Made by a program: the position numbers and the translations under genes
Part shown: positions 1-64,000 of the stretch, one piece after another
How positions within the stretch are numbered: position 1 is the stretch's first letter
How the letters are laid out: every line of letters begins with the position of its first letter
Assembly: GCA_963719495.1 (NCBI GenBank)
Contig: CAVRCI010000013.1
Span: 157,888-221,887, forward strand
Source: an uncultured Verrucomicrobiae bacterium
GTDB lineage: Bacteria > Verrucomicrobiota > Verrucomicrobiia > Chthoniobacterales > JAATET01
Direction of reading: 5' to 3'
DNA length: 64,000 nucleotides
The notes under the pieces: model-generated
The model's database searches: none
The model's input: only the letters and a program-made list of their open reading frames with translations
Told to the model about the DNA's origin: nothing

Positions 1-771
1 AAAACCAACAACGTCAACGCCGACCGCCCGAACCGCCCCAAGGTGCCCAGCGCCGCGCCGAAGGTCGCGGACAAAGCCAACGATCGCAAAAACGACAACG
101 GCAACAAAAACCGGCAGGCGAAGGACAACAAACCAGCCGACCGCCCAAACGCGGACCGGAAAGGCAAATCGGACGTGAAGAAGCCCACCGAACGCCCGAA
201 CAAGCCAGCCGAGCGGAAGGCATCCGCGAACAAGCCAACCAAGCCGTCCGAAAAGCCAGCCAACCGTCCTTCGAACCAGGACCGTGAAAAAGCGGAGAAG
301 CGCGCCAACGACGACCAGCGCCAGAAGCAACAGCGCGAACAGGAACAGCGCAAGCAACAGGCTGACCGCCAGAAACGCCAGCAGCAGGAAGAGCGGCAAC
401 AGAAGCAGGCCCGCGACCAGCAGGCCGAGCGGCAGAAACAGGCCGACCGCCAGAAACAAGCCGAGCGCCAGAAGCAGGGAGAGCGTCAGCAACAGCAGCG
501 CCAGCAAGCCGAACGGCAACAGCAGGCCGAGCGGCAACAGCGCCAGAAGCAGGCCGAGCGCCAGCAGCAGGCTCAACGGCAGCAGCAAGCTCAGCGGCAA
601 CAGCAGCAGCAACAACAACAACAACGCCAGCAGCAGGCCCAGCGCCCGCAGCAGCAGCAGCGCCAGCAACAGCAGCGCCCCCAGCAGCAGCAACGCCAGA
701 ACTCGAATCGTGAAGACGACTCGAACCAAAAGAAAAAGAAGAAGAACAACAACAACGGCAACCGCAACTAG
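1..771 (+). CDS. Low-complexity Gln/Arg/Glu/Lys-rich protein, 5' end cut by window edge
   Basis: Frame 1 is open from nt 1, so the track start at GTG 43 is probably internal; it ends at TAG 769-771. The translation is AERQKQ/QQQRQQ-type repeats ending KKKKKNNNNGNRN, and the DNA is an imperfect CAG/CAA/CGC tandem repeat. No domain recognised. Other frames are also open here, so frame choice is uncertain. Confidence 0.4.
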   Translation, partial: KTNNVNADRPNRPKVPSAAPKVADKANDRKNDNGNKNRQAKDNKPADRPNADRKGKSDVKKPTERPNKPAERKASANKPTKPSEKPANRPSNQDREKAEKRANDDQRQKQQREQEQRKQQADRQKRQQQEERQQKQARDQQAERQKQADRQKQAERQKQGERQQQQRQQAERQQQAERQQRQKQAERQQQAQRQQQAQRQQQQQQQQQRQQQAQRPQQQQRQQQQRPQQQQRQNSNREDDSNQKKKKKNNNNGNRN

Positions 772-780
772 CCCGTCACC

Positions 781-807
781 GGTGGTTCCCGATCCTCGGG
801 AACCACC
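781..807. terminator. Terminator-like hairpin between convergent genes
   Basis: ggtggttcccg-atcct-cgggaaccacc gives an 11-bp perfect stem and 5-nt loop. It lies between stop codons at 771 (+) and 829 (-). There is no clear U-run. Confidence 0.3.
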
Positions 808-828
808 TCTTCGGCGGAACCGGCCCGC

Positions 829-1635
829 TCATTCGATGTGCCCGTATCGGGCGCGAACCGCGCAATACACCCCGTAGGCCGCCAAGCCCAGCGCCATCGC
901 CCCGAGCAGCCAGGCGCCATAAGGCTGCTGCTCGAGCGACTCGATCGCCGCGCCTGATCCCTTCACGGCACCCGAGTTTGCCTGCCATCCGGCTGTGATC
1001 AGGAACCCACCGATCAGCAGAAACACGAACCCGCGCGCCGCGATCCCGAACCTCGCCAGGCGATCCACCCATTTCTTCACCGTCGCGCTTCCGTCCGTGA
1101 CCGTGAATTTTTTCCGATACCGAGCCGAAAACGATTGGTAGAAAAACCACCCCGCAACCCCGACGATCGCCAGCCCGACCGCGATCACCGCCCATTCTCC
1201 CAGCGGCTGCCGCATCGCCGTCGAAGCGGCCTCCCGGGTCCCCGAGCCGCCTCCATCGCTCCCACCACTCCCCACCAGCCGACTCCCCGCCGCCCACGCC
1301 AGACCAGCGTAGGCCAGGCCGCTGAACAAATACCCGCCCCGCTTCGCGAGCGCGGCGAATCCATCCTTCCCACCCATCGACGGACCGAAAGCCGCGATCA
1401 GCCGCCAACCGACGTAGCAGACAATCCCCACGAACAACAGCGCCAGAATGAACCAACCGAACGGCTGCCCCGCGAGCACGTCGAGCGTCGATTTCGCGTC
1501 CGGCTCCTGCGAACCCCAGTTCAATGCCTCCATCCCCGCGAGCCCGGCGATCGTGAAATAAATCACCGCCTTCGCCGTGTATCCCGCCCTCGCCATCGCA
1601 TCCACCCAACCTTTTTTATCACTCTTGCCACTCAT
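829..1635 (-). CDS. DUF1206-like integral membrane protein
   Basis: Trimmed from the 412-aa track ORF to ATG 1635 (MSGKSDKKGWVDAM...). Three repeats of a paired-TM unit are present (ARAGYTAKAVIYFTIAGLA, KRGGYLFSGLAYAGLAWAA, ARFGIAARGFVFLLIGGFL), as is typical of DUF1206. Stop TGA at 829-831. Confidence 0.6.
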   Translation of the reverse strand: MSGKSDKKGWVDAMARAGYTAKAVIYFTIAGLAGMEALNWGSQEPDAKSTLDVLAGQPFGWFILALLFVGIVCYVGWRLIAAFGPSMGGKDGFAALAKRGGYLFSGLAYAGLAWAAGSRLVGSGGSDGGGSGTREAASTAMRQPLGEWAVIAVGLAIVGVAGWFFYQSFSARYRKKFTVTDGSATVKKWVDRLARFGIAARGFVFLLIGGFLITAGWQANSGAVKGSGAAIESLEQQPYGAWLLGAMALGLAAYGVYCAVRARYGHIE

Positions 1636-1726
1636 TCCCGAAACGTTCGTCGCTCGGCCCCGAACCGGTCGGGCAAGTCTGGAGGTTGCGATCCTTCGAA
1701 ACCGGAGCGAAACTCCTGCCGAAATC

Positions 1727-2320
1727 ATGATCCGTCCGAAATTCTTCCTGTCCCTCCCGTCCGTTCTCCTGGCCCTGGCGATCGCTTCAACACCCGCAAT
1801 CTTCGCTGAATCCGAAACCAGCGCCGCGAAGCCCGTCGTGGACTTCAGCGAACCATCCGACGCCGAGGCTTGGGACGTGGTGAACGACGGAGTGATGGGC
1901 GGGTTGTCCCGCGGCGAGATGAACGTGACCGACGGCGCGCTCGATTTCTCCGGCACCCTGTCGCTCGAGAACAACGGCGGCTTCTCGCTCGTCGAAACGT
2001 CCGGCGGGACTCGGAATTTCGAGGGAGCCACCGGAGTCCGCCTCCGCGTCAAGGGTGACGGACGCACCTACACCTTTCGCCTCGGCACCGACGCCCGCCA
2101 CCGCGGCGACCGCGTTTCCTACAGCGCCGATTTCGAGACCGAGAAGGGCGAATGGGTCGAGCGAGTCATTCCCTTCGCGGATTTGAAGCCGATTCATCAC
2201 GGTGAGTCCGTCGACGCCCCACCCATCAACCTCGCGAACATCGAGCAAATTGGCATCCTCATCGGCGACAAAAATGCCGGCCCGTTCGAGATCCAAATCG
2301 ACTGGATCGCCCTCGACTGA
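1727..2320 (+). CDS. CIA30 (complex I intermediate-associated protein 30)-like secreted protein
   Basis: Starts at ATG 1727 (MIRPKFFLSLPSVLLALAIASTPAIFA, a signal peptide). The motif WDVVNDGVMGGLSRGE...FSGTLSLENNGGF is characteristic of the CIA30 family. Confidence 0.65.
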   Translation: MIRPKFFLSLPSVLLALAIASTPAIFAESETSAAKPVVDFSEPSDAEAWDVVNDGVMGGLSRGEMNVTDGALDFSGTLSLENNGGFSLVETSGGTRNFEGATGVRLRVKGDGRTYTFRLGTDARHRGDRVSYSADFETEKGEWVERVIPFADLKPIHHGESVDAPPINLANIEQIGILIGDKNAGPFEIQIDWIALD

Positions 2321-2327
2321 CCCCACT

Positions 2328-2441
2328 TCCAACCCGGAGGGCGAGGCTCCCGCCGAGCCGTAACCTTCCACCCAAACCGCCCGAACTCTCACTCAACGCC
2401 GATCCCATAAAAAGACGGCTCGGCAGGAGCCTCGCCCTCCG
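2328..2441 (+). repeat. 114-bp palindromic (MITE/REP-like) element, copy A
   Basis: Arms cggagggcgaggctcccgccgagccgt and acggctcggcaggagcctcgccctccg are reverse complements with 1 mismatch, separated by about 50 nt. Copy A is about 97% identical by eye to copy B at 3162-3275 and ends 1 nt before the ATG at 2442. Confidence 0.85.
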
Positions 2442-3197
2442 ATGAAAGTCCCAACCATCCGCGGCGTGATTCGTCGGCGCCTGCTTCTCAACTACCGCGT
2501 CGATCCCGACGTGTGCGCAGCTCTGCTGCCGGGAAGCTTCCGCCCAAAGCTGATCCGCGGCCGCGCCATCGCTGGAATCTGCCTCATCCGACTGGAGCGG
2601 ATCCGCCCCAAGGGGCTTCCAGCGATCCTCGGCATCACGAGCGAGAATACCGCCCACCGCTTCGCCGTTGAATGGGACGGCGAGGACGGCAGCGCCCAGT
2701 CCGGCGTCTTCATCCCACGTCGTGACACCAGTTCCCAACTGAACGCCCTCGCGGGCGGACGACTCTTCCCGGGCGTGCATCACCGGTCGCACTTCACAGT
2801 CGAGGATGCCGCCGAAGAAATCGCGATCACCGTGCGGGCAAAAGCCTTCGATCAACCGCTCGTCGAAATCCGGGCGCACGAAGTCGCTCACTTCCCGACC
2901 ACCTCGGTTTTCGAATCGCTCGAAGAATCCTCCCAATTTTTCGAATCCGGCTGCGTCGGCTACTCCTCCGACCCTGGCTCACACCATCTCGACGGCCTCC
3001 GCCTCGCGGTCGATCACTGGGAAGTCACCGCGCTCGAAATCGAAAGCATTGCCTCCGCCTACTTCGACGATCCGGCAATTTTCCCCGCTGGCAGCACCAC
3101 GTTCGACCACGCGCTCCTCATGCGCGACATCCCCCACGAATGGCACGCCCTACCAGCCAAATCCAACCCGGAGGGCGAGGCTCCCGCCGAGCCGTAA
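2442..3197 (+). CDS. DUF2071-like (acetoacetate decarboxylase-fold) protein
   Basis: The N-terminus RRRLLLNYRVDPDVCAALLPGSFRP resembles DUF2071 proteins. The last roughly 11 codons (NPEGEAPAEP) and the stop codon lie inside repeat copy B. Confidence 0.55.
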   Translation: MKVPTIRGVIRRRLLLNYRVDPDVCAALLPGSFRPKLIRGRAIAGICLIRLERIRPKGLPAILGITSENTAHRFAVEWDGEDGSAQSGVFIPRRDTSSQLNALAGGRLFPGVHHRSHFTVEDAAEEIAITVRAKAFDQPLVEIRAHEVAHFPTTSVFESLEESSQFFESGCVGYSSDPGSHHLDGLRLAVDHWEVTALEIESIASAYFDDPAIFPAGSTTFDHALLMRDIPHEWHALPAKSNPEGEAPAEP

Positions 3198-3275
3198 TCT
3201 CCCACCCAAACCGCCCGAACTCTCACTCAACGCCGATCCCATAAGAAGACGGCTCGGCAGGAGCCTCGCCCTCCG
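3162..3275 (+). repeat. 114-bp palindromic (MITE/REP-like) element, copy B
   Basis: Same element and orientation as 2328-2441, with 3 substitutions seen. It overlaps the 3' end of the DUF2071-like CDS. Confidence 0.85.
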
Positions 3276-3435
3276 GGCTGGGAAGTCCACCGTTCCGGCG
3301 ATGAACCCGCGAATTCACCCCCTGCGCTCTCCGCATTCTCCTCGGTCGAAAACGCATTTCTTCAAGGCCACCAATCGACTTTCCGTCCCAAGTCTGTCAG
3401 GTTCCTCGCGAAACGGCTCCGGCCGACCCAATCCG

Positions 3436-5247
3436 ATGAAAAATCCGCTCCGCTCCCTCGCCCTTTTCCTCGCCACCCTCACCCCGGCGCTCGTCGTCGC
3501 CCAAGGTGTCGATTACGTCGAACCCTACCGCCCCTTCAGCGAATCCCCCGCGATCCGCGACACCACGAAAGGCGAGGTCGACCCGACCCGCACCCTCCAG
3601 ATCCCCCTCATCACCTGGGCCGCCGACGGCGTGACCGTCAGCGCGAACGGCGGCCTCGACCCGAACCCGAATTCCCCCCTCGCCCGCGCCGTCGGCGGAG
3701 CCGCGCAACTCACCGTCATCGACGACTTCGACAAGCAGGTCGCCAACTACGTTACCGGCAAATCCCCGTTCCTCCGCGGCACCGCCGACATGATCGCCCT
3801 CGTCAGCCAGGCCCTCAAAACCAAGGACCCCGGCCTCGAGCCCGTCGTCTTCCTCCAACTCTCCACCTCCACCGGCGCCGACGGATTCGTCGCCGTCGAC
3901 ACCGACCAACTCGCCGACCTGAAAGGCAAATCCATCGCCCTCCAGCTCAACGGCCCGCACCTCTCCCTCGTCGGCAACCTCATCAAGGACGCCGGACTCG
4001 CCCCGACCGACGTCACCCTCAAATTCGTGCCCGAGATCACCGCCCCTCCCGGCTGGAATCCCGACGAACCCGCGCTCGACCCCGCGAACGCCCTCCGCCG
4101 CGACGACACGCTCGCCGGCGCGGCCATGATCTTTCCCGACATCCTCGGCACCACCGGCGGCGGTGTCGGCACCGGACAGGAAGGCACGGTCAAGGGAGCC
4201 AAACCCGTCTTCACCACCAAGACCGCCGACAACGTCATCTTCGACGTCTACGCCGTCCGCAAAGACTTCCTCGCCAGCCACCCCGAGATCGTCGAAGGCT
4301 TCCGCGCCACCCACCTCGCCAAGCAGGAGGAATTCCTCGCCGACCTCGCGAACGTCGCTAAGAAGAACGACGCCGACCGCCGCAAGGTCGAAGCCTTCAA
4401 GGAAGCCAGCCGCCCGCTCGCCAAGATTTTCCTCCAGGACGCCGGCGCCGTGAACGACTACATCCTCTGGGTCGGCGTCGACTCCCGCCTCGCCGGCACC
4501 GCGGGCAACGCGAAGTTCTTCGACGAAAAAAATTCCGTCGGCCTCCGCGCCACCACCGACCGCATCCAGGCCTTCCTCGCCGAGATCGGCCTCATCGCCT
4601 CGCCCACCACCATCGCGTTTCTCGCACCCACCGCCACCGACAAACCCACCCAAGCCAAGCCCGCCCGCCAGACCTTCGCCAACGCGCAAGCCGTCCGCGA
4701 CGCCGCCGAGAGTCAGGACGCCAGCACGCTCTACGGCTACACGTTCCAGTTCCCCGCCGCCATGAGCGAGATGAGCTGGCAGGATTACCCCGACGTCTTC
4801 GCGAAGATCCACGAGACCGTCGCCCGCTACGGCGGCGCCATCGTCCAACTCCAAGGCCACGCCGACAATTTCTTCGCCAACTTCGTCGCCGCCAAACGCA
4901 AAGCCGGCGAGACCACCTACGAACGCCGCAACCGCACCACCGGCCAGTTCGACCAAATGGCTCTCCCCAAATACGAGGAGATCCTCAACGACGCGAACAC
5001 CCTCTCCTACTCCCGCGCCTTCGCGGTGAAAAAAGCCTACGCCGCCTACGTCCGCGAAGCCCTCAACCTCTCGCCCGACGAGGTCGACCTCTCCCGCTTC
5101 GACGTCCGCGGCATGGGAATCACCAAGCCCATCATCGCCAACCCGACCACCCCCGACGAACGCGCCCAAAACATGCGCGGCGAAATGGTCATCATCGCCG
5201 CCGAATCCGAAATCCCCGCCGACTTCGGAGCCGACGACCTGCGCTAA
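3436..5247 (+). CDS. Periplasmic substrate-binding-fold (NMT1/SsuA-like) / OmpA C-terminal domain fusion protein
   Basis: Trimmed to ATG 3436 (MKNPLRSLALFLATLTPALVVAQG, a signal peptide). The central part (LKGKSIALQLNGPHLSLVGNLIKDAGLAPTDVTL) resembles the NMT1/nitrate-sulfonate binding fold. The C-terminus (IVQLQGHADN...YSRAFAVKKAY...RGMGITKPIA...NMRGEMVI) is OmpA-like peptidoglycan binding. Confidence 0.6.
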   Translation: MKNPLRSLALFLATLTPALVVAQGVDYVEPYRPFSESPAIRDTTKGEVDPTRTLQIPLITWAADGVTVSANGGLDPNPNSPLARAVGGAAQLTVIDDFDKQVANYVTGKSPFLRGTADMIALVSQALKTKDPGLEPVVFLQLSTSTGADGFVAVDTDQLADLKGKSIALQLNGPHLSLVGNLIKDAGLAPTDVTLKFVPEITAPPGWNPDEPALDPANALRRDDTLAGAAMIFPDILGTTGGGVGTGQEGTVKGAKPVFTTKTADNVIFDVYAVRKDFLASHPEIVEGFRATHLAKQEEFLADLANVAKKNDADRRKVEAFKEASRPLAKIFLQDAGAVNDYILWVGVDSRLAGTAGNAKFFDEKNSVGLRATTDRIQAFLAEIGLIASPTTIAFLAPTATDKPTQAKPARQTFANAQAVRDAAESQDASTLYGYTFQFPAAMSEMSWQDYPDVFAKIHETVARYGGAIVQLQGHADNFFANFVAAKRKAGETTYERRNRTTGQFDQMALPKYEEILNDANTLSYSRAFAVKKAYAAYVREALNLSPDEVDLSRFDVRGMGITKPIIANPTTPDERAQNMRGEMVIIAAESEIPADFGADDLR

Positions 5248-5264
5248 ATTCAAATCACGAAATG

Positions 5265-5394
5265 GACAGGATTTACAGGATTGGAAGGATTGAATTCCAG
5301 ACTCTTAGCCCGGACCTCCCACTCACCCATCAGGTGACCGGTTCAGGTCGGACAACCCTTTCCGAATCATCCTGTTAATCCTGTAAATCCTGTC
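5265..5394. repeat. Inverted pair of GGATT-core short tandem arrays flanking a core of about 95 bp
   Basis: gacaggatttacaggat (5265-5281) is the exact reverse complement of atcctgtaaatcctgtc (5378-5394). Both extend as degenerate 8-9-nt tandem units (caggattt/acaggatt/ggaaggatt and atcctgtta/atcctgtaa/atcctgtct). The pair lies in the 178-bp gap between the stop at 5247 and the ATG at 5426. Confidence 0.8.
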
Positions 5395-5425
5395 TCATCC
5401 GCCTTTTGAGAATCAGTCCCAAGCC

Positions 5426-6274
5426 ATGCGATTTCCCATTCCCATCCTCCTCGCCAGCGCCCTCCTCGCGCTCGCGCCGCCCGCCCCCGCGCAGACCGAC
5501 GCCTTCCCCGGCCTCGAAGCCGAGCGCCTCGAGCAGAGCGGCACCGTCATCACGATCATCTTCGACGACTCCAGCTCGATGCGCGGCAACAAGCTCGACG
5601 AAGCCAAACGCGCCTTCCGCGACTGGCTCTCCACCGTCCCCGACAACCACCGCATCGGCCTCATCTCGCTCAACCAAGGCCAACTCGTCGCCAGCGAGCG
5701 CGGCAACAAAAGCGAAGTCGCCGACACCGTCGCCCGCATCCAGGCCGTCGGCACCACCCCCCTCGCCGACGCCATCGACCTCGCGAACGAGGAGATCGCC
5801 AAACGCAAAGCCAGCCGCCCCTTCGAGCGCCAGGTCCTCGTCGTCCTCACCGACGGCGAAGACAGCACCGCCCGCGGGGCCGCCGGGGTTCAGGACGAAT
5901 TGCAGGCCGCCGCCCGCGAAGGCACCGAGACCGTCGGCATCGGATTCTTCGGCGAAGGCGACTACATGAGTTCCGCCGCCACCCGCTACTTCGACGCCGC
6001 GAATTCCGAAGAACTGCGCGCCGGCCTTGCGAAAGTCGACGCCGAGATCGGCGACACCAGCGACATCGTCATCTCCCCCGAGATCGCCGAGGCCATGAAG
6101 ACCGTCTCCCTCGCCGACCTCCGCCCCACCGCCCCAGCGAATTCAAACGCCCGCGCCGACAACTCCGCCTCGCCCAACTCGACCACCAGCACCAACGACG
6201 GCCCGCCCTTCACCTGGATCATCATCCTCGTCATCGCCTATGGCGTCTACCGCGTCTTCTTCCGCCGAAAATAG
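5426..6274 (+). CDS. von Willebrand factor A (vWA) domain protein with signal peptide and C-terminal TM anchor
   Basis: Signal peptide MRFPIPILLASALLALAPPAPAQT. MIDAS-type motif IIFDDSSSM, then GTTPLADAI and VLTDGED. C-terminal hydrophobic anchor FTWIIILVIAYGVYRVFFRRK. Confidence 0.8.
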   Translation: MRFPIPILLASALLALAPPAPAQTDAFPGLEAERLEQSGTVITIIFDDSSSMRGNKLDEAKRAFRDWLSTVPDNHRIGLISLNQGQLVASERGNKSEVADTVARIQAVGTTPLADAIDLANEEIAKRKASRPFERQVLVVLTDGEDSTARGAAGVQDELQAAAREGTETVGIGFFGEGDYMSSAATRYFDAANSEELRAGLAKVDAEIGDTSDIVISPEIAEAMKTVSLADLRPTAPANSNARADNSASPNSTTSTNDGPPFTWIIILVIAYGVYRVFFRRK

Positions 6275-6286
6275 TCTGATCGCCGG

Positions 6287-7807
6287 ATGAAAAAATGGCT
6301 CACCGCCACCATCATTCTCGTCACCCTGGCGATGGTCCTCTGGGGCGTCAGCAAGCCGTGGCGCGAGAAAAACGAATGGGATTCCCTCGTCGAGCAGACC
6401 AGCGACGCCATCCCGACGAACCGCACCATCACCGTCCTCGGTGACGACTGGCTCGGCTACCTCGTCATCCGCTCCGGCGATTTCCAGAACCGGATGGCCC
6501 GCGCCGGCATCCGCGTGAACTTCGAAATCGAACCCGACTTCGACGCCCGTATCCGCGCCCTCCGCAACGGCACCGCCCAGTTCATCGTCCTCACCCTCGA
6601 CAGCTACCTCGTGAGCGGCGCGGCCAGCGATTGGCCCGGCTCCGCCATCTTCGTCATCGACGAATCCTTCGGCGGCGACGCGGTCATCGGCGACGCCGAC
6701 CTCGAGAACATCGACTCCCTCGACAACCCCACCGTCCGCGGAGCCTTCGTCGGCGACTCCCCGTCCGAATTTCTGCTCAAAAGCCAGACCTCCCACTTCA
6801 AGCTCGACCAACTCCGCCCCCGCCTCGCCAGCATGCGCGTCCCCACCGTCGAAGCCGCCAGCCAAGCCCTTGCCCGCGGCGACGTCGACTTCGCCGTCCT
6901 CTGGGAGCCCTTCGTCTCCCGCGCGTTGGACGAGATCGCCGGTGCCCACACCCTCGTCGACACCAAGCAGGCCCAGGGCCTCATCATCGACCTCTGCCTC
7001 GCCTCCCGCCGCGTCCTCTCCGACGACCCCCAACTCGCCGAGACCTTCACCCGCACCTACTTCGCCACGCTCCACGACCTCCTCAACCACCCCGAAAAAC
7101 TCCGAGCCGTCGCCGCGAAAGACGCCGACAAAAGCCCCGAAGAAGCCGCCACCATGCTCGCCGGCATCCGCTTCGCGAGCCTCGGCGACAACGCCATCGA
7201 CTGGCTCAGCCGCACCGGCACCCCCCAGCTCGTCGAGAGCATCGACTCCATTGGCACCATCCTCGCCGACAACGGCCAACGCGTCACCCTCCCCAACTCC
7301 GACCCCCTCAGCCTCCTCTACCGCAAGACCATCGCCGACGTCGCCGCCAAAGACGACGGCATTGCCCCCCTCCTCGCCCAAACCCCCAAGCCCAGCCAAA
7401 ACTACCGCTCCCTCACCGAAGCCGAATGGGCCGACCTGATCCCCCAGGTCAAAGGCACCCTCCTCGACGAGCCCATCACCTTCCGCCCCGGCTCGACCAC
7501 GATCCCCGCCGACTTCGAAGACGCCGTCCGAGCCGCCGCCCCAAAATTATCGCATTACCCTGACTACCGAATCATCGTCGAAGCCCACGTCGCCCCCAGC
7601 GCCGACGCCGAAGGCGACAAAGCCCTCTCGGAAAAAAGAGCCGAAGCCGTGAAGCAATTTCTCCAATGGGAGTGCGGCGTCCCCGCCACGAGAATCCACA
7701 CCATCGGAGCCGGCGGCACCAACCCGCCCGAACGAATCCAAAACCAAAGCCAAACCGCCTACGAACGCCGCTCCCGCCGAGCCAGAATCACCCTGGTAGG
7801 AGAATAG
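6287..7807 (+). CDS. Membrane-anchored substrate-binding-fold (NMT1/SsuA-like) / OmpA C-terminal domain fusion protein
   Basis: Starts 12 nt after the vWA stop. N-terminal anchor WLTATIILVTLAMVLWGV. The binding-fold part includes ITVLGDDWLGYLV..., RNGTAQFIVLTLDSYL and DVDFAVLWEPF. OmpA-like C-terminus: YRIIVEAHVAPSADAEGDKALSEKRAEAVKQFL...RRSRRARITLVGE. Confidence 0.6.
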   Translation: MKKWLTATIILVTLAMVLWGVSKPWREKNEWDSLVEQTSDAIPTNRTITVLGDDWLGYLVIRSGDFQNRMARAGIRVNFEIEPDFDARIRALRNGTAQFIVLTLDSYLVSGAASDWPGSAIFVIDESFGGDAVIGDADLENIDSLDNPTVRGAFVGDSPSEFLLKSQTSHFKLDQLRPRLASMRVPTVEAASQALARGDVDFAVLWEPFVSRALDEIAGAHTLVDTKQAQGLIIDLCLASRRVLSDDPQLAETFTRTYFATLHDLLNHPEKLRAVAAKDADKSPEEAATMLAGIRFASLGDNAIDWLSRTGTPQLVESIDSIGTILADNGQRVTLPNSDPLSLLYRKTIADVAAKDDGIAPLLAQTPKPSQNYRSLTEAEWADLIPQVKGTLLDEPITFRPGSTTIPADFEDAVRAAAPKLSHYPDYRIIVEAHVAPSADAEGDKALSEKRAEAVKQFLQWECGVPATRIHTIGAGGTNPPERIQNQSQTAYERRSRRARITLVGE

Positions 7808-7810
7808 ATA

Positions 7811-7917
7811 ATTCAAGGAGCGGCACCTTCCAGGTGCCGAAGTCCGGCGAATCGAGCAAAGCGAGAGAGCCGCTTCCATCTCGAGGAGCGGCGATTTGCA
7901 ATCGCCGAACCAACCCA
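7811..7917. repeat. Hairpin-rich intergenic repeat (aattcaaggagcggc... / agcggcgatttgcaatcgccgaaccaaccca)
   Basis: The 31-nt segment 7887-7917 recurs exactly at 55487-55517 and contains the hairpin gcggcgatt-tgc-aatcgccg(c). The 5' part aattcaaggagcggc recurs at 46056-46070. It lies between convergent stops at 7807 (+) and 7985 (-). Confidence 0.75.
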
Positions 7918-7984
7918 ATCCCGCAAAGCGGGACACTCCCCTCCCCAGCCAACTCGCGCACTGCGCGAATCCCCGCATCCGCGA

Positions 7985-9109
7985 TCAGAAGACGCACCGC
8001 CGCCGCCACCGGCGAACCAGCAGAAACCCGACAATCGCGAAAGCCACGAAAACGGAAATCTCCCCACCCTCAGGCACCGCCACGAACGAAAAACTCGCAT
8101 CCGACGCATTCTGAAAAAGACTGAAGTTCGCCGTGCTGTCATCGACCCAAGTCAGGTCGATCAAAAATGTCTGACTGCGCGACGCGTCGGGCGTCACCGT
8201 CCAGGATTTCGCTTCGAACAGAATCGATCCTTCCCGCAGCGAAATCCCCCACCCAGCCAAACCAGCCGCGCCCAGCGATCCCGATCCAAAACTGCCCCCC
8301 GCCTCGCCGGGAGGGGCAAACATTCCAGCGAAACTCATCCCGGGACCGCTCCCGTTGGTGGACGTCCCGCCGCCACCGCCTTCCCCGCCGTCACCACCGA
8401 ATCCTCCCGCGCCACCCGTTCCAGCCGCACCACCAACGCCAGCCAATCCGGCGGCGAATTGCCCACCCCGAATCGTCACGCTGGCCCCGCCCGTGATCTG
8501 CAATCCACTACCCGCGTCTCCGCCGACGCCGCCCGTCCCGCCAAGTCCGCCGACTCCCCCCTCTCCGCCGATTCCGCCGGGTGCGCCATCACCACCACGA
8601 CCTTCCGGCGGAAAAAACCCATTTCCGAAAGCATTACCGCCACTCCCACCGACTCCACCGGCACCGCCGCGACCACCGCTCCCGCCGAACCCACCAACTC
8701 CGCCCGTCCCCCCGTCGCCGCCGAAGAACGATCCTCCGATCACGAGATGAGCGCCACCCACGAGATCGAATCCGCTCCCCCCGGCAACGCCGCTATCACC
8801 CATCTCGCCAGTCTCACCAATCCCCCCCCGACCCCCGTCTTCACCCGGCGCTCCATCGCCGCCGTCCGCGTCGAATTCATCGCCGTCCTGCCCATCGAAA
8901 CCATTCGCTCCAGCTTCGCCCGGAGCCCCGGAAGCCCCCGTTGCAGCGCCGCCTCCATCGCCACCATTCGCTCCTGAATAACTCCCCACCGGAACCGTCG
9001 TCTGAGCGGAGAGGTCAGACAAAGCCACGACGCAAAGGCCAAAGCCGACGGCTCGCGTCAGAGCGGAAAATCGCTTGCCAGGAAAACTTTTCGGCAGGAA
9101 ATGCATCAC
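7985..9109 (-). CDS. Glycine-rich secreted protein with PEP-CTERM sorting signal
   Basis: N-terminal signal region (FGLCVVALSDLSAQT). Long GGxGG tracts (GDGGTGGVGGFGGSGGRGGAGGVGGSGG...). C-terminus VPEGGEISVFVAFAIVGFLLVRRWRRR fits the PEP-CTERM pattern of P-E motif, TM helix and Arg cluster. Confidence 0.7.
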   Translation of the reverse strand: MMHFLPKSFPGKRFSALTRAVGFGLCVVALSDLSAQTTVPVGSYSGANGGDGGGAATGASGAPGEAGANGFDGQDGDEFDADGGDGAPGEDGGRGGIGETGEMGDSGVAGGSGFDLVGGAHLVIGGSFFGGDGGTGGVGGFGGSGGRGGAGGVGGSGGNAFGNGFFPPEGRGGDGAPGGIGGEGGVGGLGGTGGVGGDAGSGLQITGGASVTIRGGQFAAGLAGVGGAAGTGGAGGFGGDGGEGGGGGTSTNGSGPGMSFAGMFAPPGEAGGSFGSGSLGAAGLAGWGISLREGSILFEAKSWTVTPDASRSQTFLIDLTWVDDSTANFSLFQNASDASFSFVAVPEGGEISVFVAFAIVGFLLVRRWRRRCVF

Positions 9110-9187
9110 CCGATCCTAAAGCAACCCGATTCCCGAGCAATCAATTCGTTCGCTTGGATCCTGATCGCGACCGTGAAAAATATCCCA

Positions 9188-9219
9188 AACCCGGAGGGCG
9201 AGGCTCCCGCCGAGCCGTA
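9188..9219 (+). repeat. Solo left arm of the 114-bp palindromic element
   Basis: aacccggagggcgaggctcccgccgagccgta matches the left arm of the copies at 2328 and 3162. No matching right arm was seen nearby. Confidence 0.7.
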
Positions 9220-9270
9220 TTCAATCGAACCGTCGTCGGCCGAAAGCCAAAGCAAGCGGCAAGTTCGGAG

Positions 9271-10455
9271 TCACAACTCCTCAGGCGAATTCAACAGCTC
9301 CGCCACGCGCTTCAGTAGCCGCCCCGCCGCGCCACCGTCCAGCACGCGGTGATCGAAGCTCAACGTGAACATCGCCTCCGTCACCGGCAAAAACTCCTCC
9401 AGCTCCGCATCCCAGCTCGGCACCGTCGCTCCCGCGCCCATGCCGAGCAGAATCGTTTGCTCGGGCAGCGGAATCGGCGTCGCCAACGTCAGCCCGAACG
9501 TCCCGTAATTCGTCACCGTCGCGATGGACCCACCCAGATCCGCGGGCGGCATCCGGCGCTGACGCGCCAAATCCACGAGACGATTGTAACGATCCACCAG
9601 ATCCGACAAGGAAGCCTGATCCGCGTTCCGGATCACCGGCACCATCACGCCATCCTCCGCCTCGACCGCGAACCCAATGTCCACCGACCGCGGATGCACG
9701 ATCCGATCACCGACCAACCGCCCCGCCGGCGCGCTGTTCTCACCCAGCGCCATGGCGAGCGCCCGGAGCGCGTAAAGCGCCGGACCCGGCTTCGGCGTCT
9801 GCGTTTTTCGGTGCGCGAGCAGTTTGTCCATCCGCACTGGGATCACCACGGTAGCCAACGGCCGCGTCCAACTCCGCCGCATCGCATCGGCCACCGCAAC
9901 GCGCATCGACGACGCGGGCGTCATCCGGTTGCGCTCGAGGTCGCCGAGGAATTTCTCCAGATCGTCGATCGTCACCCGCCCCGACGCCCCGCTCCCCGCG
10001 ATCCCCGCGAGATCCGCTTGGTGGAGCCCGAGTTCCCCCATCCGCGCCTTCATCCGCGGCGAAAGATACGTCGCCCCGCCCGCCGGAGCCGGCACCGGCA
10101 GCCCGCTCACCGTTGGCGCGACCTCCTGCGAGACCGCCTTCTTCGGCGCGCGCTTCTCCGCCGCCGGTTTCTCGATTGGCTCGGCCTCGAACCCGATTCG
10201 CGCCGCTTCTTCGTCAGTCACTTCGATGTAACCCAGCACCGATCCGACCAAATAACTCTCGTCCACCGTGACCTTCAGCTCGCCCAACGTGCCGTTGCAC
10301 GGAGCGGTCACGCCCATTACAGCCTTGTTCGTTTCAACCTCGATGATGTCGGAATCGGCCTCGATGGTGTCGCCCTGCGCGAAGAGCACTTTCACGACGG
10401 TCGCCTCGGCGATCGACTCGCCGAGCTGGGGCATGATGATGGGAACCTGGGGCAT
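9271..10455 (-). CDS. 2-oxoacid dehydrogenase complex E2 (dihydrolipoamide acyltransferase)
   Basis: Trimmed to ATG 10455 (MPQVPIIMPQLGESIAEATV...). Lipoyl domain with IEVETNKAV. E3-binding-like segment YLSPRMKARMGELGL...GSGASGRVTIDDL. Catalytic motif SFDHRVLDGG. Confidence 0.9.
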   Translation of the reverse strand: MPQVPIIMPQLGESIAEATVVKVLFAQGDTIEADSDIIEVETNKAVMGVTAPCNGTLGELKVTVDESYLVGSVLGYIEVTDEEAARIGFEAEPIEKPAAEKRAPKKAVSQEVAPTVSGLPVPAPAGGATYLSPRMKARMGELGLHQADLAGIAGSGASGRVTIDDLEKFLGDLERNRMTPASSMRVAVADAMRRSWTRPLATVVIPVRMDKLLAHRKTQTPKPGPALYALRALAMALGENSAPAGRLVGDRIVHPRSVDIGFAVEAEDGVMVPVIRNADQASLSDLVDRYNRLVDLARQRRMPPADLGGSIATVTNYGTFGLTLATPIPLPEQTILLGMGAGATVPSWDAELEEFLPVTEAMFTLSFDHRVLDGGAAGRLLKRVAELLNSPEEL

Positions 10456-10466
10456 TTTCTTCGGGG

Positions 10467-11426
10467 TTAAAGTTCGAGCAGTCGCCGCGTCGCGGTCGCA
10501 ATGGTGCCCGCCGTCGGGCGGTGAGTTCCCCAAAGATCGGGGTGATACGGCACGGGCGTGTCCCGCGCGTTGAGACGTTGCGGCGGCGCGTCCAGCATCC
10601 CGAACGCTTCCGTCGAAACCCGGGCGATCACTTCCGCCGTCACGCCGCCCCACGGCCAGGCCTCGCCGACGCAAAGCAACCGCCCCGTCCGGCACACGGA
10701 CGCCAGCACGGTGTCGGTGTCCAGCGGCTTGATCGAACGCAGATCCACAACCTCGACGTGGTAACCGTCCTCTTCGAGTTCCTCCGCCGCCGCCAGCGAT
10801 TCGTGCAGCATCGCGCTGTAGGTCACGATGGTCGCGTCCCGACCCGGCCGCGCGATTCGCGCCCGGCCGATCGGCAACGCCTCCTTCCCGACGTCGTCGG
10901 CCTTGAGGTGGTTATACAAAAATTTGTGCTCGCAGAAAATGACCGGATCGTCGATCGCGACCGCCTCGATCAACATGCTGTAGGCGTCCTCCACCGTCGC
11001 CGGAGTCAGCACGATCGTCCCGGGATAATGCGCGTAGATCGCCTCCATGCTCTGACTGTGAAACGGCCCGCCACCCGGAGTTCCGCCCGAAGGCAAGCGC
11101 ACCACGATGGGACACGCGACCTCGGTCCGGTAATAGAGGGTCGCCGCCTGGTTCACGATCTGGTTGAACCCGCACGTCGAGAAGTCGGCGAACTGCATCT
11201 CGATGATCGGCCGCATCCCCTCGATGGCCGCGCCGATCGCGAGTCCCATCATCGCATCCTCACTGATCGGGGAATCGAGCACCCGCCCCGGAAATTTCTT
11301 CGCCAGCCCCTTCGTCGCCTTGAACGCCCCGCCGAATTCCCCGACGTCCTGCCCGTAAATAAACACGCGCTCGTCGTCGGCCAGCAGCTTCCCCTGCGCC
11401 TCGCAGATCGCCTGCAGATAAGTCAC
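10467..11426 (-). CDS. 2-oxoacid dehydrogenase E1 component beta subunit
   Basis: Proposed GTG start at 11426 gives MTYLQAICEAQ... and overlaps the E1alpha stop as GTGA. Contains PISEDAMMGLAIGAAIEGMRPIIEMQFADF plus a transketolase C-terminal-like part. The longer 689-aa track ORF overlaps E1alpha out of frame and is rejected. Confidence 0.85.
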   Translation of the reverse strand: MTYLQAICEAQGKLLADDERVFIYGQDVGEFGGAFKATKGLAKKFPGRVLDSPISEDAMMGLAIGAAIEGMRPIIEMQFADFSTCGFNQIVNQAATLYYRTEVACPIVVRLPSGGTPGGGPFHSQSMEAIYAHYPGTIVLTPATVEDAYSMLIEAVAIDDPVIFCEHKFLYNHLKADDVGKEALPIGRARIARPGRDATIVTYSAMLHESLAAAEELEEDGYHVEVVDLRSIKPLDTDTVLASVCRTGRLLCVGEAWPWGGVTAEVIARVSTEAFGMLDAPPQRLNARDTPVPYHPDLWGTHRPTAGTIATATRRLLEL

Positions 11427-12457
11427 GACGCCACCTCCGCGAACCGGTCGGCCAAGTGATCGCTCGAAATCGCCGACCATTCCTCCTCCGCCGGATCCGG
11501 CGCGGGCTCGCGCAGCACCCGATTCGCCGTCTCGTCCACCTCCGCCTTCGCCTCGGCGCGCCACGCCTTGATCTCCTCCGCGTCCGACCAGCCCCGCTCG
11601 ACCAGAGCCTCCTCGGCGACAGTCAGACAATCCCGCCCCACCGTGCTGTCCCGCAAATCCTGCGCGACGTAAGACCCGTCGTCGTGCTCCCCGTGACCAA
11701 CCAGCCGCAGCAAATTCGCGACCACCAACTGAGGTCCACCGCCCCCTCGAGCCGCCTCGACCGCACCGCCGACCACCCGCAGGCAATCCGCCAAATCCGT
11801 GCCCACCGCCCGGTGCCCCGCCACGCCGTAACCCGCCGCCCGGTCCAGCAAATCCGCGCAGGCGAACTGCTTCGCCGTCGGCGTCGAATACGCGTATTGG
11901 TTGTTCGCGACCACGACGACCAGCGGCAATTTCTCGACCGCCGCCGTGTTCATCCCCTCGTGAAACGCCCCCGTCGACGTCCCGCCGTCGCCGATGCACG
12001 TCGCCCCGACCACCCCCGATTCCCCCCGAAAACGCCGCGCCATCAGACCCCCGACCACCACCGGAATCATCGCCCCCAAGTGACTGATCATCGCGTAATA
12101 ACCTTCTTTCGGTCGCCCCCGGTGAATGTTCCCGTCCCGACCCCGCATCGAACCCAACTGCGACCCCAGGTAGGTCCGCAGCGTATCGAGCACGGTATCG
12201 CCAAAAGCCATCCGCCCCGCCTGATCCCGAATGAGCGGCGCGAAAATATCCCCCGGGCGCAGATTCACCCCCACCGACACGCTCAAAGCCTCCTGCCCCC
12301 GCCCGAGAAAGACGCCACCCTTGATCTTCCCACCCCGGTAGAGCGCCGCCAGCTTCTCCTCCAGCGTCCGCGCCAGCAGCGCCGTCCGGTAAGCCCGCAG
12401 AAACACGTCGCGTCCCACTTCCTTTGCATCCTGCGACATCGAGACAACTTCCGCCAT
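11423..12457 (-). CDS. 2-oxoacid dehydrogenase E1 component alpha subunit (TPP-dependent)
   Basis: TPP-binding motif IGDGGTSTGAFHEGMNTAAVEKLPLVVVVANNQYA. Substrate (pyruvate, branched-chain 2-oxoacid or acetoin) cannot be assigned from sequence alone. Confidence 0.9.
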   Translation of the reverse strand: MAEVVSMSQDAKEVGRDVFLRAYRTALLARTLEEKLAALYRGGKIKGGVFLGRGQEALSVSVGVNLRPGDIFAPLIRDQAGRMAFGDTVLDTLRTYLGSQLGSMRGRDGNIHRGRPKEGYYAMISHLGAMIPVVVGGLMARRFRGESGVVGATCIGDGGTSTGAFHEGMNTAAVEKLPLVVVVANNQYAYSTPTAKQFACADLLDRAAGYGVAGHRAVGTDLADCLRVVGGAVEAARGGGGPQLVVANLLRLVGHGEHDDGSYVAQDLRDSTVGRDCLTVAEEALVERGWSDAEEIKAWRAEAKAEVDETANRVLREPAPDPAEEEWSAISSDHLADRFAEVAS

Positions 12458-12533
12458 GAACCGCCGAAGTTAGAAAAATTCCCCCCAGCCTGCAACCGCG
12501 AACCACCCCGAGTCCGCCAGGACTCCGATACTC

Positions 12534-12557
12534 CACCAGTCACCAGTCACCAGTCAC
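12534..12557. repeat. Heptanucleotide array (CACCAGT)x3.4
   Basis: caccagt caccagt caccagt cac, in the divergent intergenic region between the E1alpha start (12457) and the leuC start (12622). Same unit (CAGTCAC register) as the reverse complement of the array at 46017-46047. Confidence 0.85.
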
Positions 12558-12621
12558 GCGAAGCTCACCCCCACCACCCCACTTGCACCCGTTCACCATT
12601 CCCACTACATTCCCCGCCTCT

Positions 12622-14034
12622 ATGAAACAGACGTTGTTGGACAAAGTGTGGGCCGCCCACGAAGTGCGGAAATTGCCGAACGGCCAGACGCAGCTCCTCA
12701 TCGGCACGCACCTCATTCACGAAGTGACCAGCCCGCAGGCGTTCGGAATGCTCCGCGACCTCGGTCTCCAGGTCCTCTACCCGAACCGCACGTTCGCCAC
12801 CGTCGACCACATCGTTCCCACCGACGAGCGCGAGGAGCCGTTCTCCGACTCCCTCGCCGACGACATGATCAAGGCGCTCCGCAAAAACTGCGAGGAGTCC
12901 GGCGTGACCTTTTTCGACCTTCCATCCGGCAAGCAGGGCATCGTCCACATCGTCGGCCCCGAGCAGGGCATCACCCAGCCCGGCACCACCATCGCGTGCG
13001 GCGATTCCCACACCTCGACCCACGGCGCGTTCGGCGCGATCGCCTTCGGCATCGGCACCAGCCAGGTCCGCGACGTCCTCGCGACCCAGACCATGGCCCT
13101 CCAAAAGCCGAAGGTCCGCCGCATCAACGTCGACGGCAAACTCACGCCCGGCGTCTACGCCAAGGACGTCATCCTCCACATCATCCGCAAACTCGGAGTC
13201 AACGGCGGCATCGGTTACGCCTACGAATACGGCGGCAGCACGTTTGACAACTTCACGCAGGAGGAGCGAATGACCGTCTGCAATATGTCGATCGAAGGCG
13301 GCGCGCGCGTCGGCTACGTGAATCCCGACAACACGACCTTTGAATACCTCAAAGGCCGACCCTACTCGCCAAAAGGTGCCGACTGGGACGCCGCCGTCGA
13401 GCGATGGAAGGCCACCGCCAGCGACCCCGACGCCGACTACGACGACGTCATCAACTACCGCGCCGAAGACATCGCCCCGACCGTCACCTGGGGCATCAAC
13501 CCCGGCCAGGCCATTTTCATCACCGAAAACGTCCCGACCCCCGAGGAAGTTCCCGAAAAAGACCGCGCGACCGCCGAAGAGGCCATCGCCCACATGCACC
13601 TCGTCCCCGGAGCCGCGATCAAGGGCACCAAGGTCGACGTCGCCTTCCTCGGCAGTTGCACGAACGGCCGCCTCTCCGACCTTCAGGAAGTCGCGGGCTA
13701 CCTGAAGGGCCGCCGGGTTTCCGAAGCCGTCAAAGCCATTGTCGTCCCCGGCTCCCAAGGCGTCGCCGCCCTCGCCGAGACGATGGGCATCGCCACGATC
13801 TTCCGCGACGCGGGCTTCGAATGGCGAGGCGCGGGCTGCTCGATGTGCCTCGGAATGAACCCCGACAAACTCGTCGGCGAAGAACTCTGCGCCAGCTCGT
13901 CGAACCGCAACTTCAAGGGCCGCCAAGGCAGCCCGACCGGCCGCACCGTCCTCATGAGCCCGCTCATGGTCGCCGCCGCCGCCATCACCGGCGTCGTCTC
14001 CGACGCCCGCGAAGTCTTCGAGCTAGCTCGATGA
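12622..14034 (+). CDS. leuC: 3-isopropylmalate dehydratase large subunit
   Basis: Starts at ATG 12622 ([15 protein letters not shown]). Aconitase-family motifs [31 protein letters not shown] and GCSMCLGMN. The stop TGA 14032-14034 lies in the first unit of a heptamer array. Confidence 0.95.
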
Positions 14035-14067
14035 TTGCGGATTGCGGATTGCGGATTGCGGATTGGA
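14033..14067. repeat. Heptanucleotide array (GATTGCG)x4 plus GATTGGA
   Basis: Four perfect GATTGCG units starting inside the leuC stop codon, then one degenerate unit. Imperfect inverted partner at 14142-14172. Confidence 0.9.
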
Positions 14068-15023
14068 TGAGGATCACCGCGTCCGCGCTGGTCGTGCTTG
14101 GATACGTCCATCCAATGCTGGCGGAGTCGGCAGCGAAATTCCAATCCGAAATCCGAAATCCGAAATCCGAAATTTCCACCCCTTTCCTCTGGAAAGTCAC
14201 CTCCCCCACCGCGACCGCGCCGTCCTACATCTTCGGCACCATCCACCTACCCCGCCCCGACGTCGCCCGGATTCCCGCCAGCGTCGCGCCCGCCTTCGAC
14301 AGCGCCGACGCCGTCTACACCGAGATCCCGATGGACACCGGGACGCTCCTCTCGATGTCGGCCGCGATGTTCCTCCCCGACGGCAAGAAACTCGAAGACG
14401 TCCTCCCCGCCGACCTCTACGCGACCGTCCTCCAAGAGCTGACCGCCATCAATCCCCGCCTGCCCCTCGCGCCCCGCGACCGCCTGAAAATCTGGGCGTT
14501 CACGGTGAGCCTCATGACCCTCGAGGACGAACTCAAACACGCGGGCGTCATCCCGCTCGACATGCTCCTCTTTCAGAAAGCCGCCATGGCTGGCAAGGAA
14601 ACCGGTGGCCTCGAGACCCCCGCCGAGCAAATGGCCATCTTCGACGACATCAGCGAAGCGGACCAGATCACCCTCCTCCGCGACACCCTCACCCAACTCA
14701 AAACCGCCCGCGAATCCGGCATCAACGTCGCCGACCAGCTCGTCGCGAGCTACCTCTCCGGCGACCTGGCCCGCCTCGAAGCCGACATGAAGGAAATGGA
14801 GGCCCTCGCCGGTGACAGCGAGCTCAACGACCGCCTCATGGACCGCCTCCTCGACCAGCGCAACGAGCTCATGGCCGAGCGAATCGAAGCCAAAATCAAA
14901 GCCGATCCCGCGAAAACGTATTTCTTCGCCATGGGAGCCGCCCACCTCTACGGCGAAACCGGCCTCATCGCGCTCCTGGAAGCCGCCGGCTTCACCCTCA
15001 CCCGCCAAGCTGCTAACAACTAA
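14067..15023 (+). CDS. TraB/GumN family periplasmic protein
   Basis: MRITASALVVLGYVHPMLA is signal-peptide-like, and FLWKVTSPTATAPSYIFGTIHLP is the GumN/TraB family N-terminal signature. An alternative start at ATG 14031 overlaps the leuC stop as ATGA and would translate the first heptamer array as [12 protein letters not shown]. Confidence 0.7.
   Translation: MRITASALVVLGYVHPMLAESAAKFQSEIRNPKSEISTPFLWKVTSPTATAPSYIFGTIHLPRPDVARIPASVAPAFDSADAVYTEIPMDTGTLLSMSAAMFLPDGKKLEDVLPADLYATVLQELTAINPRLPLAPRDRLKIWAFTVSLMTLEDELKHAGVIPLDMLLFQKAAMAGKETGGLETPAEQMAIFDDISEADQITLLRDTLTQLKTARESGINVADQLVASYLSGDLARLEADMKEMEALAGDSELNDRLMDRLLDQRNELMAERIEAKIKADPAKTYFFAMGAAHLYGETGLIALLEAAGFTLTRQAANN
14142..14172. repeat. 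Heptanucleotide array CAATCCG plus (AAATCCG)x3 plus AAATTTC, inside the GumN-family CDS
   Basis: Its reverse complement (CGGATTT)n differs by one position per unit from the upstream (CGGATTG)n array. It encodes QSEIRNPKSEIS, between the predicted signal peptide and the conserved domain. Confidence 0.9.
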
Positions 15024-15041
15024 AAACCAATAACCAACAAC
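15014..15041. repeat. Degenerate heptanucleotide array (taacaac/taaaaac/caataac/caacaac)
   Basis: Four period-7 units span the GumN-family stop (TAA 15021-15023) and end at the leuD ATG (15042). Confidence 0.45.
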
Positions 15042-15644
15042 ATGGCTCTCGCGCAAATCACCCAAGTCAGCGGCACCGCCGTCCACGTCCCCGGCGACGA
15101 CATCGACACCGACCGCATCATCCCCGCCCGCTTCATGAAGTGCGTCACCTTCGACGGACTCGGCGAATACGCCTTCATCGACGTCCGCCAGGATCCCGCC
15201 ACCGGCGAAGACCGCCCGCACCCGCTCAACGACGAGCAGTTCAAGGGAGCCAGCATCCTGCTCACGGGCTCGAATTTCGGCTGCGGCTCCTCGCGCGAGC
15301 ACGCCCCGCAAGCCCTCTACCGCTTCGGCTTCCGCGCCGTGATCGCCGAGAGCTTCGCCGAGATTTTCTTCGGCAATTCCATCACCCTCGGCATGCCCTG
15401 CGTCGTTATGAACGGCGGCGACATCAAATCCCTCGCCCAGCTGGTCGCCGCCGACCCGAAGGCTCCGATCACGATCGATCTCGAAGGAAAGAAGGCCCAC
15501 TGCGGCGACCTCGATTTTCCCATCGAAATCCCCGACCACGCCCACGAAGCCCTGATCAGCGGCAAATGGGACGCCATCGCCGACCTCCTCGAAGGCATCC
15601 CGCAGGTCAAAGCCACCGCCGGCAATCTCGCCTACATGCGGTAA
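15042..15644 (+). CDS. leuD: 3-isopropylmalate dehydratase small subunit
   Basis: DIDTDRIIPARF and LLTGSNFGCGSSREHAPQAL are typical of LeuD / the aconitase swivel domain. Confidence 0.95.
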   Translation: MALAQITQVSGTAVHVPGDDIDTDRIIPARFMKCVTFDGLGEYAFIDVRQDPATGEDRPHPLNDEQFKGASILLTGSNFGCGSSREHAPQALYRFGFRAVIAESFAEIFFGNSITLGMPCVVMNGGDIKSLAQLVAADPKAPITIDLEGKKAHCGDLDFPIEIPDHAHEALISGKWDAIADLLEGIPQVKATAGNLAYMR

Positions 15645-15663
15645 GGCGCGCAGCGCCTCCATC

Positions 15664-15692
15664 TAGGGTAGGGCAGCCGGGCCCCGGGTGCC
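15664..15692 (+). repeat. Solo copy of the tagggtagggcagccg...ccgggtgcc repeat
   Basis: tagggtagggcagccgggccccgggtgcc resembles the terminal inverted repeats of the element at 49699-49865. It lies just downstream of leuD. Confidence 0.6.
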
Positions 15693-15741
15693 GTCGCCTC
15701 CTCGCCAACGCCCGCCATCACCAGGCCACGCCAAACGTCGC

Positions 15742-16161
15742 TCACCCCCCACCCGCCGCCACCAGCAGAATTTTCACCGCCCCGCCGTCGACCGGTCCCG
15801 CCGGAAACACGTAAGACTGCCGAGCCTCGCGGCCATTCGTTACGTGGACCTGAAACGTCCACTCCCCGTTCAGGGCCTGCCCCACTTCACCATCGTCGCC
15901 CGCCCGCCGCTCCGTCGCCGTCACCACCGCGTCGTCCCACCGCAGAATCTCGTCGATGATCGCTTTCATTCGACCCCGAGCCGTCGCGTCGGCTCCCGCG
16001 AACTCGAAGCACCGCTCGAAGTAACCCCGATTCCCGGTCTTCAAGGCCGCGCTCACCTCGAACATCAAGTCTCCCCGCGACTCCGCGGCCCCCACCATTC
16101 CCAAACTCAAAACGAACCCAACCCATCCCACCAACCAAAAACGCATACCCCCATTTCTCAT
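15742..16161 (-). CDS. Hypothetical secreted protein
   Basis: The N-terminus MRNGGMRFWLVGWVGFVLSLGMVGAAES is signal-peptide-like; the alternative ATG at 16146 is equally plausible. No domain recognised. Confidence 0.45.
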   Translation of the reverse strand: MRNGGMRFWLVGWVGFVLSLGMVGAAESRGDLMFEVSAALKTGNRGYFERCFEFAGADATARGRMKAIIDEILRWDDAVVTATERRAGDDGEVGQALNGEWTFQVHVTNGREARQSYVFPAGPVDGGAVKILLVAAGGG

Positions 16162-16267
16162 TTCACATTGAAAATTCAACCTTTCCCCAAACGTAACATT
16201 TTCGTCACAAGCCCGAAATCGGCTCATCCGCCCTTGTCCGGGTTCCCCGTCGCAATAGATTCCCGAC

Positions 16268-16858
16268 ATGCTTCACCACGCCCGCCTCAGCGCCGCCGCC
16301 CTCGCCGCGCTCGCCATTTTCCCCTCCCTCCGCGCCCAAGACACCGACGAAGGCGGCGCGACCAAGAACGCCACCGATCTGTCCGCCTTCCAAGGCAACT
16401 ACTTCGGCCGAACCGTCGTCACGACCACGCAGGACAAATTCCGCGGCAACCGGCTCAAAATCCGCGCCAACATCGCGGACGACGGACTCTCGGGAGTATT
16501 CAAATTCACCAGTAACGTGAAGGTCGAGGGCGAACGCGTCCCGGTCAATAACCGCTATCGATTCCGTCCCAGCGGTCGCGTCGCCATCGACGAGATTGCC
16601 CCCGCCGTGTCGAACAATCAGAAGACCCGCGGGTTTTACGGCGCAACCGCCCGATCGATCCAGATGTCCGGCCAGTTTCGCTTGGATGGCCAAAGTGGAA
16701 AAATTGAAGGCCGTTACGACGCCACGATCCGCATCAGCGTCAAACGCATTGTCCGTATGACCTACTCGGTCACGCTCGCCGATGACACCTCGCCAAGCTT
16801 CGTTTACAAATTTCGCGCCGAGCCTAGGGACCGCTCCGACGACACCGACTCCAATTAA
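16268..16858 (+). CDS. Hypothetical secreted protein
   Basis: ATG start with signal peptide MLHHARLSAAALAALAIFPSLRAQD. Divergent from the previous gene. No domain recognised. Confidence 0.5.
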   Translation: MLHHARLSAAALAALAIFPSLRAQDTDEGGATKNATDLSAFQGNYFGRTVVTTTQDKFRGNRLKIRANIADDGLSGVFKFTSNVKVEGERVPVNNRYRFRPSGRVAIDEIAPAVSNNQKTRGFYGATARSIQMSGQFRLDGQSGKIEGRYDATIRISVKRIVRMTYSVTLADDTSPSFVYKFRAEPRDRSDDTDSN

Positions 16859-16894
16859 TTAAAAATCGCGAGAGCGGCGACGCCTTCTCTATAT

Positions 16895-16921
16895 AAAAAA
16901 AGCGGGGGCTCTACTGCCCGC
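16895..16921 (-). terminator. Rho-independent terminator candidate ending the long minus-strand gene train
   Basis: The minus strand reads GCGGG-cagtagagcc-CCCGC followed by TTTTTTT (A-run 16895-16901 on plus). The stem overlaps the last codons and stop of the 16911-17771 CDS. Confidence 0.5.
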
Positions 16922-17771
16922 CTCCGATCTCCAAGGCCGCGGTCCGTTGCTGAGCGTTGAACGCTTGCTGGCCAAACATCGCGCGGTATCGCTGGTCAGC
17001 CAACCATTGGGCCGTTTGCCACTCGGCGCGGTCGACTTCTCTCGGAATGCGCCCCGATTGATCGCGGAGGGAGTCTGCAAACTCGTTCTGAATGTCGCGG
17101 AGACGGTCCTTTTTGGCGGGTTCCGCGGCGATGGATTCATCCGTGGCCTCCAACGCCGCCGGCACGGTGGTGCCCTCGGGAGCCTCAATCGTCTCCGCTT
17201 CCACGGCCTCCGATCGCCGGGTTTCGGCGAGGCTTCGGGCGGGCTCGGTCACGCCCCCGGGTTCGCCGAGCGCCCCGGCGCCGACTCCGGCGGTGGCTCG
17301 GGGGATGATTCCAGTCGCAAACGCGGGCACGACGGTGTTCGGCGAAGTGCCATTCCGATCAGGAACGCTGGCCGCTGAGGGCCGCGGCCCCACGGTCGTG
17401 ACCAACGGATCGTGCGGCTGCAGGGCGACCGGGGCAACGGCCGAATTCGAGACCACCGAGGTGGGTGCTGAACTTGGAACAACCGGGGCGCGCTGGACCC
17501 CCACAAAGACCGGTTGCGTGCCAGGCAATTGAACTGAGTCGCTCGGAGCGGACAATCGATTCGCCACGGATGGTGCCGAATCGGATCCCGGAGTCGGCAA
17601 CGGTGATCCACCCGGTTTCGAAGTATTGGCTCGAACGGTCGCATCGCTCGAGATCGCCAATTCCGCCGTCGCCCTTGCCACCGGCTCCCGGAAGGAGGAC
17701 CACGCAACCGCTGCGAGGAGCAGCGTCTGAGTGAGACTGAGAACAACGAGGAAGCGGAGAGTGGTTTTCAT
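16911..17771 (-). CDS. Hypothetical Pro/Ser/Ala-rich secreted or membrane-anchored protein
   Basis: ATG 17771 lies 17 nt after the Sel1 gene stop. N-terminal hydrophobic segment MKTTLRFLVVLSLTQTLLLAAVAW, a low-complexity middle, and a conserved-looking C-terminus (EWQTAQWLADQRYRAMFGQQAF). Confidence 0.5.
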   Translation of the reverse strand: MKTTLRFLVVLSLTQTLLLAAVAWSSFREPVARATAELAISSDATVRANTSKPGGSPLPTPGSDSAPSVANRLSAPSDSVQLPGTQPVFVGVQRAPVVPSSAPTSVVSNSAVAPVALQPHDPLVTTVGPRPSAASVPDRNGTSPNTVVPAFATGIIPRATAGVGAGALGEPGGVTEPARSLAETRRSEAVEAETIEAPEGTTVPAALEATDESIAAEPAKKDRLRDIQNEFADSLRDQSGRIPREVDRAEWQTAQWLADQRYRAMFGQQAFNAQQRTAALEIGGGQ

Positions 17772-17787
17772 AGGATCGAATGGGGAG

Positions 17788-18690
17788 TCACTTGTCGGGC
17801 GGAGTTTGAGCGGCCCGTTCCGAGCGGGCTGTCGCTAGGCGCCGACGGCCTTCCGCGAGTTCAGCCTCCGACATCTCGAGTTCCAAGCCGACCAGAATTT
17901 TCGAAGCCGTGATCTCGCCCTGGTCTGCGCTGAGCGAAAGCCATTTGAAAATTTCCGAGCGATCACGTTCTCGAGCGGATTCTTCGAACAGGACTCGACC
18001 GAGATTACTTTGCGCCTTGGCGTCGCCGGCTTCAGCCGCCGCGAGGTAAAGTTCCGTTGCCCGCTCCCGGTCGACCTCACCGCCCAAGCCCTGCTCGAAC
18101 AGGACACCGAGCGCGTTTTGTGACCACGCGTCGCCACCCTCAGCGGCCTTCGCAAGCCATTTGCGCGCCTTGAAATTGTCCTGCTCGAGAGCTCCGGAGC
18201 TTTCGAGATAGAGTCGCCCCAACTCGCGTTGGGCGGCGGTGTAGCCTGAGTCTCCCGCCCGCGTGTAATACGCGACGGCGGCTTCCAGATCCTGATCAAT
18301 TCCGATCCCGCGTTCCGAGAGCTGCCCGAGCACGAACTGCGACAACACGGCACCGCCGTCCGCTGCCTTTTGATACCAAATCACCGCCTCGGTCTGATCG
18401 GCGGGCACCCCGCGGCCTTGGAACAGCGCCGCCGCGTAATTGTTCTGCGCCTCGACCGAGCCATTCTCCGCCGCCCGCCGAAACCACTCCGCCGCCTGGG
18501 CGTCGTCTTGCTCGACCCCGTCTCCCGCAGCATACATTTTCCCGCGTTTCAATTGCGACTCCGCATCCCCGATTCGGGCGGTCGCCTCGGGTTCGGCTGA
18601 CTGGAGATCAACCGGACCTTGGCCGAGCGGGCCAAGAAGTATCCCGAAGGTCAGGGCGGAAAGCGCGTGCTTGAGGCGGAAGCGTTTCAT
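17788..18690 (-). CDS. Sel1-repeat (TPR-like) protein
   Basis: Signal-like N-terminus and at least 5 Sel1 repeats of the form AQxxLGxxYxxGxGVxxDxxxAxxWYxKAA (for example AEWFRRAAENGSVEAQNNYAAALFQGRGVPADQTEAVIWYQKAADGG). Starts 18 nt after the tpsA stop. Confidence 0.85.
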   Translation of the reverse strand: MKRFRLKHALSALTFGILLGPLGQGPVDLQSAEPEATARIGDAESQLKRGKMYAAGDGVEQDDAQAAEWFRRAAENGSVEAQNNYAAALFQGRGVPADQTEAVIWYQKAADGGAVLSQFVLGQLSERGIGIDQDLEAAVAYYTRAGDSGYTAAQRELGRLYLESSGALEQDNFKARKWLAKAAEGGDAWSQNALGVLFEQGLGGEVDRERATELYLAAAEAGDAKAQSNLGRVLFEESARERDRSEIFKWLSLSADQGEITASKILVGLELEMSEAELAEGRRRLATARSERAAQTPPDK

Positions 18691-18707
18691 TGTTGCTCGA
18701 GAAATAC

Positions 18708-21700
18708 CTAGCGGGCGGCGGGTTCCGGCGTCGGCGTCGGTTCCGACGATGCGGAGACCGCCCCACCGCCGTAGCCCACGACTTCGACGACGAAGATGGA
18801 CGGCGCTTCTTCACGCGGCGCCGCTGTCGGTTGGAAATTTCCGGCCGCGTCGTCGGCGCTGCTCTGCGCCGCACCCGCCGTGCCCGCCGCGCTGGTGAGA
18901 CCGCCGACGTTGGGCGCGCTGACGACAGCCGGAGCGGGTGCGCCGGTCGTCGTGCCACCGGCCACGGAGTTACCGGCGTTCCGGAACTCCGTTGCCGCAA
19001 CCGTCAGGTTGCCGGTCGCCCGAATTCCCGCGTCACCCGCGTCGACGACACCAACGGGAGCGATGAGATCGACGTCGCCGGGCGGAATGCCCCTGACCGT
19101 CGCCAGGACGCCAATTCCGCCGCCCGTCGCCAAGCCGGCCAGATCGGTCTGCACATCGGCGCTCGACGGATCGAGCAGCACGCGGGTTGGCGGCGCGGAC
19201 TGCACCGTCTTCGCCGACGATCCGGCGGCGATGTCTCCGGTCGAGGACCAGATGATTTGATTGCCGCCGCGCAGCGTGAAGATCCGACCGATTCCGATGT
19301 CAACGCTGTCGTCGGTGAAGACCGAAATATCACCACCGCTTTCGGTCACGATCCCCGGGGGAACGAGGGCCGCGCCGAGGGTGGAATTCGCGAGCGTAAG
19401 TCCGCCGCCCGGCGCCAGGAGCTGAATCCCCCCGCCGCTCCGCGTCCGAACGTCGCGGGCGCGGGTCAGCAACTCACCGCGGTATCTCCCATTGAACAGC
19501 GCGTCGATCGCCTCAAATCCACGGTCGTAATTCTGGAACGTCGGACTCGCCGGATCGACCGCTCGGCGACCCGTGGTCCGCAGCACGTCGTAAAAGACAT
19601 CGAGCGCGAGCTGATTCCGCCGGACGTTCGGAAGCGCCAGGAATTCCTCCAGCGTCAAATCGCCCAGTCCGCCCAGTCCGCCCAGTCCGCCCGCCGCGGT
19701 CGTGGCGGTCGGATCATCGACATCCTCGAAAAGGAACGCCTCGATGAACGCGTCGAAGTCGAGGTTCGATCCCGCGAGACCCTCCGCCGTCTCGCGCAAT
19801 CCGGCGATCGCGATCACGCTCGAACCCGTGAAAGGCAGCGCCGCGTTGCGGGAGTTGCCCAGCGTCGTGATGCCGACGCCCGTGCCGTCGGCGTTGTTTT
19901 CTCCGGTGCCGAGATCAAGGTCGCGTCCAGCCAGAATCTCGAGCACACCGGGGCCGCCAAGCTGAATGTCACCCGCGAGCGGCACCTCGCCGAGGTTGAG
20001 CTGGTTGCCGCTCGCGACAGCCGCCGAACGCCCGGGCGAATTTGCATTGTAAAGGAGAATGTCGCGCCCCGCCGAGATCACCGTCGTGTCGGTCTCGCTG
20101 GTCTGCTGCAAATAGAACGAGACGTCCGTGATGTCCCGCCCGGCGAAGATCCGGGTGACCTTCGGACTGAATAGCGTCAAGCCTGAGATGCTCCCGTTGC
20201 TCGCGTAGAGGCGCACCGGGTCCGGGTCGTCCCGGTGGAGGAGATCGGACGAATGCAGCGCCTGCCTGGTCTGCAGGTCGAGAGTGGGAGCGCCCGTCTC
20301 GGCGAACAGCGCGTTCACGAAGAAGAGAAAATCGTCACCCGATTGGCGCGCCAAGCCCGTCGTGCCGACGAGGCTCTGATACGCAAACGGACTCTCGATC
20401 CCGGGAACGTTCGCCGGATCGGCGTCCGATACGATGATCCGGCTGGAGCCGAAGCCAACCACCGGCGCGCCGTTGACCGTCGTCACACCCTGGGGCTGGA
20501 GACCGTTGATCGCACCCCCGGCGATGAGTTCCAGCGTCCCGTTCGGCGCGGGCGCAAGCGTGAGATCGCCCGCGACGTTGATGTCACCCGAGAAGGCCGT
20601 GACTCGTAGCGTCGGCGGTTTCAAGCCAACGACGGTCGAGAACGAAGCCACGCTTGTCTCGTTCAGGCGGAGCCACGGTTGAAACGTCGAGGCCGTCGTT
20701 CGCTGGGCGTCGAAGACCAGGACATTCTGGAACCACGCGAGCAGCGTCGGCGTGCTGCCGCCGGCCCCAACGGTCGGGAGCACAACGCTCTCGCGCAGCG
20801 TCACCGACCCGCCGAGTGAAGTCACGTCGACCGCGCTCTTTGGGTCGTAGGTCGAGAAATACGACTTATACCAATACGTGTTGTTGTAACCGCCGGGCAG
20901 GAGGAACGGATTGGCGACCGGTCCGAGCAGGATGTCGCCACGGGCTCGCACGTCGAAGCTTCCCTTGCCAAGAAACAGCGTCGTCGGGAGCCACGTCAAC
21001 TCGTCGAGCGGTGCTTGGTTTGCAAAGACCCCGACCGACGGCGAGCGACTCGAATTCGTCCGAATCTCGCTGCCAGCATCGAGCAATCCGCGGCCACGCT
21101 CGACGTAGTAGACGCCGCCATCGATCGCGTTGCCGGCCCGCACGGTGAGGTCGCCTCCGCCCAACTCGACGAGTGCGTCGGCGTTGGGGATTCCCTTGGG
21201 CGACCGTGCGTTGGTCGGCACAACGGCGTCGACGTTCGTCACGTTGTTCCCAGCAAGCAGCGAGACATTCCCGCCCCCGAGGGCGCCGACGCCCTCGAAG
21301 AAATTGCTGAAATCCACCCACCAACTCGTCGACAGAATTTGCGGGAAGGTCGGCCCGTCGAACCGCCCAGCCCCGAATGCCCCCGTCTCCGGATCGACGA
21401 ACCCGACGCGGTAGAGCCAATTGATCGGCAACTGCCGGCTTGAATCGGTCAGCAGCGTCACGCCATCGAAGTCGAGGCGGTAGCGCGCAATGTCGCGCCC
21501 GGCCTCGAGCGTGACGTCGCCGCCGCCCATCGTGAACTGCGGCTGGTAACCCGGGTTTTGCTGCACCGCCCCGAGGAAAAACTGCCCGCCATTCGCGTTG
21601 AGGAACGGCACGTCGTAGGTGCCGCCCAGCGTCGCGTCAGCCACCTGCGTGCCGACCGTGTAGATCGACGCGATTTGATTCAGTAGTTGAATGTCCCGCC

Positions 21701-24700
21701 CGGCGACGATGTCGATATCGCCGCTGCCCGTGCGAATGACTTGAAAAGAGCGCGGGATCGTGTTTCGCGTCGAGGCGTTCGATCCGGAAGGAAACGCCGC
21801 CCCGGTCCCGGTCGGCTTGCCAATTTTAAACGACCCCTTGTCAGCCGCAAGCAGACCCAGCGCAAGGACCCGACTGAAATCCGCCGCGGTGAAATCCGCG
21901 CCCGCCGCCAACCGGTAGCTCCACGATTGCGCGTTGAGCGGCACCTCGGGGTTGCGCTCGACGAGGCGCGAATTGAAGGCACTCGTGAAGAACCCGTCGC
22001 TCAGCGTATTGAAGAAAACGAGATCCTCCGATGCCCGCAACGTCAGGATGCCCGGGACGCTCCGCGGGCCGAAACGGAAAGTCGCGAGATTCCAATCGTT
22101 GTTCTGCGGCGAAAATTCCGAGCCGAGCCGCAGGTCGCCCGTGCGGTTCACGATCTCGACACCGGGCCGGATGGTGAGGATCGATCCGAGAGCCCCGTCG
22201 TCTCCGACGAGCCGGGTTCTCATCGCCCCGTAGTTCGCCGATTCCGTTCCGGCCGCACCGAGGAAGGTGGCCGCGTCGCTGTTGATCGTGTTCCGCAGCC
22301 CGGTCGTGATCTCCTCACCCACCCCGGTAAGGTCGTAGAGCCGGTAACCCTCGGCGATGACGCTCGACGCGCCGCGGATTTCCCCCGCAATCGCGGCGAT
22401 GGCCAGATCGTCACCTGCCGCCGTGCGCGGAGCCCGCAGGTGCAGGGTGCCCGTGAACCAACCCCGATCCTCCTGGCTATTCTCCCGCGCCTGGGCGACC
22501 CGCAAATTGATCAGCGACCCGCGAAGGATTTCGATCTGACCCGTCTCGTCGATCACACCGTCGATCTGGGAACCGGCTTCGAGCAACACCGAGCCACCCT
22601 TCCCGGCGGCGTCAAATTTTTTCCCGGACGCGTCCAACACCGCCCCGTCCGCCAGCACCACGCTCCCGGAGGCCTTCAGCTCGATGCGCCCACCCGTTAC
22701 CCCCGACGCATCGATCCGCCCGGCCACGCGGATCGACCCCGCGTCGGTTGCCAAACGGTAGACCGCCGCCTTCGCTTCTCCATCAATGCGCACGTCGCCC
22801 GAGCGAATTCGATAATCCCGCAGGGCGTTGAAGTTCGCGATGTTCAGGACCTCATCCAGCCCGCCGAGATTTTCGATTTCCGACACGTCGAGTTGGAACG
22901 AACCACTCGCCCCACGTCGGCTACCCCCACCTAGCAGGGTCCCGCCCGCCACGAAATCACCCAGCCCCGCCTCGACGGCGATCCGCCCCGCGTCACCCCG
23001 CCGCGGATCCGAGGAGACGTCGATCACGCTGTCTTCGCCGAGCAACACCGAACCCCGGTCCGAGATCAACGAAACGTTCCCGGCGTCGGTGAAGCGAACG
23101 ATGTCGTAGATCGAGATCCGCCGACCCGAGACGTCCAGGCGTCCTCCCACCGTCACGTCCCCCTCGGTTGCCCGTAACGTGAGCAGTCCACTGGGCAGCG
23201 AGATCGCGGAGTCGGCGCGCACGCTGGTCCCCGTGATCGACAGATTCGCCCCCAGGCCGCCCGAACCCGGGCGCGCCTTCCCGCCCGCCGCCAGGAGCGC
23301 CACGTCACCCGCCGCCGTGATCGTGCGGATTGCGGACCGTCCGCCACTGATGCTCGGCGTCGTCACCGTCAGCGTTCCGTCCGTCGTGAGGGCTCCTTCG
23401 CCCGTGAAGCGCAAACGACGGTCAGCCGTGAATTCGAGCGTCGCAAAGTCGCGGAAGGCCAGGTCGTTGGCCGCGAGTTCGATCGTGCGCCCGGTGAAGG
23501 CCAACCCGCCCCGCGGCGGCTCGGGAACCTCACCTTCCACCGCCGCGGCGGGTTCCGGCACGGTCACGTTGCCGGCGTTGCCGAGCAGAACGCTGTCCGC
23601 GAAAAAGCGAGCCGGGCGTTTCCCCGTCTGGAAGCTCCGGATCTCACCCGCATTGATGGAAAGAAAATCCCCACCCCGGAATTGCCCCGACCCGTAGACG
23701 TCGAACGTCGAATAGCTCAACAGTGACAGCGATCGGGCATCGCCGAGCTGTCGCAGCAGTCGCCCACGCAGGATGAGACCCACCGTCGGCTCGATCTTAC
23801 CCGGTTTGCGGAGGGCCACCGTGATCTGACCACTGTTCAGCCCGATGGATTCGCCCTCGATGACCGCGCGACGCGCTAGCGTCGTCGAGTAGGTCGAATC
23901 CAACAACACACTCGTGCCCGAGATCACCGATCCGCGGCCCACGAAGAGCGAGGGTTCGCGGGAAGGAGTCACCCCGGTCCGCAGGGTCGTCGCGTCGAAG
24001 TCGCTGCTTACCCGCACCAGCACGCCGTCCCGCCGCAGGAGTAGCCGATCCGCTTCGCCACCCAACGATCCGCGTTGGATCACCGACGAACCCGGTGCCA
24101 GCGTGATCAAGCGATTGGCGGAAAGAACGATCTCCGGCCCGACCAATGGCGTGCCCGCGTTGTCGAGGAAGATCCCGCTCGAGAGCGTTCGCACGAACGT
24201 GCCGTTGGCGACATCGATCCGCTCCCCACCGAGGAAGAGACTCTCGGCGTCGAAGCTGTTGAGCAGTGAAGCTCGAATCCGGGCGACCGCGGTCTCCGGT
24301 TGTCCGAAGGTGCCCACGCCGAAGAGATCCGGTGGGAATTCCGCCGTGGCGGTGTCGATCCCGCGTCCCGTGACCAGGATGTTGAGGGGTGTGCTGATGT
24401 CGATCCGGGCGCCACGCCCGCCCATTGGTGCCGACCCCAGCACCCCGCCACGCACGACCAGGCGATCCAGGCCCTGTAGCACCAGGCGTCCGGCGTCGAT
24501 CGGCAGTCGCGGCACGTCGACCTCGAGCGCCCGAGCGCGATTGCTCAGGAAGCGGTTCGCCGTGAGCAGACGATACTCGGCCCGATTCAGCACGTTGCCA
24601 CGATCCAGGACTTCAAACGACGAGAAGACCGTCGGCACGTCGCGGTCACGATTCAACCCATTGTAGCGGTAGCCCGAGACCAGCCGCGTCCCATCCGGCT

Positions 24701-27700
24701 GCGCGAGGGTCTCCAGGCGCGGGTCCGTCGAGCGCGGCGTCACGAGGACGGCACCGGGAAGCAACGCGTAACGCGGCGGCAGGAGCGTGTAGTCTCCCTC
24801 CGGCAGCGCACTGCTGGCATTCAGAAACACCCGGTCGCCCGCGCTCAACGTCCGGCTCAGGTATCCCGGATCACTCGCGATGTCCGGCGCGTTCGTCGAA
24901 CGGCTAAACGGCGCGAACGGCGCGACCTCACCTTGGAATTCAGGAACGACCGCAAACCGCTCCGGCACCGCCGTCCAAAACAGGTTCGGCTCCGGCGCGA
25001 CGCCCATACTGTCCTGCCGCGCCGAGAAGGTTATCCCGTCGAAAGTCACCAGGTCGCCCGCCTCGTAGTCCTGACCCGCCGACCAAGCGCCGGGTGCCGT
25101 CCCCAGCAGATCCACCGATCCGCCCTGACCCGCCACGAAGCGATAGGCAAACAGATCGCCGCCCCCGCGGAGATCGATCAGCGAGTCACGCGCGGTCGCC
25201 AGACTCGACGCGCCAACGCGCACTGACTTCGTCGGCACCCCGCCCGCCGTGATGTCGAAGCCCGCCGGGTCGAAGAACGACGTGTCGTTGACGTTCAACC
25301 CATAGGGGATCAGCAAGGCTTCGCCGGTGAGCGGGTCCACCGCCGAGGTGGAAGTCGTGCTACCCCGTCCCAGCACGAGCCGCCTCGTCACCGGGACGGG
25401 CAGAGTATTTCCGGTCAGCAAATCAACCGGCACGGTCCCCGTGCCGTCGAAGCCGAGCGAGATCGAGCCAATCGGAGCCCGCAAATTGCCACCCTGCTCG
25501 ATGACCGTCGCGTAGGCGTTGAGGCTGCCCCCCGCCGAGAGCGGAAGCGGCGACGTCCCGCTCGCGAAAAATTGAATGAGACCTTCCTTTGCCACCACGC
25601 GCGACGGCAGCGGCAACCTCGGCTGGTCCGGCGGGATCACGAACTCCGTCGGGATGACGTTCCGGTCTCGGCCCACGAAGTCGTAGGCGAAGATGTTGAA
25701 ATCCGCTCCCGTTGTCGGGTAGATCTGGTTCGCGTTCATCACGATCCGGCCCGCGATGCTGAGCGTCCCGTTGCCCCGAATGTCGCCCCCTTCGGCGATG
25801 AAACTCGCCCGCCGAATCGTCTGGAGCGACAGGTTGCCGATGTCGATCACGCGCCCTCTCACGGTCAGCTTTCCGCTACCCGTGGTCGGAGCGAAGAAGA
25901 ACGGTGAACCCAGGGAATTAAAGACACTCGTCGCCAGCGCGTCGTCGGCGCGGACCGGGGGCGCGAACGGCGTGCCAATCTCGACGTAAGGCGCCCGCAG
26001 ATCGACGTCGCCATCGGCGTAGATCACGCCCCCGCTCGCCACCGTAATCCGCCGACCCGCGTCCAGCCGCACGTCCCCGCGGAATTCGACCGTCCCGTCC
26101 AGCGTGAGCGATTCGAATCCCCCCTCCTGAAAGCGATCCGCCGTGAAGCGTCCGAAGGCGTCGAGCTTGTTGCCGTTGCCGTCCCGCACGGGATTCCCGA
26201 TCACCTTCCGATCATCGCTCCGCAAAAAGACGATGGGGGAGAACACCGCGTTCGGGTCGAACGCCGGGATCGCCCGGTCGCTTTGCGAGACCTGCAACGT
26301 CACGTCCGTCGGCAAACGCTCGAGGTCATTCGCATCGTAGAACCGCCCCGACGAGACGTTAACCTCACCCCCGAGGGCCGTCGGCCCGCCCCGCCGCCCG
26401 ATGAGAGTCGAATCGACAAAGAGCAATTCCCCACCCTCGAGGTTGATCGTTCCCGCGTCGCTGTCGAGCTGCACCGGGACCGTCCGGAAGGCGAAGAGCG
26501 GCGAGTTCAAACCACTCGTCTGCGGGATCAACGGCCCGTCCACCGGACCCCGGCCCAATCGGGAATTCAAGCCAAGGACCGCCGGCGCGACGTCGATCGT
26601 CGTCCGCGCGCCCGACACGTCGAGCACCGACCCCGCCGCGGCGTAGACGTTGCCCGACAGATTGATCGTCCCACCCGGGAGCACGAAACCCGTCCGGTTG
26701 CCGAACGCGTTGAACGTGCGGATCGCCGTTCCCTCCGTTGAAAGCCGCGCGCCCGGCGCGATGAAAACCGTCGCAAACGCCTCGGTCGGTGCCGCGTCGC
26801 GGGACGGCAAACTGTCCGCGCCGTCGACCGTGATCGTCCCACCCGGCGCCGTGATGCCACCCCGCACCACGATCGTATCGCCCTTCAAACTCACCGACGC
26901 TCCCGGGTCGGTCCGGATCGACGCCCCCGCCCCCATCACGAGATCACCCCGCACCGACAGCGACTGCAGGAACGTGTCCCTGGCCCCCAGCGCCGTGAAG
27001 GCAAGACTCACCGGTGTGCGGTCCGACAGCCGGTCGACCTGCCGCTGCACGCGGACCGGTTCGTCCCTCACCGCGAAAGCCTGCAAGTTTTGCGCCACCG
27101 GAGCCAGCTCGGTCCCGGCCGCGATCACGACCGCCGGGCGGTAGACGATCGGCTTGTCTGGATCCCGGTCCCGCACGAAATCCTCCAGCGAAAACGTCCC
27201 AAAGTTTCCGATCGTAAACGTCGCGTCCACGCCGATGCCAGCCAGCGAGAAACTCCCGAACCCACCCTCGTCAAAGAACGACGGATCCAGCACCAGCTTC
27301 CCCGGTCGCCGCGGCTCCCGGCCGACCCGGACCAGCGTCGACCGTAGCTCCAGCGCTCCGCCTTTTGCGCCCGAGAATCCGAGAAGCTCGCCGCCAAGTC
27401 GCAGATCGCCACCGGTTACACCGGTCAGATTCGGATCGCGGCCCGCGAGGATGGCGATCCGGCCGGCATCGCCGTAGTCGATGTCCGCGTCCGCATTCAC
27501 CACCAGACCGCCCGACACGTCGACCACCGACCCGCCCCGCATCCGCGCCGTGAACGCCTCGATCAGGATCTCGCCCCCATCCGTTCGCAGCGGCAACGAC
27601 CGCCGACTCGCCGACTCGAGACGGTCGTCCACCAGCAAGCCCGCCGTGCTCAGGCGAGTGCCCCGCGCCAGCGTGAAGATGCCCGCCGTCGGATCGACGT

Positions 27701-30551
27701 CCGGCTGGGCGAAGTCCGGAGACGCCGGATCCGCGAGCAGGATCGTCGCATCGTAGGTCGACGCGTTGTAGGCGGTGAAATTCAGACTTCCGCCCGGAGC
27801 CGTGATGTCGCCCGCCAGCGTGATATTGCGGCCCAGCAAGGTGAGCGAACCTCCCACCGGACCCACGATCGCCTCGCCGCGTGGGACGATCACGTCGCCG
27901 TCGCGATTATCCACCGTCACCGAGCCGAAGCCCGCGTCGCTCAGCAACTCAGGTGACAAAATGACCGTTTCCTGCCGGTCCGACCGCAGCGAGATTTGAA
28001 ACGACCCGTCCGTGTCGACAAACGGGTTGTCGTCGGGATCAAGCAGGAAGGGCGTGCCGTTCCGGGTGAGCGACAGCGGCTTGCCGTCGGCATCCACGGC
28101 GAAGGCGTCCGCCGCGGCCAGGTTTGAGTTCCGCTGGAAGACCACCGTCGGCGGCGTCGGCGAGATGAAAGGTTCCAGGATGCCCACCAGATCCGTCGGA
28201 TCCTGCGAGCGGAAGGTCAGCTCGAGCTGTCCCGCCGTCGGGAGAACGGAGTCGCCCTGCGCGTCGCGGAGCTGGCGCGGCCCGATCACGGTCCGGCCCG
28301 CCAATTTTCCATCGAGCGCCATCGCCGGGGCCGTGATCGCGATCCGACCGGCGTCGGAACCCTCGATGTAGGCCTGATCGAAGAATTCTCCGTCGAACGT
28401 GAGCGGACGGCGGAAGGTCCGCGTGATGCCGTATTTTTCGTTCGTCGTCGTCGTCGTGTCCGAGAAGAAGCCGTCGTAGACCCGATCCGGCGTCGCGTCG
28501 GCGATGTCGATCACTTGCCCGCCGACGAGCAGCCGCGTCGTGCGCACGAACCCACCTTCGTTCTGGAAAAACCCGCCCGACGTGTCGACCGTCGACCCGG
28601 CTTCGAGCACCACGGAATCCCCCGCGTTCATTGTCACCGACCCGCCGAGCGTCGTGAGCTGCCCGGCGTTCCGTTGGATCAACCCGACGAAGCCCGCCGC
28701 GTCCCCCAGCGGCGTGCCAACGAAAAATTTTCCGTTGAAAACCCCGTTCCGCCGCACGTCGATCCGCAGGTCGATCCCCCGCAGGAACGAGTCCCGCTGC
28801 AAGGGCGAGTCGGCCAGCTCCGCGCCGCGCAACTGCACGTCGAGGATGGATTGCGAAAGCGGCACGAACGCATCGGGCGTGCCCGCCACGTCGATGAACG
28901 CATCCCGCGCGGCCTGAATCCGCCCGCCGAAGAAGACAAATCTCGACTGCGGAGCGAAGTCCGACGGCACGAACTTGAAAGTCCCCGCGTTCAGCGTCAC
29001 GTCGGCGTTGGGCGCCAGCATCATCGAGCCACGCTCGAAATTGATCCCCTGACCCTGCGCGTTGATCTGGGAGCGCAGGGTCAATTCCGTTCCGACCACC
29101 ATCTCGTCGCTGTCCAGCTCCGGCAGGATCCGGGTCACACTGTCCTCGCCGAAGCGAATCGTTCCCGTCGAGCGATAGAGCACCGGCGGGTTGCTGGCGA
29201 CACTCGCCGGGTCGAAATTCGGATTGATCAGACCGTCGTAATTCGATTGCAGGTCGATGCGCCCGTTGAATGACACCGAAGTCGAACTATCGATGACCGC
29301 GAGCTGATTCACCTGGCGGCCCGCGATCGTCACGTTGCCGCGAGGTGCGGTGATCAACCCAAGGTTCGTTGCCGCCCCGCCAGTCGGCAAAGCCGAATCC
29401 ACCGCGCTTGAGACCGCGCCGATGAACACGTCGAGTCCGCGGAGGCTCGGATCCGCCGCGTCGTGTCCCGCGATCCCGACCTGCAGTCCCGCCGCCAGGA
29501 TCGTCTGGCCATCCTCGGTCGATATCGTCCCGGCGTTCTCGACGTTCGGGCCGACCAGCATGACCCGGCCACCGACGTTGTCCGCCGAGGTCGGACTCTT
29601 GATCCGCGCGCCGGCCCGCACTTCGACGTCCCCGGGACGACCGTCCGCCGTGAGCGGAGTCGCGGGATTGAACGCCGGCGTCCCCTTGCTCCCCGCCTCG
29701 AGCGGGATGGAGGAAAAAAGGAACTGCGCGTCGGGATTGTTCAGAAGTCCGCGCTGGACCAGTCCGTCGTTGATCGGCAGCGACGAGGCGACCAGCGTGT
29801 GCGTGTTCACCTGACTCGTCCCGCCGAAGATGATGCCGTTCTGGTTGATGACGTAAACCTGACCTTCCGCGCGGATCGATCCGAGGATTTGGCTGGGTGC
29901 ACCCGACGGATCGAGGATGCGGTTGAAGGCGATCCAATTCGTGACGTTGTCGCCAGCCTTCCGCTGATTGAAAAACACGGTCGTTTTTTTCCCAACGTTA
30001 AAGGTCTTCCACGTCAGTAACGCCTGCGGGTCGGTCTGCTTGATGGTGACGATGGTCTCGCCGTCCTTCGTCCGCTTCTGGGTCGGTAATTTTGCGCCGG
30101 TGTAGAGTTCGGGATCCTCGCCGTCCTCCGGGCGACGGAGATTTTTCGGCACGCCGGGTGCCAGGTTCAACCCATTCTCCTTGAGACCGTTCGGCACGTT
30201 CTTCAGCCGCGGTGTGCCGAGGCGCTGATTCAGCCCGTTGGGCAGCGGAATGCGCTGGAAGTTCGGGTTCCTCCCGAGGTTGTTGCCCTTCTTCGCCGCG
30301 GCCGCTGCCCGGGCCGCCGCCTGCATCTGCTTGACGGACTGCATCGCCTGCGTCGTCCGCGAGAGTCGGTCCTTCGCGTTCTGCCGGGCGGCGGCCGCCG
30401 CGGCGTCACCCGCTCCGGCCGTGCCGTCCGCCGGATTCCGACGCGACGCCTGGCCACTCGCGCCGCCGCGCAGCAGATCGCCGCCAAACGCCGACGCGCC
30501 CGCCAGCACCAGGCAGGCGAGCAATCGAACGGCGAGGACCCGGCGGAGCAT
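18708..30551 (-). CDS. Giant two-partner-secretion exoprotein (TpsA; filamentous haemagglutinin family), 3,947 aa
   Basis: Signal peptide, then an Ala/Gln-rich extension of about 170 aa. TPS (haemagg_act-like) domain: LTWKTFNVGKKTTVFFNQ...ILGSIRAEGQVYVINQNGIIFGGTSQVNTHTLVASSL. A long degenerate beta-helical repeat body follows. C-terminal region: GDISVFTDDSVDIG...IIWSSTGDIAAGSSAKT...LIAPVGVVDAGDAGIRATGNLTVAA...SIFVVEVVGYGGG, as in giant FHA-family proteins. No VENN/CdiA-CT-type boundary was seen. Confidence 0.9.
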   Translation of the reverse strand: MLRRVLAVRLLACLVLAGASAFGGDLLRGGASGQASRRNPADGTAGAGDAAAAAARQNAKDRLSRTTQAMQSVKQMQAAARAAAAAKKGNNLGRNPNFQRIPLPNGLNQRLGTPRLKNVPNGLKENGLNLAPGVPKNLRRPEDGEDPELYTGAKLPTQKRTKDGETIVTIKQTDPQALLTWKTFNVGKKTTVFFNQRKAGDNVTNWIAFNRILDPSGAPSQILGSIRAEGQVYVINQNGIIFGGTSQVNTHTLVASSLPINDGLVQRGLLNNPDAQFLFSSIPLEAGSKGTPAFNPATPLTADGRPGDVEVRAGARIKSPTSADNVGGRVMLVGPNVENAGTISTEDGQTILAAGLQVGIAGHDAADPSLRGLDVFIGAVSSAVDSALPTGGAATNLGLITAPRGNVTIAGRQVNQLAVIDSSTSVSFNGRIDLQSNYDGLINPNFDPASVASNPPVLYRSTGTIRFGEDSVTRILPELDSDEMVVGTELTLRSQINAQGQGINFERGSMMLAPNADVTLNAGTFKFVPSDFAPQSRFVFFGGRIQAARDAFIDVAGTPDAFVPLSQSILDVQLRGAELADSPLQRDSFLRGIDLRIDVRRNGVFNGKFFVGTPLGDAAGFVGLIQRNAGQLTTLGGSVTMNAGDSVVLEAGSTVDTSGGFFQNEGGFVRTTRLLVGGQVIDIADATPDRVYDGFFSDTTTTTNEKYGITRTFRRPLTFDGEFFDQAYIEGSDAGRIAITAPAMALDGKLAGRTVIGPRQLRDAQGDSVLPTAGQLELTFRSQDPTDLVGILEPFISPTPPTVVFQRNSNLAAADAFAVDADGKPLSLTRNGTPFLLDPDDNPFVDTDGSFQISLRSDRQETVILSPELLSDAGFGSVTVDNRDGDVIVPRGEAIVGPVGGSLTLLGRNITLAGDITAPGGSLNFTAYNASTYDATILLADPASPDFAQPDVDPTAGIFTLARGTRLSTAGLLVDDRLESASRRSLPLRTDGGEILIEAFTARMRGGSVVDVSGGLVVNADADIDYGDAGRIAILAGRDPNLTGVTGGDLRLGGELLGFSGAKGGALELRSTLVRVGREPRRPGKLVLDPSFFDEGGFGSFSLAGIGVDATFTIGNFGTFSLEDFVRDRDPDKPIVYRPAVVIAAGTELAPVAQNLQAFAVRDEPVRVQRQVDRLSDRTPVSLAFTALGARDTFLQSLSVRGDLVMGAGASIRTDPGASVSLKGDTIVVRGGITAPGGTITVDGADSLPSRDAAPTEAFATVFIAPGARLSTEGTAIRTFNAFGNRTGFVLPGGTINLSGNVYAAAGSVLDVSGARTTIDVAPAVLGLNSRLGRGPVDGPLIPQTSGLNSPLFAFRTVPVQLDSDAGTINLEGGELLFVDSTLIGRRGGPTALGGEVNVSSGRFYDANDLERLPTDVTLQVSQSDRAIPAFDPNAVFSPIVFLRSDDRKVIGNPVRDGNGNKLDAFGRFTADRFQEGGFESLTLDGTVEFRGDVRLDAGRRITVASGGVIYADGDVDLRAPYVEIGTPFAPPVRADDALATSVFNSLGSPFFFAPTTGSGKLTVRGRVIDIGNLSLQTIRRASFIAEGGDIRGNGTLSIAGRIVMNANQIYPTTGADFNIFAYDFVGRDRNVIPTEFVIPPDQPRLPLPSRVVAKEGLIQFFASGTSPLPLSAGGSLNAYATVIEQGGNLRAPIGSISLGFDGTGTVPVDLLTGNTLPVPVTRRLVLGRGSTTSTSAVDPLTGEALLIPYGLNVNDTSFFDPAGFDITAGGVPTKSVRVGASSLATARDSLIDLRGGGDLFAYRFVAGQGGSVDLLGTAPGAWSAGQDYEAGDLVTFDGITFSARQDSMGVAPEPNLFWTAVPERFAVVPEFQGEVAPFAPFSRSTNAPDIASDPGYLSRTLSAGDRVFLNASSALPEGDYTLLPPRYALLPGAVLVTPRSTDPRLETLAQPDGTRLVSGYRYNGLNRDRDVPTVFSSFEVLDRGNVLNRAEYRLLTANRFLSNRARALEVDVPRLPIDAGRLVLQGLDRLVVRGGVLGSAPMGGRGARIDISTPLNILVTGRGIDTATAEFPPDLFGVGTFGQPETAVARIRASLLNSFDAESLFLGGERIDVANGTFVRTLSSGIFLDNAGTPLVGPEIVLSANRLITLAPGSSVIQRGSLGGEADRLLLRRDGVLVRVSSDFDATTLRTGVTPSREPSLFVGRGSVISGTSVLLDSTYSTTLARRAVIEGESIGLNSGQITVALRKPGKIEPTVGLILRGRLLRQLGDARSLSLLSYSTFDVYGSGQFRGGDFLSINAGEIRSFQTGKRPARFFADSVLLGNAGNVTVPEPAAAVEGEVPEPPRGGLAFTGRTIELAANDLAFRDFATLEFTADRRLRFTGEGALTTDGTLTVTTPSISGGRSAIRTITAAGDVALLAAGGKARPGSGGLGANLSITGTSVRADSAISLPSGLLTLRATEGDVTVGGRLDVSGRRISIYDIVRFTDAGNVSLISDRGSVLLGEDSVIDVSSDPRRGDAGRIAVEAGLGDFVAGGTLLGGGSRRGASGSFQLDVSEIENLGGLDEVLNIANFNALRDYRIRSGDVRIDGEAKAAVYRLATDAGSIRVAGRIDASGVTGGRIELKASGSVVLADGAVLDASGKKFDAAGKGGSVLLEAGSQIDGVIDETGQIEILRGSLINLRVAQARENSQEDRGWFTGTLHLRAPRTAAGDDLAIAAIAGEIRGASSVIAEGYRLYDLTGVGEEITTGLRNTINSDAATFLGAAGTESANYGAMRTRLVGDDGALGSILTIRPGVEIVNRTGDLRLGSEFSPQNNDWNLATFRFGPRSVPGILTLRASEDLVFFNTLSDGFFTSAFNSRLVERNPEVPLNAQSWSYRLAAGADFTAADFSRVLALGLLAADKGSFKIGKPTGTGAAFPSGSNASTRNTIPRSFQVIRTGSGDIDIVAGRDIQLLNQIASIYTVGTQVADATLGGTYDVPFLNANGGQFFLGAVQQNPGYQPQFTMGGGDVTLEAGRDIARYRLDFDGVTLLTDSSRQLPINWLYRVGFVDPETGAFGAGRFDGPTFPQILSTSWWVDFSNFFEGVGALGGGNVSLLAGNNVTNVDAVVPTNARSPKGIPNADALVELGGGDLTVRAGNAIDGGVYYVERGRGLLDAGSEIRTNSSRSPSVGVFANQAPLDELTWLPTTLFLGKGSFDVRARGDILLGPVANPFLLPGGYNNTYWYKSYFSTYDPKSAVDVTSLGGSVTLRESVVLPTVGAGGSTPTLLAWFQNVLVFDAQRTTASTFQPWLRLNETSVASFSTVVGLKPPTLRVTAFSGDINVAGDLTLAPAPNGTLELIAGGAINGLQPQGVTTVNGAPVVGFGSSRIIVSDADPANVPGIESPFAYQSLVGTTGLARQSGDDFLFFVNALFAETGAPTLDLQTRQALHSSDLLHRDDPDPVRLYASNGSISGLTLFSPKVTRIFAGRDITDVSFYLQQTSETDTTVISAGRDILLYNANSPGRSAAVASGNQLNLGEVPLAGDIQLGGPGVLEILAGRDLDLGTGENNADGTGVGITTLGNSRNAALPFTGSSVIAIAGLRETAEGLAGSNLDFDAFIEAFLFEDVDDPTATTAAGGLGGLGGLGDLTLEEFLALPNVRRNQLALDVFYDVLRTTGRRAVDPASPTFQNYDRGFEAIDALFNGRYRGELLTRARDVRTRSGGGIQLLAPGGGLTLANSTLGAALVPPGIVTESGGDISVFTDDSVDIGIGRIFTLRGGNQIIWSSTGDIAAGSSAKTVQSAPPTRVLLDPSSADVQTDLAGLATGGGIGVLATVRGIPPGDVDLIAPVGVVDAGDAGIRATGNLTVAATEFRNAGNSVAGGTTTGAPAPAVVSAPNVGGLTSAAGTAGAAQSSADDAAGNFQPTAAPREEAPSIFVVEVVGYGGGAVSASSEPTPTPEPAAR
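19661..19687. repeat. In-frame 9-bp perfect tandem repeat (CGCCCAGTC)x3 inside tpsA
   Basis: cgcccagtc x3, then a degenerate cgcccgccg. Encodes the GGLGGLGGLG tract near the TpsA C-terminal region. Confidence 0.85.
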
Positions 30552-30564
30552 CGAAAAAGGGCGG

Positions 30565-31455
30565 TTAGTTCTTCGGCAGCAACTCGCCGAGTTTCATCTC
30601 GTTGATCGCGACCGGGTTCACCTGCAGCAGCTGCGCGACGTATTCCTGGCTGTTCTGCTCGGCCTTCGCCTGCCGCATCCGCTGGACGAGGGCGTCCCGC
30701 ACCTCCGCGAGGTCGGGGGTGTAGGCCGGCTTGGTCTCAAGCACTTTGACGATGTGAAAACCATCCTCGAGCTGGATGGCGGGCGACACTTTTCCGGCGT
30801 CGAGCTGCCCGATCTCATCGCGAATCCCGGGCTGGATCTGCGCTTCGGTGAGCCAGCCGATCTCACCACCCTTCGCGGCACTCTGCGGCTCTTCGCTGCG
30901 GGCCTTGGCGATGGCGGAGAAATCCGAACCCGATTTCCCCAGGCTGGTTTGGATCTCATCGATCTTCACCTTCGCCACGGCGGTCGCCTCCTGGTCGGCG
31001 TCCCGCGGCAGCGCCACGAAGATCTGCGCGAGTCGGACCTGATCCGGCACCTTCAACGCGGATTGGTTTTCGTTGTAGGCGGCCTCGACTTCGGCGTCGC
31101 TCGGGTAGTCCTTCGCGGGTTCCGCCTTGGCTTCGAGGTAAGCTTGCGTGATGGCCCTTTCACGCAATTGCGCCAGCTCTGCCGCGATCTTGGGCGTGTC
31201 GGCGAATTCCTCCTTTGTCGCGGTCTGGAGAACGAGCTGCTGGACGACGAGCGAACGGACGAACTGGTTGAGCAACGCCGGATTTGCGGCGAGAGCCTGC
31301 TTCTCCTGGTCGCTCAGCGCCTCGATGCGCGGCTGGAGGTCGTCGACGGTGATCTCGACGTCGCCGGCTCGGGCGACCGGGTCGGCGGCGTGAAGGGAAA
31401 CGGAACCCGCGATCAGGATCGCGGCGGTCAGGTGGGTGTGGATACGGATTTTCAT
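30565..31455 (-). CDS. Parvulin-type peptidyl-prolyl isomerase (SurA/PrsA/Par27-like periplasmic chaperone)
   Basis: Trimmed to ATG 31455 (MKIRIHTHLTAAILIAGSVSLHA, a signal peptide). Rotamase core: VRLAQIFVALP...FSAIAKARSEEPQSAAKGGEIGWLTEAQIQPGIRDEIGQLDAGKVSPAIQLEDGFHIVKVLE. Stop is 14 nt before the tpsA start; the start overlaps the upstream stop as ATGA. Confidence 0.8.
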   Translation of the reverse strand: MKIRIHTHLTAAILIAGSVSLHAADPVARAGDVEITVDDLQPRIEALSDQEKQALAANPALLNQFVRSLVVQQLVLQTATKEEFADTPKIAAELAQLRERAITQAYLEAKAEPAKDYPSDAEVEAAYNENQSALKVPDQVRLAQIFVALPRDADQEATAVAKVKIDEIQTSLGKSGSDFSAIAKARSEEPQSAAKGGEIGWLTEAQIQPGIRDEIGQLDAGKVSPAIQLEDGFHIVKVLETKPAYTPDLAEVRDALVQRMRQAKAEQNSQEYVAQLLQVNPVAINEMKLGELLPKN

Positions 31456-32129
31456 TGTCTGATCTTTTGTTCGGCGAGGTCGTCGCCGTAGTCCTGCATG
31501 AGGTTTTGAAACTTCACCCGCGTCGTGCCGACGAAGGGCTCGCGGGTCGTGATCGCGTCGCCGAGACCGAAGCCTTCGTAGCGGTCGAGGATCTCTTTCC
31601 CGACCGCGTAGAGCTTCCGGTTCGTCGCGGCGTATTCGTCGTTGGTGCGCTGGAGCAGGATCGCCTTCGCGGCGAGCTCCGCCCGCTTGGCCTCGGTCGC
31701 CTTCGCGTAGTCGGTGAGCTGGCCGTAGGATTTCTTCCACTTCGCCAAGGCCTGGATTTGGACGGCGTTCCGAGTGTCCTGCTCGGCGACTTCCTTCTCG
31801 AGGACGGCGATCCGCTCGGCGGCGATCTCGCTGTCTTCGGTCGATTTTTTCTCGAGCTTCGCGAGCTTGGATTCAAGGGATTTGATCTGATTCTCGTTCT
31901 GAAGCTGCGTTCCCTGGAGCGCCGCGATCTGACCCTGCGCGTCGCGCAGCTGGACGAGGGTGCTCTTCAACTGGTCGCGGAGCTGGACCTCGGCCTCGGT
32001 CGGCCCCTCCTGCGCGAAACCAACCGTCACGCAGGCAAGCGCCAAGAAGATCGCGGCGCCCCGCCGACACGATCCCGAAGGGATCCCACCCCCAGCAGGT
32101 CGGGGTTGAAAACCCCGGCATTCGACCAC
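31452..32129 (-). CDS. Coiled-coil periplasmic protein (hypothetical)
   Basis: Heptad-rich sequence (LRDQLKSTLVQLRDAQGQIAALQGTQLQNENQIKSLESKLAKLEKK...) preceded by the hydrophobic AAIFLALACVTVGFAQE. The start is uncertain: GTG 32129 is proposed, and the track ATG at 32309 would read through a hairpin-repeat cluster. Confidence 0.5.
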   Translation of the reverse strand: MVECRGFQPRPAGGGIPSGSCRRGAAIFLALACVTVGFAQEGPTEAEVQLRDQLKSTLVQLRDAQGQIAALQGTQLQNENQIKSLESKLAKLEKKSTEDSEIAAERIAVLEKEVAEQDTRNAVQIQALAKWKKSYGQLTDYAKATEAKRAELAAKAILLQRTNDEYAATNRKLYAVGKEILDRYEGFGLGDAITTREPFVGTTRVKFQNLMQDYGDDLAEQKIRQ

Positions 32130-32268
32130 CCAACGGCATCGATCCCGGAGGGATCGCACCCACTCGGATAAAAGCACGGCTGCGATCCCTCCGGGATCGA
32201 TGCTGCTCCCGCGGGCCGATCCGGGGGTCTTCGACCCCCGGCTGCTGACGCTGGGATCCCTTCGGGAT
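32071..32268. repeat. Cluster of short perfect hairpins (4x GATCCC-N3-GGGATC plus others), REP/BIME-like
   Basis: gatccc-gaa-gggatc (32071-85), cggggtt-gaa-aaccccg (32101-17), gatccc-gga-gggatc (32141-55), gggatcgca...tgcgatccc (32150-89), gatccc-tcc-gggatc (32184-98), ccgggggtc-ttc-gacccccgg (32221-41) and gatccc-ttc-gggatc (32254-68). All lie between the porin-like gene stop (32313) and the coiled-coil gene. Confidence 0.85.
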
Positions 32269-32312
32269 CGCGTCCCGCCGGTCGGTATTTGCGTTGCAAT
32301 TTGGTTCATGAG

Positions 32313-34265
32313 TTAGAATTTGGCGTTGAGATCGAGTTGGAAGCGGTCTTCTCGGAGCCGCGGGCCGGCGATGCTTTCGCCGCTCAGGTAGCTGGCCGTG
32401 AACCACACGTTCTTGGACAGCGCGACGCTGCCGCTCACGGTGTAGCCCTTGAGATTCGTGCCGCCGCCGCCGAAGTTCGAGTCGTTGAATCCATCGACGA
32501 CCGAGTCAGACTCGACGTAGCGGTAGCCAAACGCGACGCCCCAGTCCCACCGCTTGGCCAGCTTGGCCGTGCCGACCTCGACGCCCACGATCCACGCGTT
32601 CCCGCCGCCGATGAAGTCGCCGACGTCCGACAGATCGTCCGGGTCGATGTCCCCTCGATTGTTCACCGCGATGTCGTTGATCGCTCCCTGGTCGAACGCC
32701 AGGTTCTTGACGTAGTCGCCAAAGACGGAGATCACGACCGGCTCGAAATAGGTGAGACTCAGCCGACCCGCGAAAGCGAGATTCTGAAACTCGGTCGCGA
32801 GTCCGTAATATTGAAACTGGTTGATGGTCCCGAAGTTGTTCGCTTCGGTCGGAATGATGTTGCGGATCGGGCGGTAGGTGTTGCCCTTCTGCGCGAACAT
32901 CGGGCGGCTGTTGTCGGTGCTCCCGGCGTCGTTCGAATCGAGCGGCACGTAGGGGTCCGAGAGTTGGCCCTCGATGTTGTCGAAATAAAAGTAACCGAGC
33001 GCCGTCGTCACGTTCACGTGCTTCGTGACATCCCAATCGAGGCCGCCCTGGATCGCGTAGAGGTATTTGTCGTAGCTCTCGATTTTGTCGGGCGAGTTGC
33101 TGGGGAAATCGAACGCGGTGTTGAAGATGGGAAATAGACCCGTCGTGAAAAACGGCGTGAGCCCGAAGCCGACGTCATACCGGGCGCTGGCCGCGATCCC
33201 GTCGAACGCGATGTCGTTGTCCCACATGATCTGCGACGTCCGGAAGAACGGGTTATCGAAACGCCCAACCTCGATCCCGATGCTGCGGTCGGGTCCCTGC
33301 GTCAGCTCGTATTTGATGAACGCGCGGTCGATCCAGATCGAATACTTTTGGAAGTTCCCGTCGGGCGATCCGAGAGTCTGGTTCGCCGACACGGGGGAAT
33401 TGCTGTTGCCGGACGCCAACCGGAATCCGGTGGTGAAGCCGTCGCCCAGCTGGATCTCCGCGCCGAGCCGCAACCGAATCCGCAGACGACTGCGGTTGTC
33501 GCTCACGTTCAACTGCGGGGAAAATTCGTCGCCCGTCACGTCGAACGGCGCGCCACTGTTGATCGCGTCGAAGTTCGGAAACACGCCCGAATCATCGTTC
33601 CCGCTCGGAAAACGAACGCCCTCGTAGCGGAACCGCACGTCCGCGAAGGGCCGCACGTCGCGCACCCAGCTCGGCAGAAAGGAGTCATCCGCGAGCAGCT
33701 CGGCCTTCGTCGCCGCCAGCACGTCTTCCTTGATCTCATCGCGGATCTGATTTCGCACGAAGCTTGGCACGTAGGTCACCCGCACCGATTCCTCGTCCAG
33801 GGGCGGGGGCGTGTTCGCGATGAGCGTCTCCGCGGCGGCGTTCGTCTCCGAGATCGCCTGCGTCGCGAGGGCGTCCTTCGTCCGCGCGATCTCGGCGTCC
33901 ATCTCGGCCTGCGCGATCAACTCGGCGGCGTCCTCGCGGGTGAGGATGCCTTTCTCGACCAGGCGGTTGATCAGATTAATCGTCACGCTGTGCGACGGCG
34001 ACGGGAGATCGTTCACGTCGAGCGGCCGCTCGGGCTCGAAGTCGGGCGGCGTCAGCAAATCGGGAGCCGCCGCGAGGTCGTAATCCCCGTCGCCCATCGG
34101 CAGCGCCTCGGCGGAAACGTCGACCGTCTCGGTGCGCTCGGCGTTCACCGCTTCAATCGGGACGTTCGCGGAAGCGTTCGTGATTTCCTGCGGCGTCTGC
34201 GCGTGAAGGACGCCCGCGGCCAGGGCGGCGAAAGCGGTTCGAATGGAAGTGCTCCTCAGTTTCAT
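32313..34265 (-). CDS. Outer-membrane beta-barrel (putative porin family-like) with long N-terminal periplasmic extension
   Basis: Trimmed to ATG 34265 (MKLRSTSIRTAFAALAAGVLHAQT, a signal peptide). The C-terminal roughly 450 aa show alternating amphipathic strands and end ...DRFQLDLNAKF with a terminal Phe, an OMP signature. The N-terminal roughly 200 aa are non-barrel and include ETVDVSA (nt 34110-34130). Starts 11 nt after the tonB stop. Confidence 0.6.
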   Translation of the reverse strand: MKLRSTSIRTAFAALAAGVLHAQTPQEITNASANVPIEAVNAERTETVDVSAEALPMGDGDYDLAAAPDLLTPPDFEPERPLDVNDLPSPSHSVTINLINRLVEKGILTREDAAELIAQAEMDAEIARTKDALATQAISETNAAAETLIANTPPPLDEESVRVTYVPSFVRNQIRDEIKEDVLAATKAELLADDSFLPSWVRDVRPFADVRFRYEGVRFPSGNDDSGVFPNFDAINSGAPFDVTGDEFSPQLNVSDNRSRLRIRLRLGAEIQLGDGFTTGFRLASGNSNSPVSANQTLGSPDGNFQKYSIWIDRAFIKYELTQGPDRSIGIEVGRFDNPFFRTSQIMWDNDIAFDGIAASARYDVGFGLTPFFTTGLFPIFNTAFDFPSNSPDKIESYDKYLYAIQGGLDWDVTKHVNVTTALGYFYFDNIEGQLSDPYVPLDSNDAGSTDNSRPMFAQKGNTYRPIRNIIPTEANNFGTINQFQYYGLATEFQNLAFAGRLSLTYFEPVVISVFGDYVKNLAFDQGAINDIAVNNRGDIDPDDLSDVGDFIGGGNAWIVGVEVGTAKLAKRWDWGVAFGYRYVESDSVVDGFNDSNFGGGGTNLKGYTVSGSVALSKNVWFTASYLSGESIAGPRLREDRFQLDLNAKF

Positions 34266-34276
34266 CAAATTAGTCT

Positions 34277-34987
34277 TCAAGGTCGTTTGGCCGTGATCCG
34301 CATCACGATGGGCATGGGCATGTCTCCGGGCGGCGGACCCGCCAGACGAAGACCCGTCAAAACTTCCGCCGCCGCGCCACCGCCCGAAACACGCGTGATC
34401 CGGCCACTGGAGTCGGCCCAGACCCGCACCTCCGACGTCATCGCCGCGCTCCGTGTCCGCTTGTCGGTCCGCAGAGCCTGCGCGACTGCCGATTGCACTC
34501 CAGCGGCGTAATTGCCCCACACGGTCCCGCCAGCGCCACCGCCACCCGGACGTCCGCCACCGCCGATGCGCATGCCATTCCCGGATCCGCTCAGACCGAA
34601 GCCGTCCGGTGGGCCGTCGCCTTGCAGACTGGTTCCCATCGGTTCGTCCGGCGGCGATTCCGGTTCGGGAGCGTCGACGGGCGCCGCCTCGGCGACCGGG
34701 TCCTGCATGACCATGTCGTCCTCGGGTTCCGTTTCCTCCCGCTCCTGCTCGATGGGTTCGGGCGTCGCGGGTGCCGGCGTGGGCGGCGGAGGGGGTGGTG
34801 GCGGCGGCAGCGTCACCATCGTGATGCTCTGCTGCGCTCGCTTGGGCTTGGATTCGCCGCCGCTTCCCAGGAAGAAATACGCCGCGCCGCCCGCGACGAC
34901 CAATGCCACCACGATCAAGACGCCGAACTTCGCGAAGAACCCGCGCTCGTCCTCGTCGTCGTCCTCGATCTCGTGATACTCCGCCAT
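34277..34987 (-). CDS. tonB: TonB-like energy transducer
   Basis: N-terminal TM (FGVLIVVALVVAGGAAYFFL), proline-rich spacer (TLPPPPPPPPPTPAPATPEP), an acidic stretch, then a C-terminal domain of about 90 aa. Lies directly downstream of exbB-exbD. Confidence 0.65.
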   Translation of the reverse strand: MAEYHEIEDDDEDERGFFAKFGVLIVVALVVAGGAAYFFLGSGGESKPKRAQQSITMVTLPPPPPPPPPTPAPATPEPIEQEREETEPEDDMVMQDPVAEAAPVDAPEPESPPDEPMGTSLQGDGPPDGFGLSGSGNGMRIGGGGRPGGGGAGGTVWGNYAAGVQSAVAQALRTDKRTRSAAMTSEVRVWADSSGRITRVSGGGAAAEVLTGLRLAGPPPGDMPMPIVMRITAKRP

Positions 34988-34997
34988 CGTCCGCTGA

Positions 34998-35396
34998 TTA
35001 CTGGGGGGCCTGCGTGGCCAACCCGACCTTCTCGACGCCGACGCGCCCGACGACGTCGAGCACGTTCATGATTTGCTGATACTGCGTGGCGCTGTCGCCC
35101 TTCACCACGACCGGGAAGTCGGGCGTGCGCGCCTTCTCCGCGGTCAGCCGACTCTCCAATTCCTCCAACGACACCGGCAGCGTGTTTTGAAAAATCTGCC
35201 CCTCGCTGTTGACCGTGATCGCCTGCACCTTCGACTCCGCGATCGACGGCGACTTGCTGGCCTTCGGCAGATCGACCTTCGTCCCCTGCACTCCCGCCGT
35301 CGTCATGATGATGAAGATCAGCAACAGCACGAGGTAGAGATCCACCATGGGCGTGACGTTGATGTCGTCGTAGGACTTGTTGTCTCCGGCCTGCAT
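34998..35396 (-). CDS. exbD: Biopolymer transport protein ExbD/TolR
   Basis: DINVTPMVDLYLVLLLIFIIMT is the ExbD/TolR N-terminal TM signature with the conserved Asp. 132 aa. Nine untranslated nt separate it from the exbB-like stop. Confidence 0.85.
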   Translation of the reverse strand: MQAGDNKSYDDINVTPMVDLYLVLLLIFIIMTTAGVQGTKVDLPKASKSPSIAESKVQAITVNSEGQIFQNTLPVSLEELESRLTAEKARTPDFPVVVKGDSATQYQQIMNVLDVVGRVGVEKVGLATQAPQ

Positions 35397-35405
35397 CGTC
35401 GGCGG

Positions 35406-37325
35406 TTAGTGGTCGCTCGCCCGCGCGACTTCGGCGTGGGCGGGGCGGGTCTCGGAGCGGTCGGTTGTCGGCACGGGGACGACACTCGGCGTCGGCGTGG
35501 GATAAAACTCCGCCATTTTTGCAACGAATTCGTCATTGAACACCTGCATCGACGCGAGCAAATCGCGGATGCGCGAACTCAGGAAGCTGTAGATGAACAA
35601 CGCCGGGATCGCCACGAGCAGCCCGAACACCGTCGCCAGCAGAGCGCTCGCGATGCCGGGCGCGATCGAATTCACGTCGACCTCGCCGGACTTCGCGATG
35701 ATCGCGAAAGTGATCATCACGCCGACCACCGTGCCGAGCAGCCCGACGTAGGGCCCACCCGCGATGCTGATCGTCAGGAAAATGAGGCCTTTGTTCATGC
35801 GGTGATTTTCGTGAACGATTCCCGTTTCGAGGCTGGCCTTGATGGCCTGAATCGAACGCGCCGACAGTCCCTTCGCGCGATTCCCGTTTCCGACGCGGTG
35901 GCGGATCTCCTCCGAGCCGATGTGGTAGAGGTGGTAGACCGGCGACTTGTGCATGAGCTTGGACATTTTCCCGCTCACGTCGGCCATGATCCCACCCTCG
36001 CGATCGAGCGCGGTCAGGTCGCTCGAGACCTTGCTCCACTGCTTCATGAAGGCCTCCGTGCCCTTCTGGATTCGGTTGAGGTAATTGTATTTCTGGATCG
36101 CGACCCACCAGCCCAGGATCATCATCAGGATGCAGACGCCGACCGCGATCCAGCCGTCAAACATCATGTTCTTCGCGATGTCGCCGAAGAGCATCACGTG
36201 CTCCATCGCGCCGCCGTGCTCGCCGGACGCGTGGCCGCTCACCTCCGACTCGCCGACCTGTAGCAACTTGGCCGCGGTCGAAGACGCGCCTTCGTTGACC
36301 GCGAGGAACTTCGCTTTGCCGAGCGGCATCGCCGCGTTCATCACCTGAAGCTCGTCGAGCTCGCCGATGAATTGCGTGTCGCCCGCGTCGACGTCTCCGC
36401 CCAGCGTGAGGCCATTGGCAAACGCCGGCAGCGCGCTCGCGATCGTGCCGTAGGTCTCCCCGTCGACGAGCAGCGTCGCGATTCCCGCGTCGACGCTCAC
36501 CGCGACGTGCCGCCACGTCCCCGCCGCGATTGGCTCACCAGCCGCGGTCTTTTGCGTCGTGCCGCCGGCCTTGATTTCCAGAAACGGCACGCCGCCCTCG
36601 ATCCCGAGCACGAACCCATTCGCGCCGTCGCGACGACTGAAGATCACCGCGCTCGGCTGGTCCACCACCGGTTTCACCCACGCGGCGACCCCCGCGCCGC
36701 CACCCGCGGTCCACGCGAGCGTCGGCGAGGCTGGCACGACGATCGACGTCTGACCATCGAGCCGCAGGCCGCTCCCGATCATGGCGCCGGGCACCGTTGC
36801 CCCGCCATTCTCGGCGTTGTTCCCCGCCGCCGACGCGTCCGTTGGCGGCTGGGCGGCAAAGTGGTAGACCAGAACGGTCGAGCCGCCGTAGGTGCCCGCC
36901 GGGTCCTGCACGCTTTCGACGCCCTCGGCGAGGTTGCCGTAGTAGAGCCAGAACTTCAGCGGCGCGTCGGCCTTCACGTCCTCCGCCTTCATCCACACGA
37001 ACGCCTCGTTGAGCAGCGCGTCGTATTTCTCGATGTGATACGGGATCAGCGTCTCGCCGTCCTCGGCCACGAAGCGGATGTCGCTGCCGTCGGGCCGGGC
37101 CGAGGCGAAGTTGAAGTTTCCGTCGTGCAGCCGCACCAGCACCGACGTCTCCCCGACGGGATCCGCGATCGCCCCCGCTTCCGGACCCGCATCGATCGTG
37201 AAAGGCGTGCGGATCGTCCACTCCTCGTTCCACCAGCCCTCGGGTGCCGCGCTGGCCGATTGATTCAGCCCTCCGAGGAGCAGCCCGGCGAGCAGCAGCG
37301 TTTTCAAATTCAATTTTCGCATCAT
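35406..37325 (-). CDS. exbB: DUF2341 / LamG-like / MotA-TolQ-ExbB proton-channel fusion protein
   Basis: Signal peptide. DUF2341-like N-terminus: GWWNEEWTIRTPFTID...DGSDIRFVAEDGETLIPYHIEKYD...FWLYYGN. LamG/concanavalin-like middle: GLRLDGQTSIVV...WRHVAVSVD...LLVDGE...LGGD...FIGELDELQV. C-terminal MotA/ExbB channel: GLLGTVVGVMITFAIIA...IAPGIASALLATVFGLLVAIPALFIY. Confidence 0.8.
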   Translation of the reverse strand: MMRKLNLKTLLLAGLLLGGLNQSASAAPEGWWNEEWTIRTPFTIDAGPEAGAIADPVGETSVLVRLHDGNFNFASARPDGSDIRFVAEDGETLIPYHIEKYDALLNEAFVWMKAEDVKADAPLKFWLYYGNLAEGVESVQDPAGTYGGSTVLVYHFAAQPPTDASAAGNNAENGGATVPGAMIGSGLRLDGQTSIVVPASPTLAWTAGGGAGVAAWVKPVVDQPSAVIFSRRDGANGFVLGIEGGVPFLEIKAGGTTQKTAAGEPIAAGTWRHVAVSVDAGIATLLVDGETYGTIASALPAFANGLTLGGDVDAGDTQFIGELDELQVMNAAMPLGKAKFLAVNEGASSTAAKLLQVGESEVSGHASGEHGGAMEHVMLFGDIAKNMMFDGWIAVGVCILMMILGWWVAIQKYNYLNRIQKGTEAFMKQWSKVSSDLTALDREGGIMADVSGKMSKLMHKSPVYHLYHIGSEEIRHRVGNGNRAKGLSARSIQAIKASLETGIVHENHRMNKGLIFLTISIAGGPYVGLLGTVVGVMITFAIIAKSGEVDVNSIAPGIASALLATVFGLLVAIPALFIYSFLSSRIRDLLASMQVFNDEFVAKMAEFYPTPTPSVVPVPTTDRSETRPAHAEVARASDH

Positions 37326-37334
37326 CGTCTTGGG

Positions 37335-38966
37335 TTAAAATTCTCCCCAGACCCGGAACGTCAGACGCCAATCGCCCTCCGCCGTGTTCGCCTGGCTGAT
37401 TAAAGGCAGACCCGCGTCGAGCGAGCCGTAGAGGTAATCGAAAAGTTGCAGCCGACTCCCCGCGCCGACGCTCGTGAGCGTAAACTGGCTTGTCTGTTGC
37501 GGCAGCGGATCGTTGATCGTCGTCATCCCGTAATCCCAGAAGGCGTAGACCCGCCAGTCGTCGATCCCGTAGAAATCCTCCACCGCCGGCGTCCGTGCCT
37601 CGATCGTGCTCACGAACGCATTGTCTCCCAGCGCCTCGGCCTCGAGGTAGCCCCGCACCGTGTCCAAGCCGCCGATGGCGAATTGCTCGCTGTCGACGAG
37701 CGCGTCGCCGCTCGCCTGACCTTGAATCTGACCGTAGAGCTGAAAGCCGTAAGGCAGGTCCTGCGTGTGGGCCAGATCGCCACGGAAGTAGAAGAACGAC
37801 CCATCCGCGTTGAAGCGGCGGTTGTCGAAATCCCGCTCGCTGCTCCCCGCGCCGGAGAACGCCCACGTCACGCCGGCATTGATCTCGGTGATCGAGAGCT
37901 CGGTCGCCTTCGCCGCGTTGTAGGAAAGCGTGAAAGGATAATAGGTGATCGGGGTCGCGATGAACTGATCGGTGAATTGCAAGTCCTGCTGGAGGTGCTT
38001 GTAATCGAGGCCGAAGCTCAACGAATGGTAGAACCCGTCGTAGCGCGAAGGCAAAGTCGCCATGAGCCGCCCGCCGATGATCTCGCCATTACCCGCGACG
38101 GCCGATCCGCCGAGCGTCGAGATGTTGCTGTTCTGCCGCGTCGCCGTGAACATCGCGCTTAGCCACGGGATCTGGGGCGCGCGAGCGATGTAGTAAAAAG
38201 AATAAACCTGCGCGTCGTCGATCTCCTCCGGCGCGATCTGAAAACTGAACCCGATCGTGTGCCCGAGCTGCCAGAGGTTGCCGTAGCTAATGCCCCCGTT
38301 CAGTCGAAGCGGCGTCGTGTTGGCGATGTAACGGTTATTGAGCTCGAAATTTCCGTGGAGCGGGAATTTGTCTTCGACCGTGAGATCGACGTCGACCGTG
38401 CCGGGATCGAACCCAGCCTTGAGCGTCGGGGCCACGCGGCGGTCGGCCAATTGGTTGATCTCGACGATCTCGCGGGCGACGTCGTTGAAGTTCGGCACGT
38501 TCCCCTCGGCCAGCGAAGGCACCCGCTTCTTGATTTCGTCGATGTCGTAAAATCGCGAGCCGCGCACCCTAAGCCGCCCGACCGGGGCCTCGACGACGTT
38601 CAGCAGGATCACGCCCCCGCGCGCGGTTTGTTCGGGGATTTCGACGGCGACGGACTGGTAGCCCTTTTCGTGATAAGCCGACTCGAGCGCCGCCCGGGCG
38701 TCCTCGACGTCCGCCTCCGATCGCCCTGGACCCATGTAGGGATAGACGGCCTCCTCGACCTCGATCGGCGGCAGTTTGGTCGACCCGTTAACTCTGTATT
38801 CCTGGATGTAGAGTGATCCCAATTCGGTTTGCGTCCGCACGGTTGCTGCGGGTTCGGACCAGCCGCGAGCAGCGGTCACCAGCAAGGCCAATCCGAGCGC
38901 CATCGGGACGCTCGCGCCCGAGCGCGAACGCCCTGACGGGACGCGGTTGAATTTGCCGAGGTTCAT
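37335..38966 (-). CDS. TpsB transporter (ShlB/FhaC/HecB family, Omp85 superfamily)
   Basis: POTRA region typical of ShlB-type proteins (YIQEYRVNGSTKLPPIEVEEAVYPYMGPGRS...GYQSVAVEIPEQTARGGVILLNVVEAPVGRLRVRGSRFY...). Beta-barrel ending ...WRLTFRVWGEF. Nine untranslated nt separate its stop from the exbB-like start. Confidence 0.85.
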   Translation of the reverse strand: MNLGKFNRVPSGRSRSGASVPMALGLALLVTAARGWSEPAATVRTQTELGSLYIQEYRVNGSTKLPPIEVEEAVYPYMGPGRSEADVEDARAALESAYHEKGYQSVAVEIPEQTARGGVILLNVVEAPVGRLRVRGSRFYDIDEIKKRVPSLAEGNVPNFNDVAREIVEINQLADRRVAPTLKAGFDPGTVDVDLTVEDKFPLHGNFELNNRYIANTTPLRLNGGISYGNLWQLGHTIGFSFQIAPEEIDDAQVYSFYYIARAPQIPWLSAMFTATRQNSNISTLGGSAVAGNGEIIGGRLMATLPSRYDGFYHSLSFGLDYKHLQQDLQFTDQFIATPITYYPFTLSYNAAKATELSITEINAGVTWAFSGAGSSERDFDNRRFNADGSFFYFRGDLAHTQDLPYGFQLYGQIQGQASGDALVDSEQFAIGGLDTVRGYLEAEALGDNAFVSTIEARTPAVEDFYGIDDWRVYAFWDYGMTTINDPLPQQTSQFTLTSVGAGSRLQLFDYLYGSLDAGLPLISQANTAEGDWRLTFRVWGEF

Positions 38967-39081
38967 CGAATGAGTAATCCCTTCACAAATAGCGAAACCA
39001 GCGCGGGCATTTCACCCGCGCTGGCACGCTGATTGGCGGAGAACAATTCCTGCGGTCTTGGCAGAAACTGCTCCCGATTCA

Positions 39082-40278
39082 TTAGAGGTAAGTCGGCAGG
39101 ACGACGCCGCCATCGGTTGGGCGCGCCACGTTCATTTCGTTGAGCTGAATCTCTGCCGTGACCACGGTGATCTGGTTGCCGAGCGCGGTCGTCACAGATT
39201 TCTGCGCCGCCGACGCAGCCGGGTTGGTCAGCAGATGCTGGTAGCTCCAGAAGGTGTATTTACCTTCGACAACGTTTTCCTTGCTGAAAAAGACGCCGTT
39301 GAAGCTCAAGGCGCGGGCCGGACCGGCGAAGGTGCCGCTGGTCGTGGAAGTCGCCCGGCCGAGATCGCCGGTGCCCATGTAGCCCACGTACCACCCACCG
39401 ATGCCGGGGACGGTCGTGCGCCGCAGGTTGTCGGCCAAGGTGCCGCCACTCGTGAACCCTTCGGTCGAGGCGAGTAGAGTCTGATCGGCCACGGTATTGC
39501 CGGAGAGGATCGGATTGAACTGGCTCACCGTCGAAGTGACACCAACGCCAGTCTCGGCAAACGCGATCACGCGCGTTCCGGAATCGTCGTTACGACCGAT
39601 GCCGAAGATCAGGCGAGGATGCGCCCCACCGAAGTTCTCCGGCTTATCACCCCACGTGCTGTTGAAGGTCGCGGTGCGATCGATGGCCAATCCCGAGAAG
39701 AGAGCGAGCGGAACGAAGCCGACGCCGTTGTAGATCGCCTGAGCTTGGTTGCTCGTGATGTTCGTCACGCTGGCAGGTGCGCCCGTGCTCACCGCCCAGC
39801 CGAAGGCCACGATGCCGACAATCTTGTCCTGCAACGTCACCGACTGAAAGGGCGTCGACGACTGAAACGAATCCGACATGGTCGCCTGCGGGACCTCGTT
39901 GACCAACGGGAAGCCGGCGGAAGGAGCGTTCTGAACAGCCGTGGTGCCAGTCGGGTGGTTGTCCGGCAGGTATTGCGCCGTGCCGCCAGTGACGACGGCC
40001 TCGATCCCGCCGACCGATCCGCCAAACGAGGTCTTGATGGTCACGGACGCGCCTCCGATGACGAGATTGCCCTTGTAGATCGAGCGGGAAGCTCCGGTGG
40101 CGGATGTGCCGTTGTAAGCCGACGTGTAGCCAGGCTGCAAGATCTGCTGGATGGCGAGGTTGGTCTGGGTCCGGAAGGCGGTGGAGCCGGTAATCCGAAC
40201 GACTGTTGTCTGGGCCGAAGCGGCCCCGATCGTCGCAAAAGCGACGGCGCAGGCGGCGAGGAGTCTAAGTGTTTTCAT
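39082..40278 (-). CDS. PstS-like (PBP_like_2) substrate-binding-fold secreted protein
   Basis: Trimmed to ATG 40278 (MKTLRLLAACAVAFATIGAASAQT). VVRITGSTAF..., ITSNQAQAIYNG and GKYTFWSYQHLL resemble the phosphate-binding-protein fold family. The assignment is tentative and no ABC transporter genes are adjacent. Confidence 0.45.
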   Translation of the reverse strand: MKTLRLLAACAVAFATIGAASAQTTVVRITGSTAFRTQTNLAIQQILQPGYTSAYNGTSATGASRSIYKGNLVIGGASVTIKTSFGGSVGGIEAVVTGGTAQYLPDNHPTGTTAVQNAPSAGFPLVNEVPQATMSDSFQSSTPFQSVTLQDKIVGIVAFGWAVSTGAPASVTNITSNQAQAIYNGVGFVPLALFSGLAIDRTATFNSTWGDKPENFGGAHPRLIFGIGRNDDSGTRVIAFAETGVGVTSTVSQFNPILSGNTVADQTLLASTEGFTSGGTLADNLRRTTVPGIGGWYVGYMGTGDLGRATSTTSGTFAGPARALSFNGVFFSKENVVEGKYTFWSYQHLLTNPAASAAQKSVTTALGNQITVVTAEIQLNEMNVARPTDGGVVLPTYL

Positions 40279-40342
40279 AAGGATGGATTGCAGGGTGTTT
40301 TTTTTGGGTTGGTTGGGTTGGTGTTTGAGGTGAGTTGTGGGG

Positions 40343-41161
40343 TCACGCAGTGGCAGCATTCCGCTTCCGGCGAACCCAGTAAAAGAGACCGCCGATGAGG
40401 CCAAGGCTTGCCAGCGCGAGGACCGAAGGCTCGGGGACCGCTGTGAAGGTCACGACCCCCGCATTGGAGATCGCGAAGGTCCCGAGCAGCTCGCCGGGGA
40501 GGCCGAAGGTGCCGGCTCCCGACGTGCCGGGAGGGAGTCGATAGAGATCGAGTCCGGTGGCACTGCCGACCGTGGATTCGATTCCGCCCGGAAAGTAGGA
40601 GAAATCGTCATTCGGCTGCGTGAAAAAGGTATAACTGGTGGTCGCGTCGACGGTATTGTTGATGACCGTCGCCTTACCGCTGTTGGCGGTCGCCTCGCGA
40701 GGATTTCCGAGCTGATCTTCGAGGTAGGCGTTCGCCAGAGTGATGAAGCGATTGCTCGGCTGCGATTGACCCGACGGCGAGAAGCGCGTCCAGGGCTGCG
40801 ATCCTTCGGCGCGAGTCGCGTAGATCGTCTGCGACGGATCGGAAGACGACCGGATACCCGACAGGCTCCACGTCACCTGGCTGTTGGAAAACCAAGCGCC
40901 GCCGTAGTTCGCCGAGAGGTCGGCGGCGATGCCCGGGCCGCTGTTGCCAAGGTTGAGCGTCACGGTTTGGTTGGCCGAGAGACCCCGGAACTGCGAAGAC
41001 GATCCCGCGTTGACAACGAGGTCGGACGGATTGCCCTGGACGCGGAACCCGATGAGCAGATCTCCGGAGTTGTAAGTGACGGGAGCCGCTGAAGCGCTTG
41101 CGGCCATTGCCATCAATGCCGCTGCGCAGCCAAGCGCCGCCGTGGAAGAAGTAATTTTCAT
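40343..41161 (-). CDS. PEP-CTERM sorting domain protein
   Basis: Signal peptide MKITSSTAALGCAAALMAMAASASA. C-terminus FTAVPEPSVLALASLGLIGGLFYWVRRKR is a canonical PEP-CTERM signal. Confidence 0.8.
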   Translation of the reverse strand: MKITSSTAALGCAAALMAMAASASAAPVTYNSGDLLIGFRVQGNPSDLVVNAGSSSQFRGLSANQTVTLNLGNSGPGIAADLSANYGGAWFSNSQVTWSLSGIRSSSDPSQTIYATRAEGSQPWTRFSPSGQSQPSNRFITLANAYLEDQLGNPREATANSGKATVINNTVDATTSYTFFTQPNDDFSYFPGGIESTVGSATGLDLYRLPPGTSGAGTFGLPGELLGTFAISNAGVVTFTAVPEPSVLALASLGLIGGLFYWVRRKRNAATA

Positions 41162-41315
41162 GAGGTATAAGGTGTTGAGTTTTGGTGCGGCTTTGGTTTC
41201 TCAGACGCACCGAGGTCCAACAACGAGTGTTGTGTGAACAATTCGTCACAAACCGTGGCGATGAATTTTCGCCCCGTGAGCAAGGGAAGCCAGTCACCGA
41301 CCAGCCCGCTGTGCG

Positions 41316-44300
41316 CTACTCGTCGGAAATGACGCTAGCCTCGACGCCAAGAAGCGCGCGCGAAGGGTGGACGTCCCGCCGCGGTGCCGCGGGACCGATG
41401 ACTCGCTCCCAGCCGTCGACTCGCAGCGCGGCGCGTTCGTTCAGCGTCCGCGCAAACGCGTCCGAGTCCTCCGACCCACTGATCCAAGCGCTCATCGCCG
41501 CGAAGCTTCCCACCGCGACGTAGGAGATCGGCGCTCCGGCAACCTGAGACCGGCCTGCGAGCGCGAACCCGGGCGAGGGTGAGCCGTCCTTCGAATAATG
41601 AATGGTCCCCGACACGGGGATCGGCCAGCCGGCTACCGAGCGCACGGTAAGTTTTTCGAGCGACAACCGTCCGTCAAGTCGCGGCGCGCCGAGCGGGCCT
41701 CCCAACTTCAAATTCCCCGAAAGGGTACCGGCGTCCGCACCACGGCCAATCCGCACGTCGGGGGCAAGCGCGACGCCCGCGTTCCAGGCCCATCCGCCGG
41801 GTTCATCCCGCGGGGCATCCGCCAATTCGACGGACGACGAGGCCTCTATGGAGGGTCTCGCGTCGAAGGTAAAGACCCGGTCGGCGCGCCCGCTAAGAAC
41901 CTTGATCGAGCCATCGACCGTTCCCGTTCCGAAGTCGCCGACCGCCCGAAGACGGATGGCCGCAAGCGCCTCGAGTCCGAACCCGTCGAGCGCGACATTT
42001 TCGGCGTTAAGACCAAAATCAACCTTCGGGGTTCTTCCACCCTTGACCCCGCCGAAGAATTCCACCGGTCCGCCTCCCAACTCGCCTCGGGCCTTGGTGA
42101 CCCGGATTTCCGACCCGGTCAGTCGGATGCGAGCCGCCAGTCCGGTCACCTTCGGCGCCGACAAGTTCTCGAGGGCGAATTCCCCGTTTTTCACTTCCAA
42201 GTCGCCGCTCAACTCGGGAGCCAACACGCTCCCCCCAATCCCCACGACGCCCGACAGCGTCCCGCCACTGGCGTCCACCCCGGGGATCAAAGCCCCCAGG
42301 ACCTTCAAATTGGTCCGAGGAATGGCGATTTGCGCCGAGATCGGTGCCGTCCGGTCGAAGAATTTCACCTGACCTCCCTCCGCGACCTCGAACGCAAACG
42401 GCATCGCGGCGTCGATCACGAGCGGCTCGAATCCAGCGGAATCCATCGCTCCCTTCGCCCGGAGCCGCGCATCCCGCGTCGAAATCGCCAGGTCCACCGC
42501 TGTCCGCGGCAGTTGGTAACCGCCCGTCGTCACGGCGAGTCCGCGCCCCGAGATCAGCCCTTCGAGCGACAGCTCCGGAAGCGGCCCGCTGGCACCGAGA
42601 CGAAACGTGACCGTCCCCGCCGCCACCGCGTCCTGCCCAGCCATCGCCACGAGTTCGGCCAACGGAAGCTCGCCGGACGAAACGCGAGCGTAGACCGGCT
42701 TCTTAAGGTCGAAGACCTCCCGCTTCGGCTCACCCCGCAGGAGCGCGAAAACGTTCACCGGCATGAAGGCCTCGCCGACGAGCAATTCGAGCTGCCGCCT
42801 CCGCAGATTCAAGTCCGCCAGATTCACCCCGGCATCCGAGACCGTGAGCCGGGTGGCGAATACGAGCGGCCCGTTTTGCAGCCGCAGTCGGCTCAAATAC
42901 ACGTTCTCCGGCGAATACGTTCCCTCGACTTCGCCGGTGATGCCCGTCGGCGTCCACGGCGTCGCCGCGTCCGCCAGCGACGCCCGGAAGACACCCGAAT
43001 GCGCCGCCGCCGTCCCGTCGCCCTGCCAGGAGAACGTGAATCCACCCGATTCGAGCCACTTCGCGGCGGCCCCGCCGAGTTTCCCGGTAAAGCGGGAGAC
43101 GTCCGCCATCGCCACCGCGATTTCGCCGGAGTATCGGTGCGGGGCTTTCAGCCCGACCGCCCCCCGGGCCGTCAAGCGATCCGCGCCGCTCCAGAGTTCG
43201 ACCGACCGCACCTCCAGCTCGCGGTCGTTGAGAACGGAGGACAATTTCATCGCCGTCCCGGGCAATCCCCGCAGCGTCAATCCGCTCGCCTCGGCGTTCG
43301 CGTAGCCGTCCATCCGCCCCGCGTCGCCCGAGACCGAAGCGTGCAGTGACAAACGGCCCTCGAGATCCCGCCACGAATCTCCCGCGAAGGTTGCCAATTT
43401 CCGCACGTCCTTCAATTCCACCGAGACGTTGAGCAGAAAGTTCGAATCCAACCACTCGGCGTCCCCGCGCGGGACCGCGATCTCGCCGTTGGCCGTCACC
43501 CGGTTCTCTCCCGCGATCAGTTGAAAATTCGAAAAATACAGCCGCCGCCCAATGAAGTTCGCCCCCATCACCAGCGATTCCCAACGCTCGCCCCGCCGCG
43601 TCAGCCCTTCGGCCTCGAGCCGTACCGCGATCTCGGAATCCGCCCACCTCCCCGGCGTCCCCCGCCACGTCACCCGACCCTCTTTCAGCACTCCGCCGAA
43701 GGGCTCCGCCAGTCCGCTGAGCTTCGCCACCGCTTCCAGGGGTAAATCCGCGACCGACAAGGCGAGATCGACCCGCAGCAGACCCGCCTCCCTCTTCCAC
43801 GAGCCGTCGCCGCGCACCTCTCCCCCGCCCACGCCCAAATCCAGACTCACCGACATTCCTCCCGGATCGGCCACGCTCACGACCAACGTCCTCACGTCCA
43901 TCGCCTCCGCCAATTCGAGGTCGCTGAAATACGCCACCCCGTCCCGCCACCCGCTCACCGCCCGCAAGTTCGACCACCCGACCACCCGACCGGCGGCCTC
44001 GGCGTCGACATTCGCGACGGTCACCTCACTCGTCGTCGACTCGCTGAGAGCGCCGCTGATCCCATCCATTCGCGCCCGCCCGTGGTCCGTCGTGAGTTCG
44101 AACGAACCGGATCGCACCGCGATTGTCTTCGGCAACAGCCGCAGCCGCATGGCCGCCCGAGCCTCCCGAGCCTCGGCACTCGTTTCGCCGTCCGTTGTCC
44201 GCAGTCCGGACTGCCGCCCCCGCAGATCGACCACCACGCTCGCACCGATGCAATCCAGCCGGTCGATCACCCTTCCATCGCCGAACAGAACTCCGAACAG

Positions 44301-44618
44301 CGAGCCGACCGTCACCACGACTTCGTCGGCCGCGACCACAGCCCCCGGCGACGACGGATCGATCTCGCCCGCCCGCACGTCTCGAAGCACGACGGGCCGC
44401 AGCAATCCGGCCTCGACCGATTTCGCCTCCACCCGCCAACCCCAGCGCGGAGCCAGCCGTTCCATCCCAAATCGCACGAGCCTTTCGCTGATCGGTCGGT
44501 TCCCCACGAGCGCCGCGACCACCACAACGAGAAAACCCAGAACCAAAACACCCCGAACGCGCAACTTGCGGCGGGGCTTGGAAGTTGGTGGCAGCGCGCC
44601 GTGGGAATCTTCGCTCAT
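41316..44618 (-). CDS. TamB/AsmA-like translocation-and-assembly-module protein (DUF490-like C-terminus)
   Basis: 1,100 aa with an N-terminal anchor (VLVLGFLVVVVAALVG) and a long beta-rich body. The C-terminal part (GTLSGNLKLGGPLGAPRLDGRLSLEKLTV...) resembles the TamB C-terminal region. Confidence 0.6.
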   Translation of the reverse strand: MSEDSHGALPPTSKPRRKLRVRGVLVLGFLVVVVAALVGNRPISERLVRFGMERLAPRWGWRVEAKSVEAGLLRPVVLRDVRAGEIDPSSPGAVVAADEVVVTVGSLFGVLFGDGRVIDRLDCIGASVVVDLRGRQSGLRTTDGETSAEAREARAAMRLRLLPKTIAVRSGSFELTTDHGRARMDGISGALSESTTSEVTVANVDAEAAGRVVGWSNLRAVSGWRDGVAYFSDLELAEAMDVRTLVVSVADPGGMSVSLDLGVGGGEVRGDGSWKREAGLLRVDLALSVADLPLEAVAKLSGLAEPFGGVLKEGRVTWRGTPGRWADSEIAVRLEAEGLTRRGERWESLVMGANFIGRRLYFSNFQLIAGENRVTANGEIAVPRGDAEWLDSNFLLNVSVELKDVRKLATFAGDSWRDLEGRLSLHASVSGDAGRMDGYANAEASGLTLRGLPGTAMKLSSVLNDRELEVRSVELWSGADRLTARGAVGLKAPHRYSGEIAVAMADVSRFTGKLGGAAAKWLESGGFTFSWQGDGTAAAHSGVFRASLADAATPWTPTGITGEVEGTYSPENVYLSRLRLQNGPLVFATRLTVSDAGVNLADLNLRRRQLELLVGEAFMPVNVFALLRGEPKREVFDLKKPVYARVSSGELPLAELVAMAGQDAVAAGTVTFRLGASGPLPELSLEGLISGRGLAVTTGGYQLPRTAVDLAISTRDARLRAKGAMDSAGFEPLVIDAAMPFAFEVAEGGQVKFFDRTAPISAQIAIPRTNLKVLGALIPGVDASGGTLSGVVGIGGSVLAPELSGDLEVKNGEFALENLSAPKVTGLAARIRLTGSEIRVTKARGELGGGPVEFFGGVKGGRTPKVDFGLNAENVALDGFGLEALAAIRLRAVGDFGTGTVDGSIKVLSGRADRVFTFDARPSIEASSSVELADAPRDEPGGWAWNAGVALAPDVRIGRGADAGTLSGNLKLGGPLGAPRLDGRLSLEKLTVRSVAGWPIPVSGTIHYSKDGSPSPGFALAGRSQVAGAPISYVAVGSFAAMSAWISGSEDSDAFARTLNERAALRVDGWERVIGPAAPRRDVHPSRALLGVEASVISDE

Positions 44619-44670
44619 CGCGTCGGCAAACCTTCGAACACCCCGTAATCGCTGGAAAAAAACGCCACCC

Positions 44671-44715
44671 TAAAACGAATACAGCCCGCCGCAACCGAAT
44701 GGCGCGACGGGCTGT
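44671..44715 (-). terminator. Terminator-like hairpin downstream of the DoxX-NUDIX pair
   Basis: acagcccg...cgggctgt forms an 8-bp stem (44681-88 / 44708-15). The minus strand then reads AUUCGUUUUA and a further U-run. It lies in the 200-bp AT-richer gap before the TamB-like start. Confidence 0.35.
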
Positions 44716-44818
44716 TGTTCCCCCCAGAACAATCTTTCGATGAGCAAAAGGTAACCGAGTCGCCACGGACGGCAACAGAAATTCGAAGAAAATTAAAAAT
44801 AGTCATGACGACCTCTCG

Positions 44819-45355
44819 TCAAACAGCTTGCGCTCCGATCTTGCCGCAATCCCGCTCCCAATACATCGTTTTCGAAGTCATCTCCTCCTGATCGAACTCG
44901 AAAAAGCCCCGAAACCTGCGTCCCTCCAGCACTCCCGGCAGCCAATGCACGTCGTCGGCCCACATTTCGGCGTAGGGAATCGCCTCCAGCCGGGTCCAGA
45001 TCGGGAGCGCCTCGTCGGTTTCGATGAGATCACCCTCGCAATCCGTCGCGAGGTAAACCGCGCATTCCAACGAATAGCCGTCGGCAAATTGAAAGAACAA
45101 CTCCCCCCGCAACGCCATCCCGAGCGGCGTCACCCCCACCTCCTCGCGCGTCTCACGAATCGCCGCTTCCAACGTCGTTTCGCCCGCCTCCAGCCGTCCA
45201 CCCGGAGCGTTAATCTTCCCCGCGCCGAGCCCACGCTTTTTTCGAATGAGCAGAATCCACCCGTCCCGAACGACGAAACACAGCGTCGCCCGTTCCCGCG
45301 GCACCCACCCGTCCCAGGGCGCACCCGTCGGCCGAGCCAACCCCAAGTCACTCAT
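44819..45355 (-). CDS. NUDIX hydrolase (MutT-like)
   Basis: Nudix box GGRLEAGETTLEAAIRETREEVGV. Confidence 0.85.
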   Translation of the reverse strand: MSDLGLARPTGAPWDGWVPRERATLCFVVRDGWILLIRKKRGLGAGKINAPGGRLEAGETTLEAAIRETREEVGVTPLGMALRGELFFQFADGYSLECAVYLATDCEGDLIETDEALPIWTRLEAIPYAEMWADDVHWLPGVLEGRRFRGFFEFDQEEMTSKTMYWERDCGKIGAQAV

Positions 45356-45370
45356 CTTCTCACCGAAGCC

Positions 45371-45844
45371 CTACCCGAACCCCGGCAGCAATTGAGTGCT
45401 CAACGCCCGGTCCAGCGACAACCGACCGCCGCCCAGGAAAAGCAGAGCAAACGCCACCATCCCGAGAGCAAACGGATATTCATTTGCCGAGATCCCCTCA
45501 CCGGCGTGCACGATCACGATCGCCCCGGCCATGATCGCCATCACCCCCAACGCCGCCGCCCGCGTGAAAAACCCGAGAAACATCGCCACCGCGACCAGCA
45601 TCTCCCCGACGATCGCCGCCATGGCCACCGCGAACGGCAGGCCCAAACCCTCCACCGACGTCCACATTTTCAGAGTCTGCGTCCAACCCTCGCCGCCGAA
45701 CCAGCCGAACATCTTCTGCCCGCCGTGGTAGACGAAAACCGTCGCCAGCAGCATCCGCAAAACGAAGGGTCCAAAGCTCCGCGGAGTGGAGAAAAAAGCG
45801 AAGACCGGGTTACTGGACACGGGAGCGGATATACCAGCGAACAC
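45371..45844 (-). CDS. DoxX family membrane protein
   Basis: LRMLLATVFVYHGGQKMFGWFGG is the DoxX signature, and the protein has 4 TM segments. Start is GTG 45844, with an alternative GTG at 45820. Confidence 0.75.
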   Translation of the reverse strand: MFAGISAPVSSNPVFAFFSTPRSFGPFVLRMLLATVFVYHGGQKMFGWFGGEGWTQTLKMWTSVEGLGLPFAVAMAAIVGEMLVAVAMFLGFFTRAAALGVMAIMAGAIVIVHAGEGISANEYPFALGMVAFALLFLGGGRLSLDRALSTQLLPGFG

Positions 45845-45850
45845 CCGATT

Positions 45851-45880
45851 CCAAAATCCAAAATCTCAAATCCAAAATCC
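45851..45880. repeat. Heptanucleotide array (CCAAAAT)x4, one degenerate
   Basis: ccaaaat ccaaaat ctcaaat ccaaaat cc. On the minus strand this is (GGATTTT)n, starting 2 nt after the tRNA 3' end and ending 6 nt before the DoxX start. Confidence 0.85.
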
Positions 45881-45881
45881 G

Positions 45882-45954
45882 TAGGGGCGGCGGGATTCGA
45901 ACCCGCAACCAACCAGTTATGAGCCGGCTGCTCTAACCATTGAGCTACACCCCC
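45882..45954 (-). tRNA. tRNA-Met (anticodon CAT); tRNA-Ile2 (lysidine) not excluded
   Basis: The minus strand folds as a cloverleaf: acceptor GGGGGTG/CGCCCCT (two G-U pairs), D arm GCTC-AATGGTTA-GAGC, anticodon arm GCCGG-CTCATAA-CTGGT, variable loop TGGTT, T arm GCGGG-TTCGAAT-CCCGC, discriminator A. CCA is not encoded. Confidence 0.85.
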
Positions 45955-46016
45955 GGTGGCGGGGGCACGTTAGGTGAGCGTCGCGCGGAAAGCACGCGAA
46001 TCCGCATTGCGGACGT

Positions 46017-46047
46017 GTGATTGGTGACTGGTGACTGGTGATTGGTG
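46017..46047. repeat. Heptanucleotide array (GTGAYTG)x4.4
   Basis: gtgattg gtgactg gtgactg gtgattg gtg. Inverted partner of the array at 46121-46148. Confidence 0.85.
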
Positions 46048-46120
46048 GGAATGCAATTCAAGGAGCGGCGGGTTGACTTCGTCGGTCTCCGCTTCGCTCC
46101 GGCTCCAGCCGCCGAAGTTT

Positions 46121-46148
46121 CACCCACCATTCACCATTCACCAATCAC
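46121..46148. repeat. Heptanucleotide array (CAYYCAC)x4
   Basis: cacccac cattcac cattcac caatcac. This is the reverse complement of the GTGAWTG family. It overlaps the PdeM stop codon (46145-46147) and, with 46017-46047, flanks a 73-bp core. Confidence 0.85.
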
Positions 46149-46786
46149 GCAACCCCCACCACGCTCTCCCCCACCACCGCAAACAACCGCTCACCCGCCC
46201 GCCGCCGTTGCACCACCAAACCCGTCATCCCACCGAATGCCGGAAGGATCGTCCGCCGCTCCCCGACGATGAATCCCGGCAGCCGCAGCGTCTGCCGCCC
46301 CGCGCCGACCAACCGCACCCCCGGGTGGATGTGACCACACAGAACGTGCCCGCCATCCAGCTCGACCGGCTCGTGCGCCAGCCGCCAGGGCCCCCGCTCG
46401 ACCCCACTCGGCAGGATCTCCATCCCCAGCCGCCCCGGCAATTTCGCCGCCCGCCGGTCGTGATTTCCCAGCACGATCTCGATCGTCAGCTCCGACCGCG
46501 TCTCCCGCCACGCCCGCAGCGCCTCCATCGTCCGCGACTCCGCCGAGAATTGGGAATGAAACACGTCGCCAAGAATCCAAAGCCGCGCCGCGCCGTGACG
46601 ATCCAACAACTCGCCCAACCTCGTCAAATCCCCCCCCGTCGTCCCCTCCGGCACCGCCGCCAGACCCGCCCGCGCCGTGGCATCCTTCCCGAAATGCGTG
46701 TCCGCCACGATCACCGTCCGCTCCCCCGCCCAGATCATCGCCCGCCCATCCAGCTTCACCCGCTCCCCCCCGATCTCGACCTCCAT
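46145..46786 (-). CDS. pdeM: Ligase-associated DNA damage response endonuclease PdeM-like metallophosphoesterase
   Basis: Only the C-terminal 213 aa of the 604-aa track ORF are kept, from ATG 46786 (alternative 46849). Motifs VADTHFGKD, ILGDVFH, LGNHD and CGHIHP, plus overall PdeM-like length. The rest of the track ORF is antisense to the ABC ATPase gene. Confidence 0.7.
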   Translation of the reverse strand: MEVEIGGERVKLDGRAMIWAGERTVIVADTHFGKDATARAGLAAVPEGTTGGDLTRLGELLDRHGAARLWILGDVFHSQFSAESRTMEALRAWRETRSELTIEIVLGNHDRRAAKLPGRLGMEILPSGVERGPWRLAHEPVELDGGHVLCGHIHPGVRLVGAGRQTLRLPGFIVGERRTILPAFGGMTGLVVQRRRAGERLFAVVGESVVGVA

Positions 46787-46873
46787 CACCGCCCCGCAAC
46801 TCACCGCGGATCGCCGACGATTGCAATCCCCTCGGCCACTCGTTAACATTTTCCCACACCACTCAAAAATACC

Positions 46874-47995
<1,122 letters not shown>

Positions 47996-48008
47996 GCGAG
48001 CCCGTCGA

Positions 48009-48905
48009 ATGATCCGTCCGATTCAGTTCCTGACCGTTACGTTCGCCCTCACTCATTCGGTTTTCGCCGATTTTGACGAAGACCTCGCTGCCGCGAAAGG
48101 AAAGGGCCCAGACGCCGTTGCGGAATTGCAAAGCAGCGCCGAGGACTCGGAGGCGGACAATCCCGCCTATTACGTCGCTCTGGCGAACTACTGGTTCGCG
48201 CGCAGTCAAGCGATCAGCATCTCGACCAAACCGGCGGACGACGGGGATTTCGTCATCGCCGATCAGCAGTCGGGCCAATCGATGGGCAGCCTCAGCCGCG
48301 GCGGCGTGGTCGATCCCGCGTTGGCCGACAAAGCCCCCGCCCTGCTCCAGCGAGCGACCGAACGATTCCCGGCGCGCCTCGACATTGCGCTCGGTCTCGC
48401 AACCGTCCTGGCAGAAGAAAACCGCTACGCTGACTGCCTCGAAACCTTCATTGACCTCACCGATCGATTCCACGCGAAGCCAACGTCATTCGTTGACAAG
48501 GACGATCGTCCCATGACCGCCGAAGCCACGCGCAAACTGATGGCTAACGGCATCTACGACCGAGCCGCCGATCTTTACGCCGATGAGACCGCGGCTGCGG
48601 CGGAAACCTGCCGATCGCTCGTTGATCTCGCGATCGAAGAATTTCCGCCCGACCCCCGTCCGCTCAATCTTCTGGCCGCCCTCGACATCCAATCCGGCAA
48701 CCATGAGGCGGCGATCAATTCTCTAAAGAAAGCCCGCGCCATCGACGCAGCCGATCCCATCGTTGCCCTCAATCTAGCGGACCAATATCTCGCGACAGGA
48801 AACAAAGCCAAAGCCCGGGAGATCGCCAACGACCTGCTGGCCAACAATCCGGGCGAATACGAACCCGACGCGCGAGCGATCCTGGACGCGGCGAAAGACA
48901 ATTAG
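48009..48905 (+). CDS. TPR-like secreted protein (hypothetical)
   Basis: Starts at ATG 48009 (MIRPIQFLTVTFALTHSVFA, a signal peptide). The C-terminus has TPR-like helices (LNLLAALDIQSGNHEAAINSLKKARAIDAADPIVALNLADQYLATGNKAKAREIANDLL). Confidence 0.5.
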   Translation: MIRPIQFLTVTFALTHSVFADFDEDLAAAKGKGPDAVAELQSSAEDSEADNPAYYVALANYWFARSQAISISTKPADDGDFVIADQQSGQSMGSLSRGGVVDPALADKAPALLQRATERFPARLDIALGLATVLAEENRYADCLETFIDLTDRFHAKPTSFVDKDDRPMTAEATRKLMANGIYDRAADLYADETAAAAETCRSLVDLAIEEFPPDPRPLNLLAALDIQSGNHEAAINSLKKARAIDAADPIVALNLADQYLATGNKAKAREIANDLLANNPGEYEPDARAILDAAKDN

Positions 48906-48966
48906 AGTCGATCGACTCGTCGGCGCATTAGACCATTCATCGTAAATAATCCGATAACTCGCAAAA

Positions 48967-49059
48967 TGTAGCGGCGGTCTGTGACCGCCGCAGATCTCGC
49001 GACCCGAAAATTATCGACGCTGCTCAAGACGACGGCGGCGGTCGCAGACCGCCGCTACA
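48967..49059. repeat. 93-bp palindromic element (two inverted 25-nt hairpin modules)
   Basis: tgtagcggcggtctgtgaccgccgc (48967-91) and gcggcggtcgcagaccgccgctaca (49035-59) are reverse complements with 1 mismatch. Each arm is itself a 9-bp-stem hairpin (gcggcggtc-NNN-gaccgccgc). Spacer is about 42 bp. Confidence 0.85.
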
Positions 49060-49205
49060 GGAATGGTCAGGTGAATCGTAAGATTTGGTATTGGTGGCAA
49101 GGAAGACCCGGATGCCCGCACGAAGGCGCGAAGAATCAAACGGCTATCGAATTCCTTCGCGGCCCCGCGCCTTCGCGCGAGACGCGTCACTCACGCGAAC
49201 CGACG

Positions 49206-49640
49206 TCACTTCCGGGCCGCGACGGTCTTTAGATCACGCAGCGCGCGGTCGCCGTCGTCACGAATCTGCTCGTAGGTCACGAGGCCGTATTCCTTGGTGA
49301 GAGACGCGTCGAGCAGCGCCACTTTGGGAATGTATTTTCCCTGCGACGAGATCAGCTTCGAAACGTTCTTGGGGATGTCGGAATAATTTTTGACGTAGAC
49401 GACCACCGCGGATGTCCGGAACGTCCGCAGGATCGATCCGGTGGCATTCTGACAAAGTCCGCACGTCGTATCCTTGTCGGTGTAGACGAAAGCGATCGGC
49501 TTGTTGGATTTCTCCGCCGCCGCCTGCGCCTCGGCGAGCTCGGACGCCTCGAACGAGTTCGAGGGGAATCTGATCTCGGCGAACAGAGGAGAGACGGAAA
49601 TGCTTAGAATCAAAGTCGTGATGAGTGCCCGTAATTTCAT
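49206..49640 (-). CDS. Thioredoxin-fold protein (CxxC) with signal peptide
   Basis: Signal peptide MKLRALITTLILSISVSPLFA. KPIAFVYTDKDTTCGLCQ resembles the thioredoxin-like family with a CGLC redox motif. Visibly lower G+C and different codon usage from its neighbours. Confidence 0.55.
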   Translation of the reverse strand: MKLRALITTLILSISVSPLFAEIRFPSNSFEASELAEAQAAAEKSNKPIAFVYTDKDTTCGLCQNATGSILRTFRTSAVVVYVKNYSDIPKNVSKLISSQGKYIPKVALLDASLTKEYGLVTYEQIRDDGDRALRDLKTVAARK

Positions 49641-49698
49641 AATTCGTCATTACGCTGCGCGGGCCATCGTGTCAACGAGCCCGAGCGAGCCCGACCCG

Positions 49699-49865
49699 TA
49701 GGGTAGGGCAGCCGCGCCGCCGGGTGCCCACTTTAGTTACCAATGGGGGTGGTTTACGAAGTGTCTTCGGTCTGCTCGGAAGCGCGCGGCAGGACGGAGC
49801 GCCGCGGGTGGTTCGCTCGACCGGCGTGAAAGTCACGGAACCCGGCGGCGCGGCTTCCCTACCCT
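49699..49865. mobile_element. MITE-like element with roughly 29-nt terminal inverted repeats
   Basis: tagggtagggcagccgcgccgccgggtgcc (49699-49728) compared with the reverse complement of 49837-49865 (agggtagggaagccgcgccgccgggttcc) shows 2 mismatches. Core is about 108 bp with no ORF. A solo related copy lies at 15664-15692. Confidence 0.6.
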
Positions 49866-49901
49866 TCTTTGACGATGCCTCGGCTTGCGCCGAGACCGCG
49901 C

Positions 49902-51749
49902 CTACTCCACCGTCACGCTCTTGGCCAAATTCCGCGGCTTGTCCACGTCGCACCCCAGCTCGACCGCGACGTGATACGCGAACAACTGCATCGCGATCGA
50001 CGTCAGAATCGGCATGAGGAATTCCGGCGCGTCCGGCACGAGAATCACGTCGTCCGCGACTCTCGCCAACCGCTCGTCACCCTCGGTCCCAACCGCGATC
50101 ACCGGTCCCTTGCGCGCCTTCACTTCCTCGATGTTGCTGAGGTTTTTCTCGAAGACGGCGTCGCGCGGCGCGATCACGACGGTCGGCGTCTCTTCGTTCA
50201 CCAACGCGATCACGCCATGTTTCAACTCGGCGCTCGGGTAGCCGGACGCCGCGATGTAGCTGATCTCCTTCAACTTCAACGCGGCCTCCATCGCGACCGG
50301 GTAATTGAATTGCCGACCCATGAAGAGCATCACTTTCGCCTGCGCGTATTTCTTCGCGATCACCGCGATCCGGTCACTGAGCTCCAGCGTTCGCGCCACC
50401 TTCTCCGGCAACCGCTCGAGCTCGGCTATGATCCTCATTCCCTCGGGATGGGACAAATTCCGAATCCGCCCCATCAGCAACGCGATGAGCGCCTGAATCA
50501 CGACCTGGGAAGTGAAAGATTTCGTCGCCGCCACGCCGACCTCCGGCCCGGCGTGCATGTAGACGCCACCGTCGCTCTCACGCGCGATCGTGCTGCCGAC
50601 GTTGTTGCAGATTCCGAGCGTCCGGTGGCCCTTCCGCCGACTCTCCCGCAGCGCCGCCAGAGTGTCGGCGGTCTCACCGCTCTGACTGATCACGAAAACC
50701 AACGTGTCCTTCGTCGTCGGAAGATTGCGATACCGAAACTCGCTGGCGAATTCGCACTCGACCGGCATTTTTGCCAGCGTCTCGATGAGGTATTCGCCGA
50801 TCATCGCCGCGTGCATCGCCGAGCCGCACCCGGCCAGGATCACCCGATCGACGTCGCGGAGGTCGGAGTTCGACATGTTCAGGCCGCCAAGGATGGCCGT
50901 TCCTTCCTCGTGGGAAAGCCGCCCGCGCATGGCGTCACGCACGGTGTTCGGCTGCTCGAAGATTTCCTTGAGCATGTAATGGGGGTAGTTGCCCTTGCTC
51001 ACGTCCTTCTCGGTGAACTCGACCTTGCTGATCTCGAACCCCGCGCCGTCCCCTTGCAGCGTCGTGATCTGGAACGAATCGTCCTGCACGGCGACGATCT
51101 CGTAGTCCTTGAGGTAAACCACGTCCCGCGTGCGGCTCACCATCGCCGCCACGTCACTGGCGATCAGGTGCTCGCCCTTCGCGATCCCCAGGACGAGCGG
51201 ACTGCCCCGCCTCGCTCCGACCAGCACGCCCGGCACGTCGGCGTGCAGCACCGCGATCCCGTAAGTCCCGATCACCCGCTTGAGCGCCCGCCGCACCGCG
51301 TCGACCAGATCGCCGGCCGCCGTCCCGCCTTCACGGTCGAATTCTGAACCGATCAGGTGCGCGAGCACTTCGGAGTCGGTCTGCGATTTGAATTCGTGGC
51401 CCTGCTCCTGAAATTCGGCGCGCAGGTCCTGGTAATTTTCGATCACGCCATTGTGAACCAGCGCCAGCTTACCCGATTGGTCGGAGTGCGGGTGGGCATT
51501 CTCGGCGGTCACCCCGCCATGCGTTGCCCACCGCGTGTGGCAGATCCCGATTTCCCCCGCGAGCGGCGACTCGCCGAGCAGGCGATCCAGCTCGGCGATC
51601 CGTCCGACCGCCCTGCGGCTCGCGATCCCGTCGGCAGTCTGAGTCGCGATGCCCGCCGAATCATACCCCCGGTATTCCAGGCGTCGCAGACCCTGCAACA
51701 ACACGCCCGAGGCCTGCGATTTTCCGACGTAACCAACGATTCCACACAT
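49902..51749 (-). CDS. glmS: Glutamine--fructose-6-phosphate aminotransferase (isomerizing)
   Basis: Trimmed to ATG 51749, giving MCGIVGYVG (N-terminal Cys nucleophile). Two SIS domains. C-terminus ...PRNLAKSVTVE. Confidence 0.95.
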   Translation of the reverse strand: MCGIVGYVGKSQASGVLLQGLRRLEYRGYDSAGIATQTADGIASRRAVGRIAELDRLLGESPLAGEIGICHTRWATHGGVTAENAHPHSDQSGKLALVHNGVIENYQDLRAEFQEQGHEFKSQTDSEVLAHLIGSEFDREGGTAAGDLVDAVRRALKRVIGTYGIAVLHADVPGVLVGARRGSPLVLGIAKGEHLIASDVAAMVSRTRDVVYLKDYEIVAVQDDSFQITTLQGDGAGFEISKVEFTEKDVSKGNYPHYMLKEIFEQPNTVRDAMRGRLSHEEGTAILGGLNMSNSDLRDVDRVILAGCGSAMHAAMIGEYLIETLAKMPVECEFASEFRYRNLPTTKDTLVFVISQSGETADTLAALRESRRKGHRTLGICNNVGSTIARESDGGVYMHAGPEVGVAATKSFTSQVVIQALIALLMGRIRNLSHPEGMRIIAELERLPEKVARTLELSDRIAVIAKKYAQAKVMLFMGRQFNYPVAMEAALKLKEISYIAASGYPSAELKHGVIALVNEETPTVVIAPRDAVFEKNLSNIEEVKARKGPVIAVGTEGDERLARVADDVILVPDAPEFLMPILTSIAMQLFAYHVAVELGCDVDKPRNLAKSVTVE

Positions 51750-51835
51750 AATTTTCAGGCCTCCAAGAGGGTTTGCAGGGTGACAAAGCCCCCGCCCTCC
51801 GGCAAGGTCCATCCCACCCCAAACCCTACTCCCAC

Positions 51836-53128
51836 ATGAGTCGCAAAGTTCTCTCTCTCACTAAAGGCACCCTCGCCATCATCATGGGCGGCGGTGCCGG
51901 CACCCGCCTCTTCCCCCTCACCAAACTCCGCGCGAAGCCCGCCGTCCCGCTGGGTGGCAAATATCGGCTCGTCGACATTCCGATCAGCAATTGCCTGAAC
52001 TCCGGCATCCGCGCGATGTATGTGCTGACCCAGTTCAACACCACGTCACTGCACCGCCACATCACCGACACCTACAAATTCGACGGGTTCAGCCGCAGTT
52101 TCGTCGACATTCTCGCCGCCCAGCAGACCCCCGAGGGTTCGGATTGGTATCAAGGCACCGCCGACGCCGTCCGGCAGAATCTCCGCTACTTCCTCGAGCA
52201 ACCCTACGAGCACTTCATCGTCCTGAGCGGCGATCAGCTCTACCGGATGGATTACCGCGACATCATCCGACAGCACATCGAGCGTGACGCCGACATCACC
52301 CTCGGCGTCATCCCGGTCAACCGCGACGCCGTCCCTGGATTCGGCATCATGCACACCGACGAGGACAAGCGTGTGATCGAATTCGTCGAGAAACCGAAAG
52401 ATCCCGCCGTCCAGGACACCCTTCGCATCCCGAAGCCCATCCTGCGTTCCCTCGGCAAGCACGAGGACGAGGAGCTCTTCCAAGCCTCGATGGGCATCTA
52501 CGTCTTCAACCGCCAGGTTCTCGTCGATTGCCTCGACAACGACCTCGCCGACTTCGGCAAAAACATCATCCCGGCCGCCATCGAGCGGAACAAAGTCGAC
52601 GCCTACATTTTCGAGGGTTACTGGGAGGACATCGGCACGATCCGCGCGTTCTTCGACGCGAATCTCGCCCTCGCCGACGACGAGCCAGCCTACAATTTCT
52701 ACACCGGCGGCGACCCGACCTTCACGCAGCCGCGCTTCCTGCCCGCGAGCTTCATCCGGAATTCCCGCATCGACAGCGCCATCGTCTCCGACGGCAGCCA
52801 CATCCTCCACTCCACCATCCAGCGCTGCTCCATCGGCATCCGGAGCATCATCCGCGAAGGCAGCACCGTGCAGAACACCGTCATGATGGGCGCCGATCAC
52901 TTCGATGCCGACTTGCCGAATACCGACCCCCACCTCCCGCGCATCGGCATCGGCAAGAACTGCCACATCGATCACGCGATCCTCGACAAAAATGTCCGCA
53001 TCGGCGACGGCGTCACGATCACCCGCGAAGGCAAGGAGAAGGACTTCGACGGCGATGGTTTCTACGTGCGCGACGGGATCGTCGTGATCCCGAAGAACTC
53101 CGTGATTGCCCCCGGCACTCGGATTTGA
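51836..53128 (+). CDS. glgC: Glucose-1-phosphate adenylyltransferase
   Basis: Trimmed to ATG 51836. Contains IIMGGGAGTRLFPLTKLRAKPAVPLGGKYRLVDIPISNCLNSG and a left-handed beta-helix C-terminus. Confidence 0.9.
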   Translation: MSRKVLSLTKGTLAIIMGGGAGTRLFPLTKLRAKPAVPLGGKYRLVDIPISNCLNSGIRAMYVLTQFNTTSLHRHITDTYKFDGFSRSFVDILAAQQTPEGSDWYQGTADAVRQNLRYFLEQPYEHFIVLSGDQLYRMDYRDIIRQHIERDADITLGVIPVNRDAVPGFGIMHTDEDKRVIEFVEKPKDPAVQDTLRIPKPILRSLGKHEDEELFQASMGIYVFNRQVLVDCLDNDLADFGKNIIPAAIERNKVDAYIFEGYWEDIGTIRAFFDANLALADDEPAYNFYTGGDPTFTQPRFLPASFIRNSRIDSAIVSDGSHILHSTIQRCSIGIRSIIREGSTVQNTVMMGADHFDADLPNTDPHLPRIGIGKNCHIDHAILDKNVRIGDGVTITREGKEKDFDGDGFYVRDGIVVIPKNSVIAPGTRI

Positions 53129-53146
53129 CCACAGTCCGGGTTTCCG

Positions 53147-53827
53147 ATGATTGAATCCCGAGCCGCCGAGCGACCCACCCGATTTTTGGCAAAAGCGCGC
53201 ACGGCCCTCGGTATCGCGGCCCTCGCCGCCAGCCTCCTCGCGCTCGGCGGTTGTCTCTACGACACGCCGATCACCGCCAACGCGTCGACGAACATCGACA
53301 CCCGCCTCCTCGGCGTCTTCGAATACAAGGAGCGCATCCCGAACGCCGAGCTCGAGGACGACACCGACGAAGCGTCGAAATTCAAGATTCACCGCGCCGC
53401 CATCATTCCGCGCGACGAGGATACCTACTGGATCTACTACAAGAACTTCAGCGAATCCCCCGCCAAGGTTTTGCGCTTCATCGGTTGGATCTCGCGCGTC
53501 GACGGCGACTATTACCTCTCGATGCAGGACGACACCGTGGACTCCCCGGCGCTCGGGAAATTTGCCTTCGTGAAATTCGATTGGAGCTTCCCCGGCAACT
53601 TCACGATCTCCGCGCCGAACATGCAGGGCGTCGAGACGGTCGAGACCCCCGAAGAGATGCGCCGCGCCCTCCGCGCCCGCCTCGCCGACGACACCCTCTT
53701 CCCCTACGAACCCACCCCGTGGGACAAAATCGCCCGCGTCTACTGGGACCGCAAAGCCGAGAATCCCACCATCGAGATCCCCCGCGAATTCGAAGAAGGC
53801 GCGACCGAAAATTTCCCCGGCCTCTAG
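53147..53827 (+). CDS. Hypothetical lipoprotein
   Basis: Lipobox LLALGGC after a hydrophobic signal region. No domain recognised. Confidence 0.55.
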   Translation: MIESRAAERPTRFLAKARTALGIAALAASLLALGGCLYDTPITANASTNIDTRLLGVFEYKERIPNAELEDDTDEASKFKIHRAAIIPRDEDTYWIYYKNFSESPAKVLRFIGWISRVDGDYYLSMQDDTVDSPALGKFAFVKFDWSFPGNFTISAPNMQGVETVETPEEMRRALRARLADDTLFPYEPTPWDKIARVYWDRKAENPTIEIPREFEEGATENFPGL

Positions 53828-53858
53828 GGAATTCTCCGCTCCCCACCAGCCAAACGGG

Positions 53859-53911
53859 GCGAGGACGTCTCGTCCTCGCGTTAATAAATTCAGGAGGGCG
53901 GGACGCCCTCC
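53859..53911 (+). repeat. Pair of perfect GC-rich hairpins (possible terminator)
   Basis: gcgaggacg-tct-cgtcctcgc (53859-79, followed by gttaataaatt) and ggagggcg-gga-cgccctcc (53893-911). They lie downstream of the lipoprotein gene. Confidence 0.4.
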
Positions 53912-54048
53912 CACCATTTGATCCAGCCCATCGGACCTTCGGCCCGATCCACCCAGAGGCAGAAACCGAGCACCACGCCCAGAATTTCCACCCCGCCGCA
54001 CCCCCGCCGAACCTTGTAAAGCCCGGCAATCCTGTCATTTTCCCCGCA

Positions 54049-55428
54049 ATGGCATCTTACGATTTGATAGTGATTGGCGGCGGTCCCGCCGGGTATGTTG
54101 GCGCGATTCGGGCCGCTCAGTTGGGTAAAAAAGTCGCGTGCGTCGAAATGGATCGAGCCGGCGGCACCTGCCTCAACTGGGGCTGCATCCCGACCAAATC
54201 CCTCCTCAAAAACGCCGAGGTCTACCAGACGATGACCCAGCACGCCGACGATTTCGGCCTCTCGTTCGACAACCTCACCTTCGATTGGAGCAAGGTGATC
54301 GGTCGCAGCCGCAAGGTCGCCGACAAGCTGGCCGGCGGTATCGAGATGCTCTTCAAGAAGAACAAAATCGACTACATCCGCGGCGAAGGTGCCATCCCCA
54401 AGGAGGGCAGCGTCGAAGTCACCGACAAGGACGGCAAGCAGACCACCTACGAAGCGAAGAACATCCTCATCGCCACCGGCGTCGTCACCCGACAGATGCC
54501 CGGCTTCCCCTTCAACGGCAAATCCGTCATCGGCTCCAAGCAGGCCATGGTCCTGCCCGAGCAACCGAAGGACATCATCATCATCGGCGCCGGCGCGATC
54601 GGCATCGAATTCGCCTACTTCTTCAACGCCTTCGGCACGAACGTCACCGTGATCGAAATGCTGCCCAATATCCTCCCCGTCGAGGACACCGAAGTCAGCC
54701 AGACCCTCGAAAAATCCCTCACCAAGCAGGGCATCAAACTCCTCACCGGCACCAAAGTCGAGAAGGCGGAAGCGACCAACAAAGGCGTCAAAATTACCGT
54801 CTCCGGCAAGAAGGACGAGACGCTCGAAGCATCCATCGCCCTCGTCGCCATCGGCGTCTCCCCGCTGCTCCCCGGCGGAATGAAAATCGAGCTTACCGAA
54901 AAGGGCTCGATCAAGACCGGCGACCGCTACGAGACCAACGTCAAAGGCGTCTACGCCGCCGGCGACATCATCGGCCCCCCGTGGCTCGCCCACGTCGCCA
55001 GCTACGAAGCCATCCAGGCCGTCGAAGGCATGTTCGACGTCTCCGACCCAAAGCGCGTCACCCTCTTCCCGGGCTGCACCTACTGCCACCCGCAGGTCGC
55101 CAGCACCGGCCTCACCGAGCGCGCCGCCAAGGAACAAGGCATCAAATACAAGGTCGGCAAATTCCCGTTCATGGCGTCCGGCAAAGCCCTCGCCGTCGGC
55201 GACAGCGAAGGCTTCGTCAAACTCATCATCGGCGAAGAACACGGCGAGATCATCGGCGCGCACATCATCGGAGCCGACGCGACCGAGATGATCGCCGAAC
55301 TCGGCCTCGCGATGAACCTCGAAGCGACCTACGAGGAGATCGGCGGCACCATCCACGCCCACCCGACCCTCAGCGAAGCCGTCATGGAAGCCGCCCACGC
55401 CACCCAGGGCCACGCCATCCACTTCTGA
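54049..55428 (+). CDS. lpdA: Dihydrolipoyl dehydrogenase (E3)
   Basis: Trimmed to ATG 54049. Contains DLIVIGGGPAGYVGAIRAAQLG, the redox-active GGTCLNWGCIPTK, and the C-terminal HAHPTLSEA. Confidence 0.95.
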   Translation: MASYDLIVIGGGPAGYVGAIRAAQLGKKVACVEMDRAGGTCLNWGCIPTKSLLKNAEVYQTMTQHADDFGLSFDNLTFDWSKVIGRSRKVADKLAGGIEMLFKKNKIDYIRGEGAIPKEGSVEVTDKDGKQTTYEAKNILIATGVVTRQMPGFPFNGKSVIGSKQAMVLPEQPKDIIIIGAGAIGIEFAYFFNAFGTNVTVIEMLPNILPVEDTEVSQTLEKSLTKQGIKLLTGTKVEKAEATNKGVKITVSGKKDETLEASIALVAIGVSPLLPGGMKIELTEKGSIKTGDRYETNVKGVYAAGDIIGPPWLAHVASYEAIQAVEGMFDVSDPKRVTLFPGCTYCHPQVASTGLTERAAKEQGIKYKVGKFPFMASGKALAVGDSEGFVKLIIGEEHGEIIGAHIIGADATEMIAELGLAMNLEATYEEIGGTIHAHPTLSEAVMEAAHATQGHAIHF

Positions 55429-55486
55429 AGTGAACCCGGTGTCCCGGTTGGAAGTTGAGAGTTTGTAGTTGATAGCAGCTTCAAGC

Positions 55487-55517
55487 AGCGGCGATTTGCA
55501 ATCGCCGAACCAACCCA
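55487..55517. repeat. Second copy of agcggcgatttgcaatcgccgaaccaaccca
   Basis: Exact 31-nt match to 7887-7917. Lies between the convergent lpdA and lgt genes. Confidence 0.8.
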
Positions 55518-55542
55518 GAGGCGAAGCCTCACCCCTTTCACC

Positions 55543-56490
55543 TCACCGCCACCGCGGAGCCCACCGCGGCTTGAGCCACGCCGACACCCAGAACCCCGCC
55601 CCGATCAGCACCAAAAACAGCGACAAGAACTGCCCACGCGTCAGCCCCCACGTCAGCGCCGCATCCGGCTCGCGAAACGCCTCACCCACGATCCGCAGCA
55701 CGGCGTAAGCCACGAAAAACGCACCCGTCACCACCCCATCGCGCGTCTTCACCATCGTCCGCAGCACCCACAACAGCACGAAGAGCACCAAGCCCTCCAA
55801 CGCCGCCTCATAGAGTTGCGAAGGATGCCGCGGCGCCAGGCCACCCGCCAGCACTTCTCTCAACGCCGCCGAAGTCCGGCTCGCTGGTTCGATCACGTCG
55901 ACCGTCGTCCAATTTGGATTGATCGCCACCGCTCCGCGCACGATCTCCCGCCGCGCCGCGTCGGGCAGGTCCGCCGAATACAATTCCTTGGGAAACTGCA
56001 CCGCCCACGCGACCGAAGTGATCCGCCCGTAGAGCTCGCCGTTGATGAAATTCGCCACCCGCCCGAAGAAGAGTCCGAGCGGCACGACCACCACCAGATT
56101 GTCCCCCAGATTGCGCCAGCTGACCTCGTGCCGCCGCGAATACCACAGCGTGTAGAGCGACATCCCGACGATCCCACCGTGGCTCGCCATCCCGCCGTCC
56201 CACACCTTGAAGAGGCTCATCGGATCCGCCACCAGCGCGTCGAAATTGTAGAGCAGCATGTAACCCAGCCGCCCCCCCAGCAGCACCCCGAACATCGCCC
56301 CCCAAATGATGAAATCGCTCACCTTTTCCGGCGCCAGGTCCGAGTAACCCTTCTTCGCCAGCCACCGATACACCGAGATCCCCACCACGAACGCCGCCAC
56401 GTAGGCCAGCCCATACCAGCGCAGGCCAATCGAGTCGGTCAGCCGAATCAAAAACGGACTCAGATCGTGGACGTAATACGCGAGCGACAT
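55543..56490 (-). CDS. lgt: Prolipoprotein diacylglyceryl transferase
   Basis: Trimmed to ATG 56490 (MSLAYYVH...). Contains WDGGMASHGG and FGRVANFINGELYGR. Confidence 0.9.
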   Translation of the reverse strand: MSLAYYVHDLSPFLIRLTDSIGLRWYGLAYVAAFVVGISVYRWLAKKGYSDLAPEKVSDFIIWGAMFGVLLGGRLGYMLLYNFDALVADPMSLFKVWDGGMASHGGIVGMSLYTLWYSRRHEVSWRNLGDNLVVVVPLGLFFGRVANFINGELYGRITSVAWAVQFPKELYSADLPDAARREIVRGAVAINPNWTTVDVIEPASRTSAALREVLAGGLAPRHPSQLYEAALEGLVLFVLLWVLRTMVKTRDGVVTGAFFVAYAVLRIVGEAFREPDAALTWGLTRGQFLSLFLVLIGAGFWVSAWLKPRWAPRWR

Positions 56491-56727
56491 CGGGCGCGTG
56501 AGATTGCACGCCCGCCCGGGCCGGATCAACTTTCATCTCCGATCTCAGGGCGTGGTTGAAAGCGCGTCCAGAGCCGGGCCGGAAGGAGGGAGTGCAATTG
56601 CGACCAAAGCGCCAGCACGTGTCGAGCCGCAGGCGAGGCCGACGCGGGTGGCCAATGACCGCCCACGCGGCGAAGCAAACCTCCGGCTACGCTCGGCGTC
56701 TGCGACAAAGCGCCCCAGCTTCCCCGA

Positions 56728-56767
56728 TTCCCTGTAAAATGTGACGGCCGTCACATTTTACAGGGAA
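56728..56767. promoter_or_regulatory. Perfect 40-bp palindrome with TGTGA-N6-TCACA core (CRP/FNR-family-like operator or RNA hairpin)
   Basis: ttccctgtaaaatgtgacgg|ccgtcacattttacagggaa. The inner 22 bp, aaaTGTGAcggccgTCACAttt, match the classical CRP half-site spacing. It is an AT-rich island in GC-rich non-coding DNA. Confidence 0.5.
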
Positions 56768-56895
56768 CGAATTGGCGGCGAAAGCCTCGGGGGGGCCGCG
56801 TCTTGCCGCTGGCAAGCCGGAGCCCGCCCGTCGGAAGGACCCCGGATCCAGGGGTCCCGGGCCGGAGAGCGGCGACCCAGCGGAAGAATCCGCTC

Positions 56896-56929
56896 CCGAT
56901 AAAACGTAACGGCCGTTTCGTTTTATCGG
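56896..56929. promoter_or_regulatory. Related 34-bp near-palindrome (1 mismatch)
   Basis: ccgataaaacgtaacgg|ccgtttcgttttatcgg shares the TAAAAYGTRACGGCCGTYWCRTTTTA layout with the palindrome 168 bp upstream. Confidence 0.4.
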
Positions 56930-57194
56930 TCGACGCCGCGAAGATCTGGGAGGGGAGAAGGGCCCGAAGGGCGCTCGGATGAGATGGGAGACCCGATGCC
57001 GCCGGCCGTTAAATCGCGGCGATTCCCACTCCCACGGATAAGTCGGCCGCGTCGCAATGCCCCCTCGGTCAGACGTTGCCGCCGTTCGCGAGACTCTCCT
57101 TCCGGTCAGCGCGGGCTCCCGATCACACCTCCGAGCGTTCACCCCGGGTGTTTTTGAATTTACACGACCCACGGAACCGGATTTAGCTTCCCCC

Positions 57195-57398
57195 GTGAAA
57201 CCCGCCCTCCTCAGCCTGTCCTTCGTCACGCTCTGCCTTGCCTCCTGCACCACGCTGGAAAATCGGCGAGACCTCTACTGCGGAAGCGACGTCGTCTGCG
57301 GCCCCTACACCAAGATGCTCTGCCACGGCATCCCGGCCACCGAGGAGACCGAGATCACCGTCGTCGCGACCGACTTCAAGTCCGTCAACGGGAAGTAA
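57195..57398 (+). CDS. Small Cys-containing lipoprotein (67 aa)
   Basis: A GTG start at 57195 gives (M)KPALLSLSFVTLCLASC with lipobox LASC. The mature part has 3 further Cys. The longer track ORF from 57057 has no signal-peptide logic. Confidence 0.45.
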   Translation: MKPALLSLSFVTLCLASCTTLENRRDLYCGSDVVCGPYTKMLCHGIPATEETEITVVATDFKSVNGK

Positions 57399-57441
57399 GA
57401 CGCCCCGGTGGAAGCCGAGGTCACGACGCTCCCCCGGTCAA

Positions 57442-57476
57442 GCTCCACCATTCACCATTCACGAGTCGCCAATCAC
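57442..57476. repeat. Heptanucleotide array (CATTCAC family)
   Basis: gctccac cattcac cattcac gagtcgc caatcac. Lies between convergent stops at 57398 (+) and 57506 (-). Confidence 0.7.
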
Positions 57477-57505
57477 GCACGAGCGCTCGCGCGCGACGTG
57501 CCACC

Positions 57506-58228
57506 TCACCGCCGCTGCAGTTTGCTCAAGAGCCGCAGCATTTCGAGGTAGAGCCAGATCAGCGTCACCATCAGGCCAAACGCGCAATACCACTCCATGA
57601 AGCGTGGCGCGCCCGCCGCGACACCCCGGTCGACCGAGTCGAAATCCATCACCAGATTCAGCGCCGCGATCCCGACCACCAACAAGCTGAACCCGATTCC
57701 CATCATTCCACTTCCGTGAATGAACGGCACCTGAACGCCGAAGAATCCCAGCACGAACGTCACGATGTAGACCAGGAAAACGCCGCCCGTCGCCGCGACC
57801 ACGCCCATCCGGAATTTCTCGGTCACCTTGATGATTCCGCTTTGATACAGGAACAGCATCATCGCCATCACGCCGAAGGTCAGCATCACCGCCTGCAGCA
57901 CGATTCCTTGGAACTGCTGATTATACATCGCCGAAATCCCGCCCAGGAAGAGCCCCTGCAGCAGCCCGTAAATCGGTGCCGTGATCGGAGCCCACTCTTT
58001 TTTGAAAATCGTGACCAGCGCCACGATCAAGCCGCCAATCGCACCGCCCCACATCAGCGGCGCCGCCAGCGGCCCCTCCAGATTCCACGTGAAGGTCGCT
58101 CCGAGGACAACCAGCGCCAGCAGAATGCCGGTCTTGGAGACCGTGCCCGAAACGGTCATCGCCGGACCCTGCCGGACGGAAATTTTTTCAAAAGTGCCAC
58201 TATTGAGCGTCGGATTGCCGGAAGTCAT
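57506..58228 (-). CDS. Bax inhibitor-1/YccA family membrane protein
   Basis: Trimmed to ATG 58228 (MTSGNPTLNSGTFEK...). Seven predicted TM helices and a C-terminus LIWLYLEMLRLLSKLQRR typical of the family. Confidence 0.7.
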   Translation of the reverse strand: MTSGNPTLNSGTFEKISVRQGPAMTVSGTVSKTGILLALVVLGATFTWNLEGPLAAPLMWGGAIGGLIVALVTIFKKEWAPITAPIYGLLQGLFLGGISAMYNQQFQGIVLQAVMLTFGVMAMMLFLYQSGIIKVTEKFRMGVVAATGGVFLVYIVTFVLGFFGVQVPFIHGSGMMGIGFSLLVVGIAALNLVMDFDSVDRGVAAGAPRFMEWYCAFGLMVTLIWLYLEMLRLLSKLQRR

Positions 58229-58325
58229 GCGGTCTTCATAATCCACGCCCCGCCCGACGGCAAATCCGAAAGGAAAAGCAAACGGCTCGGCGGGCAGGTG
58301 CGTAACTAAAGGCGTGGACGCGACA

Positions 58326-58925
58326 ATGACCGAGATTAACCTGCCGGACACGGTCGGCGTGATCGCGCTGCCCGGGACGATCCTCTTCCCGGGCGCTCTG
58401 CTTCCGCTCTACATTTTCGAACCCCGCTACCGCGACATGCTCGCGAATTCGCTCGAAGACGAGCGCGTTTTCGCGGTCGCCATGCAGCGCTACGGCGACG
58501 AGGAGGTCCACGGAATTGGCGGAGCCGGCCTCGTCCGCGCCTGCGTCCGCAACGTCGATGGCACTTCACACCTCATCCTCCACGGTATCGCCCGCATCCG
58601 GTTCACCGAATGGTTGCAGACCGAGCCCTACCGCGTCGCCCGCATCGAGCGCCTGGAATCCCGCAACACCCACGACCCCGAGGCCGAAGAGCTTGCCCAC
58701 ACCGTCCGCGACGTCTGCCGCGGCCTCTCGGACCAGGGCTACGAACTCCCCAGGCACTTCGAAGCCTTTCTGGAGCAAGCGAAGTCCCCGGAGGCCCTCA
58801 GCGACGCCGTCTGCTCGACCCTCATCCCGGACGCCGAAGCCCGCCAAGCCCTCCTTCAAGAGCTCGACGTCGTCACCCGCCTCCAAGGCTTCCTGGAGAT
58901 CCTGAAGGGCCAACTCGGCGAGTAA
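58326..58925 (+). CDS. LON peptidase N-terminal substrate-binding domain protein
   Basis: IALPGTILFPGALLPLYIFEPRYRDML is the Lon N-terminal domain signature. No AAA+ or protease domain. GTG 58314 is an alternative start. Confidence 0.8.
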   Translation: MTEINLPDTVGVIALPGTILFPGALLPLYIFEPRYRDMLANSLEDERVFAVAMQRYGDEEVHGIGGAGLVRACVRNVDGTSHLILHGIARIRFTEWLQTEPYRVARIERLESRNTHDPEAEELAHTVRDVCRGLSDQGYELPRHFEAFLEQAKSPEALSDAVCSTLIPDAEARQALLQELDVVTRLQGFLEILKGQLGE

Positions 58926-58979
58926 TCTTCAAGAGACGGCGCGCTTCATCCGCCGAAGCTTTTCAAGGAGCGGTAACCC

Positions 58980-59339
58980 CTAGGCGTTCGCCAAAGCGGC
59001 CGTCTCCTTGCAGGAACCATTCTCCGGATTCACCAGCACGATGTAGGTCGCCCGCACGACGGCATCCTCCGCGACCCGACACTCGCCCCCGTCCAGTGCC
59101 ACCATCGGTGCCGTCACCCGCAGATGGTGCTCACTGTCGCCACCCTCCGTTTGAAGCATCACGGGCCCGGCCCCACACACCGTCCCGTCCTCGGCGATGT
59201 CCAGAAACTCGACGTCGAAAGACGCCACGTCCACCCTCCGCCGCACCGGCTGGTGCGGGTCGTAGACCCCAAGCGCCAAAGACCCCACTACGTATTCGCT
59301 CAGAACCTTCGCGACCAACTCTTCGTCGATTTCATCCAT
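58980..59339 (-). CDS. Hypothetical protein (119 aa)
   Basis: Trimmed to ATG 59339 (MDEIDEELVAKVLSEYVVG...). Codon usage is consistent with its neighbours. No domain recognised. Confidence 0.4.
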   Translation of the reverse strand: MDEIDEELVAKVLSEYVVGSLALGVYDPHQPVRRRVDVASFDVEFLDIAEDGTVCGAGPVMLQTEGGDSEHHLRVTAPMVALDGGECRVAEDAVVRATYIVLVNPENGSCKETAALANA

Positions 59340-59790
59340 GGAAAAGCCGCCGTATATCGACCGATCCGACGGAAATCGCAAGGACTTTGCCCCGACCTGA
59401 ATCCGACATTTCGCGTGAACCATATTTCCCAATCCACGCCGCGGCCCGGCACCAGCCAGCCGCCAGGGAAGGAACCAAAAACGCGGCCAACCCCGAACTC
59501 CCGACATGCAACGCCACACCAAAGAACCTCTCGCCAAAAATCCTCCGTCGACTCCCCTCGAAGCCCAGAACCCCGAGCGCCTCGATCCCATTTCCGAGGA
59601 CCCCATCCCTCAGCGGACCGACATGTCCGCCGAGCAGAAAGCCGGTTTCAGTCAGCCCGGGGAGACCGACGAACGCGTCGAAGAGTCCCGCTCGGACGAC
59701 GGACGAACCCATTGATTTGCCAAAATCGTCGCACCACAGACATCCGACGCCGCCCCCGCTTCCGATCCTCGCACACAAACTATTTTCAAA

Positions 59791-60144
59791 ATGACTGATC
59801 CGACCACCCAATCCGACCCACTCGCCGCCGACCACGCCGCCCCCGAGATTTCCGAAAAAATCGAAGCCGCTGGTTGTTGCGTGACCGAGACCGCCAAAGA
59901 CCACGTCTGGCTCATCTCCGGCACCCTTCTCCTTCTGGGCATCCTCATTGGTGCCGCCGCGACGCGGGCAACCGCCCCGCAGCCAACCCTTCGAAACGCC
60001 GCCCGCCGATCGTTCCGCTCCGCCCAGCGGAACACCAAGCAGGCGACCCGCCGCGTCGCGTCGCACTTGCCGCCCCGGATCCGCCCGGAGTTCAGCTTCG
60101 CCGATCGGTTCGCGAACGTCGCCGAACACCTCAAACTTTGGTAG
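59791..60144 (+). CDS. Hypothetical small membrane protein (117 aa)
   Basis: ATG start, one central TM segment (VWLISGTLLLLGILIGAAA) and a basic C-terminal half. No domain recognised. Confidence 0.4.
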   Translation: MTDPTTQSDPLAADHAAPEISEKIEAAGCCVTETAKDHVWLISGTLLLLGILIGAAATRATAPQPTLRNAARRSFRSAQRNTKQATRRVASHLPPRIRPEFSFADRFANVAEHLKLW

Positions 60145-60342
60145 CGCGAAGGCCTTCCTTCTCGGAGGGGCCTCGAGAAACCCGGTGAAATCAGGATTCC
60201 CGGCGTCCGTTTTTCTCCTCACCCGGATCGGTCGCAGCGCGACGTCGGTGGACGATTCGGAAGCCCCGCGGTCATCGACGCCGTCAACGCCGGTGATCGA
60301 TAACCGCAACGTCGGCGGTGCCGAGGCCACCGAGATCTCGGA

Positions 60343-63300
60343 CTAAGCTGCCGCGCCCCCAGGCAGCATCACGGTAAAGGTGGCGCCCTTTCCGACACCC
60401 GCGCTCGCGGCTTCGACGCTCCCACCGTGCGCCTCGACCGTGGCCTTGGCAATCGCCAAACCCAGTCCCAGGCCGCCGTATTCTTTCGTCACTTCGGCAC
60501 CTCCCTGCGTGAATGGATCGAAGACGGATTCCAGAGCCGCAGGCTCGATCCCGATCCCATCGTCCCCAACCTCGATCTTCACGTCCGAAGCTCTCGCCCG
60601 TAGGGCGATTCGGATTTCACCGCCGCTCGGCGAGAACTTCGACGCGTTCTTGATGAGATTCCAGATCGCCTGCTGCAGGCGGGCCGAGTCGCCCACATAG
60701 TCCCCACGGGTCGGCTCGATTTCCACGGTCATTCGCTGGTCCTTGGCCTCGATGTCCGGTCGAGAGATTTCGATCGCCGACCGCGTCGCTTCGGCCAGAT
60801 CCACCGGTTCGCGCCGGATTTCGAGCTTCCCATTCCCGATCCGAGTGACGTCGAGCAAGTCGTCGATGAAGTCCGCTTCGATCCGCACGTTCCGTTTGAT
60901 CATCACAAACGCCTCGCGCACGTCGTCCGGCAAATCCTTCCGCCGCGACAAAGTCTCGACCGCCATCACGATTGGGGTCAGCGGCGTTCGTAATTCGTGC
61001 GAAAGCACCGCCAGGAAATGGTCCTTGGCTTTACCGGCCACCTCCACCTCCGTCCGCGCTTGCTCGCTGGCCACGACGGCCTCCAGCAATTCCTCCCGGC
61101 TCCGGCGCAGGGCTTCCCCCACTTCCCGCGCCTCCGTGCGGTCGCGCAGAATTTTAACGAATCCGATCAGGTGCCCGTCGCCGCGTCGCATCGGCATCAG
61201 CGACCCACTCGCCCAGAAACGCTCCCCACTCTTCCGCTCGTGCCAGCGCTCGTCGCTCGCGCAGCCGCGCTCCCGGGCCGCCTCCACCTCCCTTCCGGGA
61301 ATGCCCAGCTCACAGTCCTCTTTGGTGAAGATCAGGTCGATCGGCGAACCCAGAACCTCCGCCTCCCGGTAGCCCAGGATGGTTTCCGCCCCCGCGCTCC
61401 AGCTCGTGATCCGACGCTCCGCGTCCGTCGTGAAGATCGCGTAATCCCGCGCGTTCTCGATCACGAGGCGCAACCGCTCGGCCGTCGCCCGCGTCTCCTC
61501 CTCCGCCTTCCGCCGCCCCGTGAGATCGATGAACGTCAGCACCACGCCCGAGATCCGGTCCTCCATCGTCCGATACGGCAGCACCCTCGCCAGAAACCAA
61601 CGCCCATCCGCGTCCCGCACCTCCCGCTCGACCGGCGTCAATCGCTCCAGCACCTGCGCGGCGTCCCCGCTGAGGTCCGCGTAATCCAGTCGGTGCGTCA
61701 GGTCCGACAACGGCCGGTTTAAATCCCCCGGAATCAGCCGGAAAATCGACACCGCGCTTGGCGTGTAACGCTTGATCCGCAGTTCCCGGTCGAGGAAGAT
61801 CGTCGCGATGTCCGTCGACGCCATCAGATTCTGCAGGTCGTTGTTCGAGCGGCCCAGCTCGTCGACCTTGCTCTTCAGTTCCTGATTCACCGTCGTCAGC
61901 TCCTCGTTGATCGACTGCAACTCCTCGCGGCCCGTCTCGAGCTCCTCGGTCGCCGACCGCAGCTCCTCGTTCATCGCCTGCAGCTCTTCGTTCGACGCTT
62001 TCAGCTCTTCGGTCTGCGCTTCATTGTTTTCCCCCGATTCGCGCAGTCGCCGCTTCACCAGCTCGACTTCTTCCTCGAGCTGACTCACCAGATCGCTTTC
62101 CCCGGACGCCGCCAGAGCCGCCCCCGGCGTATCGCCCCCCGGGTGTCCGTCCTCCCGCTCCCGAAACACCACCAAAAGAAGAGCCGCCACCAGGTCCTGC
62201 GCCGGCCTCACCCCGATGTCCACCACCCGCGTCTCCCCCGCCACCGCCATCCGCACCCCCGCGACATCCACCGAAGTCCCCGTCTTCGTGGCCTGGTAGA
62301 GCGCCACCCTCAGCTCCGCCCGCAACCCCTCGTTCACGACCCGCAGCAGATTCGCCGTCGGCTCCCCGCTCGAAAATTGCAGGAAACGCCCCACCGATTT
62401 CGACATGTGGAGGATTTCGTAATTCTCGTCCACCAACAGCGACGGCGGACCCAGACGCTCGATCAATTGAAAATGCACGTCCGCCCACTTGGCGTCCGTC
62501 ATCCCATCCGGCACCACCGAAGCCGGAGCGCTCTCCCGATCCTCGTAATCCCGCCTCGACGGCAGCCCGCCACTCTGGCGTTCGAACATTTGCGACAACG
62601 TCGGCGCCCCCGTCGGCACCGGAAGATTCGTCCGGGAGATCGCCAGCCGCCGATACAGTCGATGCTTCTTGTCGAGCGGCGCGAACAGCGCCGTCGCCTC
62701 CTCCGCCGACTCCGAAATACTCAGAAACAACCGCCCCTCGCCGCGCAACGCGAAGTGGAATACGTCGAAGACCCGCTCCTGCGACCCGCGACTCAGGTAA
62801 ATGAGCAGATTCCGGCACGACACCAGATCCAACTGCGAAAACGGCGCGTCCTTCAACAAATCATGCAGCGCGAAGAGCACCACCTCCCGCAGTTCCCGCT
62901 TCACCCGATACCCCCGGTGCTCGCGGACGAAAAACCGCTTTAGCCGGCCCTCCGACACGTCGGCCTGGATCGTGTCCAGATACATCGCCGCCCGCGCGGT
63001 CTCGATCGCCTGCTCGTCCAGATCCGTCGCGAACACCTGGATCCCCGGCGGCGCGTCCAGCGTCGCCGCGTGCTCACACAACAACATCGCCACGGAATAA
63101 GCCTCCTCGCCCGTCGCGCACGCCGGCACCCACACCCGCACGTGATCGCCCGGCCCCTTCCCTTCGAACAACCGCGGCAGGTCCGCCGCCAGCGCCTCGA
63201 ACGCCCCCACGTCCCGGAAAAAATTCGTCACGCTGATCAGTAAATCCTGCAACAGCGCCCCCGTCTCCCCCGCGTGCTTCCGCATGAAACCCAAATAATC

Positions 63301-64000: not shown

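Follow-up and report, generated by a model that had tools for sequence, protein, structure and literature searches.

A conserved trio of two binding-fold/OmpA-like proteins and a periplasmic VWA protein at the centre of an uncharacterised cell-envelope module

Operons combining PspA, AAA+ and ABC components with genes for proteins of the architectures 'SIG+PBPB+OmpA' and 'SIG+TM+Snf7' were described by Ravi et al. (mSystems 2024, PMC11237479), one example being OGG56892.1 of Candidatus Handelsmanbacteria. With regard to the binding fold itself, the ligand contacts of TauA have been reported, including an acidic pair that holds the ammonium group of the ligand (PMC6906117). In this work, we analysed three consecutive genes, here named G1, G2 and G3, within a 64-kb stretch of DNA (hereafter, the window), and our results indicate that at least seven bacterial phyla conserve an uncharacterised gene module of the cell envelope whose core is this trio. 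The VWA-containing trio is undescribed in the literature, where only a one-protein PBP-OmpA version has been noted (Ravi et al. 2024, PMC11237479). The original prediction, which found no match to a characterised system, holds for the trio itself, but not with respect to the related PspA/AAA+/ABC operons.

The predicted three genes on one strand were recovered as open reading frames exactly at the expected positions (Table 1), and they form a single operon. Intergenic distances in related trios are usually below 50 bp, or the genes overlap by 4 nt; the G1-G2 spacer, 0-50 bp long in relatives, is occupied in the window by a palindromic insert (folding dG -61.2 kcal/mol, z -5.1) with no match in Rfam. 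At the DNA level, homology to the closest relatives (78-87% identity) coincides exactly with the limits of the trio (3451-7807) and goes no further, so that the trio behaves as a unit of its own. Purifying selection acts on each of the genes, with dN/dS values of 0.14-0.20 for G1, 0.27-0.46 for G2 and 0.15-0.35 for G3.

Table 1. Positions of the genes and features of the trio in the window.
Feature	Position	Strand	Description
G1	3436-5247	+	603 aa; ORF and translation
G1 signal peptide	3436-3507	+	~aa 1-24, MKNPLRSLALFLATLTPALVVAQG; sequence reading
G1 binding fold	3583-4590	+	~aa 50-385
G1 OmpA-like domain	4684-5205	+	~aa 417-590
G1 acidic C-terminal tail	5200-5244	+	AESEIPADFGADDLR; conserved, predicted disordered
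Palindromic insert, G1-G2 spacer	5250-5409	none	perfect 18-bp arms at 5265-5282 and 5377-5394
G2	5426-6274	+	282 aa; ORF and translation
G2 MIDAS DxSxS motif	5564-5578	+	D47, S49, S51
G2 C-terminal TM helix	6209-6262	+	FTWIIILVIAYGVYRVFF, then cytoplasmic RRK; sequence reading
G3	6287-7807	+	506 aa; ORF and translation
G3 signal-anchor TM helix	6299-6352	+	~aa 5-22, uncleaved; sequence reading
G3 binding fold	6419-7351	+	~aa 45-355
G3 OmpA-like domain	7418-7798	+	~aa 378-504; Pfam OmpA match at residues 398-486

G1 is a secreted protein that joins a TauA/SsuA-like type-II periplasmic binding fold to a divergent OmpA-like domain. Its signal peptide reads as a cleavable Sec-type one and, as it contains no Cys, G1 is not a lipoprotein; the N-terminus displays low pLDDT in the AF2 model. 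The binding fold carries the invariant motifs ITWAADGV, FLRGT, STGADGF, NGPH and DVYAVR. Scores for Pfam NMT1 (17.8 bits, cutoff 20.5) and SsuA_fam (TIGR01728; 27.4 bits, cutoff 163.5) were below threshold; the family profile matched TauA in the PDB (E 3.3e-7), and TauA 6ssy was the best Foldseek match of the AF2 model (pLDDT 87.9; E 1.2e-10). For the C-terminal domain, Pfam OmpA (PF00691) yielded no match at E <= 1, its gathering cutoff not being reached, and the assignment comes from the family profile match to the OmpA-like domain of Omp38 (E 6.3e-6), from weak NCBIfam matches of the MotB/TssL/YiaD type, and from the hhalign alignment between G1 and G3, which extends through this region. 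The OmpA signature GHxD...LSxxRA is preserved as GHAD (D477) and LSYSRA (R527), both residues being invariant or nearly so (n = 78 sequences), and G1 thus retains the two canonical peptidoglycan-contact residues. The domain is interrupted by an insert of ~45 aa (helix plus beta-hairpin). In the acidic tail, E590, E592 and D601 are invariant, and a role of this tail as a MIDAS ligand is offered here purely as speculation.

G3 is a paralog of G1 kept in the inner membrane through its N-terminal helix, residues 2-21 being helical in the AF2 model. This model (pLDDT 90.8) had E. coli TauA 6ssy as its best Foldseek match (E 1.9e-15), followed by SsuA, ThiY/Thi5 and PqqT, and the family profile also matched TauA in the PDB (E 5e-5). 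The score of G3 for SsuA_fam (TIGR01728) was 39.9 bits, under the cutoff of 163.5, and neither G1 nor G3 reached the cutoff of any NCBIfam binding-protein family, SsuA_fam and TauA (TIGR01729) included. The OmpA-like domain of G3 is recognised by Pfam OmpA (PF00691; 46.6 bits, cutoff 27.2), and its family profile matches solved OmpA-like domains (PDB 5wtp, E 5.5e-18). R451, the Arg of LSxxRA, is invariant in the family; the canonical DAP-binding Asp is lost, AHV[A/S] replacing GHTD, with Ala (AHVA) in the window and Ser in most family members. Wall binding by G3 is therefore uncertain. Family profiles, AF2/Foldseek comparisons of the fold and, in G3, Pfam OmpA thus confirm the binding fold and OmpA domain originally proposed for both outer genes, and sequence reading bears out a cleavable signal in one (G1) and an N-terminal anchor in the other (G3).

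Both outer proteins are distant paralogs over their whole length (hhalign 95.2% probability, E 2.6e-8, 423 columns). When the TauA ligand contacts taken from PMC6906117 were mapped onto them, through alignments at ~16-18% identity in which the sulfonate-binding Gln30 was not placed, D149 and D270 of G1 aligned with TauA Glu106 and Asp205, and D131, S160 and D235 of G3 with Glu106, Thr132 and Asp205. The acidic pair equivalent to TauA E106/D205 is conserved in G1, in G3 and in the stand-alone binding protein encoded at ABC-linked loci (see below). Given that this TauA-like pair is kept, the binding folds of G1 and G3 probably accommodate a small amine-bearing solute.

G2 is a periplasmic, MIDAS-competent VWA domain on a C-terminal membrane anchor. 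Its N-terminus reads as a cleavable Sec-type signal peptide, and the domain is recognised by Pfam VWA (PF00092; 53.0 bits, gathering cutoff 23.8) and VWA_2 (42.8 bits). Two further MIDAS residues, T in GTTPL and D in LTDGED, complete the set (DxSxS, T, D), which is nearly invariant across 73 orthologs; the predicted layout of this protein (signal peptide, MIDAS-containing domain, C-terminal TM helix) was upheld, as were the domains of the trio as a whole. The mode of anchoring differs by clade, and comprises a C-terminal TM helix, no anchor, or an N-terminal lipobox with a linker.

The co-conservation expected of the three genes was found in other genomes. The G1-VWA-G3 order is collinear in 56 of the 59 related loci having enough sequence, and in all 31 fully flanked loci; the carriers belong to Verrucomicrobiota, Planctomycetota, Sumerlaeota, Desulfobacterota, Acidobacteriota, Chloroflexota and Gammaproteobacteria. 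Cable bacteria are present among the Desulfobacterota carriers. The usual form of the module is a tetrad, as a two-TM coiled-coil gene adjoins G3 on its downstream side in 52/59 loci. This fourth gene was not found in the 64-kb window, and an unlinked ortholog in this genome or in a sibling genome is likely. Its product belongs to no Pfam family and shows no similarity to PspA/Snf7 (hhalign probability 0.2%), and any ESCRT-III-like link of this protein consequently rests on gene context. PADLOC anti-phage defence models gave no matches for G1, G2, G3 or the fourth protein.

Other neighbours recur less regularly. A NitT/TauT-type permease (TauC/SsuC type) and ATPase (TauB/SaoA type) share the operon with the trio in 10 of the 31 fully flanked loci, such operons occurring in Opitutales, Planctomycetota, Acidobacteriota, Hahella and others, and these ABC-bearing loci always encode a separate stand-alone binding protein as well; no permease lies within 10 kb in 21/31. 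PspA and an AAA+ ATPase are found near the trio in 7-8/31 loci, and flank it in many Verrucomicrobiota, upstream or downstream and in several arrangements, the AAA+ protein being of the CDC48/FtsH classical type and not MoxR. Neither ABC nor PspA/AAA+ genes are located within 10 kb in 18/31. A 198-aa gene is a further recurrent neighbour (13-14 loci), and the relative P0342 combines, in one fusion, a Hanks-type Ser/Thr kinase, a TM helix and a G1-type module. In the 64-kb window, no NitT/TauT-type ATPase or any ABC permease was detected, its sole ABC ATPase being of the MalK type (46874-47995), and PspA/IM30, a two-domain classical AAA+ ATPase and the TM coiled-coil gene were absent by tblastn and profile searches. 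The original prediction was thus right about the absence of ABC genes, which is a local accident given their presence at 10/31 loci, and the argument built on it, that the binding folds are probably not import receptors, is not supported; even so, G1 and G3 appear to be accessory rather than primary receptors, because the ABC-bearing loci have their own binding protein.

The reading we prefer, although we give it slightly less than an even chance, is that of a complex that responds to a ligand and connects the inner membrane with the cell wall. G1, G2 and G3 would assemble where the inner membrane meets the peptidoglycan, with G1 fixed to the wall and G3 joining membrane to wall, and the VWA MIDAS of G2 may clamp an acidic residue on a partner protein. 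Ligand occupancy or membrane-wall geometry would probably be relayed inward through the fourth protein, whose two TM helices and cytoplasmic coiled coil would suit such a relay, towards the PspA/AAA+ membrane-maintenance proteins or the NitT/TauT importer where these are encoded nearby. The kinase-fused G1-type relative lends some support to a sensor role. The idea of a co-functioning periplasmic sensor or tether complex is in this sense retained from the original prediction, as a proposal drawn from sequence; its three-gene unit was incomplete, the module being normally a tetrad, and a periplasm-spanning arrangement is not supported, the anatomy fitting a bridge from inner membrane to peptidoglycan without an outer-membrane component. 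Overall, the earlier interpretation is partly supported. A bolder proposal, which we consider doubtful, is that the tetrad, with the VWA protein as an integrin-like receptor and the coiled-coil protein as transducer, represents an unrecognised signalling/adhesion machine, a monitor of a periplasmic amine solute or of membrane-wall coupling that would recruit the PspA/AAA+ membrane-repair machinery or gate a dedicated ABC importer; if true, a machine linking both sides of the inner membrane would exist in at least seven bacterial phyla, cable bacteria included.

The ABC linkage of the module suits a transport role equally well. G1 and G3 could be extra substrate-capture receptors for a NitT/TauT-family importer, with G3 as a membrane-tethered receptor, as in Gram-positive bacteria and archaea, G1 as a wall-bound ligand store, the VWA protein as a scaffold, and the permease and ATPase of this genome encoded elsewhere. 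The operons at 10/31 loci and the fold and acidic pair common to G1, G3 and the canonical binding protein agree with this explanation, as does the proposal by Ravi et al. (PMC11237479) that the PBPB domain binds the transported solute. We nevertheless regard it as unlikely, though a serious contender: wherever ABC genes occur, the dedicated binding protein makes G1 and G3 unnecessary as receptors, the 21/31 loci lacking a nearby permease fit poorly, a wall-fixed binding protein would be unable to shuttle to a permease, both proteins score below every NCBIfam binding-protein cutoff, and the VWA protein, coiled-coil protein, PspA and AAA+ are left unexplained.

The presence of two OmpA-like domains, one of them belonging to a membrane-anchored protein, is also what would be expected of a purely structural tether that staples the inner membrane to the peptidoglycan, analogous to Pal/OmpA/MotB-type anchoring, in which the binding folds were reused as protein-protein modules and small-molecule binding was lost. 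Enzymatic or nucleotide-binding domains occur in no component, most loci have no energy-coupled partner, and the pTM values of the G3 and G1 models (0.83-0.84) suggest fixed inter-domain orientations. Against this, the positions equivalent to the TauA ligand contacts line the cleft and are invariant across phyla, the kinase-fused relative argues for signal input, and the recurrent ABC and PspA/AAA+ linkage points to a regulated function, so we find a mere tether quite improbable. Lastly, sub-threshold scores link G2 to the marine_srt_targ family (TIGR03788; 26.5 bits, cutoff 551.65) and to BatB (E 0.015, cutoff 350), and G3 to PdsO (TIGR03789; 33.5 bits, cutoff 152.2), which might suggest kinship with the marine-proteobacterial sortase system (VWA target plus OmpA-like PdsO) or with Bat/MoxR-type VWA aerotolerance operons. 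Such kinship is very hard to credit, as every NCBIfam score lies far under its family cutoff, the 86 loci profiled contained neither a sortase or sorting signal nor a MoxR ATPase or TPR partner, and the linked AAA+ protein is of the CDC48/FtsH type.

The ligand-responsive complex that we favour can be placed among known systems at several levels. YfiBNR, where periplasmic sensing involves an OmpA-like protein associated with peptidoglycan, offers a mechanistic analogy, and Ser/Thr kinases with extracytoplasmic binding-fold sensors are paralleled by P0342; unlike these systems, the trio lacks output domains such as a kinase or a cyclase. The type-II binding fold of TauA/SsuA (PDB 6ssy, 2x26, 3ksx) is the best structural match of G1 and G3, which conserve the Glu106/Asp205-equivalent acidic residues at 16-18% identity and with scores under all family cutoffs; in contrast to TauA/SsuA, they carry fused OmpA-like domains, one of the two is membrane-anchored, and the cognate permease is absent from the window. 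MotB/PomB stators, TssL/TagL of type VI secretion and YiaD resemble G3 in its N-terminal TM helix combined with an OmpA-like domain at the C-terminus (profile matches to MotB, TssL and YiaD structures, E 2e-12 to 2e-4), but in G3 a binding fold of ~310 aa separates anchor from OmpA domain, the peptidoglycan-binding motif has no canonical Asp, and the operon includes no MotA/ExbB-type partner. G2 shares the VWA fold and complete MIDAS with integrin I-domains and BatA/BatB, and its single-pass anchor with a very short cytoplasmic tail recalls the integrin layout; unlike BatA/BatB it has no MoxR or TPR partner, and unlike integrins it is periplasmic rather than exposed on the cell surface, with a clade-dependent anchoring mode. 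With the operons of Ravi et al., the module has in common a secreted protein of binding fold plus OmpA, a composition found in both G1 and G3, and a membrane-anchored coiled-coil protein, the latter having in the module no detectable Snf7/PspA similarity, in contrast to the 'SIG+TM+Snf7' label. The trio core often stands alone, and in the window it is accompanied by no PspA, AAA+, ABC partner or coiled-coil gene, unlike those operons; in many Verrucomicrobiota, the same partners (PspA, two-domain classical AAA+, ABC permease and ATPase) also flank the trio. The operons of Ravi et al. encode a single PBPB-OmpA protein and lack a VWA protein, whereas the core of the module described here consists of two PBP-OmpA paralogs arranged around a VWA protein.

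The genes G1 (a secreted TauA/SsuA-like binding protein with an OmpA-like domain), G2 (a VWA protein) and G3 (a membrane-anchored counterpart of G1) constitute the core of a compact and sharply delimited module conserved across phyla. Around 100 relatives of G3 and 441 proteins matching G1 were identified, mostly in Verrucomicrobiota with distant ones in Pirellulaceae, and an exhaustive HMM search retrieved 228 clusters (50% identity) at E <= 1e-30 among 1.84 billion representative proteins. A one-genome-per-species scan yielded 380 loci, 80 of which were taken for neighbourhood analysis by six-frame ORF calling and family assignment; seven phyla were represented among these 80, namely Verrucomicrobiota, Planctomycetota, Sumerlaeota, Desulfobacterota (including the cable bacteria Electrothrix and Electronema), Acidobacteriota, Chloroflexota and Gammaproteobacteria (Hahella, Chromatiales and Lysobacterales). 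The trio is conserved as an operon, with the order G1-VWA-G3 collinear in 56 of the 59 loci having at least 2.6 kb downstream of G1 and in every locus flanked by a full 10 kb (31/31), and with internal spacers in the relatives usually below 50 bp or reduced to 4-nt overlaps. The closest relatives were 85-87% identical to the window in DNA sequence over G1 and ~78% over G2-G3, with homology confined to 3451-7807; since this homology starts and stops at the trio borders, the trio moves as a unit. Values of dN/dS were 0.14-0.20 for G1, 0.27-0.46 for G2 and 0.15-0.35 for G3, and the flanking genes in the window are housekeeping or unknown, and unrelated.

Coordinates of the trio and of other features in the window and in related loci (L numbers)
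Feature	Position (nt)	Strand	Description
G1	3436-5247	same as G2, G3	ORF, 603 aa
G2	5426-6274	same as G1, G3	ORF, 282 aa
G3	6287-7807	same as G1, G2	ORF, 506 aa
Upstream flank of trio			DUF1206, CIA30 and DUF2071 genes, unrelated to trio
Downstream flank of trio			convergent Gly-rich protein; then 2-oxoacid dehydrogenase E2, E1-beta, E1-alpha; LeuC
Gly-rich protein	7985-9109	-	374 aa, convergent to G3
28-nt G1/G3 match	5212-5239; 7502-7529		86% identity
Palindromic element	5250-5409		~160 nt; perfect 18-bp arms at 5265-5282 and 5377-5394
119-nt palindromic repeat	2323-2441; 3157-3275		full copies, 96% identical
119-nt palindromic repeat	9185-9222		half copy
Low-complexity ORF	43-771	+	242 aa
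Two-partner secretion pair	18708-30551; 37335-38966	-	TpsA-like exoprotein and TpsB transporter
Three envelope genes	32313-34520; 35406-37325; 41316-44618	-	
Signalling fusion	60343-63960	-	1205 aa
198-aa protein gene	L006 15068-15724; L009 8089-8685; L018 9297-9932; L083 7527-8111; others		recurrence

The original prediction described the trio as two binding-fold/OmpA fusions, one secreted and one anchored, flanking a membrane-anchored VWA protein, and this domain and topology description was borne out by Pfam, family profiles, AF2 models with their fold matches, and sequence reading. In a window with a G+C content of ~65%, the GC3 of G1, G2 and G3 (0.83-0.89) is that of real genes. G2 matched Pfam PF00092 (VWA) with 53 bits and VWA_2 with 42.8 bits, and its MIDAS is complete (D47-x-S49-x-S51, the T of GTTPL and the D of TDGED) and nearly invariant among 73 orthologs. 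G3 exceeded the Pfam OmpA cutoff (46.6 bits), and its family profile matched solved OmpA-like domains (E 5.5e-18) and TauA (E 5e-5); the best structural match of its AF2 model (pLDDT 90.8, pTM 0.83) was E. coli TauA (E 1.9e-15), followed by SsuA, ThiY/Thi5 and PqqT. G1 diverges more, with a sub-threshold NMT1 match and no OmpA match in Pfam; its family profile recovered TauA (E 3.3e-7) and the OmpA-like domain of Omp38 (E 6.3e-6), and TauA was again the best match of its AF2 model (pLDDT 87.9, pTM 0.84; E 1.2e-10). By profile-profile comparison (95.2% probability, E 2.6e-8, 423 columns, 18% identity), G1 and G3 are classed as distant paralogs over their full length. The OmpA-like domain of G1 keeps both canonical peptidoglycan-contact residues (GHAD D477 and LSYSRA R527) and carries an insert of ~45 aa, and that of G3 keeps the Arg (R451) and has AHV[A/S] in the GHTD position. 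As read from the sequence, the signal peptides of G1 and G2 are cleavable, the C-terminus of G2 consists of a TM helix and then RRK, and the N-terminal TM helix of G3 stays uncleaved. The relatives of G1 and G3 thus far annotated as hypothetical, 'OmpA family' or, misleadingly, 'phosphate ABC transporter substrate-binding/OmpA family protein' are fusions of binding fold and OmpA that form a distinct family.

The trio is normally part of a tetrad, as a protein of 240-290 aa is encoded directly after G3 in 52 of 59 loci, distant phyla included, and elsewhere in the locus in 3 more. This fourth protein starts with a two-TM hairpin and carries a coiled coil on the cytoplasmic side. The 'TM+Snf7' label of Ravi et al. 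implies a Snf7/PspA-like protein; hhalign detected no similarity to the co-encoded PspA family (probability 0.2%), none of 19 members matched a Pfam family, and comparison with the PDB returned only coiled-coil noise. The fourth gene is absent from the 64-kb window by tblastn and profile HMMs. P0379, a homolog of the fourth protein encoded on a different contig without G3 before it, is 72% (protein) and 78.5% (DNA) identical to its ortholog in L006, a divergence matching that of the window's G2-G3 from the same locus; on account of this divergence and separate location, the fourth gene is probably unlinked in the window's genome or in a sibling genome. In L087, a related locus on a Logan contig (ERR12040027), the fourth-gene homolog is preceded by a divergently transcribed gene, not G3, and followed by a conserved accessory gene for a 198-aa protein. 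The arrangement in L087 and P0379 suggests a split tetrad in the window's or a sibling genome.

Other genes recur beside the core. In 10 of 31 loci the operon also encodes a NitT/TauT-type ABC importer, with a TauC/SaoP/SsuC-like permease, a SaoA/TauB-like ATPase and its own stand-alone binding protein (best match TIGR03427). PspA/IM30 together with a two-domain classical AAA+ ATPase was found in 7-8 of the 31, preceding the core in some Verrucomicrobiota and following it in others. The 198-aa protein, without a Pfam family, is encoded at 13-14 loci in Verrucomicrobiota and Hahella, directly after the fourth gene or directly before G1, and probably belongs to the system as an accessory fifth component. 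Neither the importer nor PspA/AAA+ lay within 10 kb in 18 of 31 fully flanked loci, and the core is therefore autonomous. The window is atypical in that all these recurrent partners are missing from its 64 kb: tblastn and profile HMMs detected no PspA, AAA+, NitT/TauT permease or 198-aa gene, and the sole ABC ATPase found is MalK-type.

The linked importer makes it plausible that G1 and G3 are accessory receptors for it; against this reading, the importer always comes with a dedicated binding protein and is missing from most loci. A purely structural tether is less likely, given that the cleft residues are invariant and that a kinase fusion exists. TauA contacts the ammonium group of taurine through Glu106, Thr132 and Asp205, and binding is lost on Glu106Ala substitution (PMC6906117). 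In family-profile alignments to E. coli TauA, which are of low identity, the equivalents of Glu106 are D149 in G1, D131 in G3 and an Asp in the ABC-linked binding protein, and those of Asp205 are D270, D235 and an Asp, respectively, all invariant or nearly so within each family; no equivalent of the sulfonate contact Gln30 was placed in G1 or G3, where the N-terminal strands align unreliably. Given the low identity of the alignments, these positions only weakly suggest an amine-bearing ligand common to all three binding folds. The kinase fusion, P0342 (800 aa, from the representative library), carries a Hanks-type Ser/Thr kinase domain, a TM helix and the whole G1-type binding fold/OmpA-like module in one chain, an architecture showing that such a module can act as an extracytoplasmic sensor; among other G1 relatives, P0230 has a tandem binding fold, P0304 has PKD domains and P0316 has a cadherin domain.

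In the mechanism that we favour, G1, G2 and G3 would assemble at the interface between inner membrane and peptidoglycan, with G1 on the wall and G3 as a bridge from membrane to wall. The VWA MIDAS of G2 would bind an acidic residue of a partner protein, the binding folds would probably respond to an amine-bearing solute, and the two-TM coiled-coil protein would pass information inward, to PspA/AAA+ or the ABC importer where present. Other identities were discarded: sortase/PdsO and Bat/MoxR relatives were ruled out by score cutoffs and missing partners, and PADLOC models of defence systems gave zero matches for the core proteins. A 28-nt match between the C-terminal tail of G1 (IPADFGADD) and the start of the OmpA-like domain of G3 (IPADFEDAV) may be due to chance or be a trace of their paralogy; both this match and the likeness of the acidic tail of G1 to VWA post-domain segments were dropped as evidence of a docking motif, their information being too low.

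The G1-G2 spacer in the window is unusually long (178 bp, compared to 0-50 bp in relatives) and is filled by a palindromic element (RNA fold dG -61.2 kcal/mol, z -5.1), whose 18-mer also occurs once in the close relative L008, at a site unrelated to this one. This element is probably a MITE/REP-like insert and may uncouple G1 expression from that of G2-G3; an Rfam search of 2300-9400 gave nothing meaningful and no match for it. Copies of a 119-nt repeat, each with inverted arms of ~38 nt around a GGCTCGGCAGGAGCC core, bracket the trio together with the Gly-rich gene, and might be the mark of a rearrangement separating the trio from the fourth gene; the DUF2071 ORF runs at its 3' end into one of the copies, which gives it the tail 'PEGEAPAEP'. 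In the Gly-rich protein, which lacks a Pfam match, the N-terminal segment is signal-like, and a hydrophobic C-terminal helix precedes RRWRRR, an arrangement resembling a PEP-CTERM sorting signal. Elsewhere, the window encodes a two-partner secretion pair (a 3947-aa TpsA-like exoprotein with TPS and DUF3739 domains, and a ShlB/FhaC-type TpsB transporter with a POTRA domain), three envelope proteins (a Porin_5 outer-membrane protein, a MotA/ExbB channel fused to DUF2341 and Laminin_G, and a TamB-like protein) and a fusion of CheB methylesterase, CheR methyltransferase, PAS, HisKA and HATPase. A Q/R/K/E-rich ORF of extreme low complexity (long QQQRQQAERQQ runs), without a Pfam match and within strongly A-rich sequence (AT skew 0.68), may represent either a genuine gene or the tail of one truncated at the edge of the window.

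It is poorly understood how bacteria perceive the state of the compartment that separates inner membrane and cell wall, and how PspA/ESCRT-III-type membrane-repair proteins are recruited outside the classical proteobacterial Psp system. The module unites ligand-binding folds, cell-wall anchors, a metal-dependent adhesion domain and a membrane transducer, and repeatedly adjoins PspA/AAA+ and an ABC importer. The question is directly testable, because for at least one carrier the complete genome of a named strain is available (Hahella sp. NBU794, NZ_CP192738.1; locus L083). As the core of a cross-phylum module, the trio has a larger significance than the original prediction could see.

That prediction regarded the trio as an ABC-free system without a characterised match. 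Within the window no such partner accompanies it; however, the system is less isolated than supposed, with links to transport and PspA elsewhere and a one-protein version of the module in print (Ravi et al., 2024; PMC11237479). That paper is the only relevant description of the fusion or the trio that we found in the literature; the VWA protein is unmentioned in its main text and supplement, and in the proposal of its authors, peptidoglycan is the target of the OmpA domain and the transported solute that of the PBPB (periplasmic binding fold) domain.

Follow-up and report, generated by a model that had tools for sequence, protein, structure and literature searches.

The gene studied here lies at 32313..34265 on the minus strand of the window, the 64,000-nucleotide stretch of DNA that was analysed as a whole. 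Its open reading frame translates into 650 amino acids plus a stop codon, and the product was assigned to the Porin_5 family (Pfam PF16930, E 2.3e-181). Upstream on the same strand are the genes of a TpsB transporter of the ShlB/FhaC type with POTRA_2 and ShlB domains (37335..38966 (-)), an ExbB/TolQ-type channel whose periplasmic DUF2341 and LamG domains were recognised with Pfam (35406..37325 (-)), an ExbD/TolR protein (34998..35396 (-); PF02472, E 5e-28) and a TonB-like protein (34277..34987 (-)). Downstream follow a periplasmic coiled-coil protein (31452..32132 (-)), a PpiC/SurA-like peptidyl-prolyl isomerase (PPIase) with Rotamase domains (30565..31455 (-), start approximate) and a giant TpsA of 3947 aa that has a TPS domain and, at its C-terminus, DUF3739 (18708..30551 (-)), the last assigned with Pfam and from the same gene in related loci. 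The PPIase is the counterpart of PA0699 of Pseudomonas aeruginosa, and the coiled-coil protein is the positional counterpart of PA0697; the start of the coiled-coil gene is uncertain, and a palindrome-rich insertion displaces it. The initial annotation had placed the Porin_5 gene directly downstream of tonB, and the TonB-like gene indeed ends 11 nt before the Porin_5 start codon.

The ExbB and ExbD of the window score higher against the TolQ and TolR models than against those of ExbB and ExbD, with all scores far below the NCBIfam cut-offs; of the NCBIfam models, ExbD matches TolR best, with a score under the cut-off of that model. Compared along the whole protein, ExbB has 34% identity with the orthologue on a Klebsiella plasmid, and the coiled-coil protein, assigned from its position and from an orthologue in Methylosinus, shares 30% identity with the latter (E 2e-25). 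A comparison of a 440-aa upstream protein with the substrate-binding protein encoded beside the Methylomagnum TpsB gave no more than a marginal local match (E 0.002).

The sequence of the TonB-like protein shows a transmembrane anchor and a PPPPPPPPP linker, followed by a putative C-terminal domain of the TonB_2 type. PF13103 (TonB_2) is matched by 30 of the 33 orthologues; the window copy has no Pfam match because of a 10-aa deletion and is short of one helix of its domain. When a profile of the TonB-like protein was compared with the PDB, nothing beyond low-complexity matches and a weak match to HasB (E 0.31) came up. The C-terminal strand, GMPMPIVMRI, is nearly invariant in Verrucomicrobiota, well kept in Methylosinus and less so on the Klebsiella plasmid. 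It is conceivable that this C-terminal domain binds the coiled-coil protein, the LamG domain, TpsB or peptidoglycan instead of the porin.

Gene order around Porin_5

Loci for the synteny comparison were collected by a scan of genome contigs, and the best 80 were used, all of them from Verrucomicrobiota. Proteobacterial relatives were added from a plasmid collection and by searching proteins a second time. In about 95% of the informative Verrucomicrobiota loci, the genes follow the order TpsB, ExbB (with DUF2341 and LamG), ExbD, TonB_2-type protein, Porin_5, coiled-coil protein, an optional PPIase and giant TpsA. ExbB and ExbD are present together in 56 of the 58 informative Verrucomicrobiota loci, and the Porin_5 gene follows a TonB-like gene in 55 of 58. 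Downstream, the coiled-coil gene is found in 59 of 61 informative Verrucomicrobiota loci, TpsA in 49 and the PPIase in 23. The same order recurs in Alpha-, Beta- and Gammaproteobacteria, with examples in Methylosinus, Aquabacterium, Cupriavidus, the Klebsiella plasmid and a Pseudomonas contig, the last of which carries Porin_5, a TonB_2-type protein and an ExbB that contains DUF2341 and LamG.

This synteny identifies the Porin_5 protein as the fixed outer-membrane component of an ancient five-gene module consisting of ExbB, ExbD, the TonB_2-type protein, Porin_5 and the coiled-coil protein. The module is embedded in a two-partner-secretion operon with TpsB, TpsA (DUF3739) and often a SurA-like PPIase. 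The suggestion of the initial annotation that this protein is the likely outer-membrane partner of the motor is strengthened by the Verrucomicrobiota counts and by the presence of the same module in Proteobacteria, and a partnership with the co-encoded ExbB-ExbD-TonB-like motor is considered very likely.

Gene order also bears on a different reading, in which the motor acts elsewhere and Porin_5 is a specialised diffusion channel or a dock for TpsA. The N-terminal extension of the protein would then be a mere flexible spacer, and the TonB-box-like heptad in it a neutral remnant. A few solitary Porin_5 genes (L067, L082 and L086, the last from Methylomagnum) imply that the barrel can exist with no motor nearby, as this reading would allow. 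However, across four bacterial classes or phyla the Porin_5 gene nearly always directly adjoins that of the TonB-like protein.

Fold of the Porin_5 protein

The translation of the open reading frame starts with MKLRSTSIRTAFAALAAGVLHA followed by QTPQ, and also contains NAERTETVDVSAEAL. The segment MKLRSTSIRTAFAALAAGVLHA (aa 1-22, 34200..34265 (-)) was read off the sequence as the signal peptide, with cleavage after A22 judged by eye from the pattern of n-, h- and c-regions; the orthologue P0003 has the same start. The match to PF16930 scores 604.5 bits against a cut-off of 22 and aligns aa 93-650 with positions 2-535 of the 535-position profile. Homologues of the protein number more than 3000. 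Of the plug, TonB-dependent-receptor and putative-porin families, Porin_5 alone was matched. The Pfam models Plug (PF07715) and TonB_dep_Rec (PF00593) gave no match in the protein even at E<=10, and no SLH domain was found in it with Pfam.

An AlphaFold2 monomer model was obtained with a pLDDT of 77 and a pTM of 0.68, and its secondary structure was assigned by DSSP. Residues 18-87 are disordered in the model, with pLDDT below 50. Helices are formed by residues 94-104, 110-150 (33816..33938 (-)), the long one, which we place in the periplasm, and 168-192 (33690..33764 (-)). They are followed by 16 long strands across residues 204-649, with no plug; the barrel, aa 204-650 (32316..33656 (-)), has long, conserved inter-strand loops. 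The predicted protein consists of the signal peptide, a flexible low-complexity tether of aa 23-88 (34002..34199 (-)), a helical region of aa 89-203, which we place in the periplasm as a whole, and a plug-less 16-strand barrel. The model agrees with two earlier proposals, that the N-terminal region is helical or extended and unlike the plug of a TonB-dependent transporter, and that the barrel is smaller than a 22-strand receptor.

The best Foldseek matches of the model are OmpM1, MOMP, AlgE, OmpF/OmpC/OmpK36, OprB and DcaP, with E values from 1e-15 to 1e-9. OmpM1 (8bys) is the top match (E 3e-15, target-normalised TM 0.71), and DcaP (6eus) is also matched. No TonB-dependent transporter is among the 50 Foldseek matches listed, and the Porin_5 alignment profile found nothing significant among PDB sequences (best E 0.56). 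Membership in the TonB-dependent transporters was rejected on the missing plug domain and on the count of 16 strands instead of 22.

Loops L1, L2, L4, L5 and L7 have conservation values of 0.77-0.90, compared with 0.68 for the strands. An ordinary diffusion porin was rejected on this ground, since a specialised channel or dock fits such unusually conserved long loops better than a general diffusion pore does. The porin-type 16-strand barrel is what would be expected if Porin_5 worked as a channel with the motor acting elsewhere, but the region aa 89-203, placed in the periplasm, is conserved as much as the barrel.

The TonB-box-like heptad and the conserved periplasmic segments

The initial annotation had drawn attention to a heptad, ETVDVSA, about 25 residues into the mature protein. 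Both its residues and its nucleotide position were confirmed: the codons GAG ACG GTC GAC GTT TCC GCC at 34130..34110 on the minus strand encode residues 46-52, which are residues 24-30 of the mature protein when counted from the cleavage site judged by eye. The heptad is part of a decapeptide island, ERTETVDVSA (aa 43-52, 34110..34139 (-)). The pattern [DE]T[ILVM]x[ILVM][TS][AG], defined after the fact, occurs in 0.09% of shuffles of residues 23-92 (P about 9e-4). The heptad is also its single match in the window, where every open stretch of 100 aa or more was searched in the six frames. With the pattern so rare in shuffles and found once in the window, pure chance at this spot is unlikely.

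These observations would suit a true TonB box, bound through strand augmentation by the C-terminal domain of the TonB-like protein. The tether would then be pulled, and Porin_5 would be a force-gated, plug-less TonB client. The heptad conforms to classical TonB boxes and lies in a disordered, accessible segment. Moreover, the ERTxTV core is kept in proteins that are 49-56% identical overall and whose flanking sequence is unalignable, and at locus L005 ETVDVSA is replaced by ETVAVTA. The GltA/GltB proteins of Myxococcus offer a precedent, itself at the stage of a proposal (PMC9946355).

The distribution of the heptad argues against this assignment. Among 172 orthologues, 2 carry its strict form and 11 the looser ERTxTV/TETV island, which forms three patches within a single clade, interleaved with relatives bearing WSALPRAE or no island; the heptad is not conserved at the level of the family. 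Other clades have unrelated islands or very short extensions. The proteobacterial orthologues examined, of about 565 aa, start 4-30 residues ahead of the conserved Pfam domain and have neither the ERTETV island nor the long disordered extension. The C-terminal strand of the TonB-like protein is nearly invariant across clades with wholly different islands, and an invariant receptor should have an invariant ligand. The domain of the window TonB-like protein is, in addition, an atypical deletion variant. We consider a true TonB box at this position unlikely. Being confined to a small sub-lineage, the heptad cannot be the general element that couples the Porin_5 family to its motor, and it would be an accessory or clade-specific contact at most. 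The label 'non-canonical TonB client' from the initial annotation is used here as a hypothesis.

The extension as a whole is poorly conserved, with a column conservation of 0.24 compared with 0.68 for the strands. The segment ahead of the conserved domain, signal peptide included, ranges from 17 to 387 aa among orthologues, and the extensions are rich in Ala, Pro, Ser and Thr. Such variability in length and composition, and the near absence of the extension in Proteobacteria, would be natural for a mere spacer. Several clades nevertheless each keep an island of their own far above shuffle expectation (TETV, 11 observed and 0.1 expected; KNRIVFD, 18 and ~0; LIAAxD, 52 and 5.8), with counts that shared ancestry inflates. 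Taken with the conserved periplasmic region and the linkage to the TonB-like gene, this leaves the reading of the extension as a spacer, with a motor that acts elsewhere, doubtful.

The islands occupy the distal end of a Pro/Ala-rich tether, from which a distant partner could well be reached. The island could accordingly be imagined as a short linear motif for another product of the operon, such as the POTRA domains of TpsB, the SurA-like PPIase, the LamG/DUF2341 part of ExbB or the coiled-coil protein. All of these candidates are co-encoded, and POTRA domains and SurA-type chaperones are known to bind extended segments. However, island type is independent of the PPIase gene, which is present in the TETV loci L002-L004 and absent from the TETV locus L005, and no link beyond phylogeny was found between island type and either PPIase presence or the features of the TonB-like domain. 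The contacts themselves are conjectural, and we regard a dedicated role of this kind as quite improbable. ERTETVDVSA is, we infer, a short linear motif that is specific to its lineage and marks the distal end of the tether. It may serve as a lineage-specific tethered ligand, kept within an otherwise unalignable disordered stretch.

Two segments closer to the barrel are conserved across the family. The first, PSHSVTINLINRLVEKGILTR (aa 89-109, 33939..34001 (-)), has a conservation of 0.80 in Verrucomicrobiota and 0.73 across phyla, with L98, L102, V103, G106 and L108 invariant; in Proteobacteria it forms the extreme N-terminus of the mature protein. A weak, sub-threshold SHOCT-like match covers aa 98-119. 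Residues 94-104 are predicted by AlphaFold2 as a helix and not a strand, which counts against strand-docking there. The second segment, ESVRVTYVP (aa 159-167, 33765..33791 (-)), is also TonB-box-like and lies, by the alignment and the AlphaFold2 model, in an extended stretch that links two helices. Across phyla V163 and Y165 do not vary, and P167 is invariant among 88 Verrucomicrobiota sequences. The pLDDT averages 47 over the block aa 151-160 and 62 over aa 161-170, and neither helix nor strand was assigned there by DSSP. Conservation suggests aa 159-167 as a candidate binding element, and both segments are probably better family-wide candidates for contact than the heptad. The comparison of orthologues ranks aa 89-109 and aa 159-167 before the lineage-specific heptad as sites at which the motor may touch Porin_5.

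The explanation that we favour, and hold to be probable, is that Porin_5 belongs to the motor module and is coupled to it through a conserved periplasmic element, with the heptad as an accessory at most. A proton-driven ExbBD-type motor would act on the outer membrane through the TonB-like protein, whose C-terminal strand GMPMPIVMRI would dock on a conserved element in the periplasmic part of Porin_5. Force or tethering at that dock would control the porin or an associated step in the handling of the giant TpsA. The barrel with its conserved long loops would serve as a specialised channel or dock rather than as a general diffusion pore.

It is noted that operon linkage does not prove contact between the TonB-like protein and the porin.

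A larger and more tentative idea is that Porin_5, ExbB with DUF2341 and LamG, ExbD, the TonB_2-type protein and the coiled-coil protein might form a new trans-envelope type Vb secretion machine driven by the proton-motive force. If so, Porin_5 would be a plug-less client of the TonB-like protein, engaged through short boxes able to form strands in its N-terminal periplasmic region, at aa 89-109 or 159-167 throughout the family and, clade-specifically, at ERTETVDVSA. The motor would then drive or control how giant DUF3739 adhesins such as PdtA are exported, kept at the surface or retracted.

Comparison with the Pseudomonas Pdt locus and other systems

By gene content and order, the window locus can be recognised as the verrucomicrobial counterpart of the P. 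aeruginosa genes pdtB-exbB2-exbD2-tonB4-PA0696-PA0697-PA0699 and pdtA, a system that is itself uncharacterised. Shared with PA0692-PA0699 and pdtA are TpsB, a long ExbB, ExbD, a TonB-like protein, a putative porin, a protein of ~210 aa, a PPIase and a giant TpsA. The pdt gene order of PAO1 has the same components as the window (PMC7035377; PMC4971064), and the order of PA0691-PA0701 (PMC7035377) agrees with that of the proteobacterial Porin_5 loci. Equivalence of PA0696 with Porin_5 was taken from synteny and from the label 'putative outer membrane porin' in that paper. An association of TPS, ExbBD and PA0696 had been noted earlier (PMC2729926). Nothing relevant was found in the literature on Porin_5 or PF16930, and in the literature found DUF2341-ExbB proteins are mentioned as uncharacterised only. 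The Porin_5 protein of the window is a further member of this already known, uncharacterised class.

Some differences were also found. Proteins of the Pseudomonas (proteobacterial) type are without the long disordered extension and the ERTETV island of the window protein. A YbjN gene (PA0698) is present in the Klebsiella plasmid, Methylosinus, Cupriavidus and Pseudomonas loci but not in the window operon, where no YbjN-family ORF was found between the coiled-coil gene and TpsA. In contrast to the Pseudomonas locus, no vreAIR or Hxc neighbours were identified near the window operon.

The PAO1 locus belongs to the PUMA3/VreI and PhoB regulons (PMC4971064; PMC7035377), and it is induced by phosphate starvation through PhoB and sigma-VreI (PMC4971064; PMC7035377; PMC9769906). 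PA0696 is strongly induced by low phosphate along with OprO and OprP (PMC9769906), which is consistent with a diffusion channel whose extension is merely a spacer; on that account phosphate starvation, as in Pseudomonas, is an example of a condition under which Porin_5 might act. Mutants of PA0695 and PA0696 left the VreI-induced lethality of P. aeruginosa in zebrafish unchanged (PMC2729926).

The exbB2D2-tonB4-PA0696 genes of P. aeruginosa are expressed during infection and phosphate starvation, and the presence of this version in a tractable organism makes the coupling hypothesis testable. In the accepted view, two-partner secretion proceeds without an energy supply at the outer membrane, and the targets of TonB-type motors are plugged 22-strand transporters or, in the Tol system, Pal and TolB. 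From Verrucomicrobiota to Pseudomonas, however, a secretion operon for a giant adhesin includes as a fixed part its own Ton/Tol-like motor together with a plug-less porin partner, which points to an unexplored use of inner-membrane energy at the outer membrane.

Like the TonB-dependent transporters BtuB, FhuA and FepA, the window protein has a disordered heptad of the form acidic-T-hydrophobic-x-V-[TS]-A near its mature N-terminus, and its gene lies beside those of an ExbB-ExbD-TonB-type motor. Unlike them, it has no plug and 16 rather than 22 strands, and the heptad is not conserved in its family. In OmpM1 of Veillonella parvula and DcaP of Acinetobacter, a helical stalk at the N-terminus, located in the periplasm, leads into a barrel of 16 strands, and the AlphaFold2 model of Porin_5 likewise has helices followed by 16 strands. 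Porin_5 differs from proteins of this type in having no SLH domain and no significant sequence similarity to any solved structure, and in its link to a motor; OmpM1 and DcaP are not known to be linked to one.

The Myxococcus proteins GltA and GltB are porin-like barrels with unstructured N-termini, and a putative TonB box has been proposed in GltB (PMC9946355). The TonB-like domains that are proposed to pull on this box belong to a Tol/Exb-type motor (PMC9946355; PMC11761067). The analogy with GltA/GltB, which work with GltG/GltJ, proteins of the TolA/TonB type, and with the AglRQS motor, would lie in the plug-less barrel and the extended unstructured N-terminus. In contrast, GltA/GltB serve gliding motility and not two-partner secretion, and the motor and the periplasmic partners differ. 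The N-terminal 'TolA box' of TolB is a short disordered strand that is captured by the C-terminal domain of TolA through strand augmentation. The heptad may be compared with it as a disordered N-terminal strand of an outer-membrane-associated protein, although TolB is a soluble beta-propeller and the window protein is a barrel.

A plug-less porin with a lineage-restricted heptad

The open reading frame at 32313–34265 on the minus strand encodes a 650-residue product with the N-terminus MKLRSTSIRTAFAALAAGVLHAQTPQ. Its sole strong full-length Pfam match is PF16930, Porin_5 ('putative porin', E = 2.3e-181, residues 93–650). No Pfam match to Plug or TonB_dep_Rec was found in this product even at E ≤ 10, the only extra match at that threshold being a sub-threshold SHOCT-like one at residues 98–119. 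In the AlphaFold2 model built from 88 homologues (pLDDT 77, pTM 0.68), residues 18–87 are disordered (pLDDT below 50) and are followed by predicted helices at 94–104, 110–150 and 168–192, then by 16 long strands between 204 and 649. The initial annotation had described a helical, non-plug N-terminal region and a barrel of fewer than 22 strands; the predicted helices and the lack of a Plug match in the HMM search bear out the former, and the 16 modelled strands the latter. A TonB-dependent transporter was considered and rejected, as neither a plug nor a 22-strand barrel was found when both were tested.

The 50 matches listed from a Foldseek search against the PDB are porin-type barrels only, with no TonB-dependent transporter among them. 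The top match is the Veillonella stalked porin OmpM1 (E = 3e-15, target-normalised TM 0.71), followed by MOMP, AlgE, OmpF/OmpC/OmpK36, OprB and DcaP. The stalked porins OmpM1 and DcaP are structurally similar to Porin_5, which however lacks an SLH domain. No solved structure is detectably related to Porin_5 by sequence. It is noted that a P. chlororaphis homologue (P0224) is named 'Putative outer membrane TonB-dependent receptor' in one public source even though it is plug-less, a label apparently taken from gene context.

The inter-strand loops L1, L2, L4, L5 and L7 (residues 219–257, 287–308, 382–399, 430–492 and 585–604; window 32316–33656, minus strand) have column conservation of 0.77–0.90, compared to 0.68 for the membrane strands, and the difference also holds between phyla. 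Classical porins show the opposite. Porin_5 is thus unlike an ordinary diffusion porin, because its long loops are better conserved than its strands. The alignment suggests that these loops may fill the lumen or build a conserved docking surface.

The segment NAERTETVDVSAEAL is found in the product, with the heptad ETVDVSA at residues 46–52 encoded by GAG ACG GTC GAC GTT TCC GCC at 34130–34110 (minus strand). With signal-peptide cleavage put after A22 by eye, the heptad occupies residues 24–30 of the mature protein, in agreement with the position first claimed for it. The pattern [DE]T[ILVM]x[ILVM][TS][AG], chosen post hoc with the sequence already seen, arises in just 0.09% of shuffles of residues 23–92, and a six-frame scan of the window's open stretches of 100 residues or more finds it once. 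The heptad is thus real, and chance does not trivially account for it; the same two observations speak for a true TonB box. Among 172 verrucomicrobial orthologues with a locatable conserved-domain start, however, the strict heptad is present in two, this protein and L005 (ETVAVTA), and a looser ERTxTV/TETV island in 11. In a neighbour-joining tree built on the conserved domain, the 11 carriers fall into three patches within a single clade and one outlier, interleaved with relatives bearing a WSALPRAE island or none. Other clades have islands of the KNRIVFD type (at least 18 proteins) or the LIAAxD type (about 52). The segment before the conserved domain, signal peptide included, spans 17–387 residues and is rich in Ala, Pro, Ser and Thr; the extension shrinks to ~12 residues or fewer in some orthologues (L064, L078). 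Proteobacterial orthologues (~565 residues) start only 4–30 residues ahead of the conserved motif PSENATINLI, and no ERTxTV-type island was found in those examined.

The heptad is restricted to one lineage. The TonB-box reading, for which the initial annotation had itself proposed conservation among orthologues as a test, fails as a general mechanism on that test. The C-terminal strand of the TonB-like protein, GMPMPIVMRIxARRP, is moreover nearly invariant across verrucomicrobial clades whose N-terminal islands differ entirely; it is well kept in Methylosinus and less so on a Klebsiella plasmid. A true TonB box is accordingly quite unlikely. A functionless remnant, in a porin acting independently of the motor, is also doubtful, as the ERTxTV core persists in proteins just 49–56% identical overall whose flanks are unalignable. 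This persistence, together with the position of the island at the distal end of a flexible tether, favors some function within its lineage. The island, specific to that lineage, is a minor feature but a new one.

Gene order across phyla

Porin_5 lies in a minus-strand two-partner-secretion operon. By domain assignment, the genes upstream of it encode TpsB (37335–38966), an ExbB/TolQ-type channel (35406–37325), ExbD (34998–35396) and a TM-anchored, Pro-rich TonB-like protein (34277–34987, assigned via its orthologues). Downstream are a periplasmic coiled-coil protein (about 31452–32132) and, again by domain assignment, a PpiC/SurA-like PPIase (about 30565–31455) and a 3947-residue TpsA with TPS and DUF3739 domains (18708–30551), the latter domain being C-terminal here as in related loci. 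DUF2341 and LamG domains lie in the periplasmic N-terminal region (~370 residues) of the ExbB/TolQ-type subunit. This architecture is conserved between Verrucomicrobiota, Klebsiella and Pseudomonas, and is listed as uncharacterised in a 2025 survey of MotAB relatives. The TonB-like protein has no Pfam match, while 30 of its 33 orthologues match PF13103 (TonB_2). It escapes this model because a 10-residue SSGDxxxDxAI helix is missing from it and its nearest relatives, L003 and L004; the other 30 orthologues in the alignment have it.

The best 80 related loci in a scan of species-representative genomes all come from Verrucomicrobiota; they were combined with loci from three contig look-ups. Where enough upstream sequence was available, ExbB and ExbD are encoded in 56/58 loci, the TonB-like protein in 55/58 and TpsB in 55/58; on the downstream side, again where the sequence reached far enough, the coiled-coil gene is found in 59/61, TpsA in 49/61 and the PPIase in 23/61. 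In Methylosinus, genes for an ECF sigma factor, FecR and a VreA-like protein precede ShlB, ExbB, ExbD, TonB, putative porin, hypothetical, PPIase, YbjN and filamentous haemagglutinin. The module also occurs on a Klebsiella plasmid, in Aquabacterium and in Cupriavidus. A Pseudomonas contig reads DUF772, ShlB, DUF2341/LamG/ExbB, ExbD, TonB_2, Porin_5, a 209-residue protein, YbjN, PPIase, LysR. ExbB and the coiled-coil protein have orthologues across phyla, with 34% full-length identity for the former and 30% (E = 2e-25) for the latter. The adjacency of Porin_5 to a Ton/Tol-type motor in a two-partner-secretion operon is thus nearly obligatory across phyla. Three loci (L086 on a Methylomagnum plasmid, L067 and L082) have Porin_5 genes without ExbB-ExbD-TonB genes within 10 kb; in the first, the Porin_5 copy, which has phoU two genes downstream, is ~8 kb away from a TpsB/TpsA pair of divergent orientation.

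The order on the Pseudomonas contig is that published for P. aeruginosa PA0691–PA0701: phdA, pdtB, exbB2, exbD2, tonB4, PA0696, PA0697, PA0698 (YbjN) and PA0699 (PpiC PPIase), with pdtA adjoining, all in the PhoB/sigma-VreI regulon (PMC7035377; PMC4971064). PA0696 is annotated as a 'putative outer membrane porin', and the function of exbB2D2-tonB4 and PA0696–PA0700 is given as unknown (PMC7035377). Under phosphate limitation PA0696 is among the most strongly induced proteins (PMC9769906), and Llamas et al. (2009) noted TPS, ExbBD and PA0696 homologues travelling together in several Proteobacteria (PMC2729926). The locus studied here is the verrucomicrobial version of this Pdt/ExbB2D2-TonB4-PA0696 locus, its Porin_5 gene being equated with PA0696 by synteny, not by PAO1 sequence. 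In contrast to the Pdt locus, it lacks YbjN and vreAIR. Databases already record both the gene family and the gene association, which for Pseudomonas have also been published. The role of a dedicated TonB-like motor and a plug-less porin in a type Vb secretion operon can be tested in P. aeruginosa.

Candidate contact sites

An invariant receptor, the TonB-like C-terminal strand, would be expected to have an invariant ligand. Two periplasmic segments conserved across phyla are better candidates than the heptad for a family-wide contact, as leads from sequence comparison rather than results. Residues 89–109, PSHSVTINLINRLVEKGILTR, have L98, L102, V103, G106 and L108 invariant and form the very N-terminus of the mature protein in Proteobacteria; the mature N-terminus is the normal place of TonB boxes and of the TolB 'TolA box'. 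Residues 159–167, ESVRVTYVP, with V163 and Y165 invariant, are themselves of the acidic-[ST]-hydrophobic-x-hydrophobic-[TS] type and lie in an extended linker between two helices, modelled at low to moderate confidence.

We propose that Porin_5 is the outer-membrane partner of the motor, with a conserved periplasmic element serving as a dock for the TonB-like C-terminal domain. Force or tethering at this dock could control the channel, or a step in the handling of the giant TpsA, and the ERTETVDVSA island (residues 43–52) would be an accessory, clade-specific contact at most. Taken as a whole, we hold this picture with moderate confidence. In concept, the nearest precedent is the Myxococcus pair GltA/GltB, two porin-like barrels whose N-termini are unstructured; GltB has a putative TonB box, proposed as the site on which the TonB-like GltG/GltJ would pull (PMC9946355; PMC11761067). 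TolB, with its N-terminal TolA box, is a further analogue.

Flanking features

TpsA has a sub-threshold CBM_5_12 match near residue 1822. Just upstream of TpsB, 39082–40404 (minus strand) encodes a 440-residue protein that has no Pfam match and whose N-terminus includes a hydrophobic stretch resembling a signal peptide. It recurs (29–38% identity, 93% in the nearest relative) in 13 related loci, in most of them immediately upstream of TpsB, and may belong to the cluster as an accessory gene product. Upstream of the cluster, a 1100-residue protein (41316–44618, minus strand) with a weak TamB-domain match is conserved in the two nearest relatives only, within the sequence fetched.

Four GATCCC-N3-GGGATC palindromes lie at 32071–32269, where 0.01 would be expected by chance, and none is found elsewhere in the window. 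All four are in a ~200-nt insertion that separates the Porin_5 stop codon from the part of the coiled-coil gene encoding the signal peptide. This insertion is missing from L003, the closest relative, in which the coiled-coil gene starts 2 nt past the porin stop codon; translation of the gene in the window probably begins further downstream in the same frame, at a GTG near 32132.
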